A DNA stretch of 64,000 bases. Source: an uncultured Prevotellaceae bacterium. Lineage in GTDB: Bacteria > Bacteroidota > Bacteroidia > Bacteroidales > UBA3663. This document shows, one piece after another, positions 1 to 64,000 of the stretch. The notes under the pieces are model-generated. The model was not told the origin of the DNA. It saw only the letters and a program-made list of their open reading frames with translations, and did no database searches. Position numbers and translations under genes: made by a program. Positions within the stretch are counted from its first letter, which is position 1, and each line of letters begins with the position of its first letter. Location: positions 16,150-80,149 of the forward strand of contig CAZMOE010000005.1 in assembly GCA_964567855.1 (NCBI GenBank). Direction: 5' to 3'.

Positions 1-603
1 GAGACTCAGTTGCTGAACTACAGTTATATTGAGAACGACTCCTTGAAGATGATCGAAGTATCGCTGATCGGAACCGTTCTTCCGAATGATCAGATCGTTT
101 CCATTTCCGAGCGAATGTCTCTTTACAACCTGAACAATACCCAGTTGAAGGTCGTACAGGGCGGCGCTTCCGGTGTCGATGAAAAACAACTCTCATCTAC
201 CATCATGCAGGGTGTTGTCAAGATTACCCAGGAGCAGCTTGATTATCAGCGTACCCTTTCCGATAGTCTACGCAATATTGTGGAGGCCTATCGTATGCGT
301 GATGGTGAGGCCGACGAGTTACTTCCCGTACTTAAGGTGCTTTTCCCGAAAGTTTCCCATATCGCTATCTCGCATACGATGGTGGCGTCGGTGAAAACAA
401 AGACCTCCAATCCTGCAACCGTTGTCGTCGCCTATGTTTCTTCGTCGCTTTTACCGGAAGAGCGCTCACGTCTTTACGATTGGCTGGTGGCCCGTAAAGA
501 AACCAAGGCATTGCAGCTGTTTGTCGAGCAGGAAGAGAAACTGGGCACTCTGCTTCCTGCGGCTGCCAGTGACAGTGTGGCTTTCGCCGCAGTCCCGATG
601 TAA
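1..603 (+). CDS. hypothetical protein, 3' portion (reading frame open to the window edge)
   Basis: Frame 1 is open from base 1 to the TAA at 601-603, and the track ORF 10..603 is in the same frame. I recognise no family motif. Confidence 0.4.
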   Translation, partial: ETQLLNYSYIENDSLKMIEVSLIGTVLPNDQIVSISERMSLYNLNNTQLKVVQGGASGVDEKQLSSTIMQGVVKITQEQLDYQRTLSDSLRNIVEAYRMRDGEADELLPVLKVLFPKVSHIAISHTMVASVKTKTSNPATVVVAYVSSSLLPEERSRLYDWLVARKETKALQLFVEQEEKLGTLLPAAASDSVAFAAVPM

Positions 604-664
604 TGACAGGTGATGGCGGAACGGGCTTTCCGTATTATGACAGAACAACTTAGAAAGACAGATT

Positions 665-1855
665 ATGGAAAAATGGCTTGAAAACATTTTAGGTGATGAA
701 AGTTCTCAGATAGCACTTCCCATGCGGTTGCTCGTTATTGCCGGAATCGTCATTGCAGCTTATCTGATTGATTTTTTCTGCGCCCGGTGTTTGGTTCCCA
801 TGGTTAAGAAGCTGACCAAGAAAACGCATGCGCAATGGGATAATATCCTGTTGAGTGAGAAAGTGGTCCGGGGATTCTGCAATATCCTGCCTCCTCTGGT
901 GCTGACGTTTGCTTTACCGTTGCTTTTGTCCGGGAAACTGGAAGATCTGCTGCTGCGTTGCTGTGCGGTTTACATCATCATTATTATCATAAGATTTTTA
1001 TGTATTCTGATTTCAGCGATCTATGATTATTTTTGTATCAAGAACGGTGCAAAGGTACATTCGCTGAAAGGTATTGCCCAGACGGTCAAAATCATATTCT
1101 GTGTGATCGGTGTTATTTTGTCGATCAGCGCTCTCATCGACAAGTCGCCGGTATTTTTGATTTCCGGTTTGGGTGCCATGGCCGCTGTCCTGATGCTGGT
1201 TTTTCAGGATTCCATCAAGGGGCTTGTGGCCGGCGTACAGCTTTCGGCCAATGACATGATGCGGCCCGGCGATTGGATCACTTTGCCGAAATGCAATGCC
1301 GACGGTGTCGTGATCGACGTTACCCTGAATACGGTAAAAGTGCGTAACTGGGACAATACCATCATCACGATTCCGCCTTATATGCTGGTGAACGATTCTT
1401 TCCAGAACTGGCGGGGCATGAGCGAGAGTGGTGGCCGTCGTATCACCCGCTCGCTGAACATCGATATGCACAGCATCCGTTTCTGCACGCAGGAAGAGAT
1501 CCGGAAATATGTGGAACAGGGCTTGCTGCCGCCGAATGCGGAAGAAGGGGTGGCCACCAACTTACAGGCCTACCGTTCTTTTCTTCTGAGATATCTAAGA
1601 CATCATCCGGAAGTCAATTCCGAACTTTCGGTGATGGTCAGGCAGCTTGCTCCCGCTGCCGAGGGCCTGCCGTTGCAGATCTATTGCTTCTCCCGCTCCA
1701 AGGTCTGGGCAGAATATGAAGACCTGCAGTCCCGGCTGATAGAATTTTTGGCAGCCTCTTTGCCCGATTTCGGTCTGTATGTCTACCAGCGTACCAGCGC
1801 TTACGACAGCGTGTTGACCGGTGGTGCCTGGCGCTGGCAGGATACCGCCAAATAG
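665..1855 (+). CDS. mechanosensitive ion channel, MscS family
   Basis: 396 aa with N-terminal TM helices followed by an MscS-like beta domain (GVQLSANDMMRPGDWITL...GVVIDVTLNTVKVRNWDNTIITIPPYMLVNDSFQNW). Confidence 0.85.
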   Translation: MEKWLENILGDESSQIALPMRLLVIAGIVIAAYLIDFFCARCLVPMVKKLTKKTHAQWDNILLSEKVVRGFCNILPPLVLTFALPLLLSGKLEDLLLRCCAVYIIIIIIRFLCILISAIYDYFCIKNGAKVHSLKGIAQTVKIIFCVIGVILSISALIDKSPVFLISGLGAMAAVLMLVFQDSIKGLVAGVQLSANDMMRPGDWITLPKCNADGVVIDVTLNTVKVRNWDNTIITIPPYMLVNDSFQNWRGMSESGGRRITRSLNIDMHSIRFCTQEEIRKYVEQGLLPPNAEEGVATNLQAYRSFLLRYLRHHPEVNSELSVMVRQLAPAAEGLPLQIYCFSRSKVWAEYEDLQSRLIEFLAASLPDFGLYVYQRTSAYDSVLTGGAWRWQDTAK

Positions 1856-1886
1856 CCTCTTCGGACTGCTTCCCGGATTATTTTAA

Positions 1887-1918
1887 CCGCCTCCCGGTAA
1901 CTGGGAGGCGGTTTTTTT
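1887..1918 (+). terminator. rho-independent terminator after the MscS gene
   Basis: Stem ccgcctccc / gggaggcgg (9 bp), loop ggtaact, followed by a T7 run. Confidence 0.75.
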
Positions 1919-2251
1919 CGTGCCGTAAGCACCGCATATATTATGAGTAGTAATATCTTTCTTTCGGATACTCGTTTTTATTGTCTTTTTGCTTGTTGAA
2001 TTTTGCAAAATATGGCATAAAGTATGCTTTTTGGCGCTTTCTGTTTGCTTTTTTGTAAAAATATGGGTCTATGTGGTCGTTCCTAACGATTACTTTTTTA
2101 TATTTGCTGTGTCAAGAGGGCCGGCCGCCGTTTATTTTTTATATGATAGGGTGTGGTTACAGCATCGTTTATCGTGGAGGACGACAGTCCGACTGTCTTA
2201 TCTTATTTATGGATTGAATAGGAGTGTAATAGTTTTATAATTAGTTAGGTT

Positions 2252-5200
2252 ATGTATAAAAATCCGGCAAAACAGGGATTGTATGATCCTGCCTATGAAC
2301 ATGATGCCTGCGGTGTGGGTCTGCTGGCCAACATCAACGGCAGCAAAAGCCATGAAATCGTAGAGCGGGGGTTGCAAGTTTTGGAGAATATGGAGCATCG
2401 TGGCGCGGAAGGCGCCGATGAACGGACCGGAGACGGTGCGGGTATCATGGTGCAGATTCCACATGAATTTATATTGCTGCAAGGCATTCCGGTGCCCGAA
2501 AAGGGCCGCTATGGGGTGGGGATGATCTTCTTGCCGAAAGAACAAAAGGAGCAGGAGGTCTGTCAGGAGATCTTGCAGGCGGAAATTTCTGCTGCCGGAT
2601 TGAAATTGATTGCCACGCGTGACGTTCCTGTCAACAGCGATGTCCTGGGTGTCCTTTCCGCTGCATCCGAGCCGGCCGTCAGGCAGTATTTCATTACGTC
2701 GGATCACCTGTTGCCGCAGGAGGAGCTGGAGCGTAATCTGTATCTGGTGCGCCGTCGGGTGGAGAATCGGGTCGCCGCATCCGATATGGGGGCCAAAGAC
2801 GATTTTTATGTGTGCTCCCTTTCGACGCGTATCGTCGTATATAAAGGTATGTTGATATCAAGACAACTGCGGCAGTATTATCCGGATCTTTTGAGCCCTT
2901 GGTTCACTTCCGGTCTGGCTCTCGTGCATTCGCGATTCTCCACCAATACGTCGCCGCGCTGGCCGCTGGCCCAACCTTTCCGCTATTTAGGCCATAATGG
3001 CGAGATCAATACTATCCGCGGCAACCGCAGCTGGATGTCGGCGCGGGAAACGGTGCTCGATCCGGGCAAATTAGGAGGTATGCAGGAGGTTACGCCTATC
3101 GTTCAGCCCGGCATGTCCGATTCCGCCTCTTTCGACAATGTCCTGGAGTTCTTCGTACAGGCCGGAATGAGCCTGCCGCATGCCCTGGCCATGATGGTAC
3201 CGGAGAGTTTCAACAGCAAGAATCCTATCAGCCAGGAACTGAAGGATTTCTATGAGTATCATTCCATCATGATGGAGCCGTGGGATGGCCCGGCGGCCCT
3301 TCTGTTCAGCGACGGACGCTATGCCGGCGGTATGCTGGATCGCAACGGGCTACGTCCATGCCGCTATCTCATTACGAAAGACGGTATGCTGATGATGGCT
3401 TCCGAAACCGGCGTGCTGATGTTCGACGGCAATGAAATTGCAGAGAAGGGACGTCTTCAGCCCGGTAAGATCCTGCTTGTGGATATGGAGACCGGCAAGA
3501 TATCCTATGACTCCGAGGTCAAGGCGGCCCTTGCCGGCGAGCATCCTTACGGCGAATGGCTGAACCGGAACCGCATCTGGCTCGATAAACTCTCTTCCGG
3601 CCGTAAGGCCGTCGAGAAAGTCGAGGATTATATGACTCTCATGTCTGCTTTCGGCTATAGCCAGGAAGATGTTTCCCGTCTTATCGTCCCGATGGCGCAA
3701 AACGGGCAGGAACCTACCTGGTCCATGGGCAATGATACCCCCTTGGCGGCATTTTCCAATCAGCCCCAGCGGCTGTTTGCCTATTTCCGTCAGCAGTTTG
3801 CCCAGGTCACCAATCCGCCGATCGACCCTATCAGAGAGAAACTCGTCATGTCGCTCGACGGATATGTCGGCTCTATCGACAGTAACCTTCTCGAACCCAA
3901 TCCGGAGCTGTGCAAGATGGTGCGCCTCTCCAACCCGATTCTGACAAACACCCAATTCGATCTGCTTTGCAATATCGCCTATAAAGGTTTCAAGGCCGTT
4001 AAGGCTCCGATGCTTTTCGCCGTGAAAGAGGGCGTCGAAGGGATGAAAGCCGCCGTGCAACGCTTGTGCGAAACCGCAGAAAATGCAGTCGACAGCGGTG
4101 CCGACTATATTATTCTGACCGACCGCGGCGTGAATGCCGAAATGGCCCCGGTGCCGTCGCTTTTGGCGACCTCTGCCGTCCATTCCTATCTAATAGGCAA
4201 GCACAAACGTTGTCAGATCGGTCTTATCATCGAGAGCGCGGAACCCCGTGAGGTCATGCACTTCGCTTTGCTCATGGGCTTCGGCGCCAGCGCGATCAAT
4301 CCTTATCTCGCCTTTGCTACGATCGAGGAGCAAATTGCTCAGGGAGAGCTTGCCCTGGATTATAAAACCGCTTGCGCCAACTATATTCAGGCCATCTGCA
4401 AGGGCTTGTTGAAAATCATGTCCAAGATGGGTATTTCCACACTTATGTCTTACAAGGGTGCCCGTATTTTCGAGGTGGCCGGCATTGACCAGAGTGTCAT
4501 GGACGAGTATTTCGGCGGTGCCGATTCCAAAATAACCGGCATCGGGTTACAGGAGATCTGCGAGGAGGTCCTGAAACCGCATCAGACGGCCTATGCGGCA
4601 TTTGCCGACCATACGATATTGCCTAATTTCGGCAATTATGCCTACCGGCGTGACGGAGAGAAGCATGCCTGGAACCCGGAGACGATTTCAACGTTGCAGA
4701 TTGCTACCCGACTGGGCAGTTATAAGAAATATAAAGAATATGCGGCCTTGGTCAATGAGCGGGAGGAGCCGATGTTCATCCGTGACTTCATGACCTTCAA
4801 GAAGGCCGAAGTTCCTGTTCCGCTGGAAGAGGTGGAGCCGGTCGAAAGCATCATGCGTCGGTTTGTGACGGGTGCCATGTCGTTCGGCGCTATTTCTCAG
4901 GAGGCGCACGAGGCGCTGGCCATTGCCATGAATACCATCGGCGGCCGCAGCAATACGGGTGAAGGCGGTGAAGACAGTGCCCGCTTTTATATTGCCGAGG
5001 GTGAACCCAATACCCGTTCCGCCATCAAGCAGGTGGCAAGCGGCCGTTTCGGCGTTACCACCGAATACCTTGTCAATGCGGACGAGATCCAGATTAAGAT
5101 AGCCCAGGGCGCGAAGCCAGGGGAGGGCGGCCAGTTGCCGGGTTTCAAGGTCAACGATATCATTGCCAAGACCCGCCATTCGATGCCCGGTATCACGTTG

Positions 5201-6769
5201 ATTTCTCCGCCGCCTCATCATGATATTTATTCTATCGAAGATCTGGCGCAGCTGATTTTCGATCTGAAGAATGTCAACCCCAAAGCCGATATTTCCGTCA
5301 AGCTTGTTTCCGAGTCCGGTATCGGCACGATTGCCGCCGGTGTAGCCAAGGCCAAGGCTGACCGGATCATTATTTCCGGTGCGGATGGCGGTACGGGCGC
5401 TTCGCCGGCCTCTTCGACCAAGCATGCGGGTATGAGTCCCGAAATCGGTCTGGCGGAGACCCAGCAGACGTTGATCATCAACCGTTTGCGCGGTCAGGTG
5501 AAACTACAGACCGACGGTCAGATGAAAACCGGCCGCGATGCGATGATGATGGCCATGCTCGGAGCCGAAGAATATGCATTTGCGACCACAGCATTGATCG
5601 TGTTGGGGTGTGTCATGATGCGTAAATGCCACATGAATACCTGTCCGGTGGGCGTCGCCACGCAGGATCCCCGTTTGCGGGCCCGTTTCAAGGGGCGCGC
5701 GGAATATCTGATCACCTATTTCCGCTTTGTAGCCCAGGAAATGCGTGAATATCTTGCCGAAATGGGACTGCATACGATGGACGAGGCCATCGGTCGTACC
5801 GATCTGATAGAAACCCGTACTTTCGACACCAACAGCAAGACCCGCAAGATAGATGTCAGCCGTTTGCTGTATCGGCCGGAAGAGGCCCAGGAGACTCCTG
5901 TCCGGAACGTCAAGCCGCAGCATCACAACATCGATGCTGTCAAGGATGTCAATATTATCAAGGTTGCCACACCGGCCATTACGGCCAGCATGCCCATCCA
6001 GTTGAGCTATGGCATTTGCAATACCGACCGTGCCGTCGGGACAATGCTCTCCGGAGAGATTGCCCGTCGTTATGGCAGCAAAGGTTTGCCCGCCGATACG
6101 ATTACGGTTTCCTTCAAAGGTTCGGCCGGACAGTCTTTCGGCGCGTTCCTTGTCAACGGCCTGCATTTTAAATTGCAGGGCGATGCCAACGATTATTTAG
6201 GCAAGGGACTTTCCGGCGGCAAAATCTCGGTCATACCGCCCAGCGGCACCTCGTTTGCGGCCGATGAGAATATCATCTGCGGTAATACGCTTCTGTATGG
6301 TGCCACCAGCGGTGAGGTATATATCAACGGGCGTGTCGGCGAACGTTTTGCCGTGCGTAATTCCGGCGCCACGGCTGTGGTAGAGGGTGCCGGTGACCAT
6401 TGTTGCGAATATATGACCGGAGGTGTCGTTGCCGTATTGGGACCGGTCGGCCGCAATTTCGCGGCGGGTATGTCGGCCGGTGTCGCTTATGTGCTCGACG
6501 AGCAGCATGACTTCGATTATTTCTGTAATATGGAGATGGTGGAGCTGACGCTGGTGGAGGACCGCTATGATGTGCGCGAACTGCAGTCTTTGATAGAGAA
6601 CCATTACCGGCATACCGGTTCGCCCAAGGCCCGCCGCCTGCTTGACAACTGGGCGGAGGCAGTCGGAAATTTCATCAAGGTGACACCGATTGAATACAAG
6701 AAGGTGCTTTATGAGCAGCGGTTACGTGAACTGGAGGCCCGGCAGGGCAGCGTGACGCATCAGGAGTAA
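2252..6769 (+). CDS. gltB: glutamate synthase large subunit
   Basis: 1505 aa. N-terminal Ntn amidotransferase start (HDACGVGLLANING), FMN/Fe-S central domain and C-terminal GXGXG beta-helix region. It is followed directly by the small subunit. Confidence 0.97.
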   Translation: MYKNPAKQGLYDPAYEHDACGVGLLANINGSKSHEIVERGLQVLENMEHRGAEGADERTGDGAGIMVQIPHEFILLQGIPVPEKGRYGVGMIFLPKEQKEQEVCQEILQAEISAAGLKLIATRDVPVNSDVLGVLSAASEPAVRQYFITSDHLLPQEELERNLYLVRRRVENRVAASDMGAKDDFYVCSLSTRIVVYKGMLISRQLRQYYPDLLSPWFTSGLALVHSRFSTNTSPRWPLAQPFRYLGHNGEINTIRGNRSWMSARETVLDPGKLGGMQEVTPIVQPGMSDSASFDNVLEFFVQAGMSLPHALAMMVPESFNSKNPISQELKDFYEYHSIMMEPWDGPAALLFSDGRYAGGMLDRNGLRPCRYLITKDGMLMMASETGVLMFDGNEIAEKGRLQPGKILLVDMETGKISYDSEVKAALAGEHPYGEWLNRNRIWLDKLSSGRKAVEKVEDYMTLMSAFGYSQEDVSRLIVPMAQNGQEPTWSMGNDTPLAAFSNQPQRLFAYFRQQFAQVTNPPIDPIREKLVMSLDGYVGSIDSNLLEPNPELCKMVRLSNPILTNTQFDLLCNIAYKGFKAVKAPMLFAVKEGVEGMKAAVQRLCETAENAVDSGADYIILTDRGVNAEMAPVPSLLATSAVHSYLIGKHKRCQIGLIIESAEPREVMHFALLMGFGASAINPYLAFATIEEQIAQGELALDYKTACANYIQAICKGLLKIMSKMGISTLMSYKGARIFEVAGIDQSVMDEYFGGADSKITGIGLQEICEEVLKPHQTAYAAFADHTILPNFGNYAYRRDGEKHAWNPETISTLQIATRLGSYKKYKEYAALVNEREEPMFIRDFMTFKKAEVPVPLEEVEPVESIMRRFVTGAMSFGAISQEAHEALAIAMNTIGGRSNTGEGGEDSARFYIAEGEPNTRSAIKQVASGRFGVTTEYLVNADEIQIKIAQGAKPGEGGQLPGFKVNDIIAKTRHSMPGITLISPPPHHDIYSIEDLAQLIFDLKNVNPKADISVKLVSESGIGTIAAGVAKAKADRIIISGADGGTGASPASSTKHAGMSPEIGLAETQQTLIINRLRGQVKLQTDGQMKTGRDAMMMAMLGAEEYAFATTALIVLGCVMMRKCHMNTCPVGVATQDPRLRARFKGRAEYLITYFRFVAQEMREYLAEMGLHTMDEAIGRTDLIETRTFDTNSKTRKIDVSRLLYRPEEAQETPVRNVKPQHHNIDAVKDVNIIKVATPAITASMPIQLSYGICNTDRAVGTMLSGEIARRYGSKGLPADTITVSFKGSAGQSFGAFLVNGLHFKLQGDANDYLGKGLSGGKISVIPPSGTSFAADENIICGNTLLYGATSGEVYINGRVGERFAVRNSGATAVVEGAGDHCCEYMTGGVVAVLGPVGRNFAAGMSAGVAYVLDEQHDFDYFCNMEMVELTLVEDRYDVRELQSLIENHYRHTGSPKARRLLDNWAEAVGNFIKVTPIEYKKVLYEQRLRELEARQGSVTHQE

Positions 6770-6825
6770 TCCGGGTGCAGGCTGTATTTATGTTCCATTA
6801 ATTTGTAATTAAAAATAGAAAAGAT

Positions 6826-8244
6826 ATGGGAAATCCAAGAGCATTTTTAACCGTCGATCGCAAGGAAGCCGGCTACCGGCCCAAGGAGGAGCGTGTCCGC
6901 GACTATGGAGAGGTTGAGCAGACTTTGTGCATCGAAGACCGCAAGATACAGGCTTCCCGCTGCATGGACTGCGGCGTTCCGTTCTGCCATTGGGCCTGTC
7001 CGCTTGGAAACCGGATGCCTGAATATCAGGATCTGGTGGCCAAAGGAAAATGGGAGGAGGCCTACCGGGTGCTGAACATGACCCATCCGTTTCCGGAGTT
7101 TACCGGCCGCGTCTGTCCTGCCCTTTGCGAAAAATCGTGTGTGCAGGCCATAGAACATCAGGCGGTCACCATCCGGGAAAATGAGGCAGCGACGGCGGAA
7201 CGGGCCTATAACGAGGGTTTTGTACAGCCTCGTGTGCCGCAGTTCAGACGTGGCAAGAAAGTGGCTGTCGTGGGCGGCGGTCCTGCCGGTCTCGGCGCGG
7301 CCGACCGATTGAACCAATTGGGCTACGATGTCACTGTCTTTGAAAAACATGAGGCTGTCGGCGGTCTGCTCCGTTTCGGTATTCCGGATTTCAAACTCAA
7401 TAAGGCAGTCATCGATCGCCGTCTGCATATTCTGGAGGCCGAAGGCATCGTCTTTAAGACTGGCGTGACGGTAGGAACCGATATTACGGCACAGGAATTG
7501 CTGGATGGCTATGATGCGGTTTGTCTTTGTGCCGGGGCCGAGACTCCGCGCGACCTGTGCGTGGAAGGACGTGAACTGGAGGGCGTCTATTTCGCTTTGC
7601 AGTTGCTTCAGCAGCAGAACAGAATCAATGCCGGCGTGGAGGTGGATGCCTCGGAGCGCATTTCGGCCAGAGGAAAGAATGTGCTGGTCATTGGTGGCGG
7701 TGATACCGGTTCCGACTGTGTCGGGACGGCCAACCGCCAGGGTGCCCGTAGTGTGACCCAGATCGAGGTCATGCCCAAGCCCTGCGAAGGCGATAACCCG
7801 GCCACGCCATGGCCGATGTACCCGATGGTGCTCAAGACCACCTCTTCGCATCAGGAGGGATGCGTGCGCGAGTGGAACCTTAACACGTTGCGCTTTGTCG
7901 CCGACGGGCAAGGACGCCTGGCCGGGGCCGAGGTAGAAGAGGTCGAATGGCAGCCTGCTGCCGACGGCGGCAGGCCGGTGATGCGGGGCACGGGCAAGAA
8001 AAAGGTCATCGAGTGCGAGCTGGTTCTTTTGGCCATGGGCTTCGTTCATCCCGATGCTGCTTTGGTCGACATGTTCGGCCTGGAGAAAGATGCCCGCGGT
8101 AATATCCGGACCGATGCCTGCGGTCGCACCTCTCATCCGAAAATTTTTGCTGCCGGCGACTGCCGTACCGGTGCCAGCCTCGTCGTGAGAGCCATTGCCA
8201 GCGGGCGTGTCGCTGCTGCCGGCATTGACGCAGCGCTTAGATAG
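6826..8244 (+). CDS. gltD: glutamate synthase small subunit (NADPH)
   Basis: 472 aa. Cys clusters (CMDCGVPFCH, CPALCEKSC) and dinucleotide-binding motifs (VAVVGGGPAGL, VLVIGGGDTGSDC). Confidence 0.95.
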   Translation: MGNPRAFLTVDRKEAGYRPKEERVRDYGEVEQTLCIEDRKIQASRCMDCGVPFCHWACPLGNRMPEYQDLVAKGKWEEAYRVLNMTHPFPEFTGRVCPALCEKSCVQAIEHQAVTIRENEAATAERAYNEGFVQPRVPQFRRGKKVAVVGGGPAGLGAADRLNQLGYDVTVFEKHEAVGGLLRFGIPDFKLNKAVIDRRLHILEAEGIVFKTGVTVGTDITAQELLDGYDAVCLCAGAETPRDLCVEGRELEGVYFALQLLQQQNRINAGVEVDASERISARGKNVLVIGGGDTGSDCVGTANRQGARSVTQIEVMPKPCEGDNPATPWPMYPMVLKTTSSHQEGCVREWNLNTLRFVADGQGRLAGAEVEEVEWQPAADGGRPVMRGTGKKKVIECELVLLAMGFVHPDAALVDMFGLEKDARGNIRTDACGRTSHPKIFAAGDCRTGASLVVRAIASGRVAAAGIDAALR

Positions 8245-8519
8245 AAGAAAACTTCTGTTTCACCGGAGTATCCGATAGGCCAAGACCATTATTATTGCCG
8301 TCGAATTTTTGCAGGAGGCGATGATAATGGTCTTTCTCATGTTTCCGGCAGAGCGGATGGGGGTGGGAACGGAAGGTATGGGGCCTCTTTCCGTTTGTGA
8401 ACCTTTTTATATTGTGTCTGTCATGGTCACGGCGGGGCGGGAAGCGGATACGATGAAATGAGACCTGCTTGTTTTTGTGATGGAGTGGCCGAGGGATTTC
8501 ATATTGGTTGTCCGATGAT

Positions 8520-8559
8520 AAAACCGGCGGCACCTGCATTAGTAGGTGCCGCCGGTTTT
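8520..8559. terminator. bidirectional hairpin terminator between convergent gltD and carB
   Basis: Perfect 15-bp stem aaaccggcggcacct / aggtgccgccggttt with an 8-nt loop. An A-run on one side and a T-run on the other allow it to work on both strands. Confidence 0.7.
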
Positions 8560-8572
8560 ATTGTAGGGCCTC

Positions 8573-11500
8573 TCAGTTTTCGCCGTATTCATCCCATGCC
8601 TTGATGGCGATATCGTCAATCGGCATCGTGCAGAAAGCATGGATAAATGCTGCCGCAAGGCGGTCGTTGGTGATGAGCGGCACATTGAAGTCGATGGCGG
8701 CACGACGGATCTTGTACCCGTTGTCGAGTTCGCCGCTGGTGAGGTTTTTGGGGATATTGATCACCAGGTCGATCTTGCGGTCACGTATCATGTCGAGGGC
8801 CTGCGGCTGCATCTCCTCGCTGGGCCAATAGACATGTTGGCATGGAACATTGTTCTCGACGAGGAAACGGTAGGAGCCGCCGGTGGCGTAAAGCGTGTAG
8901 CCGCGCTCGGCGAGCATCTTGGCAGGACGTAGCAACGTAAGTTTTTGTTTCGGGTTTCCTGAGGAGATGAGTATATTTTTGGCCGGGATACGGAGACCTA
9001 CCGACAGCATGGCCTTCAAGATCGCGCAGGAAGTGTCGTCGCCCAGGCATCCGACCTCTCCGGTCGATGACATGTCCACGCCCAGCACCGGATCGGCTTT
9101 CTGGAGGCGGGAGAAAGAGAACTGCGAGGCCTTGATGCCCACATAGTCGAGATCGAATTCTGACTTATGGGGAACTTCATAGGGCGCGCGGAGCATGATT
9201 TTTGCGGCCAGCTCGATGAGGTTCATTTTTAGGACTTTGCTGACGAATGGGAACGAACGCGAGGCACGCAGGTTACACTCGATAACCTTAATGTCATTCT
9301 CTCTGGCCAGGAACTGGATGTTGAAAGGACCGGAGATATGCAGTTCGCGGGCAATCTGTTTGGCAACCTTCTTGATGCGTCGCACAGTCTCGCAATAGAG
9401 TTTCTGTGGAGGGAACTGGATGGTAGCGTCGCCCGAATGCACGCCGGCGAATTCGATGTGTTCGGAGATGGCGTAGGCTACGATTTCTCCTTGGTCGGCC
9501 ACAGCGTCCATTTCGACCTCTTTGGCACCTTCGATGAATTGCGAGATCACCACCGGATGTTTTTGCGAAACATTGGCGGCCAGCTGCAGGAAGCGGACCA
9601 ACTCCTGCTGGTTGGAGCAGACGTTCATCGCGGCACCGCTGAGCACGTAAGAGGGGCGGACAAGTACCGGGAACCCTACTTCTGCGATAAACTTGTCGAC
9701 GTCGGCCATCGTTGACAACTCTTTCCAGGCCGGCTGTTCGACTCCGATGCGGTCGCACATGGAAGAAAACTTCTGGCGGTCTTCGGCATTGTCGATATAT
9801 TGGGCCTGAGTACCGAGAATAGGCACGTGTTGCTCGTCGAGGCGCATGGCAAGGTTATTCGGAATCTGGCCGCCTACTGACAGGATGACGCCGTGCGGGC
9901 TCTCCAGATCGATGATGTCCATAACGCGCTCGAAAGTCAGTTCGTCGAAATAGAGGCGGTCGCACATGTCATAGTCGGTCGAGACGGTTTCCGGGTTATA
10001 GTTGATCATGACCGAACGGTAGCCTTCGCGGCGCACGGTGGTCAGGGCATTGACCGAACACCAGTCGAATTCGACCGATGAACCGATACGATAGGCACCG
10101 GAGCCGAGTACGATGACCGATTTTCCGTCATGTTGGAACTCGATGTCCTGATATTCTCCGTTGTAGGTGAGATAGAGGTAATTGGTCTGGGCCGGGTATT
10201 CGGCCGCGAGTGTGTCTATCTGTTTGACGACGGGCAGAATGCCGAGCCGCTTACGCAAATTGCGGATGGCCATGGCCGCTTTTTCGTTGTCCATGCTGTT
10301 TTCCAGACCTAAGGCGCGGGCGATCTGGAAGTCGGAGAAACCTTGTTTCTTGGCTTTGCGGAGCAGCGTCGAGAATGCGGGAGTTGTAACGTCGGCAAGA
10401 GGCGATTCTTCACAATGTTCCAGTTCTTCTGCCGTTTGGATGATGCCATGCAGTTTCTGAAGGAACCATTTGTCGATTTTGGTGAGATCGTGAATCTGGT
10501 CGATGGTATAACCTGCGCGGAATGCTTTTGAAATGACGAAGATACGTTTGTCTGTCGGGGCACGGAGCGCTTTGTCGATGTCGGCGATGACAAGTTCTTT
10601 GTTTTCGACGAATCCGTGCATGCCCTGGCCGATCATACGCAGACCTTTTTGGATCGCCTCCTCGAAAGTGCGGCCGATGGCCATCACTTCACCTACCGAT
10701 TTCATGGAAGAACCGAGTTCGCGGTCGACGCCCTGGAATTTTCCAAGGTCCCAACGGGGAAGTTTGCAGACGATATAGTCCAGCGCCGGCTCGAAGAAGG
10801 CGGATGTGGTCTTGGTGACCGAATTTTTCAACTCGAAAAGACCGTAACCCAGACCGAGCTTGGCTGCTACGAACGCCAGCGGATAACCCGTGGCCTTGCT
10901 GGCCAAGGCCGACGAGCGGCTGAGGCGAGCGTTGACCTCGATGACGCGATAGTCTTCGCTGTTGGGGTCGTAGGCGTATTGCACATTGCATTCGCCCACG
11001 ATGCCGATATGGCGGATAATCTTGATGGAAAGGGCGCGCAACTTGTGATAGTCGCGGTTGGAGAGGGTCTGCGACGGGGCGACGACGATGCTTTCGCCCG
11101 TATGGATGCCGAGCGGATCGAAATTTTCCATGTTGCAGACCGTGATGCAGTTGTCGTAGCGGTCGCGGACGACTTCATATTCCACTTCTTTCCATCCCTT
11201 CAAAGATTTCTCGACAAGGATTTGCGGCGAGAAGGAGAGCGCTTTGTTACCGATGGTTTCGAGTTCCGCTTCATTGTCGCAGAATCCGGACCCGAGGCCG
11301 CCCAATGCATATGCCGCGCGTATGATGACAGGATAGCCGAGATCGTTGGCCGCAGCCTTGGCTTCGTCGAGTGAGTTGCAGGCGTGGCTTTTGATGGTGT
11401 TGACATTGATTTCGTCGAGTTTTTCGATGAAAAGCTCGCGGTCTTCAGTGTCCATGATGGCCTGTACGGGAGTTCCCAGTACCTGCACATTATATTTTTC

Positions 11501-11821
11501 GAGAACGCCGCTTTGGAATAGTTCTACACCGCAGTTCAGCGCAGTTTGTCCGCCGAAGGAAAGGAGTATGCCGTCAGGACGTTCTTTCTGGATGACCTTT
11601 TCAACAAAGAATGGGGTGACCGGTAGAAAATAGATTTTGTCGGCGACGCCTTCTGATGTTTGCACCGTGGCAATATTGGGGTTGATCAGTACGGAGAAGA
11701 TGCCTTCTTCGCGCAGGGCTTTCAAAGCCTGGGAACCGGAATAGTCAAACTCGCCGGCCTCACCGATTTTCAGTGCGCCGGAACCGAGCAAAAGAACTTT
11801 TTTTATGTTATTGTTGATCAT
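8573..11821 (-). CDS. carB: carbamoyl-phosphate synthase large subunit
   Basis: Track ORF 8573..11863. I prefer the internal ATG at 11821 (MINNNIKKVLLLGSGALKIGEAGEFDYSG), which sits 16 nt after the carA stop. Two ATP-grasp halves and an MGS-like C-terminus are present. Confidence 0.96.
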   Translation of the reverse strand: MINNNIKKVLLLGSGALKIGEAGEFDYSGSQALKALREEGIFSVLINPNIATVQTSEGVADKIYFLPVTPFFVEKVIQKERPDGILLSFGGQTALNCGVELFQSGVLEKYNVQVLGTPVQAIMDTEDRELFIEKLDEINVNTIKSHACNSLDEAKAAANDLGYPVIIRAAYALGGLGSGFCDNEAELETIGNKALSFSPQILVEKSLKGWKEVEYEVVRDRYDNCITVCNMENFDPLGIHTGESIVVAPSQTLSNRDYHKLRALSIKIIRHIGIVGECNVQYAYDPNSEDYRVIEVNARLSRSSALASKATGYPLAFVAAKLGLGYGLFELKNSVTKTTSAFFEPALDYIVCKLPRWDLGKFQGVDRELGSSMKSVGEVMAIGRTFEEAIQKGLRMIGQGMHGFVENKELVIADIDKALRAPTDKRIFVISKAFRAGYTIDQIHDLTKIDKWFLQKLHGIIQTAEELEHCEESPLADVTTPAFSTLLRKAKKQGFSDFQIARALGLENSMDNEKAAMAIRNLRKRLGILPVVKQIDTLAAEYPAQTNYLYLTYNGEYQDIEFQHDGKSVIVLGSGAYRIGSSVEFDWCSVNALTTVRREGYRSVMINYNPETVSTDYDMCDRLYFDELTFERVMDIIDLESPHGVILSVGGQIPNNLAMRLDEQHVPILGTQAQYIDNAEDRQKFSSMCDRIGVEQPAWKELSTMADVDKFIAEVGFPVLVRPSYVLSGAAMNVCSNQQELVRFLQLAANVSQKHPVVISQFIEGAKEVEMDAVADQGEIVAYAISEHIEFAGVHSGDATIQFPPQKLYCETVRRIKKVAKQIARELHISGPFNIQFLARENDIKVIECNLRASRSFPFVSKVLKMNLIELAAKIMLRAPYEVPHKSEFDLDYVGIKASQFSFSRLQKADPVLGVDMSSTGEVGCLGDDTSCAILKAMLSVGLRIPAKNILISSGNPKQKLTLLRPAKMLAERGYTLYATGGSYRFLVENNVPCQHVYWPSEEMQPQALDMIRDRKIDLVINIPKNLTSGELDNGYKIRRAAIDFNVPLITNDRLAAAFIHAFCTMPIDDIAIKAWDEYGEN

Positions 11822-11837
11822 ACTGTTTCTCTCTGTT

Positions 11838-12917
11838 TCAAAGCAGGTTAAAAAACTCTTCAAAGATGAACTCCGTGTCTGTCGGGCCGGAGGAGGCTTC
11901 CGGATGGAACTGGGCCGAGAACCACGGATGGCTTTCGTGACGGATTCCTTCGTTGGTGCCGTCGTTCATATTGATGAACAGAGGTTGCCAACCGGCAGGA
12001 ATTGTGGCATTGTCTACGGCAAAACCATGATTTTGCGAGGTGATGAAACACTGGTTCGTGCCGACGCGTTGTACGGGCTGGTTGTGGCCGCGATGGCCGT
12101 ATTTCAGTTTCTTGACCTGGGCGCCGGCTGCAAGCGAAAGGAGCTGATTGCCCATACAGATCCCGTAGATGGGTTTGCCGGTCTCCATGAAACGGCGGAT
12201 GTGTTCGACCGTGATGCCGCAGAGGTTGGGGTCGCCCGGACCGTTGCTGATGAAAAGTCCGTCGTAGTCGGTCTCATCGGCATTGAAGTCGTGGTCCCAG
12301 GGCACGCGGGTGATCTCAACATCATATTTCAGGAGACAGCGCAGAATATTGTGTTTCACTCCGCAGTCTACCAGACAAATTTTTTTCTTGCCGTTGCCAT
12401 AGCGTATCACCTCCTTGCAACTGACTATGGCAACCTGGTTTACTAAGTTCGGATCCTCGAACTCGATTTCATCGGGAGTATTGAAGACGATTTTTCCTTT
12501 CATCGAACCTTTTTCTCTCAGAACTTTGGTCAGTTCACGGGTATCGATGCCGTATACACCGACAACTCCTTCCTCTTTAAGCCAATCGCCAAGAGAGCGG
12601 ACCGCATTCCAGTGGCTGTATTCAAAGGAATAGTCGCTGATAACCAATGCACGCACATGGATCCTCTCCGACTCATAAAAAGAAGAAAGCCCGTTGGCCT
12701 CAAATGAAGCTAACGGGACGCCATAATTACCTACAAGAGGAAAAGTAACGGTCAATATTTGACCGGAATAGGAAGGATCGGTCAGACTTTCGGGATATCC
12801 CATCATGGCTGTATTGAAAACAACTTCGCCATTGACCGGCTTTTCAAAACCAAAACTAAAGCCTTGAAAGACGTGTCCATCGTCTAAAATCAGGGAAACT
12901 GCTTTTTCGTTTTGCAT
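11838..12917 (-). CDS. carA: carbamoyl-phosphate synthase small (glutaminase) subunit
   Basis: 359 aa. CPSase small-chain N-domain plus class-I GATase (PIYGICMGNQLL, HRGHNQPV). Confidence 0.96.
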   Translation of the reverse strand: MQNEKAVSLILDDGHVFQGFSFGFEKPVNGEVVFNTAMMGYPESLTDPSYSGQILTVTFPLVGNYGVPLASFEANGLSSFYESERIHVRALVISDYSFEYSHWNAVRSLGDWLKEEGVVGVYGIDTRELTKVLREKGSMKGKIVFNTPDEIEFEDPNLVNQVAIVSCKEVIRYGNGKKKICLVDCGVKHNILRCLLKYDVEITRVPWDHDFNADETDYDGLFISNGPGDPNLCGITVEHIRRFMETGKPIYGICMGNQLLSLAAGAQVKKLKYGHRGHNQPVQRVGTNQCFITSQNHGFAVDNATIPAGWQPLFINMNDGTNEGIRHESHPWFSAQFHPEASSGPTDTEFIFEEFFNLL

Positions 12918-12994
12918 ATTATATGATAAATTTCGCTTATATACTTCTTCATTGACACCCCTGGCCGTTGCAATGTAAAGGGCTATATTGGGTG

Positions 12995-13002
12995 CAAAGA
13001 TA
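12995..13002 (-). promoter_or_regulatory. candidate Bacteroidetes -7 box (TATCTTTG) for carA-carB
   Basis: The plus strand reads caaagata, which is TAnnTTTG on the minus strand, about 78 nt upstream of the carA ATG. No clean -33 TTTG was seen. Confidence 0.3.
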
Positions 13003-13368
13003 GCGCAGTTCCGATAAAATCGGGCGTCTATTCAATAAAATATTTTTCGCTTGATGAAAAGAGTTTCTCTATCGGGGTGTTCTGTAAGGTAAACTTTTCA
13101 GTTGAAGTTCTATGTTTTATTGTATTTCGCTTAGAGGTTTATTATATTAATTCGATTTGTCATATATGCAATATCTTAATATGAAAATTAGATATATTTG
13201 TGGCGAAATAAATCACAATAACTGTTATTTTGTCATTATTATTATTCATTGAGCTATTATAATTTGATAAATAAGGATGTACGGAATACTGTTTATGGAT
13301 GATTGGAAAATTGTGTAGCACAAGGAGACAGACATTGACAATTATATTTTAGTAACAAATAATCAATT

Positions 13369-14850
13369 ATGAAAAAGGTAATTATTTCGGCATTAGTGGC
13401 ATTTGTTTTTATGCCGGTTGTGGTGAATGCTCAGACTTCGTTGAATGAAAATATTGCAAATGCGGTAGTCGTTCGGGATCCGGCACGACAATCTTCAACA
13501 GAGATAGATGCAGTTGTTTATAATCCGGCGGGAACGGCTTTTCTTGATGATGGTTTTCATTTTTCTTTGAATGGTATCGGTGTGTTTCAGACTTTGGAAG
13601 GGATGAGCGGGAACGGGAATGACCATCTTAAAAATATAATGCCATCTTTTCAGGCCGCCTACAAAAGAAATAATTGGACATTTTCATTCTCTTGGGCGAA
13701 TGAAGGCGGTTATGGACAATGGAAGAATAGGAACGGATCTGGCTTTTTAAATCATATTATGAAAGAAAGTGAAGTTTTTGATTCTGATTTAGCGGAAATA
13801 AATACTCTCTTTTCTGAAACTATCCAATTGTTATCAACAGCGGCAATCGGGACGGAAATATTGAATGGTGGAGTAAATCCTTTTCCATTGTTAAATGTGA
13901 GCGCGGATGATATGTATAAACCTGTATCCAAAAATCTGCGTTCTAAATTGTATAATTTTACAAACCGTTTGGGGGCGTCTTACTTGCTGAATGAAAAATG
14001 GTCCGCCTATTTGGGGGTAAAATTGAATTATGTGGTGTATCATACAAAGTTAGATGGAGATCTGTGTATGTATCGTCCTTCAACAGGAGAATCATGGACA
14101 TGTCCTGAATATTTTGAAAGTATAGCCCAGGCAATAGAATGTGGCAGGGAAAATTTATCGGAAGATCTCAAGGAAATATGGGAGGATTGGCCGCTTGATG
14201 GTTACCGGGCTTTGGGAAGGTTTGAACCAAATGTACTTATTCGCTTTAAAAAGGAGAACGGGTTGGGTGTCGCTCCTGTGATTGGATTAGATTATCATTT
14301 CAATAAAGTGAATATCGGGGCAAAATATGAATTTAAATCTGTTGTTCATACCAATAAGAATTTTGAAGATTTTGATTTACCTGCAAATCTCTCTTTGGGC
14401 GTCGACTGGCAGATAGATAAACATTGGAATGTTGCTGCTGGAGGGACTTTATATTTTAATCATTTGAATGATAATTTCGGTAAAAATGGATCCGGAAAAT
14501 CTAAATCATATACAGGGGATGTTTCTACGAGCCTATCTTATTCTCCATGTAAGAGATGGTTGTTTAGCGTGGGCGAGACTTATAGTCGATCTAATGAATT
14601 GATGAATACCGGCATAGCTGAAGATGCTATATCTTCAATTTATTCTCGATTAAAGACATCTTTGGGTGTCCAATATGATATTGTATCTAATTTACAGGTT
14701 AATGTTGGACTTAGTTGTATAACTGCAAAGTATAAACGCGAATGTTTAACGAGAGGTTTTTTTAATGGATTTGAATATCCGACATATTTTGCTAAGTCTG
14801 AGATAAAACCACAGGTGGCAGTGGCTGTCGGTTTGAATTATAGTTTTTAA
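13369..14850 (+). CDS. outer-membrane beta-barrel protein, FadL/TodX-like (putative)
   Basis: 493 aa. Signal peptide MKKVIISALVAFVFMPVVVNAQ, an N-terminal NPAG motif (VVYNPAGTAFL) as in FadL-family hatch regions, alternating beta-strand pattern, and a C-terminal aromatic residue (GLNYSF). It lies in an AT-rich stretch. Confidence 0.65.
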   Translation: MKKVIISALVAFVFMPVVVNAQTSLNENIANAVVVRDPARQSSTEIDAVVYNPAGTAFLDDGFHFSLNGIGVFQTLEGMSGNGNDHLKNIMPSFQAAYKRNNWTFSFSWANEGGYGQWKNRNGSGFLNHIMKESEVFDSDLAEINTLFSETIQLLSTAAIGTEILNGGVNPFPLLNVSADDMYKPVSKNLRSKLYNFTNRLGASYLLNEKWSAYLGVKLNYVVYHTKLDGDLCMYRPSTGESWTCPEYFESIAQAIECGRENLSEDLKEIWEDWPLDGYRALGRFEPNVLIRFKKENGLGVAPVIGLDYHFNKVNIGAKYEFKSVVHTNKNFEDFDLPANLSLGVDWQIDKHWNVAAGGTLYFNHLNDNFGKNGSGKSKSYTGDVSTSLSYSPCKRWLFSVGETYSRSNELMNTGIAEDAISSIYSRLKTSLGVQYDIVSNLQVNVGLSCITAKYKRECLTRGFFNGFEYPTYFAKSEIKPQVAVAVGLNYSF

Positions 14851-14894
14851 GAATGCCGATTTCTTGAATTTTTAAATCATCTCTATAACAATAG

Positions 14895-14930
14895 ATCGCC
14901 CCTTGTGTCATTAATGACACAAGGGGCGAT
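14895..14930. terminator. bidirectional hairpin between the OMP gene and rubrerythrin
   Basis: Near-perfect palindrome atcgccccttgtgtcat taa tgacacaaggggcgat, with TTTT downstream on the plus strand. Confidence 0.7.
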
Positions 14931-14964
14931 TGGGTTTTAAATGATAGATACTCTTCTGAATCTA

Positions 14965-15516
14965 TTATTTCTTGAAGTAGCGGTTGAAGAGGCCTTCGAA
15001 GCCTTTGCCGTGACGAGCTTCGTCCTTGGCCATTTCATGAACGGTGTCATGAATAGCGTCCAGATTCTGGGCCTTGGCATTTTTGGCGATGCGGAACTTG
15101 TCTGCACAGGCACCGGCTTCGGCATTCATACGCTTTTCGAGGTTGGTTTTGGTGTCCCAAACAACATCGCCGAGCAATTCAGCGAATTTGGCAGCGTGTT
15201 CTGCTTCTTCCCAGGCATAGCGCTTGAAGGCTTCGGCGATTTCCGGATAGCCTTCGCGATCAGCCTGACGGCTCATGGCCAGATACATGCCGACTTCTGT
15301 GCATTCACCGTTGAAATGAGCGTTCAGATCTTTGAGCATTTCTTCGTCAAGACCCTTGGCTACGCCGATTTCGTGAACGGTTTCAAACTGAAGACCTTTT
15401 GTTTCTTCCAATTCTTTGAATTTAGAGGCCGGAACTTTGCACTGAGGACACTGCTCAGGAGCTGTAGCACCTTCATGAACGTAACCGCAGACGGTACAAA
15501 TCCATTTTTTTTGCAT
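14965..15516 (-). CDS. rbr: reverse rubrerythrin (N-terminal rubredoxin-like domain plus ferritin-like diiron domain)
   Basis: 183 aa. [10 protein letters not shown]...CPQC at the N-terminus, then ExxH diiron motifs ([18 protein letters not shown]). Confidence 0.9.
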
Positions 15517-15574
15517 AATCGTAATGTTTAAAAGTTTATAATTAGTATATTCATATTCGTTTGTCCGGAAGGAC

Positions 15575-17782
15575 TCACGAATGAGTGACTCTGTCTTTTA
15601 ATTCTGCCAGCTTGCCGGAATTCCAGCGGTCGGTGGTACCTACCAGATAGCCGGTGATACGTTGCAGTTTGTCTAAGTTCCTGCTACCGCACTCAGGACA
15701 GATTTCTTCGTTTTCGATGGCATCTTCATGCCCGCAGTCCAGGCAACGGTTTCTGTTGTGATTGACCGATCCGTAACCGATATTGAGCTGATCCATCAAA
15801 TCTACGACCTTATAGATGGCCTCTGGGTTATGAGTCGCGTCTCCGTCGAGCTCTACATAGAAGATATGGCCTCCTCGGGTCAGGTCGTGGTATGGAGCTT
15901 CGATTTCAGCTTTGTGACGGATACTGCATTTGTAGTAAACAGGAACATGGTTGGAGTTGGTGTAATAATCCTTGTCCGTTACGCCGGGAATGATACCGAA
16001 TCTACGTTTGTCGAATTTCGTAAAGCGGCCGGAGAGTCCTTCGGCCGGAGTGGCCAGTACGGAATAATTGTGCTGGTAGCGATCGGAAAATTCGTCAGCT
16101 TTCTTTTTCATGAAGCTGACAATCTTCAGGCCGAGCCGCTGGCTGCTGTCACTTTCTCCGTGGTGCTTGCCTGTCAGTGCGATAAGGCATTCTGCCAGAC
16201 CGATGAAACCGATACCGAGTGTGCCCTGATTGATAACCGGTGCGATCGTGTCGGTTGGTTTCAGTTTGTCCGCACCATTCCATAGGCAGCTCATTACCAG
16301 CGGGAATTGCTTGGCCAAAGCTGTTTTCTGGAATTCAAAACGCTGATGTAATTGTTTGGCGACAAGTTCGCACATCTCATTCAGGCGCAGCATGAAGACT
16401 TCGACACGCTTCTCGGGATTCGGTTCCGACATACATTCGATGGCAAGGCCGACAATATTGATCGTAGTGAAAGATAAGTTGCCTCTTCCGATGGAGGTTT
16501 TGGTTCCGAAGCGATTTTCAAATACTCGAGTACGACATCCCATTGTTGCTACCTCATATTTATAACGTTCGGGATCCTCTGCATTCCAATCTTCATGATA
16601 GTTGAAGGTTGCATCCAGGTTGAGAAAGTTCGGGAAGAAGCGACGGGCCGAAACCTTGCAGGCTAACTGGTAAAGGTCGTAATTCGGATCCTCAGGCAGG
16701 TAGTTGACGCCACGTTTTTTCTTCCAGATCTGGATAGGGAAGATGGCGGTAGAATGATTGCCGACCCCTTCATAGGTGGAATGCAGGAGTTCGCGCATTA
16801 CGCAACGGCCTTCGGCGGAGGTATCGGTACCGTAGTTGACCGAAGAGAAGACGACCTGGTTACCTCCGCGGCTGTGAATCGTATTCATGTTGTGGATGAA
16901 TGCCTCCATGGCCTGATGTACGCGTGACACCGTGCGGTTGATAGCATGTTGTTTGGCGCGATCCTTTCCCTCGAGATTTCCGAGCGAGGCTTTCAGATAG
17001 TCTTTGATCGGCGTATTGTAAAGATCGGCATAATCCGCACCATCCAGTTCTTCAAGAACTCGCACCTCTTCTTTATAGGTCATGCGGACATAAGGCGCGA
17101 AATAGAAATCGAGTGCAGGGATGGCCTGACCGCCGTGCATTTCATTCTGTGCCGTTTCCAACGAGATGCAGGCCTGTACGCTGGCGGTTTCAATGCGTTT
17201 AGCCGGACGGCTTTCTGCATGAGCTGCTTTGAGACCGTGTTGCAAGATGGTATTCAGCGGATGCTGTACGCAGGTGAGCGATTTGGTTGGATAATAATCC
17301 TTATCATGGATATGGATATACCCTTTCTTGACAGCATCTTTTACATCTTCATTCAACAGATAATCATCAACGAACGGTTTTGTGCTTTCGCTGGCGAATT
17401 TCATCATCATGCCGGCCGGAGTGTCGGCGTTCATGTTGGCATTTTCGCGTGTGATATCGTTATTTTTTGCACCGATGATACTTTCAAATATTTCGCGGGT
17501 CTTGGCCTTACGGGCGATGTTGCGCGCGTTGCGATAGGAGATATAGATACGGGCCACCTCTTTACGGTCGGACTTCATCAGTTCTACTTCTACGGCATCC
17601 TGTATGGCCTCCACACTCATCAGAGCGTCCCCGCTCTTGGCGATTGTGTCGGCAATGGTCGCAGCCAATACGGCGTCGATTCCTTTTTCCGAGGCATCCA
17701 TGGCCTTACGGATAGCATCTTCAATCTTGTTGAAGTTAAAATCTACCGTACGCCCGTCGCGCTTAATTACTTTTTGAATCAT
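15575..17782 (-). CDS. nrdD: anaerobic ribonucleoside-triphosphate reductase
   Basis: 735 aa. N-terminal ATP-cone ([16 protein letters not shown]), C-terminal Zn-ribbon (CLDCGH...CPECGS) and glycyl-radical tail ([24 protein letters not shown]). Confidence 0.95.
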
Positions 17783-17867
17783 CGGTTATGTGTGTTAATA
17801 TGGTTATGTTTTTTTACGTGGATGCAAAAATAGATGCTTTTTAGTGAATAACCAAACCGATTTTGTC

Positions 17868-17875
17868 TATCTTTG
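17868..17875 (+). promoter_or_regulatory. candidate -7 box (TATCTTTG) for the LysR-family gene
   Basis: Matches TAnnTTTG 20 nt upstream of the ATG at 17896, in the 113-bp divergent nrdD/LysR intergenic region. Confidence 0.35.
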
Positions 17876-17895
17876 TATTGACAAAATCAATAATC

Positions 17896-18825
17896 ATGAC
17901 TTTTCAGCAGTTGGAATATATAGTGGCCGTCGAAAAATACCGGCATTTTGTGAATGCCGCCACCGCTTGTGGGGTTACCCAGTCTACGCTCAGCTCGATG
18001 ATACAGAAGTTGGAGCAGGAAATCGATGTGGTTATTTTCGATCGTTCCAAGCATCCCATCGAACCGACGGCGTTAGGTCGTCAGATCATCGCGCAGGCAC
18101 GTCTTATCCTGCATACTTCGTCCCAGCTTCGCGAATTGGTGCTTAGCGAGAAGGAGCAGGAGCGGGGTACGGTATATATAGGAATGTCTTCTTCGGTGGC
18201 ACCATCTCTTTATCCGTCGTTCAATCGTCTTGTCACTGCCGAGCATACCGGTATTCATGCTTGCGTCTATGAAAGTGAGACGGAAGCCTTGTTAGGGAAG
18301 TTGCAACGGGCGGAAATCGATATGGTCATAGCAAGTCCCAATGATACAGCGATTCCGGATCTGATGGAAATAGAATTATATGTCGAACGCTTCTTCTTGT
18401 ATGTATCTTCGGCCCATCCGCTTTATCAAAGAGAGTGGGTGCGTCCGGAAGATCTGATGGACGGAGATTTCTGGCTGCTCAAATCTTTCCATGGCGGTTA
18501 CCCGCAGCTTGGGGAGCTTCTCCGGCATGACACGCGCCATCACACGGATTTTGAAATGGGAAGTCTTTCCACCCTGATCAGTCTTATCGATGAGAACGGT
18601 GGCTATACGGTTTTGCCGCAGCTGTTTGTCAACCGTCTGACAGCGGAGCAGAAGAAAAATATCCGCCCGATCAATAGCGGGAAGTTCTTCCGTACGGTGT
18701 CGCTGTTTATCCGCAATGACTATGTACGTGAGCGGATGCTGAATATTATTGCGGACATTGTGAAAAGAATCGTTCCCGAAGATATGATTAACCAACGGTT
18801 GAAGAAGTTTAAGATCACATTATAA
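17896..18825 (+). CDS. LysR-family transcriptional regulator
   Basis: Track ORF 17863..18825. I prefer the ATG at 17896 (MTFQQLEYIVAVEKYRHFVNAATACGVTQSTLSSMIQKLE, a LysR wHTH), followed by a substrate-binding domain. The OxyR redox cysteines are not evident. Confidence 0.85.
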   Translation: MTFQQLEYIVAVEKYRHFVNAATACGVTQSTLSSMIQKLEQEIDVVIFDRSKHPIEPTALGRQIIAQARLILHTSSQLRELVLSEKEQERGTVYIGMSSSVAPSLYPSFNRLVTAEHTGIHACVYESETEALLGKLQRAEIDMVIASPNDTAIPDLMEIELYVERFFLYVSSAHPLYQREWVRPEDLMDGDFWLLKSFHGGYPQLGELLRHDTRHHTDFEMGSLSTLISLIDENGGYTVLPQLFVNRLTAEQKKNIRPINSGKFFRTVSLFIRNDYVRERMLNIIADIVKRIVPEDMINQRLKKFKITL

Positions 18826-18888
18826 TTCGGATGAATGTCGAGAGGATTCGTCTTGCCTGTATGAACGGTATGGCTATCATAAAGTTTT

Positions 18889-18936
18889 CCCGAAGTATTT
18901 TCTATGGAACTGAAAGATACTTCGGGGGTATTTTTA
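18889..18936 (+). terminator. rho-independent terminator after the LysR gene
   Basis: Stem cccgaagta / tacttcggg (9 bp) followed by gtattttta. Confidence 0.6.
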
Positions 18937-18949
18937 TAGGTGAAAGATT

Positions 18950-19954
18950 TTAATAATAGTTTGATAATGCCCTTATTTGGTAAAGAGCATTTTTTGAATC
19001 GTTCGAATATCCTTCTCCATTTGAGTTCCCGTAATCGAATTTTAAGTCGAACTCTATACTTTGATCTGGGGATGTCGCTTCGAATTCAGCAGAGAGTGTT
19101 TTTCGTCCTTGATATTCTTTGGTTTCCGGGGACTTTTTGATTTTTATATTGAATCCTAAATTCTGGAAGATTGAAAGCCATTCATTGTAGGAAAATTGAA
19201 AAGAAAATCCGAATTGATTTGTCCAAAGTGAGGGCATACTTTCATATCTGTTAATGGAAAGCCAGTCGAAGATCCCATCGTTTTTGGAAAAATCCCACCA
19301 GGAATGACCATTGATATCACATGTAAAATCGCCGTCTCCTTTGTCTTTTACTTCCCGGCCTAACCGCCGAGCATCGTCGAGGGTACTTGTACCAAGTGTA
19401 AGACCATCTACAGGAAAGAAGGCGTTGACATTGCGTGATGAGTTGTTTGCGAGATTGTTGGTTGTTCCGATATTGAGGCTGGTGGACTTTTGGACTTTGT
19501 CACATTCTTCAATAACATCATCACTTACATTACTGATTTGTGATCTAAGTTTGTAGAATGCGTATTTAAAAGCTTCTGCATCATTTATGTACATTTCTGC
19601 CTGGATTCTGAAACTTCCGTTCAGGCAGATAAGCTTGACTCCTTTGTATAGGTTTAATTCAGCGGAAGCCATCTTTACGGTTTCTTTGGAATATTTGGTC
19701 GGATATTCAAAAGAGCGGAACATCGTAACATACATAGGTGTGTTATCTGTTTTGCTGACAGATACATAGTAGGTTTTTCCTTCATATTTAAATTTTACAT
19801 CTCCATCAGAGTCTATTTCAGGGACAAATCCTTCTTCTTTAAGGAATTCAGAGATTTGTGTGCGCAGTTGCAGTTGACTGGCGTTATATTCATCCGCATA
19901 AGAGGCAGTTATGTAGCAAAATGCGATAATGATAAATAAAAGTATCTTTCTCAT
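18950..19954 (-). CDS. secreted/lipoprotein-like protein with a YbjN-like N-terminal domain (operon gene G)
   Basis: 334 aa. Signal peptide MRKILLFIIIAFCYITASYA. The N-terminal region (ISEFLKEEGFVPEIDSDGDVKFKYEGKTYYVSVS...) resembles the YbjN/T3SS-chaperone-like fold family. The C-terminal ~170 aa are unrecognised. The start lies 19 nt after the kinase F stop. Confidence 0.5.
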   Translation of the reverse strand: MRKILLFIIIAFCYITASYADEYNASQLQLRTQISEFLKEEGFVPEIDSDGDVKFKYEGKTYYVSVSKTDNTPMYVTMFRSFEYPTKYSKETVKMASAELNLYKGVKLICLNGSFRIQAEMYINDAEAFKYAFYKLRSQISNVSDDVIEECDKVQKSTSLNIGTTNNLANNSSRNVNAFFPVDGLTLGTSTLDDARRLGREVKDKGDGDFTCDINGHSWWDFSKNDGIFDWLSINRYESMPSLWTNQFGFSFQFSYNEWLSIFQNLGFNIKIKKSPETKEYQGRKTLSAEFEATSPDQSIEFDLKFDYGNSNGEGYSNDSKNALYQIRALSNYY

Positions 19955-19973
19955 AATGATTTTGTTTAATGGA

Positions 19974-22900
19974 TTATTTGCGGTATTTGAAGATTTCGCG
20001 GTCTTTGTTATCTTTGAGGATAACGATTAAACGCACTTCAGACGGTAAGACGCTTTTGAGTTGTTGCACGAATATGTCTGTAGCATTTTGGTAGAAAGAC
20101 ATATCCTGCTCCGAAGTTTTGTATTTCGATTCCGGAATACGAAATACCATCTCGGTCGAAGTTTTATTGAGAATGGTCCAGGATTGCAGTGTCAAATGTT
20201 TTGCATCTTCCCCCAAGTCCAAGGGTAAGTTTTTCGCAACTTCCCTTACTTCTTTTTGCCAAGAGGAAGGTTCTGTATTGGAAATGTTCTCCCAATTTTC
20301 GCCATTCCATTGTTGCCTGATGATCCGATTCCCATTTTTATCGTAACCCGATCTTTGAGAGGGATTGGAAGATGCATCATCGTATGCATAGTTCCATTTG
20401 TGGATGCCGTTTTCGGCATTTGTAGGGGATTGATTTTTCCCGAAATATGTTTCGGCGACTTTTCTGCCATATTCATCATAGGCATATGTTGCCATGAAAA
20501 CATTGTAGGCCAATGTAGGTTGTTCTTGGGTGTCGTACACGCTGTAGGATTGTATATTGTTTCTTTCATCGTATACATACTTAATGAGGTGATATTTTGA
20601 GGAAGGATTGATCATCGGTTTGTCATATTGATCGTAGTAACGGGTTTCCAATTCCTTTCCTCTTTGATTTTTTACCATTCTTATTACAGCCCATCCGGTT
20701 GCAGGGTTAATGATGAGATTTCCGTAACCGTCGCCGGCCGCGATATAGTTTATATTTCCCCATTCATCATATTGCACGAATCCTTCGGGAACATATTGAC
20801 TGATAGGGGTGGGGTTGCCATCGGTTCCATAATAAGACTGGCGTATGATACGTCCTGTAGCATCGTACTCGTTTCTGGCAATGGCATATTTATCCGTTTT
20901 TCTGCAAACCAACTTCCCTTTTGCATCGAATGTGGTAGTTTCTATGCAGTTGCCGCGGTCGTCATATTTCCATTGATAGATGGCCGCATTGTCGTTATTG
21001 ATCGGGGTGAGATTTCCGGTCAGATCGTAATATCGGACTTCAGTATCTTGACCGCGGTCATTACACGTGTATTCGGCTTGATAGTATTTTTGTTGGCAAA
21101 GGGCCGGCTTCCCTTCTGCGTTGACGCAAGAGATTTTAATCAGGTTGTCATGTTCGTCGTAGGTGTATCGGTTGTTGACCCAATAGCGGGGCAATTTCCC
21201 TTGCGCATCTGACCAATAGTTGGCGAGAACGTTCCCCCGTTCGTCATATTCCGATTTCTTTATAGCCCAGCCTTCGGAAGTATTGCAGAGTTCCCCTTGG
21301 GCGTTGACGTAACGGATTTCGAGTTGATTTCCTCTGTCATCGTATGTGGCGAACCAGCCAACGTAAGCTTCATTGACGAGATTGGTTTTTTGGCGATGAG
21401 TGTCAAAAAACTCGCGATGGGTCTCGTTACCTGTGTCATCATAATCTGATTTCCATCCAGCGATCAGTTCACTGTTTAGAACCAGGCAGTCTTCTGTTCC
21501 ATTAAAAAACTCGACCAATTCAGAGTTTCCTTGCAAGGAGTATTTGGTATGTACGCAAGGGATTTCACCATTGACAGCAGGGATTGGGTTCCCTTGGGCA
21601 TCGAAATCTTTACGGTAGATTTGCCTGCCTTGGGCATCGTATCGGTATGAGATGCTTGCGGTACCCCACGAAGTCGCGGTCAATATGTCTTCAGCATTAT
21701 AAAAGGAGACATTAATCATGTTTCCTACTTCATCGTAAGTGCTACGTTGGATAGCGAAACCTTCATTCGTCATGAAAGGATCACCGACGCTGTCGAGGTA
21801 GACGATAGTTAAGGGATACCCGTAGACGTCGTTGGTACTCTTTTGTCCGTAATATCCTTCGTTGCATGCAATCGGTTGTTTGTCTTTTCCGAAAAAGGAT
21901 ATTTCTGTTCTAAACCCGTTGGCATCATATTGGTAACGGGCACCGGTGATACCTTCGGAAGAAGAATAAGTCGGTTGATTGTCAATGCCAAAGTAGAATT
22001 GTTCGATGATAACTCCATTGGAGATGGTTTGCTCGGAGCCGGCGACATTGCAATCTCCCCGTAAGGAGAGGTTTCCATTTAGATCTTCATAAGATTGTTT
22101 GATAGTGTTACCCCATTTATCTACATAATTGCGACATACAGGAATGTTAAGATCTTTTTCCCCTGCCGGACCATAAGAGGGAGAGAGATAGGTGAACCGT
22201 ATGGGGTCATCGGCCTCATTATATTCTCGTGTGCGTATGGCCATTCCGCTTTTGGTTGCTTTGGGCTGTCCGTCATAACCGGTAAAAATCTCTTCTTTTA
22301 CGCGTCCTTTTTCATCCAAGACATATTTCCGGCCGTAAAGTCCGTCGGCGTCGCAAACGCGGGCGTTTTGGAAGCTCGCATATTTAAGTTCCGTAACGTG
22401 GCCTGCGTCATCATAGGTAAGTAGGTAACGCGAAACTTTTCCGTGTGCATCACCTTCGTCCATATTGGAGGTAAATGTCGTGACGGTTTGAGCACTTAGG
22501 TTCTTTTCGGTCCCATACTCATCGTCGTAGCGGAAAACCACGACGTTCAGGTCCTTATTGATATAGTCTTTGACCATTAAAACCTTGCCATGAGGGTCTA
22601 AAATTTTTATGTAATCAAGACTGCCGCTCTCGTTATAATAAAATTTACTGTCGGTAGGCCTTTCTATATCATCTGTAGTTGAATGTTTGATAATGCTACC
22701 CTTACTATTGATGTAAGACATGCGCAAAAGTTTGCGGCGGCAATATTCAAGACGATAGGAGGCGGTTCGGTGTGCGACTTCATCGTCAGACAGTTCATGG
22801 ATGCCCACCGGCACGCCCCATTCTTCGACATAGTCTTTGTAATAATATATCTTTGTCCGGGTATAATCCCACCAATAGATGCCAAGACCGATAACGAGAA

Positions 22901-23774
22901 TAAATGCGGCGGCAATAGAGATCTTTATCCCTTTGGGAACTTTGGGCGGATAGATAGCTATGTGAAGGGCTTTTTTAAATTCCTCGCAGCTTTGGTAACG
23001 TTCTTCCTCTTTTTTAGCTACAGCTTTGTCTACGACCTTTTGTACTTTTTCAGAGACGTATTTATAATATGTGCGTAGTCTTGGCAGCGGTTCTTCGACC
23101 ACTTTTTTGTTTATGTCTAACTCGGTCAATGTCGTGGTGTCATAAGGGGCGTTGCCCGTCAGCATCTGATGCAGGAGTACGCCGAGGGAATAGATATCGG
23201 AAGGGGTACCGAGATGCTTGCCCTGCACTTGTTCCGGGCTCATATAGGATGGAGTACCCATGATAAGGTTTTCCTCATCCTCTTCTTTCCCTTGTTTGAT
23301 GATTTTAGCGATGCCGAAATCCAGGATTTTGGGAATTCCTTCGTGAGTGATGATAATGTTGGAGGGTTTGATGTCGCGATGTAAGATGTGGTGCTTATGG
23401 GCATATCCTACAGCATCCAAAATCGGTTCGAACAGGGGGCAGATGCGGTCTTCAACAATAAGGCCGGAGACGGTTTCTATGTATTTGTCCAAACTGATAC
23501 CGTCGGCATATTCCATGATGAGATAAATATTGCCGGTTTCATCGATGTGATAGTTGATGAAATGCACGATATTCGGATGATTGAGTTCCGCCAGATGTTC
23601 TGCTTCTTCTTGCAAATGCCGACGGGTAAAGTCATTGACCATGTCGGCATTGATAACCTTGATAGCGACTTTCTGCTGTTTGATGAATTTGTGTTCTGCT
23701 AAATAGACGCTACCCATACCACCTTTGCCGATATATGAAGTGATGGTATAGTTGAGTATTTCTTTTCCGATCAT
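19974..23774 (-). CDS. Hanks-type Ser/Thr protein kinase - TM - large YD/RHS-like repeat ectodomain (operon gene F)
   Basis: 1266 aa. Kinase motifs GKGGMGSVY, VAIKVI, HRDIKPSNIII, DFGIAK and GTPSYMSPEQ. TM helix IKISIAAAFILVIGLGIYWW. About 950 aa follow, carrying about 20 YD-type motifs (YDDRGN, YDERGN, YDEHDN, YDATGR, YDEWGN, YDEYGR...). Confidence 0.85.
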   Translation of the reverse strand: MIGKEILNYTITSYIGKGGMGSVYLAEHKFIKQQKVAIKVINADMVNDFTRRHLQEEAEHLAELNHPNIVHFINYHIDETGNIYLIMEYADGISLDKYIETVSGLIVEDRICPLFEPILDAVGYAHKHHILHRDIKPSNIIITHEGIPKILDFGIAKIIKQGKEEDEENLIMGTPSYMSPEQVQGKHLGTPSDIYSLGVLLHQMLTGNAPYDTTTLTELDINKKVVEEPLPRLRTYYKYVSEKVQKVVDKAVAKKEEERYQSCEEFKKALHIAIYPPKVPKGIKISIAAAFILVIGLGIYWWDYTRTKIYYYKDYVEEWGVPVGIHELSDDEVAHRTASYRLEYCRRKLLRMSYINSKGSIIKHSTTDDIERPTDSKFYYNESGSLDYIKILDPHGKVLMVKDYINKDLNVVVFRYDDEYGTEKNLSAQTVTTFTSNMDEGDAHGKVSRYLLTYDDAGHVTELKYASFQNARVCDADGLYGRKYVLDEKGRVKEEIFTGYDGQPKATKSGMAIRTREYNEADDPIRFTYLSPSYGPAGEKDLNIPVCRNYVDKWGNTIKQSYEDLNGNLSLRGDCNVAGSEQTISNGVIIEQFYFGIDNQPTYSSSEGITGARYQYDANGFRTEISFFGKDKQPIACNEGYYGQKSTNDVYGYPLTIVYLDSVGDPFMTNEGFAIQRSTYDEVGNMINVSFYNAEDILTATSWGTASISYRYDAQGRQIYRKDFDAQGNPIPAVNGEIPCVHTKYSLQGNSELVEFFNGTEDCLVLNSELIAGWKSDYDDTGNETHREFFDTHRQKTNLVNEAYVGWFATYDDRGNQLEIRYVNAQGELCNTSEGWAIKKSEYDERGNVLANYWSDAQGKLPRYWVNNRYTYDEHDNLIKISCVNAEGKPALCQQKYYQAEYTCNDRGQDTEVRYYDLTGNLTPINNDNAAIYQWKYDDRGNCIETTTFDAKGKLVCRKTDKYAIARNEYDATGRIIRQSYYGTDGNPTPISQYVPEGFVQYDEWGNINYIAAGDGYGNLIINPATGWAVIRMVKNQRGKELETRYYDQYDKPMINPSSKYHLIKYVYDERNNIQSYSVYDTQEQPTLAYNVFMATYAYDEYGRKVAETYFGKNQSPTNAENGIHKWNYAYDDASSNPSQRSGYDKNGNRIIRQQWNGENWENISNTEPSSWQKEVREVAKNLPLDLGEDAKHLTLQSWTILNKTSTEMVFRIPESKYKTSEQDMSFYQNATDIFVQQLKSVLPSEVRLIVILKDNKDREIFKYRK

Positions 23775-23792
23775 AATTTTGTGCTTTGTGTT

Positions 23793-24314
23793 TTATAGAT
23801 TAATGAGAACAGAGACCATATTAATGGCAAATCCTACCCATGCCCAGGTGGCAATTTGAGAGGCTCGGCGGGGTGTTTCTTCTTTCATGGTGAAATACAT
23901 AATCCAACCGACCAATGGTATTAAAAATGCCAATATATTGAGACCTATCGATGGCTCATCTTTTTTTGCTGGCGTGAGAGGTACGTATGCCGGCGCCGCA
24001 GGTTGCACGGCGTGAGAAGAAGATTCACACTTTGTCTCTGCTTCGAATGGCCGGGCACTTTTAAGGGGTAACATGGCGTAGATTTGCGCCCAAGGTAGCG
24101 GGATATGATTTGCCAGCATGATGGGGGCACCGGGAGCTATCTCGATGCTGCGATTGTTGATATATTCGCCGTTTAACGTTGAGCCGTTTTTGCTTATATC
24201 TTTGTATATATAGCGTCCTCCGCTGATGCTGATCTCCGCATGAACTCGGCTGATGTTGTTGTCTGTGACGACGATGTCGCAAGAATTAGAGCGACCGATG
24301 GTAATGGATTTCAT
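23793..24314 (-). CDS. FHA domain protein with a C-terminal 2-TM hairpin (operon gene E)
   Basis: 173 aa. FHA signature (ITIGRSNSCDIVVTDNNISRVHAEI...KDISKNGSTLNG). The C-terminal IGLNILAFLIPLVGWIMYF...WAWVGFAINMVSVLINL is homologous to the C-terminus of kinase D. The start overlaps the kinase D stop (ATGA). Confidence 0.8.
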   Translation of the reverse strand: MKSITIGRSNSCDIVVTDNNISRVHAEISISGGRYIYKDISKNGSTLNGEYINNRSIEIAPGAPIMLANHIPLPWAQIYAMLPLKSARPFEAETKCESSSHAVQPAAPAYVPLTPAKKDEPSIGLNILAFLIPLVGWIMYFTMKEETPRRASQIATWAWVGFAINMVSVLINL

Positions 24315-25678
24315 GAAAATTGTAGGATAAAATTAAGTATCATGTTTATGGCAAAACCGATCCAGGCTATTTTAGCGGCTGTGTGTGCCGCTTGGGGCCT
24401 TTGTTCTTTCCAGACGCCCCAAAGCACCCATCCGACGATCGGCACAAAAAAGGACAAGATTCCCAATCCGATGCCGAGACCTGCTCGTGTCGGAGGCTGT
24501 GGGGGAGGCGGAGGTGGTAGAGTAACGGTTTGGGGCAAACGTTCTTTGAGCATTTGGATTACTGATTCCCATTCAAGCCGAATTTCCGGGCGACCTGCGA
24601 GACAAACTTCCGGCAAGGCATATTCCTGTTGCTCCGGGATAGCATAAGGAAATGACTCGGATCCGTTGTGTAGATAGCGTCCGTCGACACCCGTGCCGTT
24701 AGTACTGTGGTCTTCAATCTCAATGATGGCGCCGGTAGGACTTGTTTTCAGGTATTTATAGTGGATTTTGAGATGGTTAGAGCTTACATATTCATTGTTG
24801 ATGACGATGTCACAATCACCTCTTCCGACTGTCACTACGGCCCCGCTGACTTTTGTCTCGAGTCTTTCCGGTTCTGAAATCATTTCGTCAATGAGGGCCT
24901 GTTTGAATTTTGCTGCCGTTTGGAACCGGTTTAACATATTCTTATCGGTGGCCTTGAAGATGATGTTTTGGATTTCATCGGAAAGTTCGGGACGCAGGTC
25001 CTTGGCTCTTGGGAAATCATGATTCAAGATCTCCATCTTGGTTGCAAAGTCATTACTTTGTTTTGTGATGGCATGTTTTCCGGTGAGCATGTAGTGGAGC
25101 AGACAACCTAAGGAATAGATATCTGTCCGGTGGTCGATGCTTAATCCTTTTACTTGTTCCGGACTCATATAACCGTCGGTACCTACACACATGCCGATGG
25201 TCTGTCCGGTCGTGGTGTTCATGTCTTTGGCGATGCCAAAATCGATGACACAAATGTTGCCATCCGGTCGGATCATGATATTGGACGGTTTTATGTCGCG
25301 GTGGATTTTGTTGACGTTGTGTATATATATGAATGCGTCCAAGATTTTTCCCATCAGCTGTTTCGCCTCTTTTTCAGAATACGGCCCGTGATCTTCTACT
25401 TGCTTTTGTATGGTTTTTCCCTCCACGTATTCCATGGGTAGATAGAGGTTTCCTTTCTCGTCTGAAAAGGTCTCGCCGATAATCTTTACCACCGAGGGAT
25501 GGTTCATGCTTTTGAGGGATTTCGCTTCCGTGTCAAAGAATGCCCGGAAATTTGGAATACTTACGTATTCGCATTTCAACATCTTGATGGCTACGGAATG
25601 ACCATTGGGAGCCTTCCCTCTGTAAACGGCACCCATACCGCCCTGTCCGATTTCTTCTTCGAGAATGTAATTGTGCAT
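24311..25678 (-). CDS. Hanks-type Ser/Thr protein kinase - FHA - Pro-rich linker - 2-TM hairpin (operon gene D)
   Basis: 455 aa. Kinase motifs GQGGMGAVY, VAIKML, HRDIKPSNIMI, DFGIAKD and GTDGYMSPEQ, with a Thr-rich activation loop (NTTTGQT). FHA domain (VVTVGRGDCDIVINNEYVSSNHLKI...DHSTNGTGVDG), a PPPPPPQPP linker, then GLGILSFFVPIVGWVLWGVW...IAWIGFAINMILNFIL. Confidence 0.85.
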   Translation of the reverse strand: MHNYILEEEIGQGGMGAVYRGKAPNGHSVAIKMLKCEYVSIPNFRAFFDTEAKSLKSMNHPSVVKIIGETFSDEKGNLYLPMEYVEGKTIQKQVEDHGPYSEKEAKQLMGKILDAFIYIHNVNKIHRDIKPSNIMIRPDGNICVIDFGIAKDMNTTTGQTIGMCVGTDGYMSPEQVKGLSIDHRTDIYSLGCLLHYMLTGKHAITKQSNDFATKMEILNHDFPRAKDLRPELSDEIQNIIFKATDKNMLNRFQTAAKFKQALIDEMISEPERLETKVSGAVVTVGRGDCDIVINNEYVSSNHLKIHYKYLKTSPTGAIIEIEDHSTNGTGVDGRYLHNGSESFPYAIPEQQEYALPEVCLAGRPEIRLEWESVIQMLKERLPQTVTLPPPPPPQPPTRAGLGIGLGILSFFVPIVGWVLWGVWKEQRPQAAHTAAKIAWIGFAINMILNFILQFS

Positions 25679-25724
25679 ATTTTACTGATTTAGCATTGTT
25701 TGTACTGAAGACTTTATTCCGGAT

Positions 25725-27515
25725 TCAGACCTGAACGGTAGAAGGTGCGGATTCTTCTTTAGGGGATGTTGCAGAAGAATCAGCAGGAGCGGACTCCCCG
25801 TCGTTTTTTATTTCGTGGCTGCTGTCTCCTTCCGTCGATTTATCACTCGGAAGGGTAGTTCCTGGATTGTTTTGGGAAATGCTATCTTTTGCACTATCTA
25901 TTACTTCGGTTATCTTAGGCTTAGACTGGCCGGAATCACTTGTTTCGTGTGTTTGTTTGTCGGGAAATTGAAAGAAGAAAGTGAAGATAGTATCAGAACC
26001 ATTTATAGAAAAAACGGCAGAATCATTTTCAGGATAATCGTTTTTTTTCTTTAAAATGATTGTAGTTGTAGTACTATTCTTAGATTTGATTTCAATTTTG
26101 GGAGAGACCTTTATGATGGAGTCCTGAGCCATTTCAGATATAGATCTCTTCCATAAAGACTTGCCGGCCGGATTCTTGATTTCGATTTGGGAAGAATAGC
26201 CTGGTGTGATGGAAACTAATATTCCATTTTTATTAGCCTTTATGGAACCCAAATTTACCGGTGTGACGGGACGTTTGATGATCTCCTTATTTGCTTCATT
26301 TTTCGAATTGAAAGGGGAAACTTTGAAATGAAAAGTGCGTCTATGGCGGCCGTCTTGCAGAGTGAATGAACATTCTTCTTCTTTTTCAAGATTGACACCA
26401 TCTTTTATTTGCAAGGAAATACGATCTTCTTCCTTTTCGGTGATGGAAAGCATGTCGACATCATACAGAACGGAATCCTGATTGGCTTTAAAGCCGGCCT
26501 CATGCCAAATGAAATCGCCTGAAGAATTTTGTATGAGAGTCTCGTCTTCTCTAAAGATAATGGTACATATTTTTTTGTTTTGAGGAATGTTTATTATTCC
26601 GAAATCTTCAGTGATGGATTGAGGAGAGAGAGATTCCCAAAGGAAATAACCTCCACCACCGAGCAATAACAGCGCTAAAGCAAGGAGGCTAAACTGTAAA
26701 ATGTTTTTTTTGCGCTTGTCATCGTTCTTGGAATGTCCTCTTTTTCCGGTGGTGGTAATCGAAAATTCTACCAATTCGCAGGTGATGTTGTCTAATCCTC
26801 CGTTTTCGCGGGCCTGTTCAATCAGAGTATCGGCACGATGCTGCATATTCGTGCCGATTTTACCGGCAATTTTAGCAATGGTCGTATTCGGCACCATGTT
26901 GCTGAGCCCATCGGAGCAAAGGAGGAAAACATCGCCGGCCTGGGGGAGGATGGCCTCCTCCCTGATGGTTGCCGGTTGCATGTTGGGAATGCCTAAGGCG
27001 TTTGTGATTTCGTTTTTACGGGGATGGTGTTCCGCCTCGGCTTCACTGATCTGTCCTGCGTCGACCAAAGTCTGTACAAAAGAATGATCTTTGGTCAATT
27101 GTTTGATAGTGGATTCTCGGATCAGGTAAATGCGGCTGTCTCCCACATGGCCGATGTACACTTTGCCGTTACGCACCAATAGAAGCACGCACGTTGAACC
27201 CATTCCTGTCAGTTCGGGGTGCATTTGGGCGTGGAGCAGAATGTTTCTATTGGCTGTAAATATAGCTTCGGTGATGGCTTCATTAGGGTCCGCATGGTAA
27301 TTGTCTCGTAAGTAGGCCAATATCGAGTCGACGGCGATATGTGAGGCTGTAGCACCTCCGACATGTCCCCCCATACCGTCGCAAACTACGGCCACACGGC
27401 CGTTAGGAGTATCGTCGAACCCTAAGAAATCTTCATTGGCGGCGCGTTTACAGCCAACATCTGTCGCTCCGACGATTTGGCAATATTGGCTATAGTCCTC
27501 TAAGTTGGTTTTCAT
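25725..27515 (-). CDS. PP2C-family Ser/Thr phosphatase - TM - extracytoplasmic beta-rich region with a Ser/Asp/Glu-rich tail (operon gene C)
   Basis: 596 aa. PP2C motifs (TDVGCKRAANEDF, VVCDGMGGHVGG, LLCSDGLSN, GGLDNITC), TM helix ILQFSLLALALLLLGGGGYFLW, about 240 aa unrecognised, then a low-complexity acidic/Ser tail. Confidence 0.85.
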   Translation of the reverse strand: MKTNLEDYSQYCQIVGATDVGCKRAANEDFLGFDDTPNGRVAVVCDGMGGHVGGATASHIAVDSILAYLRDNYHADPNEAITEAIFTANRNILLHAQMHPELTGMGSTCVLLLVRNGKVYIGHVGDSRIYLIRESTIKQLTKDHSFVQTLVDAGQISEAEAEHHPRKNEITNALGIPNMQPATIREEAILPQAGDVFLLCSDGLSNMVPNTTIAKIAGKIGTNMQHRADTLIEQARENGGLDNITCELVEFSITTTGKRGHSKNDDKRKKNILQFSLLALALLLLGGGGYFLWESLSPQSITEDFGIINIPQNKKICTIIFREDETLIQNSSGDFIWHEAGFKANQDSVLYDVDMLSITEKEEDRISLQIKDGVNLEKEEECSFTLQDGRHRRTFHFKVSPFNSKNEANKEIIKRPVTPVNLGSIKANKNGILVSITPGYSSQIEIKNPAGKSLWKRSISEMAQDSIIKVSPKIEIKSKNSTTTTIILKKKNDYPENDSAVFSINGSDTIFTFFFQFPDKQTHETSDSGQSKPKITEVIDSAKDSISQNNPGTTLPSDKSTEGDSSHEIKNDGESAPADSSATSPKEESAPSTVQV

Positions 27516-27524
27516 ATAGCGAGG

Positions 27525-28094
27525 TTATAATTGGGGGATGGCAAGGAAGATGAATTTTGAGGCTCCGATGACTATGATATCATTGGTATGAATTTTGGTC
27601 TTTTCACTGACGAACGAGCCATTGATGTACACACCATTGGAGGAATTCAAATCATCGGCCCAAAAGATATTATCGCCGTTTCTGTATAAAATAAGCAGGT
27701 GTTCGGATGAAATGTGCGAATCGTTTGTGATTGGAATGTCGCAGGTATTGTTTCTTCCGATGATATTTCGTCCTTCGTATATTTTATACACTTCTCCTAA
27801 GGGAGATTGGTCGTACGAGATGAGTAATCCGACTAATTTACGTCCTCCATCGTTAGGTCCAACGGTGGTGCCGTTGAGAGTGCGGATAACGGTTCTTCCT
27901 CCTCCGACGTTTGCACCGGGGGTGGATATGGGCTTGGTGGGTATTTCTCCTGTACTGCTTTCAAAGGGGTTGTTGACTTTTGTTCTTTCTGAGTTTACTT
28001 GAGTGCTTGTCGCATTGGTAGGACAAAAGGGGCATTGATCGCCATAGATGCTTGAATCGTACTGGTGCCCGTTGGGACATTTTTTAGTTGCCAT
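27525..28094 (-). CDS. zinc-ribbon plus FHA domain protein (operon gene B)
   Basis: 189 aa. CPNGHQYDSSIYGDQCPFCP, a Thr/Ser/Pro-rich linker, then FHA (YEGRNIIGRNNTCDIPITNDSHISSEHLLI...DLNSSNGVYING). The stop is 9 nt before the PP2C start. Confidence 0.8.
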   Translation of the reverse strand: MATKKCPNGHQYDSSIYGDQCPFCPTNATSTQVNSERTKVNNPFESSTGEIPTKPISTPGANVGGGRTVIRTLNGTTVGPNDGGRKLVGLLISYDQSPLGEVYKIYEGRNIIGRNNTCDIPITNDSHISSEHLLILYRNGDNIFWADDLNSSNGVYINGSFVSEKTKIHTNDIIVIGASKFIFLAIPQL

Positions 28095-28130
28095 AAATGT
28101 TGTGGTTTAAATGATGAATGTATGATGTTT

Positions 28131-29645
28131 TTATTTGAAAAAGTCTGATGCTTTTTGCGGTTGGATAGCATGGTTATAACCTTGGGATATGCCGAGGAAT
28201 CCGGAGACAATAACTCCGGCAAAACGGCCGTGACAATCGAAAACAGGCGAGCCGCTGGCTCCTTGATGTATCGTGATATTATGCCCGTAAATGTATTCTC
28301 CTCGTTCTTGGGTGATTTCTCCGCTTTGGTTATTTGCTTCAAGTCCGATTTGGGTGCTGCCCAATGTAAAAGATTTCGGGAAACCGATGGTGTAGATTTT
28401 ATCGCCGACTTCCATATCTTCTGCATGGGCAATGTCTTTAAGGTTTACTATATGTTTTACATTGCTCGGGGTCTCTTTCGTGTTAGTTTGGATGATTGCG
28501 ATATCGACTTCTTCGTTGGAGCTGGTTTTGACAATAGAACAGCGGGTAAGATCATCTGTGCTGGAAACATGAGAATCATTTCGGCCGATACCTATCCATA
28601 GGATTTCATAATTTACTTCGACGGCATTTGCCATGGCATAATATTGATTTCTTTCCGATTTCTGTTGGCATTCATTTCCCAAGGTTATCAGTAAAGACTG
28701 GATGGCTTTTTTGATTGTTTCCGGATCTTTTCGAGCCTCTTTCCCCATTGGAGCAATAACATGTTTGTTGGTCATGATTTCTCCATGGGGTGAAATGAAA
28801 AAGCCAGTGCCGCTTGCTCCGACAACTCCGGGCGCTGCATCTCCGTCTTTGTCGATGTGGCAATAGTTGAGTTTTGAAAGTTGAGGTATGAGATCTCCGA
28901 TCGGACGGTCTTTGATTGTAACACTATAACCGGATTGTTGATAAATGAGTACCACGGAGTTTTTATACATTGCATAAATTTCGGCAGGAGTAAGTTCCTT
29001 GTTGACGTTGAACAACCATAAGAATATTCCTGTCACGACAATGGCAACGCCGGCAATGGCACTCCATGTTTTTACCTGAGGGCGCGGACGGGGAGATACC
29101 GGCGGATATATGCTTTCCCATTGGAGCGGATACTTTTGTGCCAACATGACGATGTCTCCTTTTTTGAGCGGGGCCTCTCCATGGATCCGTTGACCGTTTA
29201 CATAGGTGCCGTTAGTGGAATTACGATCGATGATGCTGATTTCGCCATTGCGTTTGCGGCAGAGAATGGCATGATGGGCCGAAACGTCGGCGATATTTTT
29301 ACAGATAATGTTGTCTGTTGCCCTTCCTATGGTTTTGGAATCTATTGTATCTGGCGTAATGCCGCTTCCTGCATTATTGTTACCGTGAACTATAGTCTTG
29401 TTGGGGGTTGATAAAGCCTGTTTCCAATCTATCACTTTGTTTCCAAGCTTTACTGTTTGTCCGGGAAGCAGTTTGGCTTCAAGAATGCGTTTCCCATCTA
29501 CGAATGTTCCATTCGTAGAGTTGAGATCTTTGATAGTTATTGAGCTTGAATCATCGATGATCAGGAGTGCATGACTTCGTGAAACGGAGTCATCGGCTAC
29601 AACAAAATCATTGGAGGAACTTTTGCCGATTTTGATGGTTTTCAT
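28131..29645 (-). CDS. FHA - FHA - TM - trypsin-like (S1/Trypsin_2-type) serine protease (operon gene A)
   Basis: 504 aa. FHA1 (IKIGKSSSNDFVVADDSVSRSHALL...DLNSTNGTFVDG), FHA2 (KTIGRATDNIICKNIADVSAHHAIL...DRNSTNGTYVNG), TM helix WSAIAGVAIVVTGIFLWLF. Putative triad His (GTGFFISPHGEIMTNKHVI), Asp (VDIAIIQT), Ser (GASGSPVFD). Confidence 0.8.
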   Translation of the reverse strand: MKTIKIGKSSSNDFVVADDSVSRSHALLIIDDSSSITIKDLNSTNGTFVDGKRILEAKLLPGQTVKLGNKVIDWKQALSTPNKTIVHGNNNAGSGITPDTIDSKTIGRATDNIICKNIADVSAHHAILCRKRNGEISIIDRNSTNGTYVNGQRIHGEAPLKKGDIVMLAQKYPLQWESIYPPVSPRPRPQVKTWSAIAGVAIVVTGIFLWLFNVNKELTPAEIYAMYKNSVVLIYQQSGYSVTIKDRPIGDLIPQLSKLNYCHIDKDGDAAPGVVGASGTGFFISPHGEIMTNKHVIAPMGKEARKDPETIKKAIQSLLITLGNECQQKSERNQYYAMANAVEVNYEILWIGIGRNDSHVSSTDDLTRCSIVKTSSNEEVDIAIIQTNTKETPSNVKHIVNLKDIAHAEDMEVGDKIYTIGFPKSFTLGSTQIGLEANNQSGEITQERGEYIYGHNITIHQGASGSPVFDCHGRFAGVIVSGFLGISQGYNHAIQPQKASDFFK

Positions 29646-30373
29646 AGTGTTTGCGGGTGGACCGACTGTTTTGTTAAGGCTGCTTGAAACCCGTTGAATG
29701 AGTTTTGTTTCACAGGAGCCGTTGATAGCCTATAGTTCCCCCGATTCGGCAAAATAAAATCAAGAATACCTTATTAAAAAGAAAAAGCGTGGGAAACTCT
29801 TCTTGCTTACCCCGCTTTTTCAGGCCTTTGCACTTGCCCACTTATCCGGATAAGCAACGCCGTTAGCCCACGCTGATGTATAGTATTATCCCCTCACTAT
29901 CTACGGACATTAATCATGCCCATAGATAGATATTGGGATGTGAATACGTCACATCTCGCCGACATTTCGTTGCTGTTTTTCTTTGGGGATAAGTTTTCAA
30001 ATGTGCAAAGTTTGAAAAAGACCAAAGCAAACGTCGAAAACGTCTTTCTTTTAAATAAAGACCACCACCCCTGTACACTTTCCAATGAAAATTGGTATCC
30101 AACAAGTTTCCCCTTGGGGCTAACAGGCGTTAAATGGTTGGGCAAATATATGGATTTTATCATTATATCATCTTGCTTTATGTGAAATTTTGTAATATTA
30201 AGTGCCTTTTTTGTTCCATTTTCCTGTTGAAAGCGTTAATTCCTTTCTTTATTAAAGGAATTAATCTGTTCAGTAGAGATTAATGAAAGTTTTAATGATA
30301 AAAACAAAGCAGAAAGAAGAAAAGATGGTCTGTGGTACTTTTTTTACAGAATGGTATTCGAAATATGAACGGC

Positions 30374-30429
30374 AAAACACCATGATAGAGTAGTTCCCTT
30401 TTGTAAGGAGAGCTCCATCATGGTGTTTT
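30374..30429 (-). terminator. hairpin terminator downstream of the YidE/YbjL-like transporter gene
   Basis: 13-bp arms aaaacaccatgat / atcatggtgtttt with a 30-nt loop. On the minus strand it is followed by TTTT. Confidence 0.5.
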
Positions 30430-30505
30430 ATATCGGATGATTTATAAAGGGTTCCTTTTCCTTTGTTTTCTTGACGTTTGTTCAACTGAAAAGAAGGAGA
30501 TTGTT

Positions 30506-32182
30506 TTATCCCATCAGAACCAGAATCTGGGCGGAAAGCACCCGCAGGAACATGGAAAGGGGATAAACGGTCGAGTAGGCGACACTGGCCTGGTCGTTAC
30601 CGCAAATGCCGTTGCTGTAGGCCAGCGCCGGCGGATCGGTCATGGCTCCGGAGATCATGCCGGCAATCGTGAAGTAGCTTAACCGGTAGAAAAGGCGGGC
30701 GGCAATGCCGATCAGGAGGCAGGGGACGATGGTAATGATGAATCCGTACAATACCCACCAGTAGCCGCCGGCACAAATGGTATCGACAAAACCTACACCG
30801 GCGCCAAGACCTACGGCGGCCATGAACATACAGATTCCAATCTGACGCATCAGCATGTTGGCGGACGAAGTGGTGTATGTAATCAGTTTCATCTGGGGTC
30901 CGAATTTGGAAATAAGGATAGAGACGATGAGCGGGCCGCCGGCCAGTCCCAGTTTAACGGGTACGGGCATTCCGGGGAAGAAGATCGGCAGGGAGCCGAG
31001 CAGAACCCCGAGAGCGATGCCGAGGAATGTGGCTATCAGATTCGGCTCGTCGAGCTTTTTGACAGAGTCACCCATCATGGCCTGTATTTTTTCCACACTT
31101 TGTCTCTTGCCTACCACCACCACACGGTCTCCAAGTTGCAGGAGCAGATGAGAGTGCGCCATGAGATCGACTCCCGCGCGTTTTACACGGGTAATGGTTA
31201 CATTGAAGGTCTGTCTGAGGGCCAGATCGCCGAGCCGTTTGCCGTTCAGGGAGGGATTGGTAATTACCACCCGTTCGCAGACAAGGTCGTTGCTTTCCAA
31301 GGCGTTCCATTTTTCCATATCCATACCTTCTACTTCGCGGCCGAGCAATATTTTCAGAGCCTCTGCGGAGGTCGGGTCGGTGACGAGGAATAGTTGGTCG
31401 CCTTTCTGTAACTTGGTCTGGTCATTGACCAATTCGATGTCATTGGTTTCCCGGTGCAGGATACGGGAAACGACACAGCGGCGTCCGGAAATGCGCTGGA
31501 TTTCGGAAATGCTTTTCCCGCAGACTGCATCGTTGCAGATTTCAAGGGTCACGGCTTTCAGTACGGCCGCCTGCCTCCGGTTGTTGGCCTGATAAATACT
31601 CTGTTCTTTATCGAAATTGATTTTGAAGATGGCTTTGATGGCGACGATACAGAGGATGATGCCGACTACGCCCAAAGGATAGGCAACGGCATAGCCTTGG
31701 GCAAAAAGCGGATTGCTTTCGCCGTTGTGCATGTCGGTATATGTCTGTTGGGCGGCACCCAATCCAGGGGTATTGGTTACAGCACCATAGAGTACGCCGA
31801 TCATGCTGAACAGATTTTCACCTGTAATAAGATGGATGGCGTAGCAGGTAATCCCGCCCAAGAGAATCAGTCCCGTGGCAAGCATATTGAGCGTGAAGCC
31901 GCCTTTGCGGAACGAAGAGAAGAAGCCCGGCCCGACTTGTATACCGATGGAATAGATGAATAAGATCAATCCGAATTCCTTGACGAAATGACTCGTAGTC
32001 GCGTCAAGTACCAAGCCGAAATGGCTGGCTACAATACCCGTAAACAGGATCCAGGTAACACCTAAAGAAACACCGCAAATTTTGATGCGGCTGAAAAAAA
32101 GACCGACTGCAATGGTCAATGCCACCAAAAGGACGGAGTGCGCCACTCCCGGCTGGGCGAACAGATTAGTAATCCATTCCAT
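30506..32182 (-). CDS. putative transporter, AspT/YidE/YbjL (AAE) family with central RCK_C/TrkA_C domains
   Basis: 558 aa. Two hydrophobic halves flank a soluble region with duplicated TrkA_C-like segments (GKSISEIQ...GDQLFLV; GKRLGDLAL...GDRVVVVG). The N-terminus MEWITNLFAQPGVAHSVLLVALTIAVG is typical of the family. Confidence 0.8.
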   Translation of the reverse strand: MEWITNLFAQPGVAHSVLLVALTIAVGLFFSRIKICGVSLGVTWILFTGIVASHFGLVLDATTSHFVKEFGLILFIYSIGIQVGPGFFSSFRKGGFTLNMLATGLILLGGITCYAIHLITGENLFSMIGVLYGAVTNTPGLGAAQQTYTDMHNGESNPLFAQGYAVAYPLGVVGIILCIVAIKAIFKINFDKEQSIYQANNRRQAAVLKAVTLEICNDAVCGKSISEIQRISGRRCVVSRILHRETNDIELVNDQTKLQKGDQLFLVTDPTSAEALKILLGREVEGMDMEKWNALESNDLVCERVVITNPSLNGKRLGDLALRQTFNVTITRVKRAGVDLMAHSHLLLQLGDRVVVVGKRQSVEKIQAMMGDSVKKLDEPNLIATFLGIALGVLLGSLPIFFPGMPVPVKLGLAGGPLIVSILISKFGPQMKLITYTTSSANMLMRQIGICMFMAAVGLGAGVGFVDTICAGGYWWVLYGFIITIVPCLLIGIAARLFYRLSYFTIAGMISGAMTDPPALAYSNGICGNDQASVAYSTVYPLSMFLRVLSAQILVLMG

Positions 32183-32346
32183 AAATACACAACTTTATAT
32201 TTAAATACCTTAATGAATTGCAACTTTGTTTTTGCAGCATGCAATGTGTCGGGATGCGGGTTCCCGTTTGCTGCTGCAAATGTATAAATATTCAATGTCT
32301 TGTGTTGTCGCTTTTAGTCGATTTACGCCTATTTTGCCGACATTCT

Positions 32347-34473
32347 TTACATTTTTAGGGAGAGTTGCAATCTCTGTCTGTCTAAGTCGACATTTAATAC
32401 GCGCACGGTGACGTGCTGGTGTAGAGAAACAATTTCTGCTGGCGATTTGACGAACCGATCGGCCATTTGCGAAATATGGACTAATCCTTTCGTATGTACG
32501 CCCACGTCCACAAAGCAACCGAAGTCGGTGATGTTGGTAACGATGCCCGGCAGGACCATTCCTTCGCGCAGATCCCGTAATTCTTTGACCGATGGGTCGA
32601 AACTGAACGATTCCAAGGGCTGCCTGGGGTCGCGGCCGGGTTTGTCTAATTCCTGCATGATGTCCAATAATGTCGGTAGGCCGACTTCAGTGGTAATATA
32701 GCGTTTCAAATCGATTTGTTCGCGCAATGATTTGTCGGCCAGTAGGTCCGTGATATTGCAATGATAGTCCCGGGCCATCTGCTCTACCAGCGCATATCGT
32801 TCAGGATGCACGGCCGAATTGTCGAGAGGGTTTCTGCCTCCTGTGATGCGCAGAAATCCTGCCGCCTGTTCGAATGCTTTTTCTCCCATACGCGGCACTT
32901 TAAGCAGATCGCGGCGGGAAGTAAATGCTCCATGCTCGGCGCGGTATGTTACGATGTTCTGGGCCAGAAGCGGGCCGAGTCCTGAAATGTAGGTCAGCAA
33001 ATGTCTGCTTGCCGTATTGACATTGACACCGACGAGATTGACACAATGTTCTACTGTCTGGTCGAGCTGTTTTTTCAGCAGGTTCTGGTTGACATCGTAC
33101 TGATATTGTCCTACACCGATCGATTTCGGATCGATTTTGACCAGTTCGGCCAGCGGATCCATAAGGCGTCTGCCTATCGAGACGGCGCCGCGTACGGTGA
33201 CGTCTTCGTCGGGAAACTCTTCGCGGGCCGCTTTGGAGGCCGAGTAAATGCTTGCTCCGTCTTCGCTGACGACAAATACATCAATTTTATCGAGATGCAG
33301 ATCCCGGATGAAACTTTCCGTTTCGCGCCCCGCCGTACCATTGCCGATGGAGATGGCCTCTATTTTGAACTGTCGTGCGAGACTTTTGATTCTGGCGGTC
33401 GCGGCTGCGCTGTCGTTTTGAGGCGGATGGGGAAAAATGGCTTCATGATGGAGCAGATTGCCTTCTGCATCCAGGCAGACGACTTTACAGCCGGTGCGGA
33501 ACCCGGGATCGATGGCCAGTACTCTTTTCTGTCCGAGCGGGGCCGAAAGCAGCAGCTGTCGCAGGTTGGCCGCGAAAATGGCGATGGCCTCCTCGTCGGC
33601 CTTTTCTTTAGAGGCTGTGGCAAATTCGGTTTCTATCGAAGGTTTCAGCAGTCGTTTGTAACCGTCGGCCACAGCTTTCCCAACGAGGATGGCCGACGGA
33701 GTACCGTTGCGCACGAAAAGTCTGTGTAACCGTTCTCCGCATCGTTCGTCATCTGCGCTGATAGAGACTTTGAGGAATCCTTCTGCCTCGCCGCGGCGGA
33801 TAGCCAGCAACCGGTGGGACGGGCAACGTTTCAGCGGCTGGCTGAAATCGAAGTAATCGCGATATTTCTGGGCCTCACTCTCTTTACCCTTGATGACCTT
33901 GGCCGAAATCACGGCGTCATGGCTGAAATTGTTACGTACGGCATTTCTGGCACGTTCGTCTTCCGAAACCATTTCGGCGATGATGTCACAGGCCCCGGCG
34001 ATGGCCTCTTCCACGTTGTTGACTCCTTTTCTTTGGTCCACGAAACGGGCGGCTTTGTCCTCTGCGGACTGCGCTGTCTGCATCAGCAGGAAGGTAGCCA
34101 GTCCTTCAAGGCCTTTCTGTCGTGCGATTTCGGCCCGCGTGCGCCGTTTAGGCTTATAAGGCATGTAGAGATCTTCCAGTTCGGTTGCGTTCCAGCAATC
34201 CTCGATCCGTTTTCGGAGTTCTGGGGTCAGTTTCCCTTGTTCGGCGATGGTGTTGATGACGGTTGTCTTTCTTTTTTCTATCTCCGACAGCTTTTCGAGG
34301 ACGTTGTGTATGGCAGCGATTTGCACCTCATCCATGGCGCCGGTCAACTCTTTCCGGTAACGGCTGATGAAAGGAATGGTGCATCCGTCGGCCAGCAATT
34401 TCAGCACGTTGGCGGTCTGCGTTTCCGGAAGATGCAGTTCTGTAGCTATCAGATGAGGAAAAAGGGAATTCAT
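32347..34473 (-). CDS. tex: Tex-like transcription accessory protein (S1 RNA-binding domain protein)
   Basis: 708 aa. N-terminal Tex motif (TIPFISRYRKELTG), YqgF-like and HhH regions, and a C-terminal S1 domain (GMVLPGIVTNITDFGCFVDVGVHTKGLVHISQMADRFV). Confidence 0.93.
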   Translation of the reverse strand: MNSLFPHLIATELHLPETQTANVLKLLADGCTIPFISRYRKELTGAMDEVQIAAIHNVLEKLSEIEKRKTTVINTIAEQGKLTPELRKRIEDCWNATELEDLYMPYKPKRRTRAEIARQKGLEGLATFLLMQTAQSAEDKAARFVDQRKGVNNVEEAIAGACDIIAEMVSEDERARNAVRNNFSHDAVISAKVIKGKESEAQKYRDYFDFSQPLKRCPSHRLLAIRRGEAEGFLKVSISADDERCGERLHRLFVRNGTPSAILVGKAVADGYKRLLKPSIETEFATASKEKADEEAIAIFAANLRQLLLSAPLGQKRVLAIDPGFRTGCKVVCLDAEGNLLHHEAIFPHPPQNDSAAATARIKSLARQFKIEAISIGNGTAGRETESFIRDLHLDKIDVFVVSEDGASIYSASKAAREEFPDEDVTVRGAVSIGRRLMDPLAELVKIDPKSIGVGQYQYDVNQNLLKKQLDQTVEHCVNLVGVNVNTASRHLLTYISGLGPLLAQNIVTYRAEHGAFTSRRDLLKVPRMGEKAFEQAAGFLRITGGRNPLDNSAVHPERYALVEQMARDYHCNITDLLADKSLREQIDLKRYITTEVGLPTLLDIMQELDKPGRDPRQPLESFSFDPSVKELRDLREGMVLPGIVTNITDFGCFVDVGVHTKGLVHISQMADRFVKSPAEIVSLHQHVTVRVLNVDLDRQRLQLSLKM

Positions 34474-34506
34474 ATTCTTTAATGAATGTTGCTGGGTTAA
34501 AAATTT

Positions 34507-34536
34507 GCCGGCCTGTCGTTGGGACGGCAGGCCGGA
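34507..34536 (-). terminator. rho-independent terminator after rdgB
   Basis: 12-bp stem ccggcctgtcgt / acggcaggccgg (one G-U pair), loop tggg. On the minus strand it is followed by AAATTTTT. It begins 5 nt after the rdgB stop. Confidence 0.7.
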
Positions 34537-34540
34537 CGGT

Positions 34541-35143
34541 TTATTTTTCTTGCAGGAATCGTATCAATTCGGCTACCGCTTTGCCGCGGTGGCTGATGGC
34601 GTTTTTCTCCTCAAGCGGCATTTCGGCAAAGGTGACATCGTAATGGTCAGGTTTGAAAACCGGATCATAGCCGAAACCTTGCGAGCCGCTGCGTTCGGTA
34701 GCAATTTTTCCATTGCAGATGCCTTCAAACGTGAATTTATCACCATCCGTAAGCAGTACGATAACGGTGCGGAAACGTGCCGTGCGGTCGCTCACCGATT
34801 TCATATTGTGCAGCAGTTTGGTGATGTTGGCGTCCGAATCGTGTCCGTCAGTAGCATAGCGTGCGGAGCGGACTCCCGGCTCCATGCCGAGGGCGCGAAC
34901 CTCAAGACCGGAATCGTCGGCAAAGCAATCGTAGCCGTAATGCACTTTGATAAATTCTGCTTTCTGGAAAGCATTGCCTTCAAAAGTTTCGGAAGTTTCC
35001 GGAATATCGTCCTGACAACCGATGTCTGACAGCGAGAGAATTTCGTATCTGGAAGCGATTTCGGTGCCACCGGCGGCCAGAAGGGCTTTTACTTCCTCTA
35101 TTTTATGGGCGTTGTTGGTGGCAAAAACGAGTTTCTTTTTCAT
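34541..35143 (-). CDS. rdgB: non-canonical purine NTP pyrophosphatase (RdgB/HAM1 family)
   Basis: Track ORF 34541..35227. I prefer the ATG at 35143 ([22 protein letters not shown]), with FGYDPVF and SHRGKA motifs near the C-terminus. Confidence 0.9.
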
Positions 35144-35298
35144 TCTAACGAACTTAAACAGCCGGAAAATTATTTTTGTATCATTTTTTGCGACGGCGAA
35201 GATAGATAATATTTCGCATCTCCCCAAACCGACTCCTCTTTTTTTAATTGCCGCGATAAAAATTTGTCTATTCTGCAGATAGGGGCTATCTTCGCGGG

Positions 35299-35694
35299 GT
35301 GATGAAAACTACAAATGATTGGAAATCCCTGCTCGCCGGTCGGTTTGACCGCGAGTTACAGGAAGAGCGGGAGGCGCAGGCCCAAAGCCCGGTGCCGGCA
35401 GAAGAGTCGGGGGACGGGATGCTTTCCGTGCAGCGCCGTCCGCTGCGTATAGAACTGGACAAGCATGGCCGCAAGGGCAAGCCGGTCACGCTGATTACTG
35501 AATTTCAGGGCGACGAGAAGGAACTGGTCCGGCTGACCAAATTGCTGCAGAGCCGCATCGGCGCCGGAGGTTCTCATTGTTTTAACAGCGAGGAGCCGTT
35601 TGACGGGCAGATTCTGATTCAGGGCGACTGCCGTCAGAAAGCGGCCTCCCTACTTCAGAAAGAGGGCTATAAGATTCGTCTCATCGGTTGCTGA
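35299..35694 (+). CDS. yciH: translation initiation factor SUI1/YciH family
   Basis: 131 aa. The C-terminal SUI1 fold region reads [35 protein letters not shown]...[21 protein letters not shown]. Confidence 0.85.
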
Positions 35695-35719
35695 CAGGCC
35701 CGATAAAAGCATTTTCCTC

Positions 35720-38700
35720 ATGTTATACGTCTATCGTGCTTCTGCCGGTTCCGGCAAAACTCATTTACTGACCGGATTCTATCTGAAACTTCTTTTCCGT
35801 AAGGATTTGGCCGTTCCGGAGATAGGGCGTCCTGCTCTTTTCAAAGAGATTCTGGCTGTCACTTTCACCAATAAGGCTACGGCCGAGATGAAGAGCCGCA
35901 TCATCGAGGAGTTGGAGCTGTTGAGCCGCCGGCCGTCGGACTCCGATTACTATCCTGAACTGAATCCCGGAGAGGCGGAGCCTGAAGAGGTGATCAGGAA
36001 GCGGGCCGCAACCATTATGAACCGCTTGCTCAATGATTATACGGATTTCAACATCAGTACGATCGACAGCTTCTTTCAACGTATTGTCCGCTCGTTTGCC
36101 CGTGAGCTGAATTTGCAGGGTAATTATGAAATCGAGCTCGACGCTTCCAGGATATTGGAGGCGGCTGTCAATTCTTTTGTCAACAAACTGGACAGAGATA
36201 CCGATAAAGAGCTTTTCGACTGGATGCTGAGCTTCTCCCGCGAACGTATCAGCGAAGGAAGCAGCTGGGATTTCAAGCGCGAGTTACTTGCCATGGCCCA
36301 GGTGTTGGTTTCGGAAGAGTATCGTCGTTACAGCGATCGTATCTGTGCTTTTACGGAAGATAAAAAGGCCCTCAAAGAATATACCGGTGTCGTGAAAAGG
36401 AAGATTCATGACTTTCGTGCCGCTTTAAAAAAACAGGGAGAAGAGGGGCTGGCATTGTTGGGGCGCTACGGCCTTGCGCCGGACGATTTCTCGCGCGGCA
36501 GCGGCAGTGCCGTGGCTATTTTGAGCGTTTGGGCTCAGGGTATCGTCAAGGAGCCGACCGCCACATTATATAAATGGGCCGAAAATGCCGACGGCTGGTT
36601 TGCGAAAACCAGCAAACTGCATGGCAAACTTCCTCAAGAGGCCACCGATGCCATTCTCGGCATGCTGCAGAATGCGGTCGCTCTTTTTGGTGACGACTAT
36701 CGCGATTTTCTTTCCGCTCAGGCGATTCTGCAAAATATCTACCAGTTGGGTATTCTTGCCGACATCGACCGCGAAATGCGCGAATATTGTGCCGAACAGG
36801 GGCTCATGCTTCTGTCCGGTACCACCGAATTGCTGAATCGTCTGGTCGATGCGGACAGTTCCCCGTTCATTTATGAAAAAATAGGGACACGGATCCGGCA
36901 TTTCATGATTGACGAGTTTCAGGATACTTCCGGGATGCAATGGGAGAATTTTAAGCCTTTGCTCAGCAATGCGCTGGCCGAGGGAAGCCACAATCTGATT
37001 GTGGGCGATGTCAAGCAGAGCATCTATCGCTGGCGGGGATCCGACTGGGGATTGCTTCATTCCGGCCTTGATAACTATGAAACGGCTTTGCGTCGCGACG
37101 ATAACACGACGTTGCGCACCAATTGGCGTTCCGCGTCTGAAATCATCCGCTTTAACAACGACTTTTTCCGTCTTGCCTCCGGGAAACTGGAAGGAGCGAT
37201 CAACGCAGAATGTGAGAGCCCGGGACATGACATTACCCGGATATATTCCGATGTCGCGCAGCAGGTTCCTTCACGTCGCCGGCAGCAAGGCGAGGGGCTG
37301 GTTCATGTCGAGTTTGTGGAGGGCGAGACGGTAACACAGCAGAGGGAGGCCGCCATGGAACGCCTGCCGGAATTGATCATCGAATTGGAGAAAAATGGTT
37401 ATGAGCCACGGGATATTGCTATATTGGGACGCCGCAAAGACATCTGTGCGCAGTCGGTCGAGACATTGTTGCGCTATAAGGAAGAGCATCCGGAGTCTCC
37501 CTACTGTATGGATATTATTTCCAACGAAGCCCTGCTGCTTTCCTCACGCCCGGTGATCCAGACTTTGGTGGGCTTGTTACAACACATCAATAACCCGGAG
37601 TCGGAAATCATCCGGGCCATGGCGGCGGCAAACTATTTCCAGCTTTCCGGCTGTACGATGAGCGAGGCTTTGCAACGGTATTTTGAAAATCCGGAGATTC
37701 ATCCGCGCCTCAGGGAGATTGCATCCCGTCCTATTTATGAGATGGTGGAGGAGCTGATCGCTATCCTTCCGTCGGCGGCTGTCGCGGGGATATCGGATAA
37801 CCGGAGCGGGGATGCGGTCGTGAATGATGACGTGCCGTTTCTGGAGGCATTCCGTGATCTGGTGCTGGAATTCATTCACGGACGGACTCCGAACCTTCCT
37901 GCGTTTCTGGAATGGTGGGAAGAGTATGGGATCGGGAAATCCATTGCCACGCCGGCCGATCAGAATGCCATCCGGGTCATGACTATTCATCAGGCAAAGG
38001 GACTGGGCATGCCGGCCGTGATTATTCCGTTCGCCTCATGGCCTATGGATATCAAAGCGAGGGCTTCCGATTTGCTATGGTGCGAGCCTAAGGAGGGGGG
38101 ATTCGCCCGTGACAATCTGGTGCTGCCCATCAGATTGTCGAAGGAGCTTCCCCGGACGATTTTCCATCGGGAATATGAGGAAGAGAGGCTTCGCACGATG
38201 ATTGATAACCTTAATACGGCCTATGTAGCCTTTACCCGTCCCAAAGAGGCACTGATTATGCTGGCGCCGACGCCTGCTAAAAAGGCGGAAACTACCTTAG
38301 AGCGTCTTATTGCCGATTACGCCGGGCAGGATACGGGCATTTTTACCAATGGTCTCTGGGCCCGGTCCGGCGATTCGCTTCGTAACAAGGTAGCCTCTTC
38401 TTCCGGCGTGTCGTCAAGTGACGATCATGGTCGTAAGGGTGCTTCCCGCATTTCGGGAAGCGGTTCCGATTCTGTTCGAGGTGAATTCCGTTTGCCGCGC
38501 CTCAGTCTCAAACAAAGTCGTCTGAAGAAAGAGGATGAGAAGATCCGCCGCGGCAATTGCATTCATACCGCTCTTTCTGCCGTTACGACTGTCCGGGATG
38601 TGGACTGGCGTATCGATGTGCTTTATAACCAGGGCCTGCTGGATGAAACTCTGATCGGGCGCGGGGAGATGAAAAAAATGCTTTATGACCTGGTTCGCCT

Positions 38701-38968
38701 GCCCGAGGCGGCCGATTGGTTCGGGGAGGAAAATACGGTCCTGAATGAACAGACGATTCTCTGCGACAATGACGATGTAAAACGCCCGGACCGCATCGTG
38801 ATGCGCCCCGACGGGACGGTTATCGTGATCGATTATAAGACCGGACAGGAGCGGAGCGGTTATCGGGCACAGGTACGGACCTACATGAAATTGTTGTCGG
38901 CAATGGGATTCGGTTCCGTAAGAGGATATCTCTGGTATATAGATACCGGCAAGATCGAGGCCGTGTGA
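35720..38968 (+). CDS. UvrD/AddA-like helicase with a C-terminal PD-(D/E)XK nuclease domain
   Basis: 1082 aa. Walker A (ASAGSGKTH), helicase motifs (TFTNKATAEM, IDEFQDTS, VGDVKQSIYRWRGSD, TIHQAKGL, VAFTRPKE), and C-terminal nuclease motifs (CIHTALS; RPDRIV...VIDYKTG). Confidence 0.88.
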   Translation: MLYVYRASAGSGKTHLLTGFYLKLLFRKDLAVPEIGRPALFKEILAVTFTNKATAEMKSRIIEELELLSRRPSDSDYYPELNPGEAEPEEVIRKRAATIMNRLLNDYTDFNISTIDSFFQRIVRSFARELNLQGNYEIELDASRILEAAVNSFVNKLDRDTDKELFDWMLSFSRERISEGSSWDFKRELLAMAQVLVSEEYRRYSDRICAFTEDKKALKEYTGVVKRKIHDFRAALKKQGEEGLALLGRYGLAPDDFSRGSGSAVAILSVWAQGIVKEPTATLYKWAENADGWFAKTSKLHGKLPQEATDAILGMLQNAVALFGDDYRDFLSAQAILQNIYQLGILADIDREMREYCAEQGLMLLSGTTELLNRLVDADSSPFIYEKIGTRIRHFMIDEFQDTSGMQWENFKPLLSNALAEGSHNLIVGDVKQSIYRWRGSDWGLLHSGLDNYETALRRDDNTTLRTNWRSASEIIRFNNDFFRLASGKLEGAINAECESPGHDITRIYSDVAQQVPSRRRQQGEGLVHVEFVEGETVTQQREAAMERLPELIIELEKNGYEPRDIAILGRRKDICAQSVETLLRYKEEHPESPYCMDIISNEALLLSSRPVIQTLVGLLQHINNPESEIIRAMAAANYFQLSGCTMSEALQRYFENPEIHPRLREIASRPIYEMVEELIAILPSAAVAGISDNRSGDAVVNDDVPFLEAFRDLVLEFIHGRTPNLPAFLEWWEEYGIGKSIATPADQNAIRVMTIHQAKGLGMPAVIIPFASWPMDIKARASDLLWCEPKEGGFARDNLVLPIRLSKELPRTIFHREYEEERLRTMIDNLNTAYVAFTRPKEALIMLAPTPAKKAETTLERLIADYAGQDTGIFTNGLWARSGDSLRNKVASSSGVSSSDDHGRKGASRISGSGSDSVRGEFRLPRLSLKQSRLKKEDEKIRRGNCIHTALSAVTTVRDVDWRIDVLYNQGLLDETLIGRGEMKKMLYDLVRLPEAADWFGEENTVLNEQTILCDNDDVKRPDRIVMRPDGTVIVIDYKTGQERSGYRAQVRTYMKLLSAMGFGSVRGYLWYIDTGKIEAV

Positions 38969-39010
38969 GTCTCCAGGCCGTCCGGGCGTCTGCGCAGGAA
39001 ATCGGCCGGA

Positions 39011-39778
39011 TCAGTCGATTTTCTTGATCAGCAGTTCTTGCAGGCGGTTGGTCGAAAGGTTCCTGTAGAGTTTTGAACGATAGGCAAGTGTGATGCCCCC
39101 GGTCTCTTCGGAGACCACGACCACTTTTGCATCGGAAACCTCAGCTAGGCCGAGAGCCGAGCGATGGCGCAGGCCGCAAGCTTTGGGAATGTGGGGATCA
39201 TGTGAAACAGGCAGGATACATGATGCTGCCACGATGCGGTCTCCGGCCACGATCATGGCACCGTCGTGTAGCGGGCTGTTCTTGAAAAATATATTTTCTA
39301 TGAGGCGGGTTGACACGATGGCGTCGATATGGTCGCCGGTGGAGCTGAAACGGCTGAGGTCGTCGAGTTGTCGGATGACGATAAGGGCTCCCAGCTTCTG
39401 CTCGGACATGTTTTTACAGGCCAGCACTATGCGGTCTATCGTCTGGTGGGCATCTTCTTCTTTGATTTGTGCCTTATTGAAGAAGCGAAGGATGGAATGC
39501 CATTGGCGACGGGATCCGACCCGGATAAGCATCTGCCGGATTTCTTCCTGAAAGATGATGACGAGGGCTACGGCACCCACACTGAAAACCTGGTCCATGA
39601 TAGAGCCTAACAGGCGCATTCTGAATACTTGAGAAACTAAAATCCAGAATAATATCAGTGAAATAATGCCTGTGAAAATCGTGATGGTGCCGCTTTGTTT
39701 CATCATCTTGTAAAGATAGAAAAGCAAAATGGCCACTACCAGAATGTCGATAAAATCTTTAATGCCAAAGTCCCACAC
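39011..39778 (-). CDS. cdaA: diadenylate cyclase CdaA (c-di-AMP synthase)
   Basis: 255 aa. Three N-terminal TM helices followed by a DisA_N/DAC domain (GALIVI, SPLHDGAMIV, GLRHRSALGLAEVSDAKVVVVSEETG). Confidence 0.92.
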   Translation of the reverse strand: MWDFGIKDFIDILVVAILLFYLYKMMKQSGTITIFTGIISLILFWILVSQVFRMRLLGSIMDQVFSVGAVALVIIFQEEIRQMLIRVGSRRQWHSILRFFNKAQIKEEDAHQTIDRIVLACKNMSEQKLGALIVIRQLDDLSRFSSTGDHIDAIVSTRLIENIFFKNSPLHDGAMIVAGDRIVAASCILPVSHDPHIPKACGLRHRSALGLAEVSDAKVVVVSEETGGITLAYRSKLYRNLSTNRLQELLIKKID

Positions 39779-39862
39779 GGTTGTCGATATTTTTGATGGT
39801 TATTGTTATTTTCATTTTTACGAAAGTGAAAAAGGGGGCGAGGATATGATTTTCGCGTCGGT

Positions 39863-40693
39863 TTAAATGCTGTATTTTTTTACCGCTTTCCATATTTTTA
39901 CCGCTTCTACGGCCTCACGGACGTCGTGGACCCTCAAGATGTCAGCCCCCGATTGGAGAGCTAAGGTGTTGAGCACCGTCGTACCGTTGAGGGCTTGTCC
40001 TGCATCCGTGTCAAGCAGCCGGTAGATCATGCTTTTCCGCGAAATGCCTACCAAAAGTGGTAACCCGGCCATTTTTAGTGCCGGCAATCCGGCAAAAAGC
40101 CGGTAGTTTTGCTCCAATGTTTTCGCAAAACCGAAGCCAGGATCTAAAATGATCTGTCGGACTCCGGCCTGTCGTAGCCGGGCAACTTGTCCGATGAAGA
40201 ATGCCTGTATCTCGTTGATAAGATTCTCGTATCCGGTCATGTTTTGCATGGTGCGTGGTGTGCCGCGCATGTGCATTAATATATAGGGTACTTGCAGCGC
40301 GGCTGCGGTCTCGAACATCCGGCAGTCCAGTGTTCCGCCGCTGACGTCGTTGATGATCTCTGCCCCATATTCCCGGACACAACGCTCGGCGACTTCAGCC
40401 CGGAACGTGTCTATGGAAACCGGTATTCCCCGGGCCTCTTCCTTGATGATGGGCAGGGCCTGGGCCAGGCGTTCCATTTCTTCTTCGACCGAAATTTCTG
40501 TCGCGTCGGGGCGGGTGGAATAGGCCCCGACATCGATAATGTCTCCACCTTCGGCGGCGATCTGTCTGACCCGTGCGGCAATGGCTTTTTCATTGCGGCA
40601 ACGGCTATGGGCATAAAAGGAATCCGGCGTCACGTTGAGGATACCCATTACGATCGGCATTTTGCTGTCTGACAGCATGCTTTTTTTGTCCAT
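39863..40693 (-). CDS. folP: dihydropteroate synthase
   Basis: Pterin-binding motifs are present (IVMGILNVTPDSF, DIIDVGAYSTRP, INDVSGG, ILDPGFGFAK). The track ORF starts at a TTG (40723). I prefer the ATG at 40693 (MDKKSMLSDSKMPIVMG). Confidence 0.92.
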   Translation of the reverse strand: MDKKSMLSDSKMPIVMGILNVTPDSFYAHSRCRNEKAIAARVRQIAAEGGDIIDVGAYSTRPDATEISVEEEMERLAQALPIIKEEARGIPVSIDTFRAEVAERCVREYGAEIINDVSGGTLDCRMFETAAALQVPYILMHMRGTPRTMQNMTGYENLINEIQAFFIGQVARLRQAGVRQIILDPGFGFAKTLEQNYRLFAGLPALKMAGLPLLVGISRKSMIYRLLDTDAGQALNGTTVLNTLALQSGADILRVHDVREAVEAVKIWKAVKKYSI

Positions 40694-41650
40694 ATTGATC
40701 TGTTTATCGGCTTTGAATTGCAAAGAAACGGCAAAAATGAAATAAAAGCAAGCATTTTTATATGCTTTTTCCGCGTTTATGCTACATTATATGGAAAACT
40801 CTTTATCTTTACAGCGTAAAATATGCTATGTCTCATTTCCGGGAGCACGACGGGCAGGTTTACGTGCATAAACAATTTTTAAATGTATCAGGTTATGATC
40901 GAAACGTTCAAGGCAAAAGATACCATGTCGCAGGTTTATTGGATTGCCGTTCTTTTGACCAATATCGTTTTTGAGGTTCAGAAGATCTGGATCTGTCGAA
41001 GTTTTTGACGGGAATGTCGTGGCGGTCGAATTGATTTGATTGGCTTTTCGTTTTGTAACTCTCATTTGAATTACTTATTTCATTAACCCTTAAAAATAAA
41101 AATTATGGCTTTGAATTTTATTCTTCCTATTGGCTGGATCGTTGTTGCGATCGTGCTTTTTTCGGCATTGATTAAATGTTTCCGCTGTTGTCCTTCCGAC
41201 AAGATTTTGGTTATTTACGGAAAATCCGGTAGTAAAGGTTCTGTGAAATGTGTTTATGGCGGCTGTACATTTGTTTGGCCTATTATTCAGGATTATTCCT
41301 ATCTTAGTTTGACTCCGATCTCTATCGAGGCTAATCTGACCAATGTGCTCAATCGTCAGAACATCCGTGTCGATGTGTCATGTCTATTCATAGTCGGTAT
41401 CTCTACGGAAGCGGACTCTATGAACAACGCTGCAGAGCATTTGTTGGGACTTCCCGCTTCGGACATCCAGAAAATGGCGCGGGATATTCTTCTCGCTCAG
41501 CTTCGTCCCGTTATCGCCTCTATGAGTATCGAAGAATTGGACTCCGGTCGCGATAAATTCCAGGAGAATATCATGAAGAACGCAGAGATAGAGCTGAAAA
41601 AGATCGGTTTGAAGCTCATCAATATGAACGTTACCGATATCAAGGACAGA
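40478..41650. repeat. tandem segmental duplication, copy 1 (folP 5' end + intergenic + NfeD remnant + flotillin 5' part)
   Basis: Collinear with 41656-43250 by my own by-eye alignment. Divergence is roughly 10-15% in the parts I compared, with about 420 bp internally deleted inside the NfeD-like gene. Confidence 0.85.
40883..41039 (+). pseudogene. NfeD-like gene remnant (internal deletion and frameshift)
   Basis: Its 5' end (ATGTATCAGGTTATGATCGAAACGTTCAAGGCA...CAGGTTTATTGGATTGC) and 3' end (...GTCGAATTGATTTGA) match the intact copy at 42064-42639, but the middle ~420 bp are missing. The reading frame stops at 41006-41008. Confidence 0.75.
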
Positions 41651-41671
41651 TCTGGTATTCTTTCTCGGTAA
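41105..41671 (+). pseudogene. truncated flotillin/SPFH paralogue (N-terminal 180 aa, then junction-derived tail)
   Basis: 188 aa, about 85% identical to residues 1-181 of the 462-aa flotillin at 42706. It diverges at the duplication junction (...NVTDIKDRSGILSR*). Several CGN->TGN (Arg->Cys) changes separate it from the intact copy. It could still be expressed. Confidence 0.7.
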
Positions 41672-41873
41672 AGGGTTCTTTGGCGGCGGGGCAGGTGGAA
41701 CTGGTTCCGACATCGATGATGCCTCCTCCTTCGGCGGCGATCGGTCTGGCTCGTGCGACAATGGCTTTTTCATTGCGGCAATGGCTATGGGCGTAAAGGA
41801 CATCCGTAGTTGTATCGAGGAGGCCCATTACAAGTGGCGTCTTATCGTTTGATAACAGGCTTTTGGGGACTAT
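41656..41873 (-). pseudogene. folP 5' fragment created by the duplication
   Basis: The translation ...YAHSHCRNEKAIVARARPIAAEGGGIIDVGTSSTCPA parallels folP ...YAHSRCRNEKAIAARVRQIAAEGGDIIDVGAYSTRPDA. The position equivalent to the folP ATG (cat at 40691-40693) reads tat at 41871-41873. Confidence 0.8.
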
Positions 41874-42063
41874 ATTGATCTGTTTATCGTCTTTAAGACG
41901 CAGAGAAATGGCGAAAATGAAATAAAAACAAGCATTTTTTTATGCTTTTTGAACTTTTATGTTACAATGTGTGATAAAATTCTTTATCTTTACAGCGTAA
42001 AACAGGCCATGCTGCAATTCCCTGGAGCAGACAAGCCGGTTTTATTATAAAGAACTTTTTTAA

Positions 42064-42639
42064 ATGTATTTTGTTATGATCGAAGCATTCAAGGCAATGG
42101 ATACTATGTTGCAGGTCTATTGGATTGCGGCTCTCTTAGCGAGTGTAGTTTTTGTGGTCCAGGCCATAGGTACTTTTATCGGTTTTGACGCCGATACCGA
42201 TTTCGATGGCGGCGATATGGATTTTGATACCGATGGTTTTAATTTGGTTTCAGTCAAGACGATTGTTTGTTTCATTCTTGGTTTCGGATGGACCGGTGTT
42301 TTGTATTACGACTCGGTCGAAAGCCTTTGGCTTCTTAACCTGATGGCTTGCGGCGTCGGCCTGGTGTTTATGTTTATCATTGCGCTTTTGCTGCGTCAGA
42401 TGATGAAATTGACACAGGACAACTCATTCCGAATCATTACAACGGTTGGTAAGACCGCCGAAGTTTATCTGCGTATTCCGGCCGCTAAAGGCGATACCGG
42501 TAAGATCACTGTCAGCGTAGACGGATCTGTCCATGAACTGGAGGCTATTACCAATGGCGATGCCGACATTCCGACCGGAAGCAGGGTCCGTATTGTCGAG
42601 ACCGTGGATGAAAATACAGTAGTCGTCGAATTGATTTGA
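42064..42639 (+). CDS. NfeD-like membrane protein (TM helices plus C-terminal OB-fold)
   Basis: 191 aa. Hydrophobic N-terminal and central helices, then a C-terminal beta-rich segment (GKTAEVYLRIPAAKGDTGKITVSVDGSVHELEAITNGDADIPTGSRVRIVE). It lies immediately upstream of a flotillin gene, the classic NfeD-SPFH pairing. Confidence 0.7.
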   Translation: MYFVMIEAFKAMDTMLQVYWIAALLASVVFVVQAIGTFIGFDADTDFDGGDMDFDTDGFNLVSVKTIVCFILGFGWTGVLYYDSVESLWLLNLMACGVGLVFMFIIALLLRQMMKLTQDNSFRIITTVGKTAEVYLRIPAAKGDTGKITVSVDGSVHELEAITNGDADIPTGSRVRIVETVDENTVVVELI

Positions 42640-42705
42640 TTGGCTTTTCGTTTTGTAACTCTCATTTGAATTACTTATTTCATTAACCCTTAAAAAATAA
42701 AAATT

Positions 42706-44094
42706 ATGGATTTGAATTTCATTCTTCCTATTGGCGGGATTGTTGTTGCGATCGTGCTTTTTTCAGCATTGATTAAACGTTTCCGCCGTTGTCCTTCCGA
42801 CAAGATTTTGGTCATTTACGGAAAGGCAGGAAAAGGTTCTGCGAAGTGTATTCACGGTGGCGGTTCTTTTGTATGGCCTATTATTCAGGATTATTCCTAT
42901 CTTAGTTTGACTCCGATTTCCATCGAGGCCAATTTGACCAGTGCGCTCAGTCGCCAGAATATCCGTGTCGATGTGCCTTGCCGTTTCACGGTTGGTATTT
43001 CGACCGAAGCCGACTCCATGAATAATGCCGCCGAGCGTTTGCTGGGTCTTTCGGCTACGGATATCCAGGAAATGGCGCGGGATATTCTGTTCGGTCAGCT
43101 TCGTCTCGTTATCGCCTCTATGAGTATCGAGGAATTGAACTCAGATCGTGACAAATTCCAGGAGAATATCAAGAAAAACGTCGAGATCGAGTTGAAAAAA
43201 ATCGGCTTGAAGCTCATCAACGTGAATGTAACCGATATTAAGGATGAGTCCGGATATATCGAGGCGCTTGGTCGCGAGGCTGCCGCCAAGGCGATCAACG
43301 AAGCCAAGGTGAGCGTGGCAGAACAGGATAAAATTGGTGAGATCGGTAAGGCCGAAGCTTTGAAAGAGGCCCGTATCCGTACCTCGGAGGCTAATGCCAA
43401 GGCTATCCAGGGTGAAAATGCGGCTAAAGTGGAAATTGCCAATTCCGATTCTTTGCGCCGTGAAAAGGAGGCCGAGGCTCAACGTCGTGCCATCGCCGCG
43501 GAAAAGGTTCAGCAAGCCAAGGCATTGGAAGAGGCCTATGCGGCAGAAAAAGAAGCTGAGTTGGCCCGTGCCGAGCGTGAACGTTCAACACAACAGGCCA
43601 ACGTGATTGTGCCTCAGGAAATCGAGAAACGCAGAAAGATTATCGAAGCCGAAGCTGAAGCCGAGAAGAAACGTGTAAATGCAAAAGGTGAGGCCGATGC
43701 TATTTTCGCTAAGATGGAGGCAGAAGCAAAGGGTCTCTATGAAATTCTGACTAAGCAGGCTGACGGTTACGACCGGATGATCCAGGCCGCAGGCGGAGAT
43801 GCTACCAAGGCCTATACGCTGCTTTTGCTTGAGAAGTTGCCGGATCTTGTGAAGACTCAGGTTGAAGCCATTAAGGGCATTAACATCGATAAGGTTACTG
43901 TTTGGGACAGCGGTAGCAGTGCGGACGGCAAAGGTTCAACGGCTAATTTTTTAAGCGGTCTGATGAAGTCTGTTCCTCCGTTGAATGAGCTTTTCGAGCA
44001 GGCCGGCATGAACCTTCCGGAATATCTCGGTAAGAAAGAGGAAGTCGTAGAGGCCGAAGAGGTGCCTACAGCAACCGGTTATAGTAAGAAATAA
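42706..44094 (+). CDS. flotillin-family SPFH/Band-7 protein
   Basis: 462 aa. N-terminal TM helix, SPFH domain, then a long Ala/Glu/Lys-rich coiled-coil (EAEAQRRAIAAEKVQQAKALEEAYAAEKEAELARAERE...) and a flotillin C-terminal region. Confidence 0.9.
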   Translation: MDLNFILPIGGIVVAIVLFSALIKRFRRCPSDKILVIYGKAGKGSAKCIHGGGSFVWPIIQDYSYLSLTPISIEANLTSALSRQNIRVDVPCRFTVGISTEADSMNNAAERLLGLSATDIQEMARDILFGQLRLVIASMSIEELNSDRDKFQENIKKNVEIELKKIGLKLINVNVTDIKDESGYIEALGREAAAKAINEAKVSVAEQDKIGEIGKAEALKEARIRTSEANAKAIQGENAAKVEIANSDSLRREKEAEAQRRAIAAEKVQQAKALEEAYAAEKEAELARAERERSTQQANVIVPQEIEKRRKIIEAEAEAEKKRVNAKGEADAIFAKMEAEAKGLYEILTKQADGYDRMIQAAGGDATKAYTLLLLEKLPDLVKTQVEAIKGINIDKVTVWDSGSSADGKGSTANFLSGLMKSVPPLNELFEQAGMNLPEYLGKKEEVVEAEEVPTATGYSKK

Positions 44095-44117
44095 AGTATT
44101 TATTGACTGAAAAGAGA

Positions 44118-44145
44118 AGGCGGGATATTTTGTCCCGCCTTTTTG
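44118..44145 (+). terminator. rho-independent terminator after the flotillin gene
   Basis: Stem aggcggga / tcccgcct followed by TTTTT. Confidence 0.75.
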
Positions 44146-44364
44146 TATCTGACCGGTCGTTTTTTTATGGACGGATTCTAATTTCAGGAAATAGCTGCCA
44201 TTTCTGCCGGATTTTTATTCTCTGGGTCGGGTACGGATGCCGTTTCTTTTCTATAATGTGTTTGCAATAATGAAGAATGAGCATCTTTTTGGCCGGTATG
44301 ATGGGGCAGTTCGTGGAAAAAACTTATCTTTGCGCTCATATTGAACTCAATAAATGAAATTACT

Positions 44365-45114
44365 ATGGCAAAACGTGTATTGATTAAGACCAGCAAGGGA
44401 AACATTATCGTCCGTTTATATGACGAGACGCCTTTGCATCGCGATAATTTTTTGAAATTGGCGGCCGAAGGATATTATGACGGAACGTTATTTCATCGCG
44501 TGATTAAGGATTTTATGGTACAGGGGGGAGATCCTGACAGCAAGGGCGCTCCGGCCGGCAAACAGTTGGGAACTGGCGGCCCGGATTATACCGTTGCCGC
44601 TGAATTTGTCTATCCACAGCTTTTTCATAAAAAGGGAGCGTTGGCCGCTGCACGTCAGGGGGATGAAATGAATCCGGAAAAGCGTTCCAGTGGATCGCAG
44701 TTCTATATCGTCACCGGTCAGGTTTATAAAGAGGGGCAATTGGTCCAAATGGAGAAACAGATGGAGATGCAGCAGTTGCAATCTGTTTTCAACGGTCTCG
44801 TGGCAGAGCATCGTGATGAGATTCTGACTTTGCGCAAGAATCGCGATCAGGCAGGATTACAGGCTTTGCAGGAAAAATTGGAGAAAGAAACCTATGCTCG
44901 TGGCGAGAAGATGGGCACACCCAAGATGACGCCAGAACAGCGTGAGGCTTATACGACTATCGGTGGAGCTCCGTTCCTTGATAATCAGTATACTGTTTTC
45001 GGCGAGGTTGAAGAGGGACTTGAGGTGGTCGATGCCATTCAGCAGGTTGCAACTGCGCCGGGTGATCGTCCCAAAGAGGATGTTTCCATGTCTATGGAGG
45101 TATTGCCTGACTGA
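44365..45114 (+). CDS. cyclophilin-type peptidyl-prolyl cis-trans isomerase (with a helical insertion)
   Basis: I prefer the ATG at 44365 (MAKRVLIKTSKGNIIVRLYDETPLHRDNFLKLAAEGYYDGTLFHRVIKDFMVQGGDP), with SQFYIV and YTVFGEV motifs. An insert of about 80 aa lies between them. Confidence 0.9.
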   Translation: MAKRVLIKTSKGNIIVRLYDETPLHRDNFLKLAAEGYYDGTLFHRVIKDFMVQGGDPDSKGAPAGKQLGTGGPDYTVAAEFVYPQLFHKKGALAAARQGDEMNPEKRSSGSQFYIVTGQVYKEGQLVQMEKQMEMQQLQSVFNGLVAEHRDEILTLRKNRDQAGLQALQEKLEKETYARGEKMGTPKMTPEQREAYTTIGGAPFLDNQYTVFGEVEEGLEVVDAIQQVATAPGDRPKEDVSMSMEVLPD

Positions 45115-45230
45115 AAAGAGATCGTTTACTGTTGATTCCGGCCCATTTTCATATAAACCATGGCGTCGGATTTTCGGGCCGTCTTTCCGGTTATCATGAA
45201 AGAGGGCCCGGCTGGAAATCAGATAGGAAA

Positions 45231-45264
45231 GCGATGGATGTTCCGGATCCGGGACATCCATCGC
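45231..45264 (+). terminator. stem-loop downstream of the PPIase gene (possible terminator)
   Basis: Perfect 11-bp stem gcgatggatgt / acatccatcgc, 12-nt loop, weak T tract (ttgtt). Confidence 0.4.
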
Positions 45265-45343
45265 TTGTTCGGTAAGAGGGTCCTGTTGTTATAAGAAAAA
45301 TTAAAAAAACGTCCGGATACCGGTTTTATATCGGCAAAAAAGC

Positions 45344-45351
45344 TACTTTTG
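45344..45351 (+). promoter_or_regulatory. candidate -7 box (TACTTTTG) for the TonB-dependent receptor/HMA operon
   Basis: Matches TAnnTTTG 30 nt upstream of the GTG start at 45381. Only a degenerate -33 (GTTTTA) was seen. Confidence 0.4.
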
Positions 45352-45380
45352 CAATTTAAAATGGAAAAGGTGAAAGTATT

Positions 45381-47645
45381 GTGAAAAGGTTTGGGTTCAT
45401 AGTATGGCTTGCCGGTGCCATAGCATCCCTCGCAGGGAATGCGGATGCACAGATTTCCGGTACTGTGAAAGATGCTGTCGGGCAACTGCTTTGCGGAGCT
45501 AATGTCTATTGGGCGGAGACGGCCATGGGAATGGCAACTGATGAGAACGGAGTTTTTGATTTTGGCCGTTCGAAGAATAGTGATCGTCTGGTGGCAAGTT
45601 TTATCGGTTTCAAAAACGATACTGTTGTCGTAGCGCCCGGCCGGACCAGGGTGGATTTCATATTGACAGAAAGCACCGATATGGATATCGATATCTGTGT
45701 CGTAGAACGGCGGCGCGGTCTGCTGAAACCCCGTTTCGCAGTCGAGAACAGCGATATGATTTCTGCGGTCGAACTGACGCGTGCAGCCTGTTGTAACCTC
45801 GGAGAAAGCTTTACGACCAATCCGTCTGTGGATGTAAGTTACAGCGATGCCGCGACCGGAGCACGTCAAATCCGTTTGCTGGGACTCTCCGGTACGTATG
45901 TACAGATGCTTACCGAAAATGTTCCCAATTATCGGGGGGCTTCTTCTCCGTATGGGTTAGGTTATGTGCCGGGGCCGTGGATGCAAAGCATTCAGGTATC
46001 CAAGGGCGCCTCTTCCGTCAAAAACGGTTATGAGAGTATAACCGGCCAGATCAATATAGAATTTAAAAAGCCGCAGGCAGATCCTGCGCTTCATGTCAAT
46101 TTATTTACGGCCACCAGTGGTAAATATGAGGCTAATGCCGATGGGAATATACATCTTACCCGACGTTTAAGTACTGCTATTCTGGCGCATTACGAAGATG
46201 CCTCTATGGAACATGACCGCAACAAGGACGGATTCATGGATATGCCTAAACTCAGGCAATACAATTTGCAGAACCGATGGGCCTGGATGGGGGATCGCTA
46301 TATCTTTCAGGCGGTAGTGAAAGGTCTGAAAGAGGAGCGCGTTAGCGGGCAGACGGATCATGGTGGCGCGATGAGTCATGAGGTTTCTGGAAATCGGCCG
46401 GCGCACTTTTACCGTATAGGAATAGAAACCGACCGCTATGAAACCTTTGTCAAGAATGCCTATATCTTTAACAAGGAACGGAATGCGAATATCGCCTTGA
46501 TATTGGCTGGATCGCTTCACAAAATGAGGGCCGACTATGGAGAGGAAACCTATGATGTCGATCAGAAAAACGGTTATGCCTCGCTGATGTTTGAATCCGA
46601 TTTCGGCGAGCATCACTCCATTTCCATCGGTGCAAGTATGAATTATGACGACTATGACGAAACGCTTCCTATGAACCGTTTTTTTGCGGCGGAATCGCCT
46701 TCTGCTTTTAGAGGCAAGAGTTCGGAGACGGTGCCGGGAGCTTATGTCCAATATACTTATCGCTGGCAGGAGCGCTGGACCTTAATGGGCGGCTTTCGAG
46801 TGGATCACAGCGATGTGTATGGAACATTCTACACTCCGCGTGCTCATCTGAAATTTGCACCTAATGATATTTTCAGTCTGCGGGCTTCTGCCGGCAAGGG
46901 ATATCGCACTTCTCATCCTTTGGCAGAGAATAATTTTCTTTTGGCTTCTGCCCGCCGGATATCTATGGATGCCGGGACCTTTCTGGAAGAGGCCTGGAAC
47001 TATGGGGCAAGCGTCGCTTTCAATATCCCTCTTTTCGATAAGCCCCTGGCATTGAATGCAGAGTATTATTATACGGATTTTCTGCATCAAATGGTCGTTG
47101 ACCTGGACACCGATGCCCATGCAATCGCCTTTACTGATCTGCAGGGCGATTCTTACAGTCATACGGTGCAGCTTGAGGCCACTTATCCGGTTTTTAGAGG
47201 CTTTACTCTTACCGGGGCCTATCGTTTGACGGATGCCCGGACGACGTATGGTGAAAAATTATTGCGCCGGCCGCTGACGGGCCGCTATAAAGGTCTGCTG
47301 ACAGCCTCTTATCAGACTCCTTTGGAGTTGTGGCAGTTCGATGTTACCTTGCAATTCAATGGCGGAGGCCGGATGCCCGCTCCTTATGAACATCCCGACG
47401 GGATGTTGTCCTGGAATCATCGTTATCAGGCTTTTGAACAGCTCGGTGCACAGGTGACGCGTACATTCCGTCATTGGTCCGTCTACATCGGAGGAGAAAA
47501 TCTCACAGACTTCCGGCAGAAACATCCCATAGTGGGCACCTCCGATCCATGGGGAAAGGATTTCGACGCCACGATGGTGTGGGGCAATGTAGAAGGCATT
47601 ATGGGCTATATCGGAGTAAGGTTCAATTGGGAGAAAAGAAATTGA
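45381..47645 (+). CDS. TonB-dependent receptor with an N-terminal carboxypeptidase-regulatory-like domain
   Basis: 754 aa. Signal peptide, CarbopepD_reg-like segment (ISGTVKDAVGQLLCGANVYW), plug region (GESFTTNPSVDVSYSDAATGARQIRLLGL) and a long beta-barrel. Confidence 0.88.
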   Translation: MKRFGFIVWLAGAIASLAGNADAQISGTVKDAVGQLLCGANVYWAETAMGMATDENGVFDFGRSKNSDRLVASFIGFKNDTVVVAPGRTRVDFILTESTDMDIDICVVERRRGLLKPRFAVENSDMISAVELTRAACCNLGESFTTNPSVDVSYSDAATGARQIRLLGLSGTYVQMLTENVPNYRGASSPYGLGYVPGPWMQSIQVSKGASSVKNGYESITGQINIEFKKPQADPALHVNLFTATSGKYEANADGNIHLTRRLSTAILAHYEDASMEHDRNKDGFMDMPKLRQYNLQNRWAWMGDRYIFQAVVKGLKEERVSGQTDHGGAMSHEVSGNRPAHFYRIGIETDRYETFVKNAYIFNKERNANIALILAGSLHKMRADYGEETYDVDQKNGYASLMFESDFGEHHSISIGASMNYDDYDETLPMNRFFAAESPSAFRGKSSETVPGAYVQYTYRWQERWTLMGGFRVDHSDVYGTFYTPRAHLKFAPNDIFSLRASAGKGYRTSHPLAENNFLLASARRISMDAGTFLEEAWNYGASVAFNIPLFDKPLALNAEYYYTDFLHQMVVDLDTDAHAIAFTDLQGDSYSHTVQLEATYPVFRGFTLTGAYRLTDARTTYGEKLLRRPLTGRYKGLLTASYQTPLELWQFDVTLQFNGGGRMPAPYEHPDGMLSWNHRYQAFEQLGAQVTRTFRHWSVYIGGENLTDFRQKHPIVGTSDPWGKDFDATMVWGNVEGIMGYIGVRFNWEKRN

Positions 47646-47676
47646 AAAACGATAATTATAAATATGTGAAACAAGA

Positions 47677-48123
47677 ATGAAAAGGAACAAAAGATTTATG
47701 GCGTTGGCCCTTATGTTGTGTGTGTTCACGCTTTCCTGGGGCAAAGACATCCGGACGGTGGTATTGAAAACTACACCTGAAATGCATTGTGCCAATTGCG
47801 AGAAGAAAATTAAAGAAAATATCCGGTTTGTGAAAGGTGTCAAGGATATCATCACCAGCTTGAAAGATAAGACGGTGACTGTCAAATATGATGCCGACAA
47901 AACTACGGTGGAGGATATTGTGAAGGGATTCGGAGAGATAGGCTATAAGGCTAAGGTTGCGATACCTGTGTCAAATGTTGAAGGTACAGATAAAGTGTCG
48001 GTGTCGAAAACGGTTCTGCCCGCAAATGCGAGCGGGGAATGGGTTGTGCCAAGAAATGAACCGGCGAAGGCGGTGTCGGAAAGAAGTAAAGCTGCAGCGG
48101 CTTCCACGGCTGACGTGAGATGA
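47677..48123 (+). CDS. secreted heavy-metal-associated (HMA) domain protein
   Basis: 148 aa. Signal peptide MKRNKRFMALALMLCVFTLSWG, then an HMA fold with a CxxC motif (MHCANCEKKIKENIRFVKGVKDI...VTVKYDADKTTVEDIVKGFGEIGY). The start is 31 nt after the receptor gene. Confidence 0.85.
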   Translation: MKRNKRFMALALMLCVFTLSWGKDIRTVVLKTTPEMHCANCEKKIKENIRFVKGVKDIITSLKDKTVTVKYDADKTTVEDIVKGFGEIGYKAKVAIPVSNVEGTDKVSVSKTVLPANASGEWVVPRNEPAKAVSERSKAAAASTADVR

Positions 48124-48219
48124 ATGCTTTTTCGATAATGGCTGCAGTCCTCCAGCTGCGCATTTTTCTCTTTTTTATTTTGTTTGTTACCGAAATCTTT
48201 CCGTAAGAGATATAAAAGA

Positions 48220-48245
48220 GGCATTCCGGCAATTGCCGGAATGCC
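48220..48245. terminator. palindromic hairpin between the convergent HMA gene and a TonB-dependent receptor gene
   Basis: Perfect 26-nt palindrome ggcattccggcaa ttgccggaatgcc. Confidence 0.5.
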
Positions 48246-48311
48246 GGGATCTGTTATTCGTTTCGTATTGGAGGTGTAATACGGCCCGGAAACATCATAT
48301 AGCCGGGTGTC

Positions 48312-50843
48312 TCACAACTTTATTCCGAGGCTTACATTAAGCATTCGTCCGGTGAGGTAATTGGGGACGGCGTACTGGCGATTATCAACTGCCGTAACCC
48401 AGTAGTAGGAATTGGTATTGTTGATGCCGAGCAGATTGAAAATATCCACGCCGAGGGAAATCTCCTGCACATGTTTCCATTTGCCGCCTGTCATGAAGCG
48501 GGCGTTGTCGGCATTCCAGATCCTGGATGCTCCCAGGTCTACGCGACGGTAAGCCGGCGTGCGGAACGTTCCGGAGGCGCGGCCGCCGATAGGAGAGTAG
48601 AAAGGTAGGCCGTCGTTGAAAATGCCGCGCAGGAAGACCTTGTAATTTTCGTTTCCGGGCCAGTAGTCGCTGAAGAATACGCCGACGGAATAGCGCTGTT
48701 CGGTGGGGCGTGGGGTTTTCAGACCGTCGAAGTCTTCTTTCGATCTCATGAAAGAGAGACTGAGCCACGAGTCGGTTCCGGGCACGAATTCCCCGAACAG
48801 CTTAAAGTCAACACCGGTGGCAAATGCCTTGCCGGCGTTTTCGCCGAGATAACGGATCTGCACGTTGTCGACTTTGTAAGGGATGTAATTGCCGATATTT
48901 TTATAATAGGCCTCTGCGGTAAACTTGAATGGACGGTCATAGGCTTTGAATGTGTAGTCGGAACCTAGAATCAGCTGTATGGAACGTTGCGATTTGATTT
49001 TGTCATTCATGTGCACCATGGTATTCCCGTTTTCGTCGATATAGTTGAGCCTGTATTCTTTATAAAATGGCGCTTGGTAGTAGAGCCCGCCGGAAAGACG
49101 CATGGAAAGACCCGGATTTTGTTCCGGGGTATAGGTGAGCATGAACCGCGGGCTGATCAAAGTCTCGCTGTTGAAACTCCAGTGCGATAGTCTGAGTCCG
49201 GCAATCAGCCGCATCCGGCCGCCCAGTCCGTTCCAGCCGTAGCTCTCTTGTAAGTAGGCCGACATTCTGGTCGTTGTGTTTTCGTAAAAAGAATGCAGGT
49301 TGTAGATCATTTCGACCGTAGTGCCTGTATGGGGCAAGGTATAACCGGAAGAATCTCTTCTTTCCCATTCGGCAATTCGGTCGTCGATGGTCTCGCGTTG
49401 CAGGCTGATTCCGTATCCGAGTCGGTGATGTCCGATTTGCGACGACCCCTTGAATGCCAATGCCATGACTTTTGCGTTCAGGTAGTTGCGGGCGTGCTCA
49501 TGATAGGCGCCCACACCCAGCGAGTTTTGGCCGCCTTCGGTCGCTTCGTCAAGCCAATATTCGCCTGCGATGTCGTAGGAAACTTTTTCATCAGTGGCAA
49601 ATGCCGATGCCATCAGTTCCAGCTCTGTTTGCCGTAACCCTTTAAACCGTAATGTCAGTGCTCCGAAATAGGTGTCGAAGTGATCTTTTTCCTGGCCGTC
49701 GAAGTACACTTTGAAATGATGGGGTGCATCCATGGTTCCGAACGACGTCTCCCGCGTGCGCGGTGTAAAGTTGTAGGTGTTCCGGGCTATATTGCCGAGG
49801 AATGACATCTCCCAGTTTCCGGAGGACGAGAGCGTCAGATAGGTCTGGTAGTCGAAGAAGCGCGGATCGTATTCTCCATCGGTATCCAGACTCGACAATA
49901 TGGAGGTATTGCGTTTATATCGGAGCCCGTGCAGTTGCGTGAATTTTTCTGAGGCTTGCCCTAACGAGGCCGACGCCCCCATCAGGCTGGCCGATGCGGA
50001 GGCTTCGAATTTCTTCGGTTTCTTATAGGTGATATCCAGTACCGATGACATTTTGTCGCCGTATTCCGCTGCGAATCCTCCCGTCGAAAAATCGATGTTG
50101 CCCACCATATCGGGATTGATGAAGCTGAGTCCCTCCTGTTGCCCGGAACTGATCAACTGAGGGCGGTACACTTCGATACCGTTTACATAAACAAGATTCT
50201 CGTCAAACGAGCCGCCGCGGACGCTGTATTGAGACGAGAGTTCATTGTTCATATTGACGCCGGCCATAGTGCCGAGCATATCCTCGATGGCGTTTCCTGA
50301 GGCTGACGGTACGTTTTTTATATCTTTGGCCTCGATACGTTCCAGCGTGTTGGTGCGTTGTCGGGCGGCGGTTACCTCGACATCGCCGATAACGGCGCTG
50401 TTGCTTCTCATCGTCACGTTGAGTTGCAGACGGCGGCGCCCGTTTTCGTTCGGCGGCACGTTGCTGGTGTTGACGATCCGCTCTTCACGCTTGTAGCCTA
50501 AGCTGGTGAAGATGACGCGCAGCGTATCGCTTACCGGTACGTTTAAGTCGTATTCGCCTTTGAAGTTTGTCAGGGTGCCGATGCTTCCGCGCGACAGCCG
50601 GACATGGACGATCTCCATCGGCTGTCCGTCCGTATCGGTTACGATTCCGTGTAGCCGTACGTTGTGATTGTCTGCCCCTTTCATGCTGCTGCTCATGAGG
50701 CTGAAGAACAGAAACAGGAGTATGGCCGGACGCGGGAGATATGCTGTTCGGTCGTTCCGGCGGGAACGGAAAGGCCGGACAGCATATATGAGGTCTTTCT
50801 TTTTATCCGTAAAGAGCTGAAGATATCGACTGAGTATGTTCAT
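48312..50843 (-). CDS. TonB-dependent receptor-like outer-membrane protein (CarboxypepD_reg plus plug plus barrel)
   Basis: 843 aa. Signal-like segment AILLFLFFSLMSSSMKG, then VRLHGIVTDTDGQPMEIVHVRLS, a plug-like region (IEDMLGTMAGVNMN...YSVRGGSFDENLVYVNGIEVY) and a long beta-rich C-terminus. Confidence 0.8.
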   Translation of the reverse strand: MNILSRYLQLFTDKKKDLIYAVRPFRSRRNDRTAYLPRPAILLFLFFSLMSSSMKGADNHNVRLHGIVTDTDGQPMEIVHVRLSRGSIGTLTNFKGEYDLNVPVSDTLRVIFTSLGYKREERIVNTSNVPPNENGRRRLQLNVTMRSNSAVIGDVEVTAARQRTNTLERIEAKDIKNVPSASGNAIEDMLGTMAGVNMNNELSSQYSVRGGSFDENLVYVNGIEVYRPQLISSGQQEGLSFINPDMVGNIDFSTGGFAAEYGDKMSSVLDITYKKPKKFEASASASLMGASASLGQASEKFTQLHGLRYKRNTSILSSLDTDGEYDPRFFDYQTYLTLSSSGNWEMSFLGNIARNTYNFTPRTRETSFGTMDAPHHFKVYFDGQEKDHFDTYFGALTLRFKGLRQTELELMASAFATDEKVSYDIAGEYWLDEATEGGQNSLGVGAYHEHARNYLNAKVMALAFKGSSQIGHHRLGYGISLQRETIDDRIAEWERRDSSGYTLPHTGTTVEMIYNLHSFYENTTTRMSAYLQESYGWNGLGGRMRLIAGLRLSHWSFNSETLISPRFMLTYTPEQNPGLSMRLSGGLYYQAPFYKEYRLNYIDENGNTMVHMNDKIKSQRSIQLILGSDYTFKAYDRPFKFTAEAYYKNIGNYIPYKVDNVQIRYLGENAGKAFATGVDFKLFGEFVPGTDSWLSLSFMRSKEDFDGLKTPRPTEQRYSVGVFFSDYWPGNENYKVFLRGIFNDGLPFYSPIGGRASGTFRTPAYRRVDLGASRIWNADNARFMTGGKWKHVQEISLGVDIFNLLGINNTNSYYWVTAVDNRQYAVPNYLTGRMLNVSLGIKL

Positions 50844-50980
50844 GCAAAAATTTTCTGATGGAAAATGGTCTCTGATAAATAAAACGTGGAAATTTTACTT
50901 TTATTATGGATGATGGTGTTATTCCCTGTCCGGCCGCAACGGGCATCGGTACCGTAGTCTACGGCTCCAGTGTCGCCGTA

Positions 50981-51271
50981 TCATTTGATCACTACCTGTT
51001 TGATGATTTCGGCCTCCAGCTTTTCATTGAGGAGATGCATGATGGCGGTGCGGCGCATGAATAACTCGTTGCGGAGAGAGGGGGAACGCAGAACGATAAA
51101 GAGCAGACCGTTCTGGAGATGTATGCGGTCGGTTTCTGCGGCAACGGCATCGCCGAGGGTTTCCTGCCAGATGGCTGCCAGGCGGTCTTCAAAGATGCGG
51201 TTCTCGAGTTGCGAGGCTTTTAGAAACTGGTTCAGTATCTCCCCGATGGTTTGTTCGTTGCGGCGTTGCAT
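50981..51271 (-). CDS. DUF721 (DciA-like) protein
   Basis: 96 aa, immediately downstream of recF, as is usual for this family. Sequence: IGEILNQFLKASQLENRIFEDRLAAIWQETLG...LLFIVLRSPSLRNEL. Confidence 0.75.
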   Translation of the reverse strand: MQRRNEQTIGEILNQFLKASQLENRIFEDRLAAIWQETLGDAVAAETDRIHLQNGLLFIVLRSPSLRNELFMRRTAIMHLLNEKLEAEIIKQVVIK

Positions 51272-51318
51272 GGCGGTATCTTTTTGTTTCGTGGGTTGTG
51301 GCTGTCGGGATTCGGTCG

Positions 51319-52431
51319 TTATTCCTGCGAGGAAAGGAGACTGTATCTGCCCTCATGTACGCTGAACAGTTTATAACTGTCGGTCAGCGCACCGATGATC
51401 TGGTCCAGATATTCGCGATTGGTGTCGGTAATGAAAATCTGGCCGAAGCGGTTCGAAGCTACGAGCTTGACGATCTGTTCCACGCGGTCGCTGTCCAGAC
51501 GGTCGAATATGTCGTCGAGCAACAGGATGGGGGTCGTATGGCCCATACGGCGCAGAAAATCGAACTGCGCCAATTTGAGAGTGACCAGGAACGTCTTGTT
51601 CTGTCCTTGCGAGCCGAGCTGTTTCATCGGGAAGTCTCCCAACGACATGATGAGGTCGTCTTTATGGGCGCCGCGTGTCGTATACTGGACTGCGATGTCG
51701 CGGTTGCGTACCTCATCGAGAAGCGGAAGCAGAGAGCCGCCGGCAAAATGCGACTGGTAGGTCAGCCTTACTTGTTCGCGGCCCAAGGAGATCTTGTCAT
51801 AGAACTCTTGAAAAACGGGGATGAAGTCGTCGATGAACTGTTTGCGGGCCTGGTAGATCTGCTGACCGTAAAAATCCATCTGTTCCTCCCAGATCCTGTA
51901 CAGCGAACGGTCGTTTACGGGCGGATCCTGTTTTAACAGACAATTGCGCTGGGTGAGTGCCTCATTATAACAGATGAGTGCATTCAGATAGGGCTTGTTG
52001 AATTGTGAAATTACCTGATCCATGAACTTTCTGCGCTCTTCGCTCCCTCCTTGCAGCAGGACACTGTCGGCCGGGGTGAGCATAACCAACGGCAGCAGCC
52101 CTATGTGTTCCGAGAGACGCTGGTATTCTTTCCCGTCGCGACGGAATTGTTTTTTTGTACGGCGTTTCAGGGCGCAGTGAATCTCTTCCGGTTGCCCGTT
52201 CAACTCGTATTGTCCTTTGAGCATGAAGAAGTCTTTACCGTGGCGGATGTTCAGACTGTCCGGTTGCCCGCCGGTGCAGCTTTTGCAGAATGAAAGATAA
52301 TAGATGGCGTCGAGCAGGTTGGTTTTCCCCATGCCGTTTTTCCCTACGAAGCAATTCACGTTGTGGGAGAAGTCCAGTTCTGCCTCTTCTATGTTCTTAT
52401 AATCAAGGATCGAAAGGTGTTCGAGTATCAT
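51319..52431 (-). CDS. recF: DNA replication and repair protein RecF
   Basis: Track ORF extends to 52467. I prefer the ATG at 52431 (MILEHLSILDYKNIEEAELDFSHNVNCFVGKNGMGKTNLLDAIYYL, Walker A), with an SMC-like signature and Walker B (SQGQNKTF...ILLLDDIFDRLD). Confidence 0.93.
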   Translation of the reverse strand: MILEHLSILDYKNIEEAELDFSHNVNCFVGKNGMGKTNLLDAIYYLSFCKSCTGGQPDSLNIRHGKDFFMLKGQYELNGQPEEIHCALKRRTKKQFRRDGKEYQRLSEHIGLLPLVMLTPADSVLLQGGSEERRKFMDQVISQFNKPYLNALICYNEALTQRNCLLKQDPPVNDRSLYRIWEEQMDFYGQQIYQARKQFIDDFIPVFQEFYDKISLGREQVRLTYQSHFAGGSLLPLLDEVRNRDIAVQYTTRGAHKDDLIMSLGDFPMKQLGSQGQNKTFLVTLKLAQFDFLRRMGHTTPILLLDDIFDRLDSDRVEQIVKLVASNRFGQIFITDTNREYLDQIIGALTDSYKLFSVHEGRYSLLSSQE

Positions 52432-52589
52432 CTTGTCGTTTTTTGCACGGCGAAGATAACAAACCACTATGGAAAAGCCAAATTTCTCGTGCGAATTTCC
52501 CCTGAGTGAGATGCTTTAAGTCGTTTTCTTGACAGAAAAAAGGTCGAAAAAGCAGGAAAATCGGGTTAAGATGAAATTTTTGCCGCTAA

Positions 52590-52623
52590 TTTGTTGCTTA
52601 TTGATGGAAAAGTCGTAATTTTG
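52590..52623 (+). promoter_or_regulatory. candidate Bacteroidetes promoter (TTTG-N22-TAATTTTG) for the TPR-ribH unit
   Basis: -33 TTTG at 52590-52593 and -7 TAATTTTG at 52616-52623, about 60 nt upstream of the ATG at 52685. Confidence 0.45.
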
Positions 52624-52684
52624 CACCGCAATTCGGGAATGGAACGCTTTCCCGTCGATTTGAAAACTAAATAACATATTTAAT

Positions 52685-53344
52685 ATGGCACAGAAATCAA
52701 ATAAAAATATCGATAAGACGGTAGAAGAAATGGATGCAGCTCTTTCTAAAACCGAAGTTTTTATTGATGAAAATAAGAAGAATCTTCTTTGGGGGGCTAT
52801 CGCTATCGTGGCTGTAGTCGCCATCGTTTCTTTATGGAATTGGTATAGTAATCGTAAGGATACGGACGCCCAGAATGAGATTTATACCGCACAATTCCTT
52901 TTCGACGAGGGAAAATATGAGGAGGCTTTGATCGCATTCGAGGATGTAATCGATAATTATGGCTCCACCCGCACCGGTAATTTGGCCAAAGCCTATGCCG
53001 GACTTTGCAACAAGGAGCTGAAAAACTATGAGGCCGCCATCGGTTATTTGAAAGCCTATTCCGGCAGTGATATGATGATTGCTCCGGCCATCGAATCGGC
53101 TCTGGGTGATTGTTATGTCGAAACCGGCGATTATGCAAAAGGTGCAAAATGTTTTGAAAAGGCTGCTTCTGCCGCCGACAACGAGGCTTTTTCACCTCTC
53201 TATTTGAAAAAGGCCGGTCTCGCTTATGAGAAGAACGGCGACAAAGCCGCTGCTGCCAAGGTTTATATGACCATCAAGGAATCCTGGTTGCAGACTCCTA
53301 TCGGTCAGGAGGTCGATAAGTATATCTATCGCGTACAACATTGA
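52685..53344 (+). CDS. membrane-anchored tetratricopeptide-repeat protein (YfgM-like)
   Basis: 219 aa. N-terminal TM helix (LLWGAIAIVAVVAIVSLWNWY) followed by TPR-like helices. Confidence 0.75.
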   Translation: MAQKSNKNIDKTVEEMDAALSKTEVFIDENKKNLLWGAIAIVAVVAIVSLWNWYSNRKDTDAQNEIYTAQFLFDEGKYEEALIAFEDVIDNYGSTRTGNLAKAYAGLCNKELKNYEAAIGYLKAYSGSDMMIAPAIESALGDCYVETGDYAKGAKCFEKAASAADNEAFSPLYLKKAGLAYEKNGDKAAAAKVYMTIKESWLQTPIGQEVDKYIYRVQH

Positions 53345-53369
53345 TGCTGAATTAAAGATTCTATTTCCG

Positions 53370-53870
53370 ATGAATTCAAGTGACCCTGCCCATCCTGCGA
53401 AATCTGCTTTATTGGAAATTCCGTCCGGATCCAGTGCAAGTGTAGGTGTTGTCGTTGCCGAATGGAATAAAGAAATAACAGAGGCATTGCTGAACGGCGC
53501 AATTTCTACGTTGAAACAATATGGCGTTGCCGACGAAGATATTTTTGTCGCCCGTGTGCCGAGAGCAGCAGAGCTTACTTTCGGAGCAAGACAGATGGCA
53601 ATCATCAAAGAACCGAGCGCAGTGATTGTTTTGGCCGCTATTGTTAAGGATGACACGTTGGACTTCGATTATATTTGCAGTAGTGTGACGCAGGGGATTA
53701 CAGAATTGAATCTTCATAACGATATACCCTTTATATCCGGGGTCTTGATGACAGAGAATCTGATGCAAGCGAAAGAACGGGCCGGTGGCTCGTTGGGAAA
53801 TAAAGGCATTGAGTGTGCGGAATCAGCCTTGAAGATGGTCGGTATGGTCGCTTCTTTGGTAAATAGTTGA
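53370..53870 (+). CDS. ribH: 6,7-dimethyl-8-ribityllumazine synthase
   Basis: 166 aa. Sequence: VGVVVAEWNKEITEALLNGAISTLKQYGV...VARVPRAAELTF...GNKGIECAESALKM. Confidence 0.92.
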   Translation: MNSSDPAHPAKSALLEIPSGSSASVGVVVAEWNKEITEALLNGAISTLKQYGVADEDIFVARVPRAAELTFGARQMAIIKEPSAVIVLAAIVKDDTLDFDYICSSVTQGITELNLHNDIPFISGVLMTENLMQAKERAGGSLGNKGIECAESALKMVGMVASLVNS

Positions 53871-53901
53871 CGAGCGTTTTGTTGATATATCAACGGTTTT
53901 T

Positions 53902-53974
53902 GCGATAGTAGCTCAGTTGGTAGAGCACTAGCTTCCCAAGCTGGGGGTCGCGGGTTCGAGCCCCGTCTATCGCT
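53902..53974 (+). tRNA. tRNA-Gly (anticodon CCC)
   Basis: Hand-folded cloverleaf. Acceptor gcgatag/ctatcgc, D-arm gctc-agttggta-gagc, anticodon arm ctagc-ttCCCaa-gctgg, variable loop gggtc, T-arm gcggg-ttcgagc-cccgt, discriminator t. 73 nt, with no encoded CCA. Confidence 0.93.
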
Positions 53975-53982
53975 CTAATATG

Positions 53983-54025
53983 CAGATTGTTGGCAATCAA
54001 TTGAAAAATGATTGCCAACAATCTG
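53983..54025 (+). terminator. perfect 17-bp hairpin directly after tRNA-Gly
   Basis: Arms cagattgttggcaatca / tgattgccaacaatctg with a 9-nt loop. There is no strong U tract, so it may be a terminator or a processing signal. Confidence 0.5.
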
Positions 54026-54438
54026 TGTTAATTGGGGTATTTCGGTTTGATTTAAATTAAAAAATCATGCCTTCGATGGCAAATGCTGTCCAGTTGTGGG
54101 AAAAAACTTTACAGAAACTTTACAAAACGGGAGTGGAATCGCTCTCTACAGGAAGGGTAGCGGTTGGAATACTGTCCGAATGGTCGGCGATGCGAATAAT
54201 GGTGACGGCAGTAGACCGGTTGCCACTTGAGTGCGACATGCCGGCTTGAGCATCGAACGGAACTTTCTTTCCCAGGGGTGGAGTGCTGTTTGCATAAACT
54301 ATGCAGGACGGGTACGGGAACTTGGTGGCGGAAGATGTCCGGTTTGATAATCCTTTCTCGCCGTAGGGACTCTTTGTTTGCGGGAATGCCGGAAACAATA
54401 TATCGTATTTCTATGACAACTTAAAAAAATATTGGGAT

Positions 54439-54771
54439 ATGTATTTTGTGAAAAAGAGAATGGAAATTTCTGCGGCTCATAGTCTGCGGCTTTCCTATCA
54501 GAGCAAATGCGAAAATTTGCATGGCCACAATTGGATTATCGATATCTATTGTCGGTCGAGGGAATTGAATGATGACGGTATGGTTGTAGATTTTACCCAT
54601 ATCAAGGAAATGGTTATGTCTCGTCTTGACCACCGGAATTTGAACGATATTATTCCGGTCAATCCTACAGCCGAGAATATTGCCAGGTGGATTTGTGAGC
54701 AAATTCCTTCTTGCTACCGCGTGGAGGTGCGGGAATCGGAAAATAATAGTGCTGCCTATGAAAAAGATTAA
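54439..54771 (+). CDS. queD: 6-carboxy-5,6,7,8-tetrahydropterin synthase
   Basis: 110 aa. Sequence: EISAAHSLRLSYQSKCENLHGHNWIIDIY...DGMVVDFTHIKE...LDHRNLND. Confidence 0.92.
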   Translation: MYFVKKRMEISAAHSLRLSYQSKCENLHGHNWIIDIYCRSRELNDDGMVVDFTHIKEMVMSRLDHRNLNDIIPVNPTAENIARWICEQIPSCYRVEVRESENNSAAYEKD

Positions 54772-55303
54772 TGAGATCTTTTACAGTTTGCAGGGCGAGG
54801 GTTTTCATGTGGGGACTCCGGCGGTGTTTGTGAGGTTTTCCGGATGTAATCTGAATTGTTCATTCTGTGACACCTCGCATGAGTCCGGCACTTTGATGAG
54901 CGATGATGAGATTGTAGGGCATGTCTGCAGCTTTCCGGCCGTAATGGTTGTGCTGACAGGCGGGGAACCTGGATTGTGGATCGATGATGATTTTATAGAC
55001 AGACTCCACGCAGCCGGAAAATACGTCTGTATTGAAACCAACGGTACTAGGCGTTTGCCTGCGACAATCGATTGGGTGACTTGTTCGCCTAAAGAAGGGG
55101 CTGCGGTGTGTCTGGAGCGTATGGATGAGGTAAAAGTCGTATATATCGGGCAGGATGTGACTCCGTATGGACAGTTGCCGGCAAAACATTATTTTCTCCA
55201 ACCGTGTTCCTGTTGCAATACGGAAGCGGTAATTGACTACATTCTGGAGCATCCGCAGTGGCGTCTGAGCCTGCAGACTCATAAATTGCTGAATATCCGC
55301 TAA
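54758..55303 (+). CDS. queE: 7-carboxy-7-deazaguanine synthase (radical SAM)
   Basis: I prefer the ATG at 54758 ([39 protein letters not shown]). It overlaps the queD 3' end by 14 nt. Confidence 0.92.
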   Translation: [181 protein letters not shown]

Positions 55304-55429
55304 AGCAGGTCCGGGAAAAGGAGGCGGACTGCTGGATGTGCCCGAAATGAAATGCGATACCGGTTTATATCCTGAAGATATCATTTCTTTCAAAAAAGGA
55401 ACCGTTATTTATTGTATGGATGTAAAGAT

Positions 55430-55460
55430 TTTGTTCTTTGTAAAAGAAACCTTATCTTTG
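55430..55460 (+). promoter_or_regulatory. Bacteroidetes-type promoter (TTTG-N19-TATCTTTG) for yhhQ-queC-queF
   Basis: -33 TTTG at 55430-55433 and -7 TATCTTTG at 55453-55460, with canonical spacing. It lies about 60 nt upstream of the riboswitch-like element. Confidence 0.6.
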
Positions 55461-55521
55461 CCACCGCTTTCGCAATGAGCAGGATATTCCGCCGATAACA
55501 TTGCATTATGCCGCTTCAAGC

Positions 55522-55558
55522 GGTCGTGTATTCTAGAACACCACGTAAAAAACAGGAG
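55522..55558 (+). promoter_or_regulatory. preQ1-I-like riboswitch aptamer overlapping the ribosome-binding site of yhhQ
   Basis: The sequence is GGUCGUGUAUUCUAGAACACCACGUAAAAAACAGGAG. It has a CGUG/CACG helix, a UUCUAG..ACACC loop resembling the B. subtilis queC aptamer as I remember it (AGAGGUUCUAGCUACACCCUCUAUAAAAAACUAAGG), and an A-rich tail running into AGGAG 3 nt before the ATG at 55561. The downstream genes are the classic preQ1 regulon. Confidence 0.6.
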
Positions 55559-55560
55559 TA

Positions 55561-56241
55561 ATGAAGCAGAAGGTATCTATTCCGTTTATGCTGCTGGGCA
55601 TTCTTTTTAATGTCTGTCTTATTGCAGCGAATTTGCTTGAAACCAAGGTTATTCAAGTATTTGGCCTGACGGTTACGGCCGGGCTGTTGGTTTTCCCTAT
55701 TTCTTATATTATCAATGATTGTATCGCGGAGGTCTGGGGCTTCCGCAAGACCCGTCTTGTCATCTGGACAGGTTTTGCGATGAATTTTTTCGTCGTCTTA
55801 CTCGGTTCCGTTGCCGTATCTTTGCCTGCAGCCCCGTTTTGGGAGGGTGAAGCGCATTTTAATTTCGTTTTCGGCATGGCTCCCCGTATTGTCGTGGCCA
55901 GTCTGACGGCCTTTCTTGCAGGTTCCTTCCTTAACGCTTATGTGATGAGCCGTATGAAGTTGTCCAGCGGTGGGCGGCATTTCTCGGCGCGTGCCATCTG
56001 GTCGACAGTAGTGGGAGAAACCGCCGATTCTCTGATTTTCTTTCCTGTGGCTTTCGGAGGGCTTATCGCGTGGAATGAATTATTGCAAATGATGTGTCTT
56101 CAGATTATTTTGAAATCGGTATATGAGATTCTGGTTCTCCCGATAACGATTCGGGTGGTGGCTGTTGTCAAGAAGGTAGAGGGATGCGATGTTTACGATG
56201 AAGGCATATCGTATAAGTTCTGGAAGATAACCGATATATGA
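55561..56241 (+). CDS. yhhQ: queuosine-precursor transporter (YhhQ/DUF165, VUT family)
   Basis: 226 aa polytopic membrane protein. Sequence: ANLLETKVIQVFGLTVTAGLLVFPISYIINDCIAEVWGFRKTR. Confidence 0.85.
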   Translation: MKQKVSIPFMLLGILFNVCLIAANLLETKVIQVFGLTVTAGLLVFPISYIINDCIAEVWGFRKTRLVIWTGFAMNFFVVLLGSVAVSLPAAPFWEGEAHFNFVFGMAPRIVVASLTAFLAGSFLNAYVMSRMKLSSGGRHFSARAIWSTVVGETADSLIFFPVAFGGLIAWNELLQMMCLQIILKSVYEILVLPITIRVVAVVKKVEGCDVYDEGISYKFWKITDI

Positions 56242-56271
56242 TATTATAACAATTCTATTAACTCGGGATTT

Positions 56272-56940
56272 ATGAAAAAAGATGCTGCTTTGGTCGTCTT
56301 CAGTGGCGGTCAGGATTCCACGACTTGCCTTTTCTGGGCGAAGCGCGAGTTTGAAAAAGTGTACGCTTTGAGTTTTATTTATGGGCAGAAGCATAGCCGG
56401 GAGGTGGAACTGGCAAAAGAGATCGCTCGCAAGGCCGGCGTTGAATTTGAGGTCATGGATGTCTCCTTTATCGGCAGGCTCGGCCGCAATTCTTTGACCG
56501 ATCCGTCCATGGAGATGGATCGGGAGAAACCTGCTGACAGCTATCCGAATACTTTCGTGCCCGGCCGCAATCTATTTTTTCTGAGCATTGCCGCCGTGTA
56601 TGCCCGCGAGCGTGGCGTTCGTCACATTGTCACCGGAGTTTCCCAGACCGATTTCAGCGGTTATCCTGATTGCAGGGATGCTTTTATCAAATCGTTGAAC
56701 GTGACCCTCAATCTGGCGATGGATGAACAATTCGTATTGCATACGCCCCTTATGTGGATCGATAAAGCCGAGACATGGGCGTTGGCCGACGAGTTAGGGG
56801 TGCTCGGGCTTGTCCGCGACGAAACTTTGACCTGTTATAACGGTGTACAGGGGCAAGGCTGCGGGCATTGTCCGGCCTGTGTATTGCGACGCGAAGGTCT
56901 TGAAAAATATTTATCGACTAAAAATAAGAATCATGACTGA
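56272..56940 (+). CDS. queC: 7-cyano-7-deazaguanine synthase
   Basis: 222 aa. PP-loop ([12 protein letters not shown]) and a C-terminal Zn cysteine cluster (CYNG...GCGHCPAC). Confidence 0.94.
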
Positions 56941-57388
56941 ATTAAAGGACCAGTTATCGCTGTTAGGTAACAAGACGACCTATCGGCAGGATTATGCACC
57001 GGAAGTATTGGAGGCTTTTGACAATAAGCATCCGGAGAATGACTATTGGGTGCGGTTCAATTGTCCGGAATTTACCAGCTTGTGCCCGATTACGGGACAA
57101 CCGGATTTCGCTGAAATCCGCATCAGCTATATTCCGGACATTAAAATGGTGGAAAGCAAAAGTCTGAAATTATATCTGTTCAGTTTCCGTAATCACGGCG
57201 CGTTTCATGAAGATTGTGTGAACATCATCATGAAAGATCTGATCCGGCTGATGGATCCTAAGTACATAGAGGTCACCGGTTTCTTCTTGCCCCGTGGCGG
57301 AATCTCCATTTATCCGTATGCCAATTACGGCCGTCCGGGTACAAGATATGAGGAAATGGCTGTCCGTCGGTTGCAGAGCCGGGAGTAG
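56933..57388 (+). CDS. queF: NADPH-dependent 7-cyano-7-deazaguanine reductase (type I)
   Basis: I prefer the ATG at 56933, which overlaps the queC stop by 8 nt. Sequence: [27 protein letters not shown]...[20 protein letters not shown]. Confidence 0.93.
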
Positions 57389-57465
57389 GCCTGTGCGGAT
57401 GTTCCGTTTTTGCCGGCGACAGCATTTTTATCTTTCGGCCGGCTTGCATGAAGATCAAGAGGCGG

Positions 57466-59049
57466 TTATTGTCTCCTGATCTTTCTTGTTGCCGTGCGGT
57501 CGAAGGGTGCTGAAACCTCGACGAGTTTTGATACCTGGGCGAATTTGCTGAGTCGGGAATTGAGATGCTGTCGCATGTTGCGGAGGTAGCTTTCCGTCCG
57601 GCTTACCGCGGAGGCCGGGTCGAAGTAGACCTTCCCGATGATGCGCCCGTTTTCCTGATAGACGAGCGACTCTATGACATCATCCATTTCATTGAGTACG
57701 GCTTCTATCTCTTCGGGATAAATGTTTTCTCCGCTGGGTCCGAGAATCATGGTTTTGCTTCGTCCCCGCAGATAAAGGTATCCGCGGTGCATTTCGCCGA
57801 GGTCGCCGGTCTTGAGCCATCCGTCGGGAGAAAGTACGGCCTCGGTCAGTTCCGGTTCCAGATAATATCCCTGCATGTTTCCGCCCCAACGGACAAGCAC
57901 TTCTCCAACATGATGTTTTCCGGAGTCTCCTTCAAGGCGGTATTCGACCCCCTCTACCGCAGGGCCTACCGACCGCAAGCGGGTGCGTCCTACCGGCGCT
58001 CCGAAAATGAGCGATGAGGTTTCTGTCATTCCATAGCCGCAGGTGTAAGGGAAGTTACCCTCCGAGAGAAACTGCTCTGTCTGGCGGTCCAGAGGTGCCC
58101 CGCCGATGGCCAGTATCTGCAAACGGCCTCCGAAAACCTTATATAGACTTCTCGCGGCCCGCCGGTAGATGATACGGCGTACCAGCGGTATGCGTATCAG
58201 ATGTTTGGCTACCGGATGTCTTTGCAGTCTCGGTTGGATGATGTTGTGATAGATTTTTTCTATGATGAGCGGAACGATAAGCATTGCCGTCGGCCTGATC
58301 GCATGGAGGGCCGTGATGAGAATCTGGGGCGTCGGTTGCTGGGCCAGATAAATCACCTGGGCGCCGACCGATATGGGCAGCAGCATTCCGACCACCATCT
58401 CGTAAATATGGGCCAGCGGCAGGACGGAGAGGAAGACGTCGGACATGGTGACCGGATGAATCGGTGGGATTCGGGGCGGAACGTAGGTCAGGGCGGCATG
58501 CGACAGCATGACGCCTTTCGGGTTGCCGGTGGTGCCCGACGTGTAGATGATGACGGCGGTCTGTCGCTCATCGGTCGTTCCCGCGTCGCGGCGGGCGTTA
58601 TCTGCTGTGTGGATATCGTTTCGGTGAGATTTTCGGGCGGCTCTTTGAAAGACTTCGGTCGTTTCAAGGATGTGGATGGCGGTATTATGTACCAGATTGC
58701 CGTGATTCCGCTTGAAGATCTTCTCACTTACGAGCAAGATGGTGGCTCCGCTGTGGCGTATGATGGTTCCTGCTTGAGAGACGGAGAAATCCGGAAGCAG
58801 GGGAACCAGAACTGCGCCCATGCAGGTCGTCGCCCAGAATGCGGCGAGCCATTGTATCGAGTTGCCGGCCCAAAGCGCCACGCGGTCTCCGCGGCCTACG
58901 CCTTCGGAGGCGAGCCAGCCGGCGACTTCGGTCTGCCATTGGTATAATTGGGCGTAGGTCAGATGTTCGTCGGGGCGATCGGATGTTGAACAGGCCGGCC
59001 GGTTGCCGTAGAGGGCGTTGGACCGGGCTAATAATGCAGCTAAAGTCAT
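57466..59049 (-). CDS. AMP-dependent synthetase/ligase (long-chain fatty-acid-CoA ligase-like)
   Basis: 527 aa. AMP-binding motif IIYTSGTTGNPKGVMLSH, then YGMTETS, TGDLG and a C-terminal lysine region. Confidence 0.85.
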   Translation of the reverse strand: MTLAALLARSNALYGNRPACSTSDRPDEHLTYAQLYQWQTEVAGWLASEGVGRGDRVALWAGNSIQWLAAFWATTCMGAVLVPLLPDFSVSQAGTIIRHSGATILLVSEKIFKRNHGNLVHNTAIHILETTEVFQRAARKSHRNDIHTADNARRDAGTTDERQTAVIIYTSGTTGNPKGVMLSHAALTYVPPRIPPIHPVTMSDVFLSVLPLAHIYEMVVGMLLPISVGAQVIYLAQQPTPQILITALHAIRPTAMLIVPLIIEKIYHNIIQPRLQRHPVAKHLIRIPLVRRIIYRRAARSLYKVFGGRLQILAIGGAPLDRQTEQFLSEGNFPYTCGYGMTETSSLIFGAPVGRTRLRSVGPAVEGVEYRLEGDSGKHHVGEVLVRWGGNMQGYYLEPELTEAVLSPDGWLKTGDLGEMHRGYLYLRGRSKTMILGPSGENIYPEEIEAVLNEMDDVIESLVYQENGRIIGKVYFDPASAVSRTESYLRNMRQHLNSRLSKFAQVSKLVEVSAPFDRTATRKIRRQ

Positions 59050-59219
59050 GGCGCAAAAGATTTTTGAGTGCGGGTATTCGGGTTCCTTATATTTATTGAA
59101 CTTCTACGCTTTGCCGGTGGTTGTCGCCGGCTTGCCAGGTTTTAGTATCTTTTGTCATTTTTCAGAGAAATATTTATTTGTTTATTGCAAAAGTCTGCGA
59201 ATTGCCGTATATTCGCAGC

Positions 59220-59636
59220 ATGGGAAGAATCTTATCGATAGATTTCGGCCGTAAACGTACGGGGATTGCGGTTACCGATCCGTTGCAAATCATTGCTAAT
59301 GGGCTGACTACCGTTCCCACGGCCGGCTTGCTGGATTTTTTGTCGGATTATGTCCGGAAAGAGTCCGTCGAGCTTATCGTCGTGGGAGAGCCGCGACAGA
59401 TGAATGGCGAGAAAAGTGAATCGTGGCGTTATATAGAGCCGTTTCTGGGCCGTTTGAGGAAGGCGTTGCCAGAAATTCCGGTCGAGCTTGCCGATGAGCG
59501 TTTTACCTCCGTACTGGCCCATCAGGCCATGCTGGACGGAGGGTTGCGTAAAATGGCGCGACGGGATAAGGCCCTTGTGGATGAGATCAGCGCATGTATC
59601 ATTTTACAGACTTATCTGGAGTCGCGGCGGCGGTGA
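59220..59636 (+). CDS. ruvX: Holliday-junction resolvase-like protein RuvX/YqgF
   Basis: I prefer the ATG at 59220 (MGRILSIDFGRKRTGIAVTD...DERFTS...DEISACIILQTYL). Confidence 0.9.
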   Translation: MGRILSIDFGRKRTGIAVTDPLQIIANGLTTVPTAGLLDFLSDYVRKESVELIVVGEPRQMNGEKSESWRYIEPFLGRLRKALPEIPVELADERFTSVLAHQAMLDGGLRKMARRDKALVDEISACIILQTYLESRRR

Positions 59637-59758
59637 GAAATGGCGCTCTTTCCCATCTGCTGTTTGCTGCCGGAAAGAATGTCGGCAAGGTCGTCGCGTC
59701 GTCCGGAGCTGGCGGAAAATAAAAATCTTTATATAAAAATCATAATTCAAGTGCATAT

Positions 59759-60313
59759 ATGTTATTACCGATTTATTTATATGGTCAACCGGTGTTGAGA
59801 AAGACTGCGGAAAAGGTCACTGCTGACTACCCGGATCTTAAAGCCGTGATTGAAAATATGTTTGCCACGCTTTCCAATGCTCAGGGTGTCGGCCTGGCCG
59901 CCCCTCAGGTCGGTTTGGCCCTCCGGGTGTTTGTGATCGACGCTACCCCGGCGGCCGACGATTATCCGGAATGTACCGATTTCAGACGTTGCATGATCAA
60001 TCCGGAAATCGTTGACCGTAGCGAGGATACTGTCTCCGGAGACGAGGGTTGTCTCAGCATTCCCGGTATTTATGAGTCTGTGCCCCGTTCCGAATGGGTG
60101 GTTGTTAAGTATGTGGACGAGAATTTCGAGGAGCACACCGAAAAGGTAACCGGATGGGCGGCCCGTGTTGTGCAGCACGAGTACGATCATCTGGACGGCA
60201 AGGTGTTTATTGACCGTATTTCGTTGATCCGCAAGCAGCTCATCAAAGGGAAGCTCTCGCAGATCTTGAAAGGCAAGGCGCGCTGCGCCTATAAGATCCG
60301 CGGCGTGAAATGA
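59759..60313 (+). CDS. def: peptide deformylase
   Basis: 184 aa. Motifs [18 protein letters not shown] and HEYDHLDG. Confidence 0.95.
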
Positions 60314-60354
60314 GAGAAAACAATTATAATTAATTAAAACAAGTTACGCATATC

Positions 60355-61419
60355 ATGAAAGAACCTATTGAAGACGGACGGCAGAAACCGTCGGCAGAGC
60401 GATTGAAAGCTCTGCAGGCTGCGATGGACAAGATAGAAAAGAATTTCGGTAAAGGCTCTATTATGAAGATGGGCGATGACGAAATTGAAAATGTCGAGGT
60501 GGTTCCTACCGGTTCCATCGGCCTGAATGCCGCTTTGGGCGTGGGTGGTTATCCCAAAGGCCGCATTATTGAAATCTACGGTCCTGAGTCTTCCGGTAAG
60601 ACTACGCTGGCGATTCATGCCATTGCCGAGGCACAGCGTGCCGGGGGAATTGCGGCGTTTATCGATGCCGAGCATGCCTTTGACCGTTTTTATGCCGAGA
60701 AGTTAGGCGTAGATACCAACGAGTTGCTCATTTCCCAGCCCGATAATGGCGAACAGGCTCTTGAGATCGCCGAAAACCTGATCCGTTCCTCTGCTATCGA
60801 CATTATTGTCATCGACTCGGTAGCAGCTCTGACCCCGAAAGCAGAGATCGAGGGGGAAATGGGAGAAAACAAAGTCGGTCTGCAGGCCAGGCTCATGAGC
60901 CAGGCGCTTCGTAAACTGACTTCGGCTATCAGTAAAACCAATACGGTTTGTATCTTTATCAACCAATTGCGTGAAAAAATCGGCGTCATGTTCGGTAATC
61001 CGGAGACGACCACCGGCGGCAATGCTTTGAAATTCTATGCTTCGGTGCGTATCGATATCCGCCGTGTCACCTCTTTGAAAGACGGTGACGAGGTGATTGG
61101 TAACCAAGTGCGTTGCAAGGTGGTGAAGAATAAAGTCGCCCCTCCGTTCCGCAAGGCGGAATTCGATATTATGTTCGGAGTCGGTATCAGCCGTGCCGGA
61201 GAAATCGTCGATTTGGGTGTCGATCTCGGCATTATCAAGAAATCCGGCTCCTTCTTCAGTTACAATGGCACGAAGATTGCTCAGGGGCGTGATGCCACGA
61301 AGCGTGTCGTGAGCGACAATCCTGAATTGGCTGACGAGCTGGAAGCACTGATCATGGCTAAACTCCGGGGAGGCGATGATCCGGCTATGGCTGCTGAAGC
61401 TTCTGAAAATGAGGATTAA
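60355..61419 (+). CDS. recA: recombinase RecA
   Basis: 354 aa. Sequence: [15 protein letters not shown], Walker [35 protein letters not shown]. Confidence 0.98.
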
Positions 61420-61452
61420 GTCTGAAGAAGAGTTGTTTTTTGAAAATCAGGG

Positions 61453-61482
61453 AAGGGCAGGGTGTTGTATCCTGCCCTTTTC
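61453..61482 (+). terminator. rho-independent terminator after recA
   Basis: Stem aagggcagg / cctgccctt, 9-nt loop, then TTC. Confidence 0.65.
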
Positions 61483-61772
61483 TATGAGCGGAGAACGGGC
61501 TCGGACGGAGGATTTTAGGGCTTTTGTTCCGGTGCCTGTTGCATGGCGGTTATTTTTACCGGATGTTTCCAGAAGATGTCGGGTGTGAGGAAACGGATGG
61601 ATTTGCCGTGTCGTTTTTTAGTCGCTCATAACAGGCTTTTTGCCCTAAGATGTGCGAATTATGCGGGTAGTGATTTCGTGAACCTTGTGAAAAATGCAAC
61701 TTTCAGTTGTGGCCTGCCGTTAAAAAACGTAATATTCATGGCCGTTGGCATGAGGTGTATGATATTTTTAGC

Positions 61773-61780
61773 TATCTTTG
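61773..61780 (+). promoter_or_regulatory. candidate -7 box (TATCTTTG) for the PPIase gene at 61837
   Basis: Matches TAnnTTTG about 57 nt upstream of the ATG. No clean -33 was seen. Confidence 0.35.
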
Positions 61781-61836
61781 CCATGTTTTTCCAGTAAGTT
61801 CTTGTAATTGCAAATTATAAATTTAAATTTTATCAT

Positions 61837-63807
61837 ATGAAACATTTATTTGGTCTGATTTCAGTAATGATGATGACAGCAACGGTCATTGTGGCAAAAG
61901 ACAAGGAACCGGTTGTGATGAAGATTAACGGAACGCCGGTTTCACAGGCGGAATTTGAATATTTTTATAATAAAAACAATCAGCAGGAGCTGGCCGAAGA
62001 AAAGAACTTCGATGAATATGTGGATCTTTTCATCAATTATAAACTGAAAGTGTGTGAGGCCGTTGCCCGCGGTATCGATACGACCCGTTCCTATAGGGAT
62101 GAGCTGGCCGGCTATCGTTCACAATTGGCCGAACCCTATCTGAGGGATACCACTTGGCAGGATTCTTTGGTCAACGAGGTGCTTGACCGTCGAAAGATAC
62201 AAGTGAGTGCCAGTCATATCCTGGTGACGGTAGACCAGAATGCTTCGGCCGAACAGGTAAAAGCTGCTGAAGAGAAGATTCTCGGTTACAAGGCACAGGT
62301 CGAGGCCGGTGCATCATTCGACTCGTTGGCCAGGGCTGTGTCGGAAGATCCTTCGGCTCGTCAGAACAAAGGCCGTTTAGGCTATTTCTCGGCTATGCAG
62401 ATGGTTTACAGTTTTGAGAATGCTGCGTTTAATGCGCCGGTGGGGGGGCTCGCCGTGTGTCGTTCGCGTTTCGGCTATCATTTGATCAAGGTGCATGACC
62501 GCCGGCCCTCTTTAGGGGAGGTGCGTGTCGCTCATATTATGAAGGCCTTTATTGGAGGTAAAAGGGAGCCTGCCAAGGCCGCCATCGATTCGTTGTATAA
62601 TGTGTTGAAGGGTGGTGCGGATTTCGCCCGGTTGGCTCAGACGAATTCTGACGACCAGTACACGGCACCCAATGGCGGTGAATATCCATGGTTGGGGGCT
62701 TCCGCACAATTTCCGCCGGAATGGCTGTCCGAAGCATTCGCATTGCAGAATGAAGGAGACTATACTAAACCGTTCTCGACCGATTTCGGCTGGCATATTC
62801 TTCGTCTTTTGGGCAAACGTGACGAAATGCCGGTGACGGATGAAATGCGTGCTCAGATGAAGGAGATGATGGGCCGCGATCCGGAGCGTGCCGCTGTGGG
62901 GAAGAGGCTTTTCATCGATCGTTTGACTAAAGAGTACGGAATGAATCGGAATACCAAGACCAAGGCCTCGATTGTTAAGTTGATGGCAGATACCACTATG
63001 ACTAAAGCGACGTTTGTCTCTGCTCTCGGGAAGATGAAAAAGCCGTTGCTGGTCATCGGTAAGGAAAAATATACCGTTGCCGATTTTGCAGTGTTTGTGG
63101 ACAAGGAGGTCGGTAACTATGCCCGGATGAATTTGGATGAACAGCTGGAGGCATGGAGTGAAAAAATGTTGCTGGATTACGAAGACCGGCATCTGGAAGA
63201 GAAGTATGCCGATTTCCGGAATCTTTATAAGGAATATCGTGACGGAATCTTGCTCTTCGATGTTTCTTCCAAGGAAGTTTGGGATAAGGCTGCTGCCGAT
63301 ACTGTCGGCTTGACTGCATATTTCGAGAGGAACCGTTCGAAATATGCTTGGGATTTTCCTCGCTTCAAGGGCGCATTTGTGGAATGTCATGACAACGACA
63401 CACTGGTTAGTGTTCTAAAGTCCATCTATGATTCTGTCGGCGAAGATGCTGTGAAAGCCAGTGAAATTATCAAGGCAACCGTGCTGACGGATTCTGTTCT
63501 GACACCCAATCGCAAGACTCCTCCGTTCCATATTGTAAACGGCATTTTTTCCCGTGGCGATAATGATGCTGTGGATGTTATTCAGTTGAAGTGTAAGGAT
63601 AAATTCCAGCCCCGTGCCGATATGCCAGTGGTGATGACTTTCGGTAAAATCCTTCATGGCGGCCCTGAATGTGTCGATGATGTGCGCGGTCAGGTTATTG
63701 CTGACTATCAGCTCGAATTGGAAAAGCTGTGGGTGGCCCAGTTAAGAGCCAAATATGAGGTGGAAATCAATCATAAGGTTTTGGATAAGATTAAACAGCA
63801 GCAATAA
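61837..63807 (+). CDS. periplasmic parvulin-type peptidyl-prolyl isomerase/chaperone (SurA/PpiD-like, two PpiC domains)
   Basis: 656 aa. Signal peptide, SurA_N-like region, and two rotamase signatures (VSASHILV...GRLGYF...FGYHLIKV; VRVAHIMK...FGWHILRL). Confidence 0.85.
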   Translation: MKHLFGLISVMMMTATVIVAKDKEPVVMKINGTPVSQAEFEYFYNKNNQQELAEEKNFDEYVDLFINYKLKVCEAVARGIDTTRSYRDELAGYRSQLAEPYLRDTTWQDSLVNEVLDRRKIQVSASHILVTVDQNASAEQVKAAEEKILGYKAQVEAGASFDSLARAVSEDPSARQNKGRLGYFSAMQMVYSFENAAFNAPVGGLAVCRSRFGYHLIKVHDRRPSLGEVRVAHIMKAFIGGKREPAKAAIDSLYNVLKGGADFARLAQTNSDDQYTAPNGGEYPWLGASAQFPPEWLSEAFALQNEGDYTKPFSTDFGWHILRLLGKRDEMPVTDEMRAQMKEMMGRDPERAAVGKRLFIDRLTKEYGMNRNTKTKASIVKLMADTTMTKATFVSALGKMKKPLLVIGKEKYTVADFAVFVDKEVGNYARMNLDEQLEAWSEKMLLDYEDRHLEEKYADFRNLYKEYRDGILLFDVSSKEVWDKAAADTVGLTAYFERNRSKYAWDFPRFKGAFVECHDNDTLVSVLKSIYDSVGEDAVKASEIIKATVLTDSVLTPNRKTPPFHIVNGIFSRGDNDAVDVIQLKCKDKFQPRADMPVVMTFGKILHGGPECVDDVRGQVIADYQLELEKLWVAQLRAKYEVEINHKVLDKIKQQQ

Positions 63808-63838
63808 TCTTCCTTACAGAGTTAAATAAGGCGTTCTT

Positions 63839-64000
63839 ATGATGAAAAATTATTTCTGGATTATCTTTTTGTGCTTGCTGTGTGCTTGTCAGAGGCCGCA
63901 TTATATCGATAATGTGGTTGTGGCGGAAGTGGGCAAGTATAAACTGACGAAACCGGAGCTGCGCTCGGCGTTGCCGGTAGGGCTGACGTCGGAAGATAGT
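63839..64000 (+). CDS. lipoprotein, 5' portion (probably a second SurA/PpiC-like chaperone), truncated by the window end
   Basis: My own translation is MMKNYFWIIFLCLLCACQRPHYIDNVVVAEVGKYKLTKPELRSALPVGLTSEDS. It has a lipobox-like LCAC and stays open to base 64000. Confidence 0.55.
   Translation, partial: MMKNYFWIIFLCLLCACQRPHYIDNVVVAEVGKYKLTKPELRSALPVGLTSEDS

Follow-up and report, generated by a model that had tools for sequence, protein, structure and literature searches.

In type VI secretion systems (T6SS), a membrane Hanks kinase, a PP2C phosphatase and an FHA protein (PpkA, PppA and Fha1-TagH) form a post-translational switch at the envelope. In the PknF-Rv1747 system of M. tuberculosis, an FHA-linker-FHA module sits on a membrane ABC transporter and is controlled by the cognate kinase (PMC3138270, PMC8339232). 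The Esr epibiont-sensing pathway of Actinomycetes leads from a surface sensor through a Ser/Thr kinase and phosphatase to phosphothreonine (pThr) on an FHA output, and EsrG-type outputs are phosphorylated on a disordered linker and in some cases carry zinc fingers (PMC13622651). The vWA-MoxR ternary conflict systems, with their diversified sensor and output parts, form a further comparison class (PMC7159879), and teneurins have a type II topology, with the N-terminus inside, a TM segment and YD repeats outside, as predicted for one of the proteins studied here (PMC5851990, PMC13018210). Here, we follow up a sequence-only reading of a seven-gene locus in the window, which is the whole 64-kb stretch of DNA that was analysed. 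The locus appears to encode a hitherto uncharacterised signalling circuit at the envelope of gut Bacteroidales, and no publication describing the operon was found in the literature. Our preferred reading, held tentatively, is that it may be a self-contained module with which Bacteroidales conduct Ser/Thr phospho-signalling across the envelope, with protease A as its constant output, and that surveillance of envelope or contact threats would be likelier than routine growth control.

One conserved operon of seven genes

Seven ORFs lie on the minus strand at 18950-29645 (A to G in order of transcription). An ORF recheck returned the coordinates exactly as first noted, with gaps of 36, 9, 46, 18 and 19 nt and a single ATGA overlap at 24311-24314, and Pfam and NCBIfam profile searches reproduced the domains assigned to A-F. 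The order A-B-C-D-(E)-F-G is retained at every sufficiently long locus in Bacteroidaceae, Muribaculaceae and Prevotellaceae, and an identical gene order at >20 independent loci is beyond chance. Judged by this conservation in related genomes, the seven genes are one co-conserved unit and form one operon, with E missing from some orthologous operons. Alignment of 19 such operons also bears out the count of two kinases with intact motifs, one PP2C, one protease and five FHA domains: kinase, PP2C and protease-triad residues and the pThr-binding FHA Ser/His/Asn are unchanged throughout, a strict conservation with R or K at the position of the FHA Arg. By hydropathy, A, C and F each have a single TM segment, D and E each have a 2-TM hairpin, and G starts with a signal-like segment, in agreement with the trans-envelope arrangement first proposed. 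The predicted layout places the catalytic (kinase and PP2C) and FHA parts in the cytoplasm, and the protease, the C ectodomain, the YD repeats of F and protein G in the periplasm.

The surroundings of the operon are unrelated between loci. Asked whether it belongs to defence islands or to the core genome, we found housekeeping genes in all 7 contexts examined and no defence islands, and in the window the operon is placed in core-like chromosome. Its GC3 is low and atypical, and the chromosomal insertion site differs between lineages, one site adjoining an IS transposase; atypical GC3 and varying sites were both counted in favour of the signalling module. Relatives with names are MAGs only, and the one cultured match, in Phocaeicola, has a different variant. 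Phage records hold no copy, and plasmids no closely related one, the sole plasmid-collection match being to a variant cluster of 29% identity, carried on a P. massiliensis record of 140 kb that is non-mobilizable. PADLOC, which covers PD-T4-6, MADS and Menshen/Mokosh among others, recognised no known anti-phage system and no partner gene of any; its kinase matches to PD-T4-6 and mad6 (MAD6) span the catalytic domain only, and B and E have none. The housekeeping flanks, the lack of a PADLOC system and the classical adaptor/output type of B were counted against the signalling module.

The sequence-only reading had seen no known output machinery in the operon and its flanks, and Pfam searches agree, with no RodA/PBP, T6SS, vWA or MoxR-type AAA+ gene in either. 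Nor do rodA/ftsW and pbpA families occur in the rest of the 64-kb window, T6SS families anywhere within it, or a vWA protein or MoxR AAA+ ATPase in the window and seven other operon contexts. A gene for a RecF/SMC-type ATPase (AAA_15/21/23 Pfam matches) is located at 51319-52467, >20 kb from the operon.

Architecture of the proteins and the leader RNA

Gene A (504 aa, 28131-29645; all features are on the minus strand) carries FHA1 (aa 4-68, nt 29442-29636), a Thr-containing linker, FHA2 (aa ~105-170, nt 29136-29333), a TM segment (aa 193-215, nt 29001-29069) and a trypsin-like protease of family S1 (PA clan), predicted to be periplasmic (aa 216-504, nt 28134-29000), whose triad is H295/D381/S464. 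Pfam matches two FHA domains (1.6e-34) and Trypsin_2 (9e-16), and the triad and the FHA Ser/His/Asn/Gly are invariant in the 19 operons, with R or K at the FHA Arg. The inter-FHA linker has Thr in the window protein (NKT, TPDT) and is otherwise variable with no Thr invariant, which counts against the main reading. The best sequence matches of the protease are DegP, DegQ, MucD, HTRA1 and Rv3671c (MarP), the last of which is membrane-anchored, as A is predicted to be. The His-Asp-Ser triad is common to A, HtrA/DegP/MucD and MarP, whereas a long insert between His and Asp sets A apart from HtrA/DegP/MarP, and the N-terminal cytoplasmic FHA pair belongs to the A family only. The PDZ domain of HtrA/DegP (S1C) has no match in A, which at 37 bits against TIGR02037 (cutoff 416) does not reach the HtrA/DegP family level.

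Gene B (189 aa, 27525-28094) encodes the sole soluble component, a Zn-ribbon, a Thr-rich linker and an FHA domain (Pfam 6e-16) without a TM segment. Residues C6/H10/C21/C24 near its N-terminus are invariant in 19 orthologues, the alignment shows a conserved, Thr-containing linker with a TxxI/L/V-type motif, and profile searches detected no nucleic-acid-binding family. GarA/OdhI and EsrG are classical FHA outputs, and B is of like type.

In gene C (596 aa, 25725-27515), a TM segment (aa 271-293) joins a PP2C domain (aa 18-254), predicted to be cytoplasmic, to a periplasmic ectodomain (aa 294-596, nt 25728-26636) whose tail is rich in S/T/P/D. The phosphatase belongs to the Stp1/IreP/PstP family, scoring 247.4 bits against the Stp1/IreP equivalog NF033484 (cutoff 230), and its metal-binding residues D29, D46, D126, D202 and D242 do not vary among 19 orthologues. 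Past aa ~300, identity between orthologous operons drops to 2-13% and the ectodomain is unalignable; because it is unconserved, its earlier assignment as an input is doubtful for the operons in common.

Gene D (455 aa, 24311-25678) joins a Hanks kinase (aa 5-262; Pkinase 1e-51) to an FHA domain (aa 282-338; 1.7e-8) and ends, beyond a Pro-rich linker, in a 2-TM hairpin (aa 397-455); K32, D128, N133, D146 and E174 are invariant in the 19 orthologous operons. Gene E (173 aa, 23793-24314), an FHA domain (aa 4-67; Pfam 1e-15) with a 2-TM hairpin, is a paralogue of the C-terminal module of D at 33% identity.

Gene F (1266 aa, 19974-23774) starts with a Hanks kinase (aa 9-270, nt 22965-23750; Pkinase 1.6e-54); beyond its TM segment (aa 279-303, nt 22866-22940), the periplasmic ectodomain (aa 304-1266, nt 19977-22865) comprises ~27 YD-repeat beta-hairpins followed by a C-terminal alpha/beta domain. 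The original description of the repeats as YD-like holds up well: the RHS_repeat match of 35.5 bits exceeds the cutoff of 22, TIGR01643 is matched, the AlphaFold2 model of the ectodomain is confident (pLDDT 90.8, pTM 0.76) and Foldseek returns Rhs cores (E 1e-29), teneurins and TcB/TcC, in a range of 1e-29 to 1e-14. Foldseek TM-scores to solved Rhs shells are 0.15-0.32, which bears on closed-cocoon geometry and counts against the main reading. In other bacteria, F-type ectodomains stand behind immune-type TIR heads or nSTAND1 heads that replace the kinase, a hint at threat sensing that was also counted in favour of the YD ectodomain as a sensor module; each of these proteins has a single TM segment.

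Gene G (334 aa, 18950-19954) encodes a signal peptide (aa 1-20), a conserved T3SS-chaperone/YbjN-like domain (aa ~22-160, nt 19475-19891), and, after a disordered linker, a C-terminal domain (aa ~180-334) that is variable and swapped. No Pfam or NCBIfam family scores above threshold in G; Pfam YbjN and TY-Chap1 reach E 0.02-0.03 and 15 bits, below cutoffs of 22-27, and a G orthologue has a weak TY-Chap1 match. Foldseek aligns the N-domain with E. coli YbjN (6vu7), SchA, ExsC and SycE at TM 0.6-0.7, with weak E-values of 2e-3 to 5e-2. The name YbjN-like is thus supported at the fold level only, as a predicted T3SS-chaperone/YbjN fold, and does not carry over to the family level. The fast-varying periplasmic parts, the C ectodomain and the G C-domain, were counted in favour of the signalling module.

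TAnnTTTG is the Bacteroides -7 promoter consensus, and a pattern scan for this Bacteroidetes element found a sole match in the 860-nt region upstream of A, a candidate operon promoter at 30143-30150 that would give a leader of ~490 nt. Folding and a covariance model delineate a conserved leader hairpin RNA of ~95 nt at 29781-29875, with P1 formed by AGCGUGGG/CCCACGCU and a long P3 stem (MFE -37.5 kcal/mol, z -3.7); the apical segment GGGnnnUGCgAAGnCCU is conserved, and there is a U-run on the 3' side. Covariance-model matches fall at 10 loci, only just upstream of A and on the same strand, which amounts to detection in ~10 of ~25 operon loci; a control search over 1.33 Mb gave one 22-bit match. 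In the alignment, 94.7% of cells are paired and 10 pairs changed on both sides (reached by 0 of 500 shuffles). No Rfam family matched the hairpin, a candidate attenuator/terminator or sRNA 3' end.

Proposed mechanism and competing readings

As we picture the signalling module, F would be a single-pass receptor kinase whose YD ectodomain, possibly with the chaperone-like G, detects a periplasmic or envelope cue. F and D would phosphorylate one another as well as the Thr-rich linkers within the FHA proteins, and A, B, D and E may then be gathered at the membrane by pThr/FHA binding. Clustering of A through FHA-linker-FHA, by the logic of Rv1747, would switch on or position the periplasmic S1 protease, the membrane PP2C C would reset the circuit, and the leader hairpin with its U-run probably adds transcriptional attenuation.

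Sister clusters bear on the choice of output. P. massiliensis has an FHA-FHA-TM-trypsin gene with kinases, PP2C and FHA but a different sensor (WG repeats), Chitinophaga clusters have FHA-M48 and FHA-FHA-ABC fusions in place of the trypsin-like protease, and one kinase-YD cluster carries a caspase-like C14 peptidase. These swaps among trypsin-like, M48 and caspase-like peptidases, together with FHA-FHA-ABC, favour the FHA-FHA-TM-protease as a phospho-gated output. A kinase-YD gene in Spirochaetia is paired with an FHA-FHA protein without a protease, which is hence not obligatory for the kinase-FHA partnership, a point counted against the signalling module. The proposal that protease A is the output survives in part: A-like genes recur with kinases, PP2C and FHA though the sensor differs, but B, an equally classical output type and a serious rival, had been overlooked. 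It is possible, if doubtful, that F-type proteins are a receptor family in a wider sense, single-pass type II proteins in which a YD ectodomain and swappable kinase, TIR or nSTAND1 heads follow Toll-like-receptor or receptor-kinase logic against envelope threats. The kinase form of gut Bacteroidales would then feed a pThr/FHA cascade ending in a periplasmic protease gated by phosphorylation, sister systems would differ in their peptidases, and the operon would also be under its own leader RNA attenuator.

The true output could instead be cytoplasmic via B, in a GarA/OdhI- or EsrG-like manner. Linker phosphorylation would switch FHA/Zn-ribbon contacts with unlinked targets, perhaps the operon's own leader RNA (autoregulated antitermination), and protease A would act upstream, for example by processing G, the C ectodomain or a ligand to activate F. 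B is the one soluble component, its Zn-ligand residues and linker motif are conserved, none of the operons lacks it and the sister clusters carry it too, a conserved leader hairpin would need a trans-acting factor, and a disordered linker is the site of phosphorylation in EsrG-type outputs, some of which have zinc fingers (PMC13622651). We nevertheless consider this somewhat unlikely, given that no nucleic-acid-binding family was found in B, that the hairpin is seen in only ~10 of ~25 operon loci and that the recurrent FHA-fused membrane peptidase or transporter is left unexplained.

We judge it unlikely that the operon is a defence or conflict system, in which the YD receptor would detect a phage, epibiont or competitor toxin at the envelope and the pThr cascade would unleash the protease as a self-damaging or invader-degrading effector, like TIR-, caspase- and trypsin-armed conflict systems. 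The absence of a PADLOC system (PD-T4-6/MAD6 matches being confined to the kinase catalytic domain), the housekeeping neighbours in all 7 contexts and the lack of phage copies and of closely related plasmid copies beyond the 29%-identical P. massiliensis variant argue against it; the operon is also stable across three families with all activities intact, and a physiological role fits too. Such a system would, however, account for an ectodomain common to TIR- and nSTAND1-headed proteins, the C14 peptidase of the sister cluster, the hypervariable C ectodomain and swapped G C-domain, and the low GC3 and varying insertion sites, one beside an IS transposase, and Actinobacteria are known to sense threats through a pThr pathway (PMC13622651).

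It is very improbable that the operon regulates envelope growth or division as a housekeeping system, the Bacteroidales counterpart of FhaA-FhaB-PstP-PknA-PknB acting on unlinked peptidoglycan or outer-membrane machinery. The similar order of FHA, FHA, PP2C, kinase and kinase, the Stp1/PstP-type PP2C above its equivalog cutoff and the core-like chromosome agree with it, but there is neither RodA/PBP nor PASTA, the scores fall short (PknB_PASTA_kin 248-255 against 450, FhaB 90 against 125 bits), the site varies by lineage, the composition is atypical and named relatives are MAGs only, with a different variant in the cultured Phocaeicola match. That F is an Rhs/YD polymorphic toxin, with other genes for delivery or immunity, is hardly credible and largely refuted: it has YD repeats and Foldseek matches to T6SS Rhs effectors, but its N-terminus is a kinase with a TM anchor rather than PAAR/VgrG-type, its C-terminal domain is conserved and not polymorphic, a profile search detected no toxin family, C-terminal DPxGL autoprotease motifs are absent (sole DPxG at aa 393) and no immunity-like gene pattern is seen.

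Comparison with known systems

The sequence-only reading held that cassettes of this kind are always wired to an effector machine, which is overstated, as PknF-Rv1747 and GarA/OdhI are counter-examples. Its other comparison, an echo of the actinobacterial fhaA-fhaB-pstP-rodA-pbpA-pknA-pknB locus, is right for the generic domains, their order (FHA, FHA, PP2C, kinase, kinase) and the Stp1/PstP type of the PP2C, and goes no further at the level of equivalogs. Against the PknB/Stk1 PASTA kinase equivalog NF033483, D and F score 248 and 255 bits (cutoff 450), over the catalytic part of the profile only, and the PASTA domain has no match in either; against FhaB/FipA (NF049868, cutoff 125), A, B and E score 89.7, 40.9 and 37.9 bits. 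The operon lacks RodA/PBP and a PASTA sensor and adds a protease, a YD ectodomain and a secreted chaperone-like protein. The same Hanks kinase, PP2C and FHA parts occur in the PpkA/PppA/Fha1 pathway; here the kinase bears no vWA domain, and TagH (TIGR03354) scores of 36-44 bits lie below the cutoff of 120.

Compared with Esr and the vWA-MoxR systems, a protease and a YD receptor take the place of vWA, MoxR, transglutaminase and beta-propeller filament, and the host is a diderm of another phylum than the Actinomycetes of Esr. F has the YD-repeat beta-hairpin fold in common with Rhs/YD toxins and teneurins (Foldseek E 1e-29 to 1e-21); unlike them, it lacks a toxin domain and a DPxGL autoprotease, NHL, FN-plug and Tox-GHH domains were not detected in it, and its cytoplasmic head is a predicted active Hanks kinase. 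The layout of Rv1747 recurs in A, whose N-terminus carries a pair of cytoplasmic FHA domains, their pThr-binding residues intact, with a Thr-containing linker, a membrane output and a Hanks kinase encoded alongside, and the Chitinophaga FHA-FHA-ABC fusion resembles Rv1747 too. Where Rv1747 ends in an ABC exporter, the output part of A is a single TM segment and a periplasmic S1 protease, and the operon extends the PknF-Rv1747 scheme to two kinases in all, a membrane PP2C and three further FHA proteins.

Organization and genomic setting of the operon

The sequence-only reading had placed seven tightly packed genes on one strand; the ORF listing shows this to be the minus strand and matched the coordinates, gaps and start/stop overlap exactly. 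In transcription order the genes are A (28131-29645), B (27525-28094), C (25725-27515), D (24311-25678), E (23793-24314), F (19974-23774) and G (18950-19954), with intergenic gaps of 36, 9, 46, 18 and 19 nt and an ATGA overlap between D and E at 24311-24314. Pfam and NCBIfam likewise confirmed the proposed domains: two FHA domains and Trypsin_2 in A, one FHA in B, Pkinase and FHA in D, FHA in E, Pkinase and RHS/YD repeats in F, and in C a PP2C phosphatase that lies above the NCBIfam Stp1/IreP equivalog cutoff (247 vs 230 bits). No family in either database reached threshold for G. Matches to Yop-YscD_cpl, GltG, EspA and OdhI involved the FHA domain alone, and these identities were dropped.

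By hydropathy, A, C and F each have a single transmembrane (TM) helix, which follows the FHA pair, the PP2C domain and the kinase, respectively; D and E end in a two-TM hairpin, and the N-terminus of G looks like a signal peptide. The kinases, PP2C and FHA domains are therefore cytoplasmic, with the protease, the C ectodomain, the YD repeats and G on the periplasmic side. The hairpins of D (aa 397-455; 24314-24490) and E (aa 121-173; 23796-23954) have a conserved motif in common, G.G.LSFxxPxxGWxLxxxWKxxxP...A...W.G, which matches no Pfam family and gives only weak PLDc_N-like matches.

Outside the operon the window is housekeeping, with gltBD, carAB, nrdD, a LysR regulator, an Asp-Al_Ex transporter, tex, rdgB, an AddA-like helicase, folP, TonB-dependent receptors and recF. 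The 64-kb window has no RodA/PBP, T6SS, vWA or MoxR genes. Operon composition is atypical (GC 0.44), with a GC3 of 0.37-0.52 against 0.55-0.67 in flanking genes. Scanning the operon for sigma-70 promoters and intrinsic terminators was uninformative, with counts equal to those expected from shuffling. Elsewhere, between carA and nrdD, two plus-strand ORFs of 493 and 196 aa (13369-14850 and 14941-15531) have no Pfam match; the AT content of the first is very high (GC 0.37, GC3 0.31), and it could be a further piece of acquired DNA.

Conservation and variation across Bacteroidota

Gut and rumen metagenomes contain many full-length A homologues, as do MAGs named Bacteroidaceae, Phocaeicola, Muribaculaceae and Prevotellaceae. 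The generic FHA pattern overwhelmed the GTDB genome scan, which gave only five full-length A homologues; the scan was repeated on metagenomes with a protease-only alignment, seeded with the protease domain of A alone. Together with neighbourhood look-ups, tblastn searches of the recovered loci with all seven proteins and ORF extraction, these scans place the operon at more than 20 independent loci. The order A-B-C-D-(E)-F-G and similarly tight spacing are kept wherever the locus DNA is long enough, and the flanking genes are different at each locus. E, a paralogue of the FHA-2TM tail of D (33% identity), is missing from some operons, in which D adjoins F.

Residue invariance was scored in alignments of 19 operons. 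A keeps its His-Asp-Ser triad, B its C/H/C/C zinc ligands, C its five metal-binding Asp, and both kinases (D and F) their Lys/HRD/Asn/DFG/SPE residues without exception; the FHA Ser/His/Asn/Gly of A, D and E are likewise invariant. The FHA domain of B keeps Ser129 and His132 throughout, with Asn153 changed to Gly in 3 of the 19 and Ser151 to Thr in one. At the FHA Arg position, Arg or Lys is found in E and in both FHA domains of A; B and D also have Gln or Ser in one or two orthologues. This invariance and the synteny therefore bear out both the profile assignments and the co-conservation of the seven genes.

The periplasmic parts are more variable. Between operons the C ectodomain is unalignable, with 2-13% identity beyond aa 300. 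Only the N-terminal domain of G is conserved, followed by a C-terminal domain of at least two unrelated types across lineages. In a structural model of G (pLDDT 78), this N-terminal domain resembles T3SS chaperones and E. coli YbjN (TM 0.6-0.7, rmsd 3-4 Å, Foldseek E 2e-3 to 5e-2). Pfam matches to YbjN and TY-Chap1 are sub-threshold, one orthologue has a weak TY-Chap1 match, and a sequence-profile search against PDB sequences gave no match; the original label 'YbjN-like' is hence supported at the level of fold alone. TY-chaperones are peptide-binding chaperones (PMC9503650). G is tandem-duplicated in some operons (loci L004:19762-21385, L098 and L118:18843-20836). One operon copy (locus L126:2259-3421, 9582-13210) lies directly downstream of a DUF4372/DDE_Tnp_1 transposase and has F split by a frameshift.

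Sister clusters in Bacteroidota combine the same B-like FHA, PP2C, kinase and FHA proteins with different membrane partners. A Chitinophaga pinensis MAG (L029:3501-15820) encodes a B-like FHA protein, PP2C and kinases with FHA-Peptidase_M48 and FHA-FHA-ABC transporter fusions, and in a Prevotellaceae MAG the RHS proteins are separate and accompanied by a kinase-MORN protein. In Phocaeicola massiliensis (OY726067.1; L125:5955-15853) an FHA-FHA-TM-trypsin protein, 30% identical to A, occurs with FHA, two kinases, PP2C, FHA, a WG-repeat protein and one unknown gene; this cultured gut species is a possible tractable model for the variant cluster. A further kinase-YD cluster (L127:177-15795), with two PP2Cs, a zinc-ribbon protein and several FHA proteins, has a caspase-like Peptidase_C14 in place of the trypsin-like protease. 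What stays constant is the fusion or linkage of a phospho-threonine (pThr) reader with an envelope enzyme, usually a peptidase; the sensors vary.

The YD-repeat ectodomain and the leader RNA

The F ectodomain, modelled from a 60-sequence alignment (pLDDT 90.8, pTM 0.76), is predicted to form approximately 27 beta-hairpins with a period of approximately 32 residues, followed by a small alpha/beta domain. The model makes the YD-repeat fold secure but not a closed cocoon, because Foldseek matches to T6SS Rhs cores, teneurins and TcB/TcC are strong (E 1e-29 to 1e-14) but reach TM-scores of no more than 0.15-0.32. F was rejected as an Rhs toxin since it has neither C-terminal DPxGL autoprotease motifs nor a toxin domain.

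The ectodomain is a portable module. Exhaustive phmmer searching gave 3510 relatives (907 at E<=1e-30), and full-length relatives have an N-terminal TIR domain or nSTAND1 NTPase where F has its kinase, in every case ahead of a single TM helix. Among the best 150, TIR_2 was found in 21 of the 22 proteins with a head of approximately 160-380 residues. Examples are P0209, P0223, P0224, P0226, P0231, P0233 and P0308 (TIR) and P0237, P0241 and P0243 (nSTAND1). The TIR-YD versions are stand-alone genes; TIR/nSTAND1-YD genes at large (such as those at loci L086, from Clostridium sp. AM58-1XD and of the TIR type, and L087) are mostly so and occur in Clostridia, Planctomycetota and Fibrobacterota-like MAGs. 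Their topology resembles that of Toll-like receptors or teneurins, and a full-text literature search found no description of kinase/TIR-TM-YD receptors. In a Spirochaetia locus (L088:10001-14891) a kinase-YD gene is directly followed by one for a 344-aa FHA-FHA protein without a protease domain, which may be a minimal partnership.

The 860-nt region upstream of A carries, on the operon strand, a hairpin of approximately 95 nt followed by a U-run (29781-29875; minimum free energy -37.5 kcal/mol, z = -3.7). Covariance models, built from two instances and then from six, detect it in 10 operon loci of different families, always in the orientation of A and preceding it by 30-750 nt: besides the present one, L007:607-700, L010:9832-9931, L090:7759-7845, L091:8844-8938, L092:8143-8229, L109:8766-8847 and 6467-6548, L110:8482-8563, L112:1671-1769 and L113:649-736. 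Elsewhere in 639 kb the only other match was the second of the two copies in L109, and a control search of unrelated loci totalling 1.33 Mb turned up one 22-bit match. In the six-sequence alignment, which had been fitted to the model, 94.7% of cells are paired and both sides have changed in 10 of 22 pairs, a pairing reached by none of 500 shuffles and compared with 38-49% in slid controls. The apical sequence is conserved and compensatory changes are many. In several loci the hairpin ends merely 32-90 nt before the A start codon and therefore lies inside the mRNA leader. The only TAnnTTTG box in the region, which we take to be a Bacteroidetes-type -7 box, lies upstream of the hairpin at 30143-30150. 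An 88-aa leader ORF (29897-30163) was dropped as a gene, its conservation being confined to the same species. Rfam gave no match to the leader at gathering thresholds or permissive E-values. The hairpin is a candidate attenuator or 3' end of an operon-specific sRNA, and the leader RNA a candidate new cis-regulatory motif.

Proposed signal flow and relation to known systems

Anatomy, topology, conservation and module swaps are what the analysis shows; the signal flow is inferred from here on. F, perhaps with G, would sense a periplasmic cue; F and D would then place pThr marks on linkers, FHA binding would assemble A, D, E and B, clustering of A would control its periplasmic protease, and C would reset the system. 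We propose this joint reading as the likeliest, though at somewhat short of an even chance. The main rival, clearly less likely, sends the output to the cytoplasm through B, with A acting upstream; it draws on the conserved Thr-bearing linker of B, with a TxxI/L/V-type motif upstream of the FHA domain, by which B resembles GarA/OdhI- or EsrG-type outputs (EsrG: PMC13622651).

As for the role, threat or contact surveillance is favoured over housekeeping growth control because of the TIR, STAND and caspase associations, the fast evolution of the periplasmic parts, the atypical composition and the variable insertion sites, one of which adjoins an IS. A canonical defence-island system is argued against by the housekeeping neighbours, by PADLOC, which recognises no complete defence system at the operon (its kinase matches PD-T4-6, mad6 and MkoA were dismissed as generic catalytic-domain matches), and by the lack of copies on phage records and of closely related copies on plasmid records.

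Much work has been done on Hanks-kinase/PP2C/FHA signalling in Actinobacteria, Firmicutes and T6SS-bearing Proteobacteria; in Bacteroidales, the order that dominates among gut Gram-negatives, it is to our knowledge barely explored. The operon encodes a compact circuit amenable to genetics, in which the YD-repeat receptor kinase is the candidate sensor and the putatively FHA-gated periplasmic protease the candidate output. If FHA:pThr clustering does control the protease from the cytoplasm, periplasmic proteolysis would be governed from the inside out, which is unusual. That the YD ectodomain also occurs with TIR and STAND heads points to a broader class of immune-like bacterial receptors spanning the envelope and to a bacterial signalling use of a teneurin-type fold. 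Public annotation of the operon proteins is generic ('FHA domain-containing protein', 'serine/threonine protein kinase'), and a full-text literature search found no description of the operon.

By analogy, the operon would work like a Hanks-kinase/PP2C/FHA switch and A like Rv1747 of M. tuberculosis, outside every characterised cassette. Rv1747 has the same FHA-linker-FHA-TM layout as A and is also likened to the FHA-FHA-ABC transporter fusion of the C. pinensis MAG; threonines in the Rv1747 linker are phosphorylated by the cognate kinase PknF, a positive regulator of the transporter (PMC3138270, PMC8339232). The A protease is a distant PA-clan S1 enzyme with DegP, DegQ, MucD, HTRA1 and MarP as nearest relatives; no PDZ domain was found in A, which falls outside HtrA proper. 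Unlike the actinobacterial division cluster, the operon is without RodA/PBP and PASTA, and its proteins score below the FhaB and PknB equivalog cutoffs. It also falls outside the T6SS threonine-phosphorylation pathway and the vWA-MoxR and Esr systems, as F does the Rhs toxins. The parts and the logic are familiar. What is new, and open to testing, is that a YD receptor kinase is combined with a putative FHA-gated periplasmic protease, that this arrangement is widely conserved in gut Bacteroidales, that it is linked to TIR- and STAND-headed YD receptors and that it has a dedicated leader RNA.

Follow-up and report, generated by a model that had tools for sequence, protein, structure and literature searches.

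A membrane-spanning Hanks kinase with a YD-repeat ectodomain, probably a receptor, encoded in a conserved operon of gut Bacteroidales

The PASTA kinases PknB of M. tuberculosis, StkP of S. pneumoniae, PrkC of B. subtilis and Stk1 of S. aureus consist of an N-terminal Hanks kinase, one transmembrane helix and a repeat ectodomain located outside the cytoplasm, and work with PP2C phosphatases. The actinobacterial cluster has the order fhaA-fhaB-pstP-...-pknA-pknB. Other Hanks kinases carry β-rich or adhesive periplasmic sensors of non-PASTA type, such as the NHL β-propeller of M. tuberculosis PknD and the vWA domain of PpkA from the type VI secretion system, which cooperates with the phosphatase PppA and the FHA protein Fha1. 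Hairpins centred on YDxxG motifs and joined into one antiparallel sheet form the shells of T6SS Rhs proteins, Tse5, TcB-TcC and YenBC. Teneurins and their bacterial counterparts, the teneurin-like proteins (PDB 6fb3, 9ifo; PMC5851990, PMC13018210), are type II single-pass proteins that keep their N-terminal signalling region inside the cell and expose a C-terminal YD array outside it. In animal teneurins the array serves as a receptor and not as a toxin; the bacterial teneurin-like proteins described to date are toxins without a kinase.

We analysed a 64,000-nucleotide stretch of DNA (the window) from an uncultured Prevotellaceae bacterium, in which repeats of the toxin-shell type form the outer part of a membrane-spanning kinase without a toxin. 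The protein is 1266 residues long, and 963 of them follow the transmembrane helix (Table 1). We interpret the YD-repeat kinase as a single-pass receptor Ser/Thr kinase that signals through induced clustering, with a probability of about 0.6. In the searchable literature we found no description of the family and no experiment, ligand, substrate or phenotype for any member, which weighs against the receptor reading.

Table 1. Features of the YD-repeat kinase gene and its operon, in window positions
Feature	Residues	Position	Strand	Basis
Whole gene: Hanks kinase, TM helix, YD-like repeat ectodomain, C-terminal α/β domain	1-1266	19974..23774	-	ORF listing; Pfam and NCBIfam scans; same architecture in ~100 90%-identity clusters
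Cytoplasmic Hanks-type Ser/Thr kinase domain	9-263	22986..23750	-	Pfam Pkinase E 1.6e-54
Activation segment	152-181	23232..23321	-	Direct reading
Single TM helix, N-terminus inside	283-303	22866..22928	-	Kyte-Doolittle window 2.09
Membrane-proximal ectodomain segment	304-445	22440..22865	-	Motif YYKDYVExWGVPxGIxxLS
~22 regular 32-33-aa YD-like β-hairpin units	446-1166	20277..22439	-	Pfam RHS_repeat; repeat HMMs; AlphaFold2 secondary structure; Foldseek
C-terminal α/β domain	1171-1266	19977..20264	-	AlphaFold2 pLDDT 87.8
Operon gene 1: two cytoplasmic FHA domains, TM helix, periplasmic trypsin-like protease		28131..29645	-	Pfam FHA x2 and Trypsin_2; TM helix at 196
Small FHA-domain protein		27525..28094	-	Pfam FHA E 6.2e-16
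PP2C Ser/Thr phosphatase with TM helix and ~300-aa extracytoplasmic tail		25725..27515	-	NCBIfam Stp1_PP2C_phos 247.4 bits (cut-off 230); TM helix at 275
Second Hanks kinase: FHA domain, C-terminal 2-TM tail, Thr-rich activation loop		24311..25678	-	Pfam Pkinase E 1.2e-51, FHA E 1.7e-8; TM helices
FHA protein with C-terminal membrane anchor, upstream of YD-repeat kinase		23793..24314	-	Pfam FHA E 1.1e-15; TM helix; position conserved
Secreted protein with N-terminal YbjN/TY-Chap1-like domain, downstream of kinase		18950..19954	-	Signal peptide

The kinase domain contains the G-loop GKGGMG at residue 16, VAIK at 36, HRDIKPSN at 132, DFG at 152 and SPE at 179. Its closest solved relatives in the PDB are StkP, S. 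aureus PknB/Stk1 and M. tuberculosis PknB (E 1e-47 to 1e-42). The score of 254.6 against the NCBIfam model PknB_PASTA_kin is under the cut-off of 450 and, unlike PASTA kinases, the protein has no PASTA domains and carries the YD-type hairpin array in their place. The intact kinase, the single hydrophobic helix and the large YD/RHS-like ectodomain of about 960 residues agree with the initial annotation, as does the acidic, Thr-free activation loop. The activation segment, DFGIAKIIKQGKEEDEENLIMGTPSYMSPE, has no Ser or Thr from the DFG to the GT motif, contains five acidic residues, and bears an EEDEE run. D166 and E168, at -7 and -5 from the GT motif, occupy the positions of the two regulatory loop residues of StkP, so that the loop is acidic where PASTA kinases have two regulatory Thr. 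The StkP variants aligned at these positions carry E or A, and the best-matching PDB sequence has Glu, which lends some support to the earlier suggestion of a phosphomimetic loop. The acidic loop is a trait of the family and not a quirk of one gene, since the frequency of D/E in 149 family kinases peaks at -5 and -7 (44% each). Such a loop could also indicate a constitutively active kinase serving as a scaffold, which would count against a receptor. The cytoplasmic juxtamembrane linker comprises about 15 residues without Thr, and therefore contains no obvious docking sites for FHA domains. The conserved PYDTTTL motif is at most a candidate docking site, and the lack of obvious ones is a further difficulty for the receptor reading.

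The ectodomain contains 22 [YFW][DN]xx[GDN] motifs within residues 380 to 1156, and this pattern did not arise by chance. Hidden Markov models of the repeats detected 16–21 units compared with 0.01–1.4 in shuffled controls; the model built from TIR-headed relatives of other phyla found 16 units compared with 0.01 per shuffled sequence. Matches to Pfam RHS_repeat (35.5 bits, cut-off 22) and NCBIfam YD_repeat_2x (21.8, cut-off 15.8) exceeded the thresholds, whereas the competing MORN, KWG and WG families gave no Pfam match at E≤1. The AlphaFold2 model of the ectodomain (pLDDT 92.6, pTM 0.79) contains about 26 hairpins. The period of the 22 consecutive regular units in the model is 32–33 residues, which corrects the spacing of 40–50 residues given initially, and exceeds that of the Rhs/YD shells, as each unit is made of a canonical hairpin of about 21 residues and a connector of about 11. 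Rhs, teneurin, Tc-toxin or SGS1 shells account for every one of the 43 best Foldseek matches in the PDB (probability 1.0), with E values of 1e-29 to 1e-10 against the Rhs, teneurin and Tc shells. The predicted structure is thus a β-hairpin array of YD-shell type, but as a whole it matches closed cocoons poorly: with Rhs/YD shells, query-normalised TM-scores are 0.16–0.34, target-normalised ones do not exceed 0.40, and rmsd values are mostly 17–31 Å (12.8–14.1 Å for YenC); with teneurins, TM-scores are 0.14–0.24. Closure of the sheet into a cocoon might make its role encapsulation or that of a rigid spacer instead of ligand binding. As the initial annotation stated, the protein lacks both an Rhs core and a toxin tip: the PxxxxDPxGL and DPxGL patterns have no match in the open reading frame, and Rhs_assc_core gave no NCBIfam match at E≤1. 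The FN-plug, NHL propeller, ABD and Tox-GHH domains were not detected in a Pfam scan.

Between family members, the kinase domain is 75–82% identical where the repeats are 33–46% identical; the membrane-proximal segment, better conserved than the rest of the ectodomain, shows 45–65% identity against 31–46% for the repeats. The difference between kinase and repeats is what would be expected if the output is conserved while the binding surface diverges, but relaxed constraint on any repeat array may also produce it. In the membrane-proximal segment, alignment columns Y8, Y9, D11, Y12, E14 and P19 are nearly invariant, and the motif of the segment is retained in TIR-headed proteins of Planctomycetes. 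The C-terminal domain resembles the type II secretion pilotins AspS/EpsS in Foldseek searches, with modest scores (TM 0.57 for 4ftf, 0.60 for 6i2v and 0.54 for 3npd; E 7e-4 to 4e-3). It is specific to the kinase-headed subfamily, being found in 114 of the 149 kinase-headed relatives and in one of 39 TIR-headed ones.

The initial annotation had raised the concern that the combination of a kinase with RHS-type repeats might be common and already annotated. It is indeed not rare, as kinase-headed relatives form about 100 clusters at 90% identity and relatives occur in 111 GTDB species, mostly with kinase heads; their annotation is merely 'serine/threonine protein kinase'. In other bacteria, the module of transmembrane helix and repeats with the shared juxtamembrane motif carries TIR, double TIR, nSTAND1 or SIR2_2 heads, and is thus shared with immune-type domain fusions. 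One transmembrane helix is present at the equivalent junction in kinase-, TIR- and STAND-headed proteins. TIR, nSTAND1 and SIR2 heads are types that are activated through self-association. The exchange of such heads on the same module strengthens the interpretation of the ectodomain as a sensor. Some relatives end in BACON, PEGA+Sel1 or PDZ domains, types usually located outside the cytoplasm. These tails, the single transmembrane helix and the signal peptide of the downstream partner point to an extracytoplasmic location of the repeat region.

The YD-repeat kinase is encoded by gene 6 of a seven-gene operon with the order FHA-FHA-protease, FHA, PP2C, STK-FHA, FHA-TM, YD-repeat kinase and secreted YbjN-like protein. 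The operon recurs across dozens of uncultured Bacteroidales; it is a conserved, unstudied signalling cluster of gut Bacteroidales. The order FHA2-protease, FHA, PP2C, STK-FHA, (FHA-TM), YD-kinase was found at 30 of 72 kinase loci, and the shorter order PP2C, FHA-TM, YD-kinase at 21; a PP2C gene is present at 64, and also in a 95%-identical strain. The YbjN-like gene lies immediately downstream at 44 of the 72, and its product is likely a periplasmic partner of the kinase. Among 46 orthologues of this gene, 20 match TY-Chap1 and 19 match YbjN (best E 2e-5). The Stp1-type phosphatase is reminiscent of PASTA kinases and their PP2C partners, and the FHA proteins and second kinase of the actinobacterial cluster, but rodA and pbpA are missing from the operon. 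The fold of the sensor, the five FHA domains, the protease and the second kinase distinguish the system from PknD and PpkA. The window carries GltB, CarAB, NrdD, Tex and CdaA; it is core chromosome, neither a mobile element nor a defence island. The ORFs annotated at window positions 1–42,000 include no T6SS genes.

Based on these features, a signalling mechanism can be proposed. The N-terminal kinase resides in the cytoplasm and one helix crosses the inner membrane, which places the membrane-proximal segment, the roughly 22 regular YD hairpins of 33 residues and the small pilotin-like tip in the periplasm. The hairpins form one long antiparallel sheet with the Rhs/teneurin shell fold, which here lacks plug, Rhs core and toxin. 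The analysis directly supports the domain content, the logic of this topology, the class of fold, the conservation of the operon and the exchange of heads, and from these ligand binding, clustering and read-out by FHA domains are inferred. The sheet and the tip may bind an extracytoplasmic ligand or a component of the envelope, and the binding would alter the self-association of the receptor and bring the kinase heads together. Because the loop is already acidic where PASTA kinases are phosphorylated, loop phosphorylation would not be needed, and the kinase would therefore be controlled by proximity and not by a phospho-switch. The operon's five FHA domains, including those of the FHA-coupled periplasmic protease and of the second, FHA-containing kinase, would recognise the resulting phospho-Thr, and the PP2C phosphatase would reset the signal.

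The other heads of the module (TIR, ThsB-like TIR, nSTAND1, SIR2_2) are typical of conflict systems, and the YD-like module may instead be a pattern-recognition ectodomain of an immune-type surface receptor for phage, competitor or host-derived molecules. One nSTAND1-headed relative has a caspase-like sequence motif, recognised by eye, at its N-terminus. The kinase would then represent one of several outputs within a receptor superfamily, the others being NAD+ depletion by TIR/SIR2 and effectors controlled by STAND. The fast divergence of the repeats, several paralogues in some genomes, and a type IIG methyltransferase next to one TIR-headed gene are in line with this, as is the proportion of non-RD kinases in the family (59 of 149, 40%). 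In both plants and animals, the non-RD trait is associated with receptor kinases that serve pattern recognition. Nevertheless, we consider an immune role unlikely, since the operon lies amid housekeeping genes, outside any defence island, and encodes no effector to kill or arrest the cell; PADLOC yielded generic kinase-domain matches only, and around the TIR-headed genes no neighbour is conserved and most flanking genes are metabolic. A role as an envelope scaffold or ruler, in which the array is a rigid periplasmic spacer and the tip anchors the complex to peptidoglycan or an outer-membrane partner, appears distinctly improbable. The array would position the FHA/PP2C/protease machinery instead of sensing a variable ligand. 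The tip resembles pilotins, whose ligand at the outer membrane is a secretin peptide, and PDZ, BACON or PEGA+Sel1 replace the tip in relatives. The pTM is high, which points to a rigid body, and both the tip and the YbjN-like protein encoded downstream are peculiar to the kinase subfamily. The pilotin match is modest, however, the Gram-positive members of the family (Clostridium, Oscillospiraceae) have no outer membrane, and a spacer does not explain the attachment of heads that need induced oligomerisation.

The RHS_repeat match, the structural similarity to Rhs toxins and teneurins, and the N-in, C-out topology shared with teneurins could indicate a degenerate Rhs/teneurin-like polymorphic toxin, in which a closed YD cocoon carries C-terminal cargo and the fusion to the kinase is incidental. 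This interpretation is disfavoured and, in our view, highly improbable: an N-terminal kinase anchors the protein in the inner membrane and, unlike Rhs/YD toxins, it has no N-terminal plug, aspartyl autoprotease motif, toxin domain or immunity gene, and no PAAR, VgrG-linked or signal-peptide trafficking domain. Its C-terminal domain is a conserved pilotin-like fold and not a polymorphic tip, the downstream gene encodes a secreted YbjN-like protein and no cytoplasmic immunity protein, and the TM-scores to every cocoon are low. A chance motif pattern, or two genes joined by an assembly or frameshift error, is refuted by the full-length architecture in about 100 independent clusters and most of the 111 species carrying relatives, by the confident AlphaFold2 model, and by the shuffled controls of the repeat search.

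The receptor proposed here is analogous to Toll-like receptors and plant receptor-like kinases, which join a repeat ectodomain through one transmembrane helix to a TIR or (often non-RD) kinase domain in the cytoplasm and are activated by ligand-induced association. The ectodomain is a YD hairpin array and not LRR, and there is no evidence for common descent of the whole receptor; the likeness is by analogy only. One nSTAND1-headed relative has a caspase-like sequence motif, recognised by eye, at its N-terminus.

The YD kinase, in which a kinase domain, a transmembrane helix and an ectodomain of YD-like repeats follow one another, begins with an intact Hanks-type (eukaryotic-like) Ser/Thr kinase, which its motifs predict to be active. 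The Pfam profile Pkinase (PF00069) matched residues 9-263 with 185.5 bits (cut-off 31.7, E 1.6e-54), and the match spans profile positions 1-255 of 263, which is the whole catalytic domain. The catalytic motifs GKGGMG (residue 16), VAIK (36), HRDIKPSN (132), DFG (152) and SPE (179) are complete, as the initial annotation had it. The kinase is followed by the one transmembrane helix recognized at the outset, a single hydrophobic stretch at residues ~283-303. The repeat array probably lies outside the cytoplasm, because the kinase needs ATP and the domains that come after the array in related proteins are extracytoplasmic. This arrangement, type II and single-pass with the YD array on the outer side, is characteristic of teneurins and bacterial teneurin-like proteins. 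The NCBIfam profile PknB_PASTA_kin (NF033483) scored 254.6 bits against a cut-off of 450, its match being limited to residues 9-274, and PASTA repeats were absent among the Pfam matches of the YD kinase at E ≤ 1.

The activation loop of the YD kinase is acidic and free of Thr, as had been claimed: the 18 residues from DFG to GT include five acidic ones and no Ser or Thr. Asp166 and Glu168 are located at positions -7 and -5 from the GT motif, which we take to be the positions of the regulatory residues Thr167 and Thr169 of StkP and Thr171 and Thr173 of PknB. The pair of regulatory loop Thr residues of PASTA kinases is missing from the YD kinase, and the two acidic residues stand in its place. 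The top PDB sequence for the kinase domain was a variant of Streptococcus pneumoniae StkP with the loop SLEQEN (165 bits), and a sister entry with the loop SLAQAN scored 160 bits. Among 149 kinases with this ectodomain, the frequency of Asp and Glu is maximal at positions -5 and -7 (44% each), where Ser or Thr occurs in 15-21%; eleven of the loops contain no Ser or Thr at all. These peaks and loop statistics identify the acidic loop as a trait of the lineage. The Arg of the HRD motif is lost in 59 of the 149 kinases (40%), which have HQD, HLD, HKD or HCD instead. Judged from its sequence, the acidic loop fits a kinase that would be independent of activation-loop phosphorylation. Within one family, acidic or non-RD loops stand in for phospho-Thr, which amounts to a natural experiment in how kinases are activated. 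The second kinase of the operon, which lies upstream of the YD kinase gene, retains a Thr-rich loop.

The C-lobe of the YD kinase contains a Thr triplet in the motif PYDTTTL(T/S)E (residues 210-218, window positions 23121-23147, minus strand), which is kept in 83 of the 149 family kinases and is missing from the neighbouring operon kinase. FHA domains prefer Thr with Leu or Asp at position +3. Since the triplet fits this pattern, it is a candidate docking or phosphorylation site for the FHA domains of the operon.

The 963 residues after the transmembrane helix contain 22 [YFW][DN]xx[GDN] motifs. Their assignment to YD/RHS-like repeats in the initial annotation was confirmed by matches to RHS_repeat (PF05593; 35.5 bits, cut-off 22) and YD_repeat_2x (TIGR01643; 21.8 bits, cut-off 15.8), with residues 916-950 as the only individually significant stretch, and by two repeat HMMs. 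The HMM built from the window protein itself found 21 matches (19 clear units) versus 1.4 in shuffled sequences, and that built solely from family members in Planctomycetes and Firmicutes with TIR domains in place of the kinase found 16 units versus 0.01. A better fit to WG/KWG or MORN-like repeats was not found; MORN, KWG, WG, PQQ and TPR were all missing from the Pfam matches at E ≤ 1. The repeat spacing had been put at about 40-50 residues, which proved to be wrong. The array consists of 22 consecutive units of 32-33 residues with the consensus G[YW]Axxxx-YDxxGN-xxxxxY-xDxxGxP-xxxxx, and each unit corresponds to the canonical YD hairpin of ~21 residues plus a connector of ~11 residues. The window protein therefore shares the repeat profile and hairpin sheet of RHS/YD proteins but not their canonical period of ~21 residues, which is seen in the alignment of Tse5. 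Tse5 was also the sole match of the ectodomain sequence in the PDB, and a weak one (E 0.008).

The ectodomain (residues 304-1266) was modelled with AlphaFold2 from an alignment of 108 family members, with a mean pLDDT of 92.6 and a pTM of 0.79. In the model, which contains ~26 hairpins, four irregular hairpins next to the membrane are followed by the 22 regular units and a C-terminal alpha/beta domain. The best 43 Foldseek matches in the PDB were all YD shells (E 1e-29 to 1e-10, probability 1.0), namely those of T6SS Rhs proteins, Tse5, Tse15, RhsP, teneurins, a bacterial teneurin-like protein, TcB-TcC, YenBC and mosquito SGS1, and single-layer sheets such as OspA ranked after them. The predicted local architecture of the ectodomain is thus of the YD type, a continuous antiparallel beta-hairpin sheet. 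The global superposition was poor, with query-normalised TM scores of 0.16-0.34 (highest for Tc-toxin pore structures, 0.33-0.34, and Tse5, 0.32), target-normalised TM scores of up to 0.40 (YenC) and rmsd values of 12.8-31 Å over 680-1290 aligned columns. Teneurins share the topology of the window protein, but their FN-plug, NHL propeller and ABD/Tox-GHH had no Pfam match in it at E ≤ 1, and TM scores to structures of teneurins and teneurin-like proteins were 0.14-0.24. A standard cocoon is made less likely by the poor global fit of the model and the lack of cap elements, whereas the high pTM speaks for a body that is compact and well defined. A juxtamembrane motif, WDYxRTKxxYY(K/A)DYVExxGVPxGIGxLS, is highly conserved and is kept when the kinase is exchanged for other cytoplasmic domains.

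A separate model of residues 1159-1266, made for the C-terminal tip domain (residues 1171-1266), had a pLDDT of 87.8. In fold, the domain is similar to AspS and EpsS, pilotins of type II secretion, and to the secreted protein PA3611 (TM 0.54-0.60, E 7e-4 to 4e-3), a match that is modest, yet the sole significant one for this domain. A pilotin-like tail is present in 114 of 149 kinase-headed family members, compared with one of 39 TIR-headed ones.

The combination of Pkinase and RHS repeats is not rare. A search with the ectodomain alone returned 121 clusters at 90% identity, mostly 1200-1330 residues long and of the same kinase-helix-repeat architecture, from metagenome-assembled genomes (MAGs) of Muribaculaceae, Prevotellaceae and Spirochaetia; they are named just "serine/threonine protein kinase". 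Relatives were found in 111 species (one genome per GTDB species), nearly all uncultured gut Bacteroidales with some Spirochaetia, Planctomycetes and Firmicutes, the best being 44% identical and from a Phocaeicola MAG. HMMER, run exhaustively against 1.84 billion representatives, retrieved 3482 clusters at E ≤ 1e-3 and 890 at E ≤ 1e-30; the exact sequence of the window protein had no database record. In nearer genera, the identity is 75-82% in the kinase domain and 33-46% in the repeats, with the membrane-proximal segment intermediate. The cytoplasmic heads joined to the array via one transmembrane helix can also be TIR or ThsB-like TIR domains (including double TIR), nSTAND1, SIR2_2 or multi-helix membrane domains, and one nSTAND1 head carries a caspase-like N-terminal motif, read by eye. 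Among 258 family proteins retrieved, ~149 have kinase heads, ~39 or more TIR heads and ~15 STAND heads. The tails vary as well, and may be pilotin-like, PDZ, BACON or PEGA+Sel1. Apart from RHS_repeat, often merely faint, no Pfam family covers the module; PF27244 and PF27537, seen on relatives, were rejected as a dedicated family, because they are faint matches to GtfB_M and HoxH. The YD kinases form a common, uncharacterised family of uncultured gut bacteria, and they hint at a receptor module of wider use.

The YD kinase gene is the sixth of seven tightly packed genes of a minus-strand operon.

Genes of the operon, in the order of transcription
Product	Window positions	Strand	Remarks
Two FHA domains, transmembrane helix, periplasmic trypsin-like (Trypsin_2) protease	28131-29645	-	First gene
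FHA protein	27525-28094	-	
Stp1-type PP2C, transmembrane helix, ~300-residue outer tail	25725-27515	-	247 bits, cut-off 230
Hanks kinase, FHA domain, two-helix membrane tail	24311-25678	-	
FHA domain, transmembrane anchor	23793-24314	-	
YD kinase	19974-23774	-	1266 aa
Secreted protein, YbjN/TY-Chap1-like N-terminal domain	18950-19954	-	

The order FHA2-protease, FHA, PP2C, kinase-FHA, (FHA-membrane anchor), YD kinase recurs in 30 of 72 kinase-headed loci from other species, and a shorter order of PP2C, FHA-membrane anchor and YD kinase, flanked by more kinases, in 21. PP2C is encoded in 64 of the 72 loci, and in 44 the next gene downstream of the YD kinase is YbjN-like. A strain with 95% identity has the same synteny. 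The surroundings of the operon (glutamate synthase GltB, CarAB, NrdD, LysR, an Asp-Al_Ex transporter, Tex, an AddA-like helicase, CdaA and DHPS) are core chromosome, and no T6SS, mobile-element or defence genes were among the annotated ORFs at window positions 1-42,000. PADLOC applied to the operon produced only kinase-domain (PD-T4-6, mad6) and generic protease and PP2C matches, and left the ectodomain, the FHA proteins and the downstream gene unmatched. The scan of the operon for promoters and terminators showed no enrichment over shuffled sequences, and the tRNA and Rfam scan of the window gave nothing relevant.

Several features of the operon deserve mention in their own right. The FHA2-protease fusion heads the operon in 30 or more species, and its architecture would link the reading of phospho-Thr inside the cell to proteolysis outside. 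The kinase-FHA protein and the small FHA protein end in similar membrane tails (…P.VGW…W.GFAINM…; 24311-24475 and 23793-23960, minus strand). The tails match no Pfam family, and their similarity points to a shared membrane-anchoring or pairing module. The Ser/Thr/Lys-rich tail of PP2C after its transmembrane helix (residues ~296-596) has no family match; this extracytoplasmic stretch makes PP2C a possible second sensing element of the operon. The N-terminal domain (~140 residues) of the secreted protein is of the YbjN or T3SS-chaperone-like (TY-Chap1) kind, with TY-Chap1 matches in 20 and YbjN matches in 19 of 46 orthologues. The YbjN-like protein often stands alone (~160 residues), at times in two or three tandem copies (e.g. 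L003 and L016, two loci of relatives), and no fusions of it to YD proteins were found. The G+C content per 2-kb block ranges from 41% to 57% across the window, with 42-46% in the operon and 52-57% in the GltB and CarB flanks, and the single tRNA of the window is Gly-CCC (53902-53975).

An intact kinase, one transmembrane helix, a YD-type array with juxtamembrane element and tip, an FHA-rich operon with PP2C, and interchangeable heads are the observed parts from which we propose that the YD kinase is a single-pass receptor kinase signalling by induced clustering, a reading to which we assign a probability of about 0.6. The extracytoplasmic array would be the binding module, and its occupancy would alter the self-association of the receptor. 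Kinase, TIR, SIR2 and STAND heads are all activated by dimerisation or higher-order assembly, which is the simplest reason why one ectodomain serves all of them. The pre-charged or non-RD loop would place the kinase under the control of proximity instead of a loop phospho-switch. Phospho-Thr marks would be read by the FHA proteins, among them the periplasmic protease with its FHA domains and the second kinase with its own, and erased by PP2C. To our knowledge, the PASTA kinase/PP2C/FHA system is missing from Bacteroidales, and therefore the monitoring of the envelope is the most economical guess for the function of the receptor.

Four other explanations were weighed against clustering. An immune-type receptor is suggested by the TIR, SIR2 and STAND heads on the same module, the non-RD kinases and the fast-diverging repeats. 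The lack of a defence-island context and of an effector in the Bacteroidales operon speaks against it, and we consider it unlikely. If the protein were a scaffold or ruler, the array would be a stiff spacer with the pilotin-like tip at its end; this would leave the Gram-positive members and the proximity-activated heads unexplained, and is decidedly unlikely. An artefact is excluded by the conservation of the architecture across clusters and species and by the negative shuffled controls.

The explanation of the ectodomain as a toxin cocoon fails on every toxin-specific feature and is highly improbable. Rhs polymorphic toxins (T6SS Rhs, TcC, WapA) have a variable toxin and an immunity gene, whereas the tip of the YD kinase is conserved and the gene downstream encodes the secreted YbjN-like protein, which has no BLAST similarity to the C-terminal domain of the YD kinase. 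Regular expressions for the core or aspartyl autoprotease motif PxxxxDPxGL and for DPxGL had 0 matches in the window protein, the Rhs-associated core (TIGR03696) had no NCBIfam match at E ≤ 1, and a toxin domain is absent. These results uphold the earlier view that the protein lacks an Rhs core and toxin tip. An N-terminal PAAR, VgrG-binding or signal-peptide module is also absent, the N-terminus being a kinase and then a transmembrane helix.

Neither the kinase nor the YD part is new in kind, and there are known receptor kinases that carry other sensors. The closest functional analogue of the operon is the Gram-positive PASTA kinase/PP2C/FHA system, the kinases of which differ from the YD kinase in their PASTA repeats and regulatory loop Thr. 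The PpkA/PppA/Fha1 pathway of T6SS likewise encodes a kinase, PP2C and FHA protein together, but it includes a periplasmic vWA domain, for which the window protein had no match, and T6SS structural genes, neither of which is present in the YD kinase locus (ORFs at 1-42,000). In the literature searched, we found no description of a YD/RHS ectodomain on a Hanks kinase, a TIR protein or a STAND protein. The architecture is absent from a 2005 survey of Ser/Thr kinase architectures (PMC1262709), a paper on a bacterial teneurin-like protein (PMC13018210) and two surveys of bacterial conflict systems (PMC8195603, PMC7159879).

The ectodomain common to TIR, SIR2 and STAND heads suggests a general extracytoplasmic sensing module that operates through induced proximity. 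In that case, certain TIR and STAND proteins of bacteria would monitor the cell exterior, which is beyond current models of bacterial immunity. Bacteroidales are dominant members of the gut microbiota. As far as we know, bacterial receptor Ser/Thr kinases are understood nearly solely through the PASTA kinases of Gram-positive bacteria. The YD kinase defines a different class of sensor, a YD-type hairpin array without toxin function. Its conserved operon, with two kinases, PP2C, five FHA domains and a periplasmic protease coupled to FHA, lends itself readily to experiment. We speculate, with considerable doubt, that there is a widespread and so far undescribed class of bacterial single-pass surface receptors in which the 33-residue array and juxtamembrane motif form the ectodomain and the heads (Hanks kinase, often non-RD, TIR, SIR2 and nSTAND1 NTPase) are interchangeable. 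Such receptors might correspond, in prokaryotes, to Toll-like receptors and to the receptor kinases of plants, sensing extracytoplasmic non-self or danger with a toxin-shell fold turned into a receptor independently of teneurins.

Genes of TIR-headed relatives are isolated among unrelated genes, with neither a conserved partner nor a defence island in their neighbourhoods. The sole defence-type neighbour among eight TIR-headed loci is a type IIG (Eco57I/MmeI-like) restriction-modification methyltransferase directly 5' of one TIR-headed gene (locus L065, 4806-7964). Planctomycete MAGs carry two TIR-headed paralogues each, some with a terminal PDZ domain (L064/L065 in a Thermoguttaceae MAG; L066/L072 and L061/L079 in two Planctomycetaceae MAGs), and one Bacteroidales MAG has two tandem YD kinase genes (L054, 3805-7608 and 9098-12790). 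A TIR-headed gene was also found beside transport and metabolic genes (L082, 6001-9489) in Clostridium sp. AM58-1XD (GCA_003464085.1), an assembly that is named as a strain and carries no MAG label. The strain, if obtainable, would be a practical experimental entry to the non-kinase branch of the family.

What the first reader, a model, noticed from the sequence alone, without database searches (positions are those of the whole stretch)
23793..25678. Kinase-FHA-2TM protein and its translationally coupled kinase-less paralogue share a distinctive C-terminal membrane hairpin
Seen: D ends with GLGILSFFVPIVGWVLWGVWKEQRPQAAHTAAKIAWIGFAINMILNFILQFS. E ends with IGLNILAFLIPLVGWIMYFTMKEETPRRASQIATWAWVGFAINMVSVLINL. 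These clearly align as two helices joined by a short basic loop.

Both proteins have an FHA domain upstream of the hairpin, so E looks like D without its kinase. The D stop and E start overlap (ATGA), implying coupled translation at near-equal stoichiometry. D has a Thr-rich activation loop (DFGIAKDMNTTTGQTIGMCVGTDGYMSPE), which offers obvious autophosphorylation and FHA-docking sites.

Inference: D and E could hetero-oligomerise through the hairpin. E would then act as an adaptor, decoy or substrate for D.
Basis: partly seen in the sequence, partly recalled or inferred. Interest (0 to 1): 0.6.

Follow-up and report, generated by a model that had tools for sequence, protein, structure and literature searches.

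The report
Shared membrane hairpin on kinase/FHA pair
Two neighbouring genes in a gut Bacteroidales signalling operon, a protein kinase and a small phospho-threonine reader, really do end in the same 55-residue membrane hairpin, which is a widespread but unnamed anchor module and not a private docking device for this pair.

Summary
D (24311-25678, -) is an intact Hanks kinase + FHA + C-terminal helical hairpin. E (23793-24314, -) is FHA + the same hairpin. The hairpins are 50% identical over 44 aa (E 1e-16; z 14-22 against shuffles), and the genes overlap by ATGA.

The hairpin has no Pfam or NCBIfam model of its own. Its nearest named family is PLDc_N, which matches helix 1 only. It is nevertheless a large family: 3,729 clusters at 50% identity, mostly small zinc-ribbon-hairpin proteins.

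D-E sit in a seven-gene operon conserved across Bacteroidales. D lies directly upstream of E in 27 of 27 loci, with the ATGA overlap in 17 of 28.

- E's FHA is not specifically D-like.
- D's hairpin is replaced by a single TM helix or a different 2-TM anchor in 8 of 28 operons.
- Two operons lack E, and in one the kinase is fused directly to an E-type FHA-hairpin.

Most likely the hairpin is a membrane tether that keeps a sensor-less kinase and an FHA adaptor/substrate close together. E carries a conserved linker Thr94 (27 of 30 orthologues), a candidate phosphosite. Hairpin-mediated D-E pairing remains untested, and so does the hairpin's membrane topology. The scan has not noted this hairpin on other DNA.

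The parts
24311..25678 (-). Gene D: Hanks Ser/Thr kinase - FHA - poly-Pro linker - C-terminal hairpin (455 aa)
   Evidence: ORF. Pfam Pkinase 176 bits and FHA 35 bits. Catalytic residues are invariant in 17 orthologues. AF2 mean pLDDT 82.
24917..25666 (-). D kinase domain (residues 5-254). The activation loop D146-E174 has invariant T160 and T167.
   Evidence: Loop residues 150-157 are disordered in the AF2 model.
24551..24862 (-). D FHA domain (residues about 273-376), fast-evolving. The canonical Gly-Arg arginine is present here but lost in 5/17 orthologues.
24314..24484 (-). D hairpin (residues 399-455): helix 403-423 with P413..G416, turn KEQR, helix 428-454
24311..24314 (-). ATGA overlap of the D stop (TGA) and the E start (ATG)
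   Evidence: The same overlap occurs in 17/28 operons examined.
23793..24314 (-). Gene E: FHA - disordered linker - C-terminal hairpin (173 aa)
24069..24314 (-). E FHA domain (residues 1-82). G7-R8, S22-R23, H25 and G44 are invariant and N43 is conserved in at least 90% of sequences. The C-terminal PLPWAQIY helix is also conserved.
   Evidence: Pfam 58 bits. Invariant columns. pLDDT 93-96. Foldseek matches EmbR, Rad53 FHA1, OdhI/GarA and FhaA.
24033..24035 (-). Codon of E Thr94, in the motif P-[YF]-E-x-[ED]-T-x-[YV]-[EQ]-P within the otherwise variable linker. Candidate phospho-acceptor and FHA-docking site.
   Evidence: Thr in 27/30 E orthologues. The surrounding segment has low pLDDT.
23796..23960 (-). 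E hairpin (residues 119-173): helix 122-143 with P133..G136, turn KEET, helix 148-172
18950..29645 (-). The enclosing seven-gene operon: A (FHA-FHA-TM-trypsin-like protease), B (Zn-ribbon-FHA), C (PP2C-TM), D, E, F (kinase-TM-RHS/YD repeats), G (unknown, about 330 aa)
   Evidence: The same gene order is seen in about 30 Bacteroidales loci.

Best explanation
D and E are two cytoplasm-facing, membrane-tethered components of a conserved Bacteroidales Ser/Thr phospho-signalling operon.

The tether is an approximately 55-residue C-terminal helical hairpin. Its signature is G-x-x-I-L-[SA]-F-x-x-P-[IL]-[VA]-G-[WL]-I-[LM]-[YW], then a basic turn [KR]-x-x-[T]-P-x-[KR]-A, then an Ala/Gly-rich second helix. 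This is an unnamed module that is widespread in bacteria, most often attached to a small zinc ribbon.

D is a catalytically intact Hanks kinase with no ectodomain, so it cannot sense anything outside the cell itself. I infer that its FHA domain recruits it to phospho-threonine sites on partners, such as the receptor kinase F or other D molecules. This would resemble how the FHA-kinases Rad53 and Chk2 are recruited.

E is a kinase-less reader with a fully canonical pThr pocket. It also carries a conserved Thr (T94) in its disordered linker. I infer that E is both a substrate of D or F and an adaptor, comparable to FhaB/FipA or GarA/OdhI in actinobacteria.

The shared hairpin confines both proteins to the membrane plane next to the single-pass proteins A, C and F, and the ATGA overlap couples their synthesis.

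Shown here: the domain make-up, hairpin homology, family size, synteny, overlap frequency, residue conservation, and the fusion and replacement variants.

Inferred, not shown: who phosphorylates whom, what the FHA domains bind, and whether the hairpins contact each other.
For: - Hairpin homology.
- The hairpin is a generic module. There are 3,729 clusters at E<=1e-3. Of the top 148 hits, 77 carry Zn_Ribbon_1, 19 carry FHA and 5 carry Pkinase. The hairpin is C-terminal in 121 of 142.
- No dedicated Pfam or NCBIfam model exists.
- Operon order A-B-C-D-E-F(-G) is kept in about 30 loci from Bacteroides, Phocaeicola, Mediterranea, Paraprevotella, Prevotellaceae, Muribaculaceae, Tannerella, Paludibacteraceae and Microbacter.
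- D lies directly upstream of E in 27/27 loci, with the ATGA overlap in 17/28.
- The kinase is fused directly to an E-type FHA-hairpin in a Draconibacterium MAG (L039) and in P0097.
- D's catalytic residues and T160/T167 are invariant.
- E's FHA pThr residues are invariant, and its fold matches EmbR, Rad53, OdhI and FhaA.
- E's T94 is conserved in 27/30 orthologues.
- D's anchor is interchangeable with a single TM helix in 6 operons. This fits a tethering role.
Against: - No experiment or multimer model bears on any interaction.
- E's hairpin is never replaced in the 30 orthologues examined, while D's is replaced in 8 of 28. Every operon seen keeps at least one FHA-hairpin unit. This hints at a role beyond simple anchoring, though relatives are not independent and the numbers are small.
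- Hairpin topology is unsettled. Over 196 family members the turn carries about 3.7 Lys/Arg per sequence, while the N-flank is net acidic. That is the opposite of what the positive-inside rule predicts for an N-in, loop-out hairpin.
- D's FHA has lost the canonical Arg in 5/17 orthologues, so its role as a pThr reader may not be general.
Confidence: 0.65

Rival explanations
1. One reading: the two hairpins pair specifically in the membrane to form D-E hetero-oligomers. E would then be a stoichiometric adaptor, decoy or substrate held on D by helix-helix contacts.
For: - D-type and E-type hairpins are two separately conserved orthologous groups (support 80 and 92 in a weakly resolved tree).
- Helix 2 carries a small-residue face (A37, A40/41, A44, G47 in family numbering), the kind of surface that packs TM helices.
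- Hairpin genes recur as adjacent paralogue pairs in unrelated contexts: L014, L017, L048, L060.
- The ATGA overlap occurs in 17/28 operons.
Against: - D's hairpin is replaced by a plain single TM helix in L021, L035, L038, L040, L045 and L047. It is replaced by a different 2-TM anchor in L037 and L044. E keeps its hairpin in all eight loci, and the ATGA overlap is kept in four of them: L038, L040, L045 and L047.
- Operons L259 and L261 have a D hairpin but no E.
- Most hairpin proteins elsewhere are single genes.
Confidence: 0.22
2. E is a GarA/OdhI-type phospho-switch. Phosphorylation of its conserved linker Thr94 creates a ligand for an FHA domain, either its own or one in D, A or B. This toggles which partner E holds at the membrane.
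For: - T94 is conserved in 27/30 orthologues, in an acidic motif within an otherwise variable, low-pLDDT linker.
- E's FHA pocket is canonical.
- Structural matches include OdhI and GarA, among them the PknB-GarA complex entry.
- The operon encodes five FHA domains, two kinases and one PP2C.
Against: - T94 lies only about 12 residues after the FHA domain, which may be too short for binding in cis.
- E scores 24 bits against the OdhI NCBIfam model, whose cut-off is 200, so it is not a member of that family.
- There are no phosphorylation data.
Confidence: 0.25
3. The hairpin is an effector and not an anchor. It would be a small membrane-perturbing or pore-forming module, as in 2-TM effectors of conflict systems, released or assembled under kinase control. 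The operon would then be a mobile defence or conflict island.
For: - Distribution is patchy. The hairpin profile hit only 14/401 genomes sampled across the order, and none of 3 same-genus genomes.
- The region at 12-30 kb has lower GC (0.41-0.46) than most of the flanking sequence, which reaches 0.52-0.57.
- Flanking genes differ between taxa, for example a HepT/MNT pair in B. finegoldii.
- 6/148 relatives weakly match the TRADD-N-associated 2-TM domain.
- A hairpin gene sits in a PP2C-kinase-vWA cluster in Christensenella.
Against: - PADLOC gives only generic kinase and protease domain hits.
- Hairpin proteins also sit in housekeeping neighbourhoods, next to rpoA-rplQ.
- Only 1 of 14 distinct non-operon hairpin loci has a kinase nearby.
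- No nuclease, NTPase or other typical defence component is present.
Confidence: 0.06
4. The hairpin resemblance is a chance product of two hydrophobic tails.
For: None beyond the general tendency of TM segments to align.
Against: - BLASTP E 1e-16 with composition adjustment.
- z = 14.6 against shuffles that preserve the helix/loop blocks.
- P19 is invariant, G22 and A37 are each in 195 of 196 sequences, and P34 is in 96%.
Confidence: 0.01

Closest known systems
M. tuberculosis FhaB/FipA (Rv0019c) and FhaA in the fhaA-fhaB-pstP-rodA-pbpA-pknA-pknB operon (my own knowledge; NCBIfam NF049868 was used for the test)
   Same: A small membrane-anchored protein with a single FHA domain, encoded beside Hanks kinases and a PP2C phosphatase. 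FipA is itself a kinase substrate and a pThr-dependent adaptor.
   Different: E scores 37.9 bits against NF049868, whose cut-off is 125, so it is not a member. E's anchor is a C-terminal hairpin and not FipA's membrane segment. The operon has no RodA/PBP genes and instead carries a protease, a Zn-ribbon-FHA protein and an RHS-repeat receptor kinase.
Rad53 / Chk2 FHA-kinases (PDB 5xzv, 3i6w appear among the fold matches)
   Same: FHA and Ser/Thr kinase in one polypeptide. The FHA domain recruits the kinase to phosphorylated partners and promotes trans-autophosphorylation.
   Different: In D the FHA domain follows the kinase, and the protein is membrane-tethered. It is bacterial, and there is no SQ/TQ cluster domain.
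GarA / OdhI (NCBIfam NF041660; PDB 4qcj, 6i2p)
   Same: A small FHA protein with a conserved acidic Thr motif outside the domain that a Hanks kinase phosphorylates.
   Different: E scores 24.2 bits against a cut-off of 200. E's motif lies C-terminal to the FHA domain and close to it. E is membrane-bound, and no metabolic enzyme partner is evident.
Pfam PLDc_N (PF13396), the N-terminal 2-TM hairpin of cardiolipin synthases and of small stand-alone proteins
   Same: A hydrophobic helix carrying P-x-x-G-x-x-x-[YW] followed by a basic residue. 36/148 close relatives of the hairpin hit this model at E<=0.01 (best E 1.1e-6; one relative, P0026, scores 24.5 bits, above the 23.3-bit cut-off). hhalign gives 77.5% probability.
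   Different: Only helix 1 aligns, and it aligns to the second helix of PLDc_N, so the order of elements differs. D and E themselves score 11.6 and 10.2 bits against a cut-off of 23.3. The turn K-x-x-T-P-x-K-A and the second helix have no counterpart.
CD225 / dispanin (IFITM) family, PF04505
   Same: A short two-helix membrane module often fused after a zinc ribbon, for example in locus L062. It has a Pro-Gly-containing first helix, a basic loop and a W-x-x-G second helix. The IFITM topology (re-entrant helix 1, cytoplasmic basic loop, C-terminus out) would resolve the charge paradox of this hairpin.
   Different: There is no HMM hit. hhalign gives only 52% probability, over helix 2 only. The CD225 loop is about twice as long, and its Cys-Cys motif is absent.

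Membership tests
FHA domain (PF00498) | Score above the Pfam gathering cut-off (20.7 bits) | tested here: met
   D 35.2 bits, E 58.2 bits.
FHA domain (PF00498) | Canonical pThr-binding residues: Gly-Arg, Ser-x-x-His and Asn-Gly | tested here: met
   In E, G7, R8, S22, R23, H25 and G44 are invariant in 16 sequences, and N43 is conserved in at least 90%. In the window's D all are present. However, the Arg is lost in 5/17 D orthologues, while S299 and H302 are invariant and N327 is conserved in at least 90%.
Hanks-type Ser/Thr kinase (PF00069) | Score above the cut-off, plus the catalytic Lys (VAIK), HRD Asp, Asn, DFG Asp and the SPE motif | tested here: met
   176 bits against a cut-off of 31.7. 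K32, H126-R127-D128, N133, D146-F147-G148 and S172-P173-E174 are invariant in 17 orthologues.
PLDc_N (PF13396) | Score above the gathering cut-off (23.3 bits) over the 42-position model | tested here: not met
   D scores 11.6 bits (E 0.29) and E scores 10.2 bits (E 0.75), matching model positions 24-40 only. Some relatives do pass, for example P0026 at 24.5 bits.
PLDc_N (PF13396) | Same arrangement: helix 1, loop, then the P-x-x-G helix as the second helix | tested here: not met
   In D, E and all 196 aligned hairpins the P-x-x-G helix comes first. hhalign aligns it to template columns 33-59 of 64, which is the second helix.
CD225 / dispanin (PF04505) | HMM match, or a profile-profile match over both helices | tested here: not met
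   CD225 is not among the Pfam hits for D, E or the listed relatives. hhalign against 18 Bacteroidales CD225 domains gives 52% probability over 28 columns, helix 2 only.
FhaB/FipA (NCBIfam NF049868) | Score above the curated cut-off (125 bits) | tested here: not met
   E scores 37.9 bits and D scores 23.8 bits.
OdhI/GarA (NCBIfam NF041660) | Score above the curated cut-off (200 bits) | tested here: not met
   E scores 24.2 bits.
Known anti-phage defence systems (PADLOC-DB 2.0) | A system-specific protein match beyond a shared generic domain | tested here: not met
   D and F hit PD-T4-6 and mad6 over the kinase domain only. A hits protease domains. B, E and G hit nothing.
2-TM hairpin with N-in / loop-out / C-in topology | Both helices span the membrane and the loop is periplasmic | not testable with these tools
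   AF2 gives two helices of at least 21 residues. However, charge statistics favour a cytoplasmic loop, and 7 relatives carry a sizeable domain after helix 2. This needs PhoA/GFP fusions or Cys accessibility mapping.

The most novel reading that the evidence does not exclude
The hairpin is not a plain 2-TM anchor. It would instead be an IFITM/CD225-like module: a Pro-kinked re-entrant first helix, a cytoplasmic basic loop carrying the near-universal [T]-P-x-[KR]-A motif, and a single true TM helix with the C-terminus outside.

On this reading, D-type and E-type hairpins co-assemble into a defined membrane oligomer. Its state would be set by phosphorylation of the loop or of E-T94 and read by the operon's five FHA domains. 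The hairpin would then be the regulated output, or the scaffold, of this operon, which otherwise has no recognisable output.
Probability: 0.1. Interest if true: 0.75.

Novelty: new variant of a known kind. Interest (0 to 1): 0.4.

Why it matters
Ser/Thr kinase, PP2C and FHA circuits are well studied in actinobacteria and firmicutes but hardly at all in Bacteroidales, which are dominant gut bacteria. This pair gives a concrete and testable sub-circuit: a sensor-less, membrane-tethered FHA-kinase and a tethered FHA adaptor with one conserved candidate phosphosite. It lies in an operon present in cultivable Bacteroides finegoldii.

Separately, the hairpin is a very common small membrane module that no domain library names. 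There are at least 3,700 sequence clusters, mostly zinc-ribbon proteins of unknown function. Defining its topology and whether it oligomerises would annotate thousands of small proteins.

Tried and rejected
- **Named-family check.** Pfam and NCBIfam scans of the isolated hairpins found nothing significant. A PDB sequence-profile search gave only noise at E>0.2. Foldseek of the E model matched the FHA domain only.
- **Reverse co-occurrence test.** Seeding search for related loci with the D alignment was swamped by generic kinases. Only one true D locus appeared among 80. I used the search for homologous proteins on D's C-terminal part instead.
- **Topology from C-terminal extensions.** Tails of seven longer relatives gave only sub-threshold matches: DUF1307 at E 9e-4, an Ig-like domain at E 0.07, and an enterococcal WxL-associated protein at E 0.02. 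This is not decisive.
- **Defence-system reading.** PADLOC gave generic domain hits only.
- **General link between the hairpin and kinases.** Only the Christensenella locus among 14 distinct non-operon hairpin loci has a kinase nearby. I rejected this as a general rule.
- **Literature.** Searches for PLDc_N/PF13396 returned unrelated Leishmania plasmid papers. Searches combining FHA, Bacteroides, Hanks and PP2C found only general reviews. The eLife 2020 conflict-systems paper (PMC7159879) describes kinase-PP2C-vWA triads but not this hairpin or operon.
- **Hairpin tree.** 59 columns are too few to say whether D and E hairpins are each other's closest relatives.
Full report
**1. What is there**

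On the minus strand of the window, seven tightly packed ORFs form one cluster. Pfam assigns the following:
- A, 29645-28131: FHA-FHA-TM-trypsin-like protease.
- B, 28094-27525: FHA at the C-terminus. Orthologues show a zinc ribbon at the N-terminus.
- C, 27515-25725: PP2C phosphatase.
- D, 25678-24311: Pkinase (176 bits, residues 5-254) and FHA (35 bits).
- E, 24314-23793: FHA (58 bits).
- F, 23774-19974: Pkinase plus RHS repeats.
- G, 19954-18950: no significant family.

The D stop codon and E start codon overlap as ATGA at 24311-24314.

**2. Is the hairpin similarity real?**

- BLASTP of the two tails gives 50% identity and 73% positives over 44 ungapped residues, E 1e-16.
- The local alignment score is 132. 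Whole-sequence shuffles give 24.6 +/- 4.7. Shuffles confined to helix 1, loop and helix 2 give 29.1 +/- 7.0. None of 5000 shuffles reached the observed score in either test.
- These are the only two copies in the 2.75-Mb assembly.
- AlphaFold2 with orthologue alignments models both tails as tight helix-turn-helix hairpins. In E the helices are 122-143 and 148-172, with pLDDT about 84. In D they are 403-423, broken at the conserved Pro, and 428-454. In both proteins a disordered linker precedes the hairpin.

**3. Is it a named family?**

Neither hairpin reaches any Pfam or NCBIfam model. The best hit is PLDc_N, at E 0.29 for D and 0.75 for E.

I built a profile from 14 hairpins taken from the window and fetched loci (A2) and searched 1.84 billion representative proteins. 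It found 3,729 proteins at E<=1e-3 and 855 at E<=1e-10.

Among the top 148 hits:
- 77 carry Zn_Ribbon_1.
- 36 weakly match PLDc_N (best E 1.1e-6; one is above the cut-off).
- 19 carry FHA.
- 5 carry Pkinase.

The hairpin is C-terminal in 121 of 142 hits.

Profile-profile comparison gives 77.5% probability to PLDc_N, but only over helix 1, which aligns to the second helix of that family. It gives 52% to CD225, only over helix 2. There is no relative of known structure.

So the hairpin is a large, real, unnamed family that shares half-motifs with two named hairpin families. Its signature over 196 sequences is as follows (family alignment numbering):

| Position | Residue | Conservation |
|---|---|---|
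| 19 | Pro | 100% |
| 22 | Gly | 99.5% |
| 30 | Lys/Arg | 85% |
| 34 | Pro | 96% |
| 36 | Lys/Arg | 82% |
| 37 | Ala | 99.5% |
| 47 | Gly | 83% |
| 48 | Phe | 79% |

**4. Co-occurrence**

Searching with E and its relatives recovered about 28 full-length loci. They come from Bacteroides, Phocaeicola, Mediterranea, Paraprevotella, Prevotellaceae, Muribaculaceae, Tannerella, Paludibacteraceae, Microbacter and Draconibacterium MAGs or isolates. All have the order A-B-C-D-E-F, usually followed by G, though G sometimes precedes F.

D lies directly upstream of E in all 27 loci that have upstream sequence. The junctions across the 27 loci plus the window are:

| D stop to E start | Operons |
|---|---|
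| 4-nt ATGA overlap | 17 |
| 1-nt overlap | 1 |
| Gap of 1-23 nt | 7 |
| Gap of 43-207 nt | 3 |

Flanking genes differ between taxa. A hairpin-profile scan of 401 genomes sampled across the order found the D/E pair only in the window's own genome and not in 3 genomes of the same genus. The operon is therefore patchily distributed. The window's organism is an uncultured gut or rumen Bacteroidales; its NrdD is 93% identical to that of an uncultured Prevotellaceae MAG.

**5. Variants that bear on the interpretation**

(a) In 8 of 28 operons D lacks this hairpin.
- Six end in a single hydrophobic helix: L021, L035, L038, L040, L045, L047.
- Two end in a different 2-TM segment: L037, L044.
- E keeps its hairpin in all eight, and four of them keep the ATGA overlap.

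(b) Seeding from D's C-terminal part found two operons with a D hairpin but no E.
- L259 has gene order A-B-C-D-F-G.
- L261 also has an in-frame stop in D and split A and F genes, so it may be decaying or poorly assembled.
- Two other loci found this way, L260 and L262, do have E.

(c) In the Draconibacterium MAG (L039) the kinase is fused directly to an E-type FHA-hairpin. The residues MRTITIGR of the E start are retained in frame, and there is no separate E gene. Its FHA falls inside the E clade with support 98. P0097 has the same architecture. This is Rosetta-stone evidence that D's kinase and E's FHA-hairpin work together.

(d) Every operon seen keeps at least one FHA-hairpin unit, and E's hairpin is never replaced. 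The numbers are small and the genomes are related, so I treat this as a lead and not a result.

**6. Is E 'D without its kinase'?**

- Within the window, E's FHA is closest to A's first FHA (38% identity, E 2e-13). It is less similar to D's FHA (29%, E 8e-8).
- In a tree of 79 FHA domains from 16 operons, A1, A2, B, D and E each form one group. The D, E and A1+A2 groups join in an unresolved trichotomy.
- D's FHA evolves fast, with terminal branches of 0.5-1.6. It has lost the canonical Arg in 5/17 orthologues.
- E's FHA is slow-evolving, and its pThr-binding residues are conserved: G7, R8, S22, R23, H25 and G44 are invariant and N43 is conserved in at least 90%.

Both proteins share the FHA-plus-hairpin design. 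A simple origin of E by truncation of D is neither shown nor excluded.

**7. Features relevant to mechanism**

- D's catalytic residues are invariant. So are two activation-loop threonines, T160 and T167.
- D has no ectodomain, so it cannot be the sensor. F, with about 950 extracytoplasmic residues, is the obvious candidate.
- E's linker is variable and predicted to be disordered, except for the motif P-[YF]-E-x-[ED]-T-x-[YV]-[EQ]-P. Its Thr (T94) is present in 27/30 orthologues.
- An acidic Thr motif next to an FHA domain recalls the GarA/OdhI switch. E's fold matches include OdhI, GarA, EmbR, FhaA and Rad53 FHA1.

**8. An unresolved oddity: membrane topology**

Across the family the N-flank of the hairpin is net acidic (Asp at 90% of one position). 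The turn carries about 3.7 Lys/Arg per sequence. For a hairpin whose N-terminal domain must be cytoplasmic, as a kinase, FHA domain or zinc ribbon must be, the positive-inside rule would place the turn in the cytoplasm too. That is impossible if both helices span the membrane.

Seven relatives also carry a domain of 100-230 residues after helix 2. These domains could not be identified securely.

An IFITM-like arrangement would reconcile these facts: helix 1 re-entrant, the loop cytoplasmic and the C-terminus outside. This cannot be tested with the tools available.

**9. Verdict**

D and E are a conserved, often translationally coupled functional pair, and E is a credible adaptor or substrate. 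However, the hairpin is a generic, widespread module that can be exchanged on D, and E is dispensable in some operons. Obligatory hairpin-to-hairpin docking is therefore unlikely to be the core of the mechanism.

The best reading is co-tethering of a sensor-less FHA-kinase and an FHA adaptor at the membrane, within a multi-FHA phospho-relay. The finding is a new architectural variant of known kinase/FHA signalling, and it brings with it an undescribed small-protein membrane module.

Noticed in passing
window 24033-24035 (E Thr94): A single conserved Thr (27/30 orthologues) sits in an acidic motif P-[YF]-E-x-[ED]-T-x-[YV]-[EQ]-P within E's otherwise variable, disordered linker. It is a candidate phosphosite.
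   Followed up: partly
L039:6164-7540 (Draconibacterium orientale MAG) and protein P0097: The kinase is fused in frame to an E-type FHA-hairpin, and there is no separate E gene. This is a Rosetta-stone fusion.
   Followed up: yes
L259:4077-9250 and L261:4723-6200: These operon variants have a D-type hairpin but no E gene. L261 also has an in-frame stop inside D and split A and F genes, suggesting decay or assembly errors.
   Followed up: partly
L021, L035, L038, L040, L045, L047 (D orthologues); L037, L044: D's hairpin is replaced by a single C-terminal hydrophobic helix in six loci and by a different 2-TM segment with a long basic loop in two.
   Followed up: yes
window 24551-24862 and D orthologues (alignment A5): D's FHA has lost the canonical Gly-Arg arginine in 5/17 orthologues and evolves much faster than E's FHA. 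It may be a degenerate or regulatory FHA.
   Followed up: partly
window, the FHA domains of A (both), D and E: Each of these FHA domains is followed by a short helix with a hydrophobic-x-W-x-x-[IV] motif: VIDWKQAL, PLQWESIY, RLEWESVI, PLPWAQIY. This suggests one ancestral FHA type expanded within the operon.
   Followed up: no
L007:4761-8183 (Christensenella sp. MAG): A tightly packed four-gene cluster encodes PP2C, a divergent kinase, vWA and a zinc-ribbon-hairpin protein. This is a second, independent pairing of the hairpin with kinase/phosphatase genes, and it resembles the kinase-PP2C-vWA triads of PMC7159879.
   Followed up: partly
L014:5302-6001, L017:5590-6294, L048:6953-7747, L060:6617-7580: Zinc-ribbon-hairpin genes recur as adjacent paralogue pairs. 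In two loci they lie just downstream of rpoA-rplQ.
   Followed up: partly
protein P0027 (192 aa): One relative carries three tandem copies of the P-x-x-G helix plus basic-turn unit after a zinc ribbon.
   Followed up: no
proteins P0053, P0072, P0094, P0108, P0140, P0142, P0160: In these relatives the hairpin is followed by an acidic linker and an unidentified beta-rich domain of 100-230 aa. If that domain is extracytoplasmic, the hairpin crosses the membrane an odd number of times.
   Followed up: partly
window 12001-30000: GC content here is 0.41-0.48, against 0.52-0.57 in most of the flanking sequence. The operon lies in this lower-GC stretch, and its flanking genes differ between taxa.
   Followed up: no
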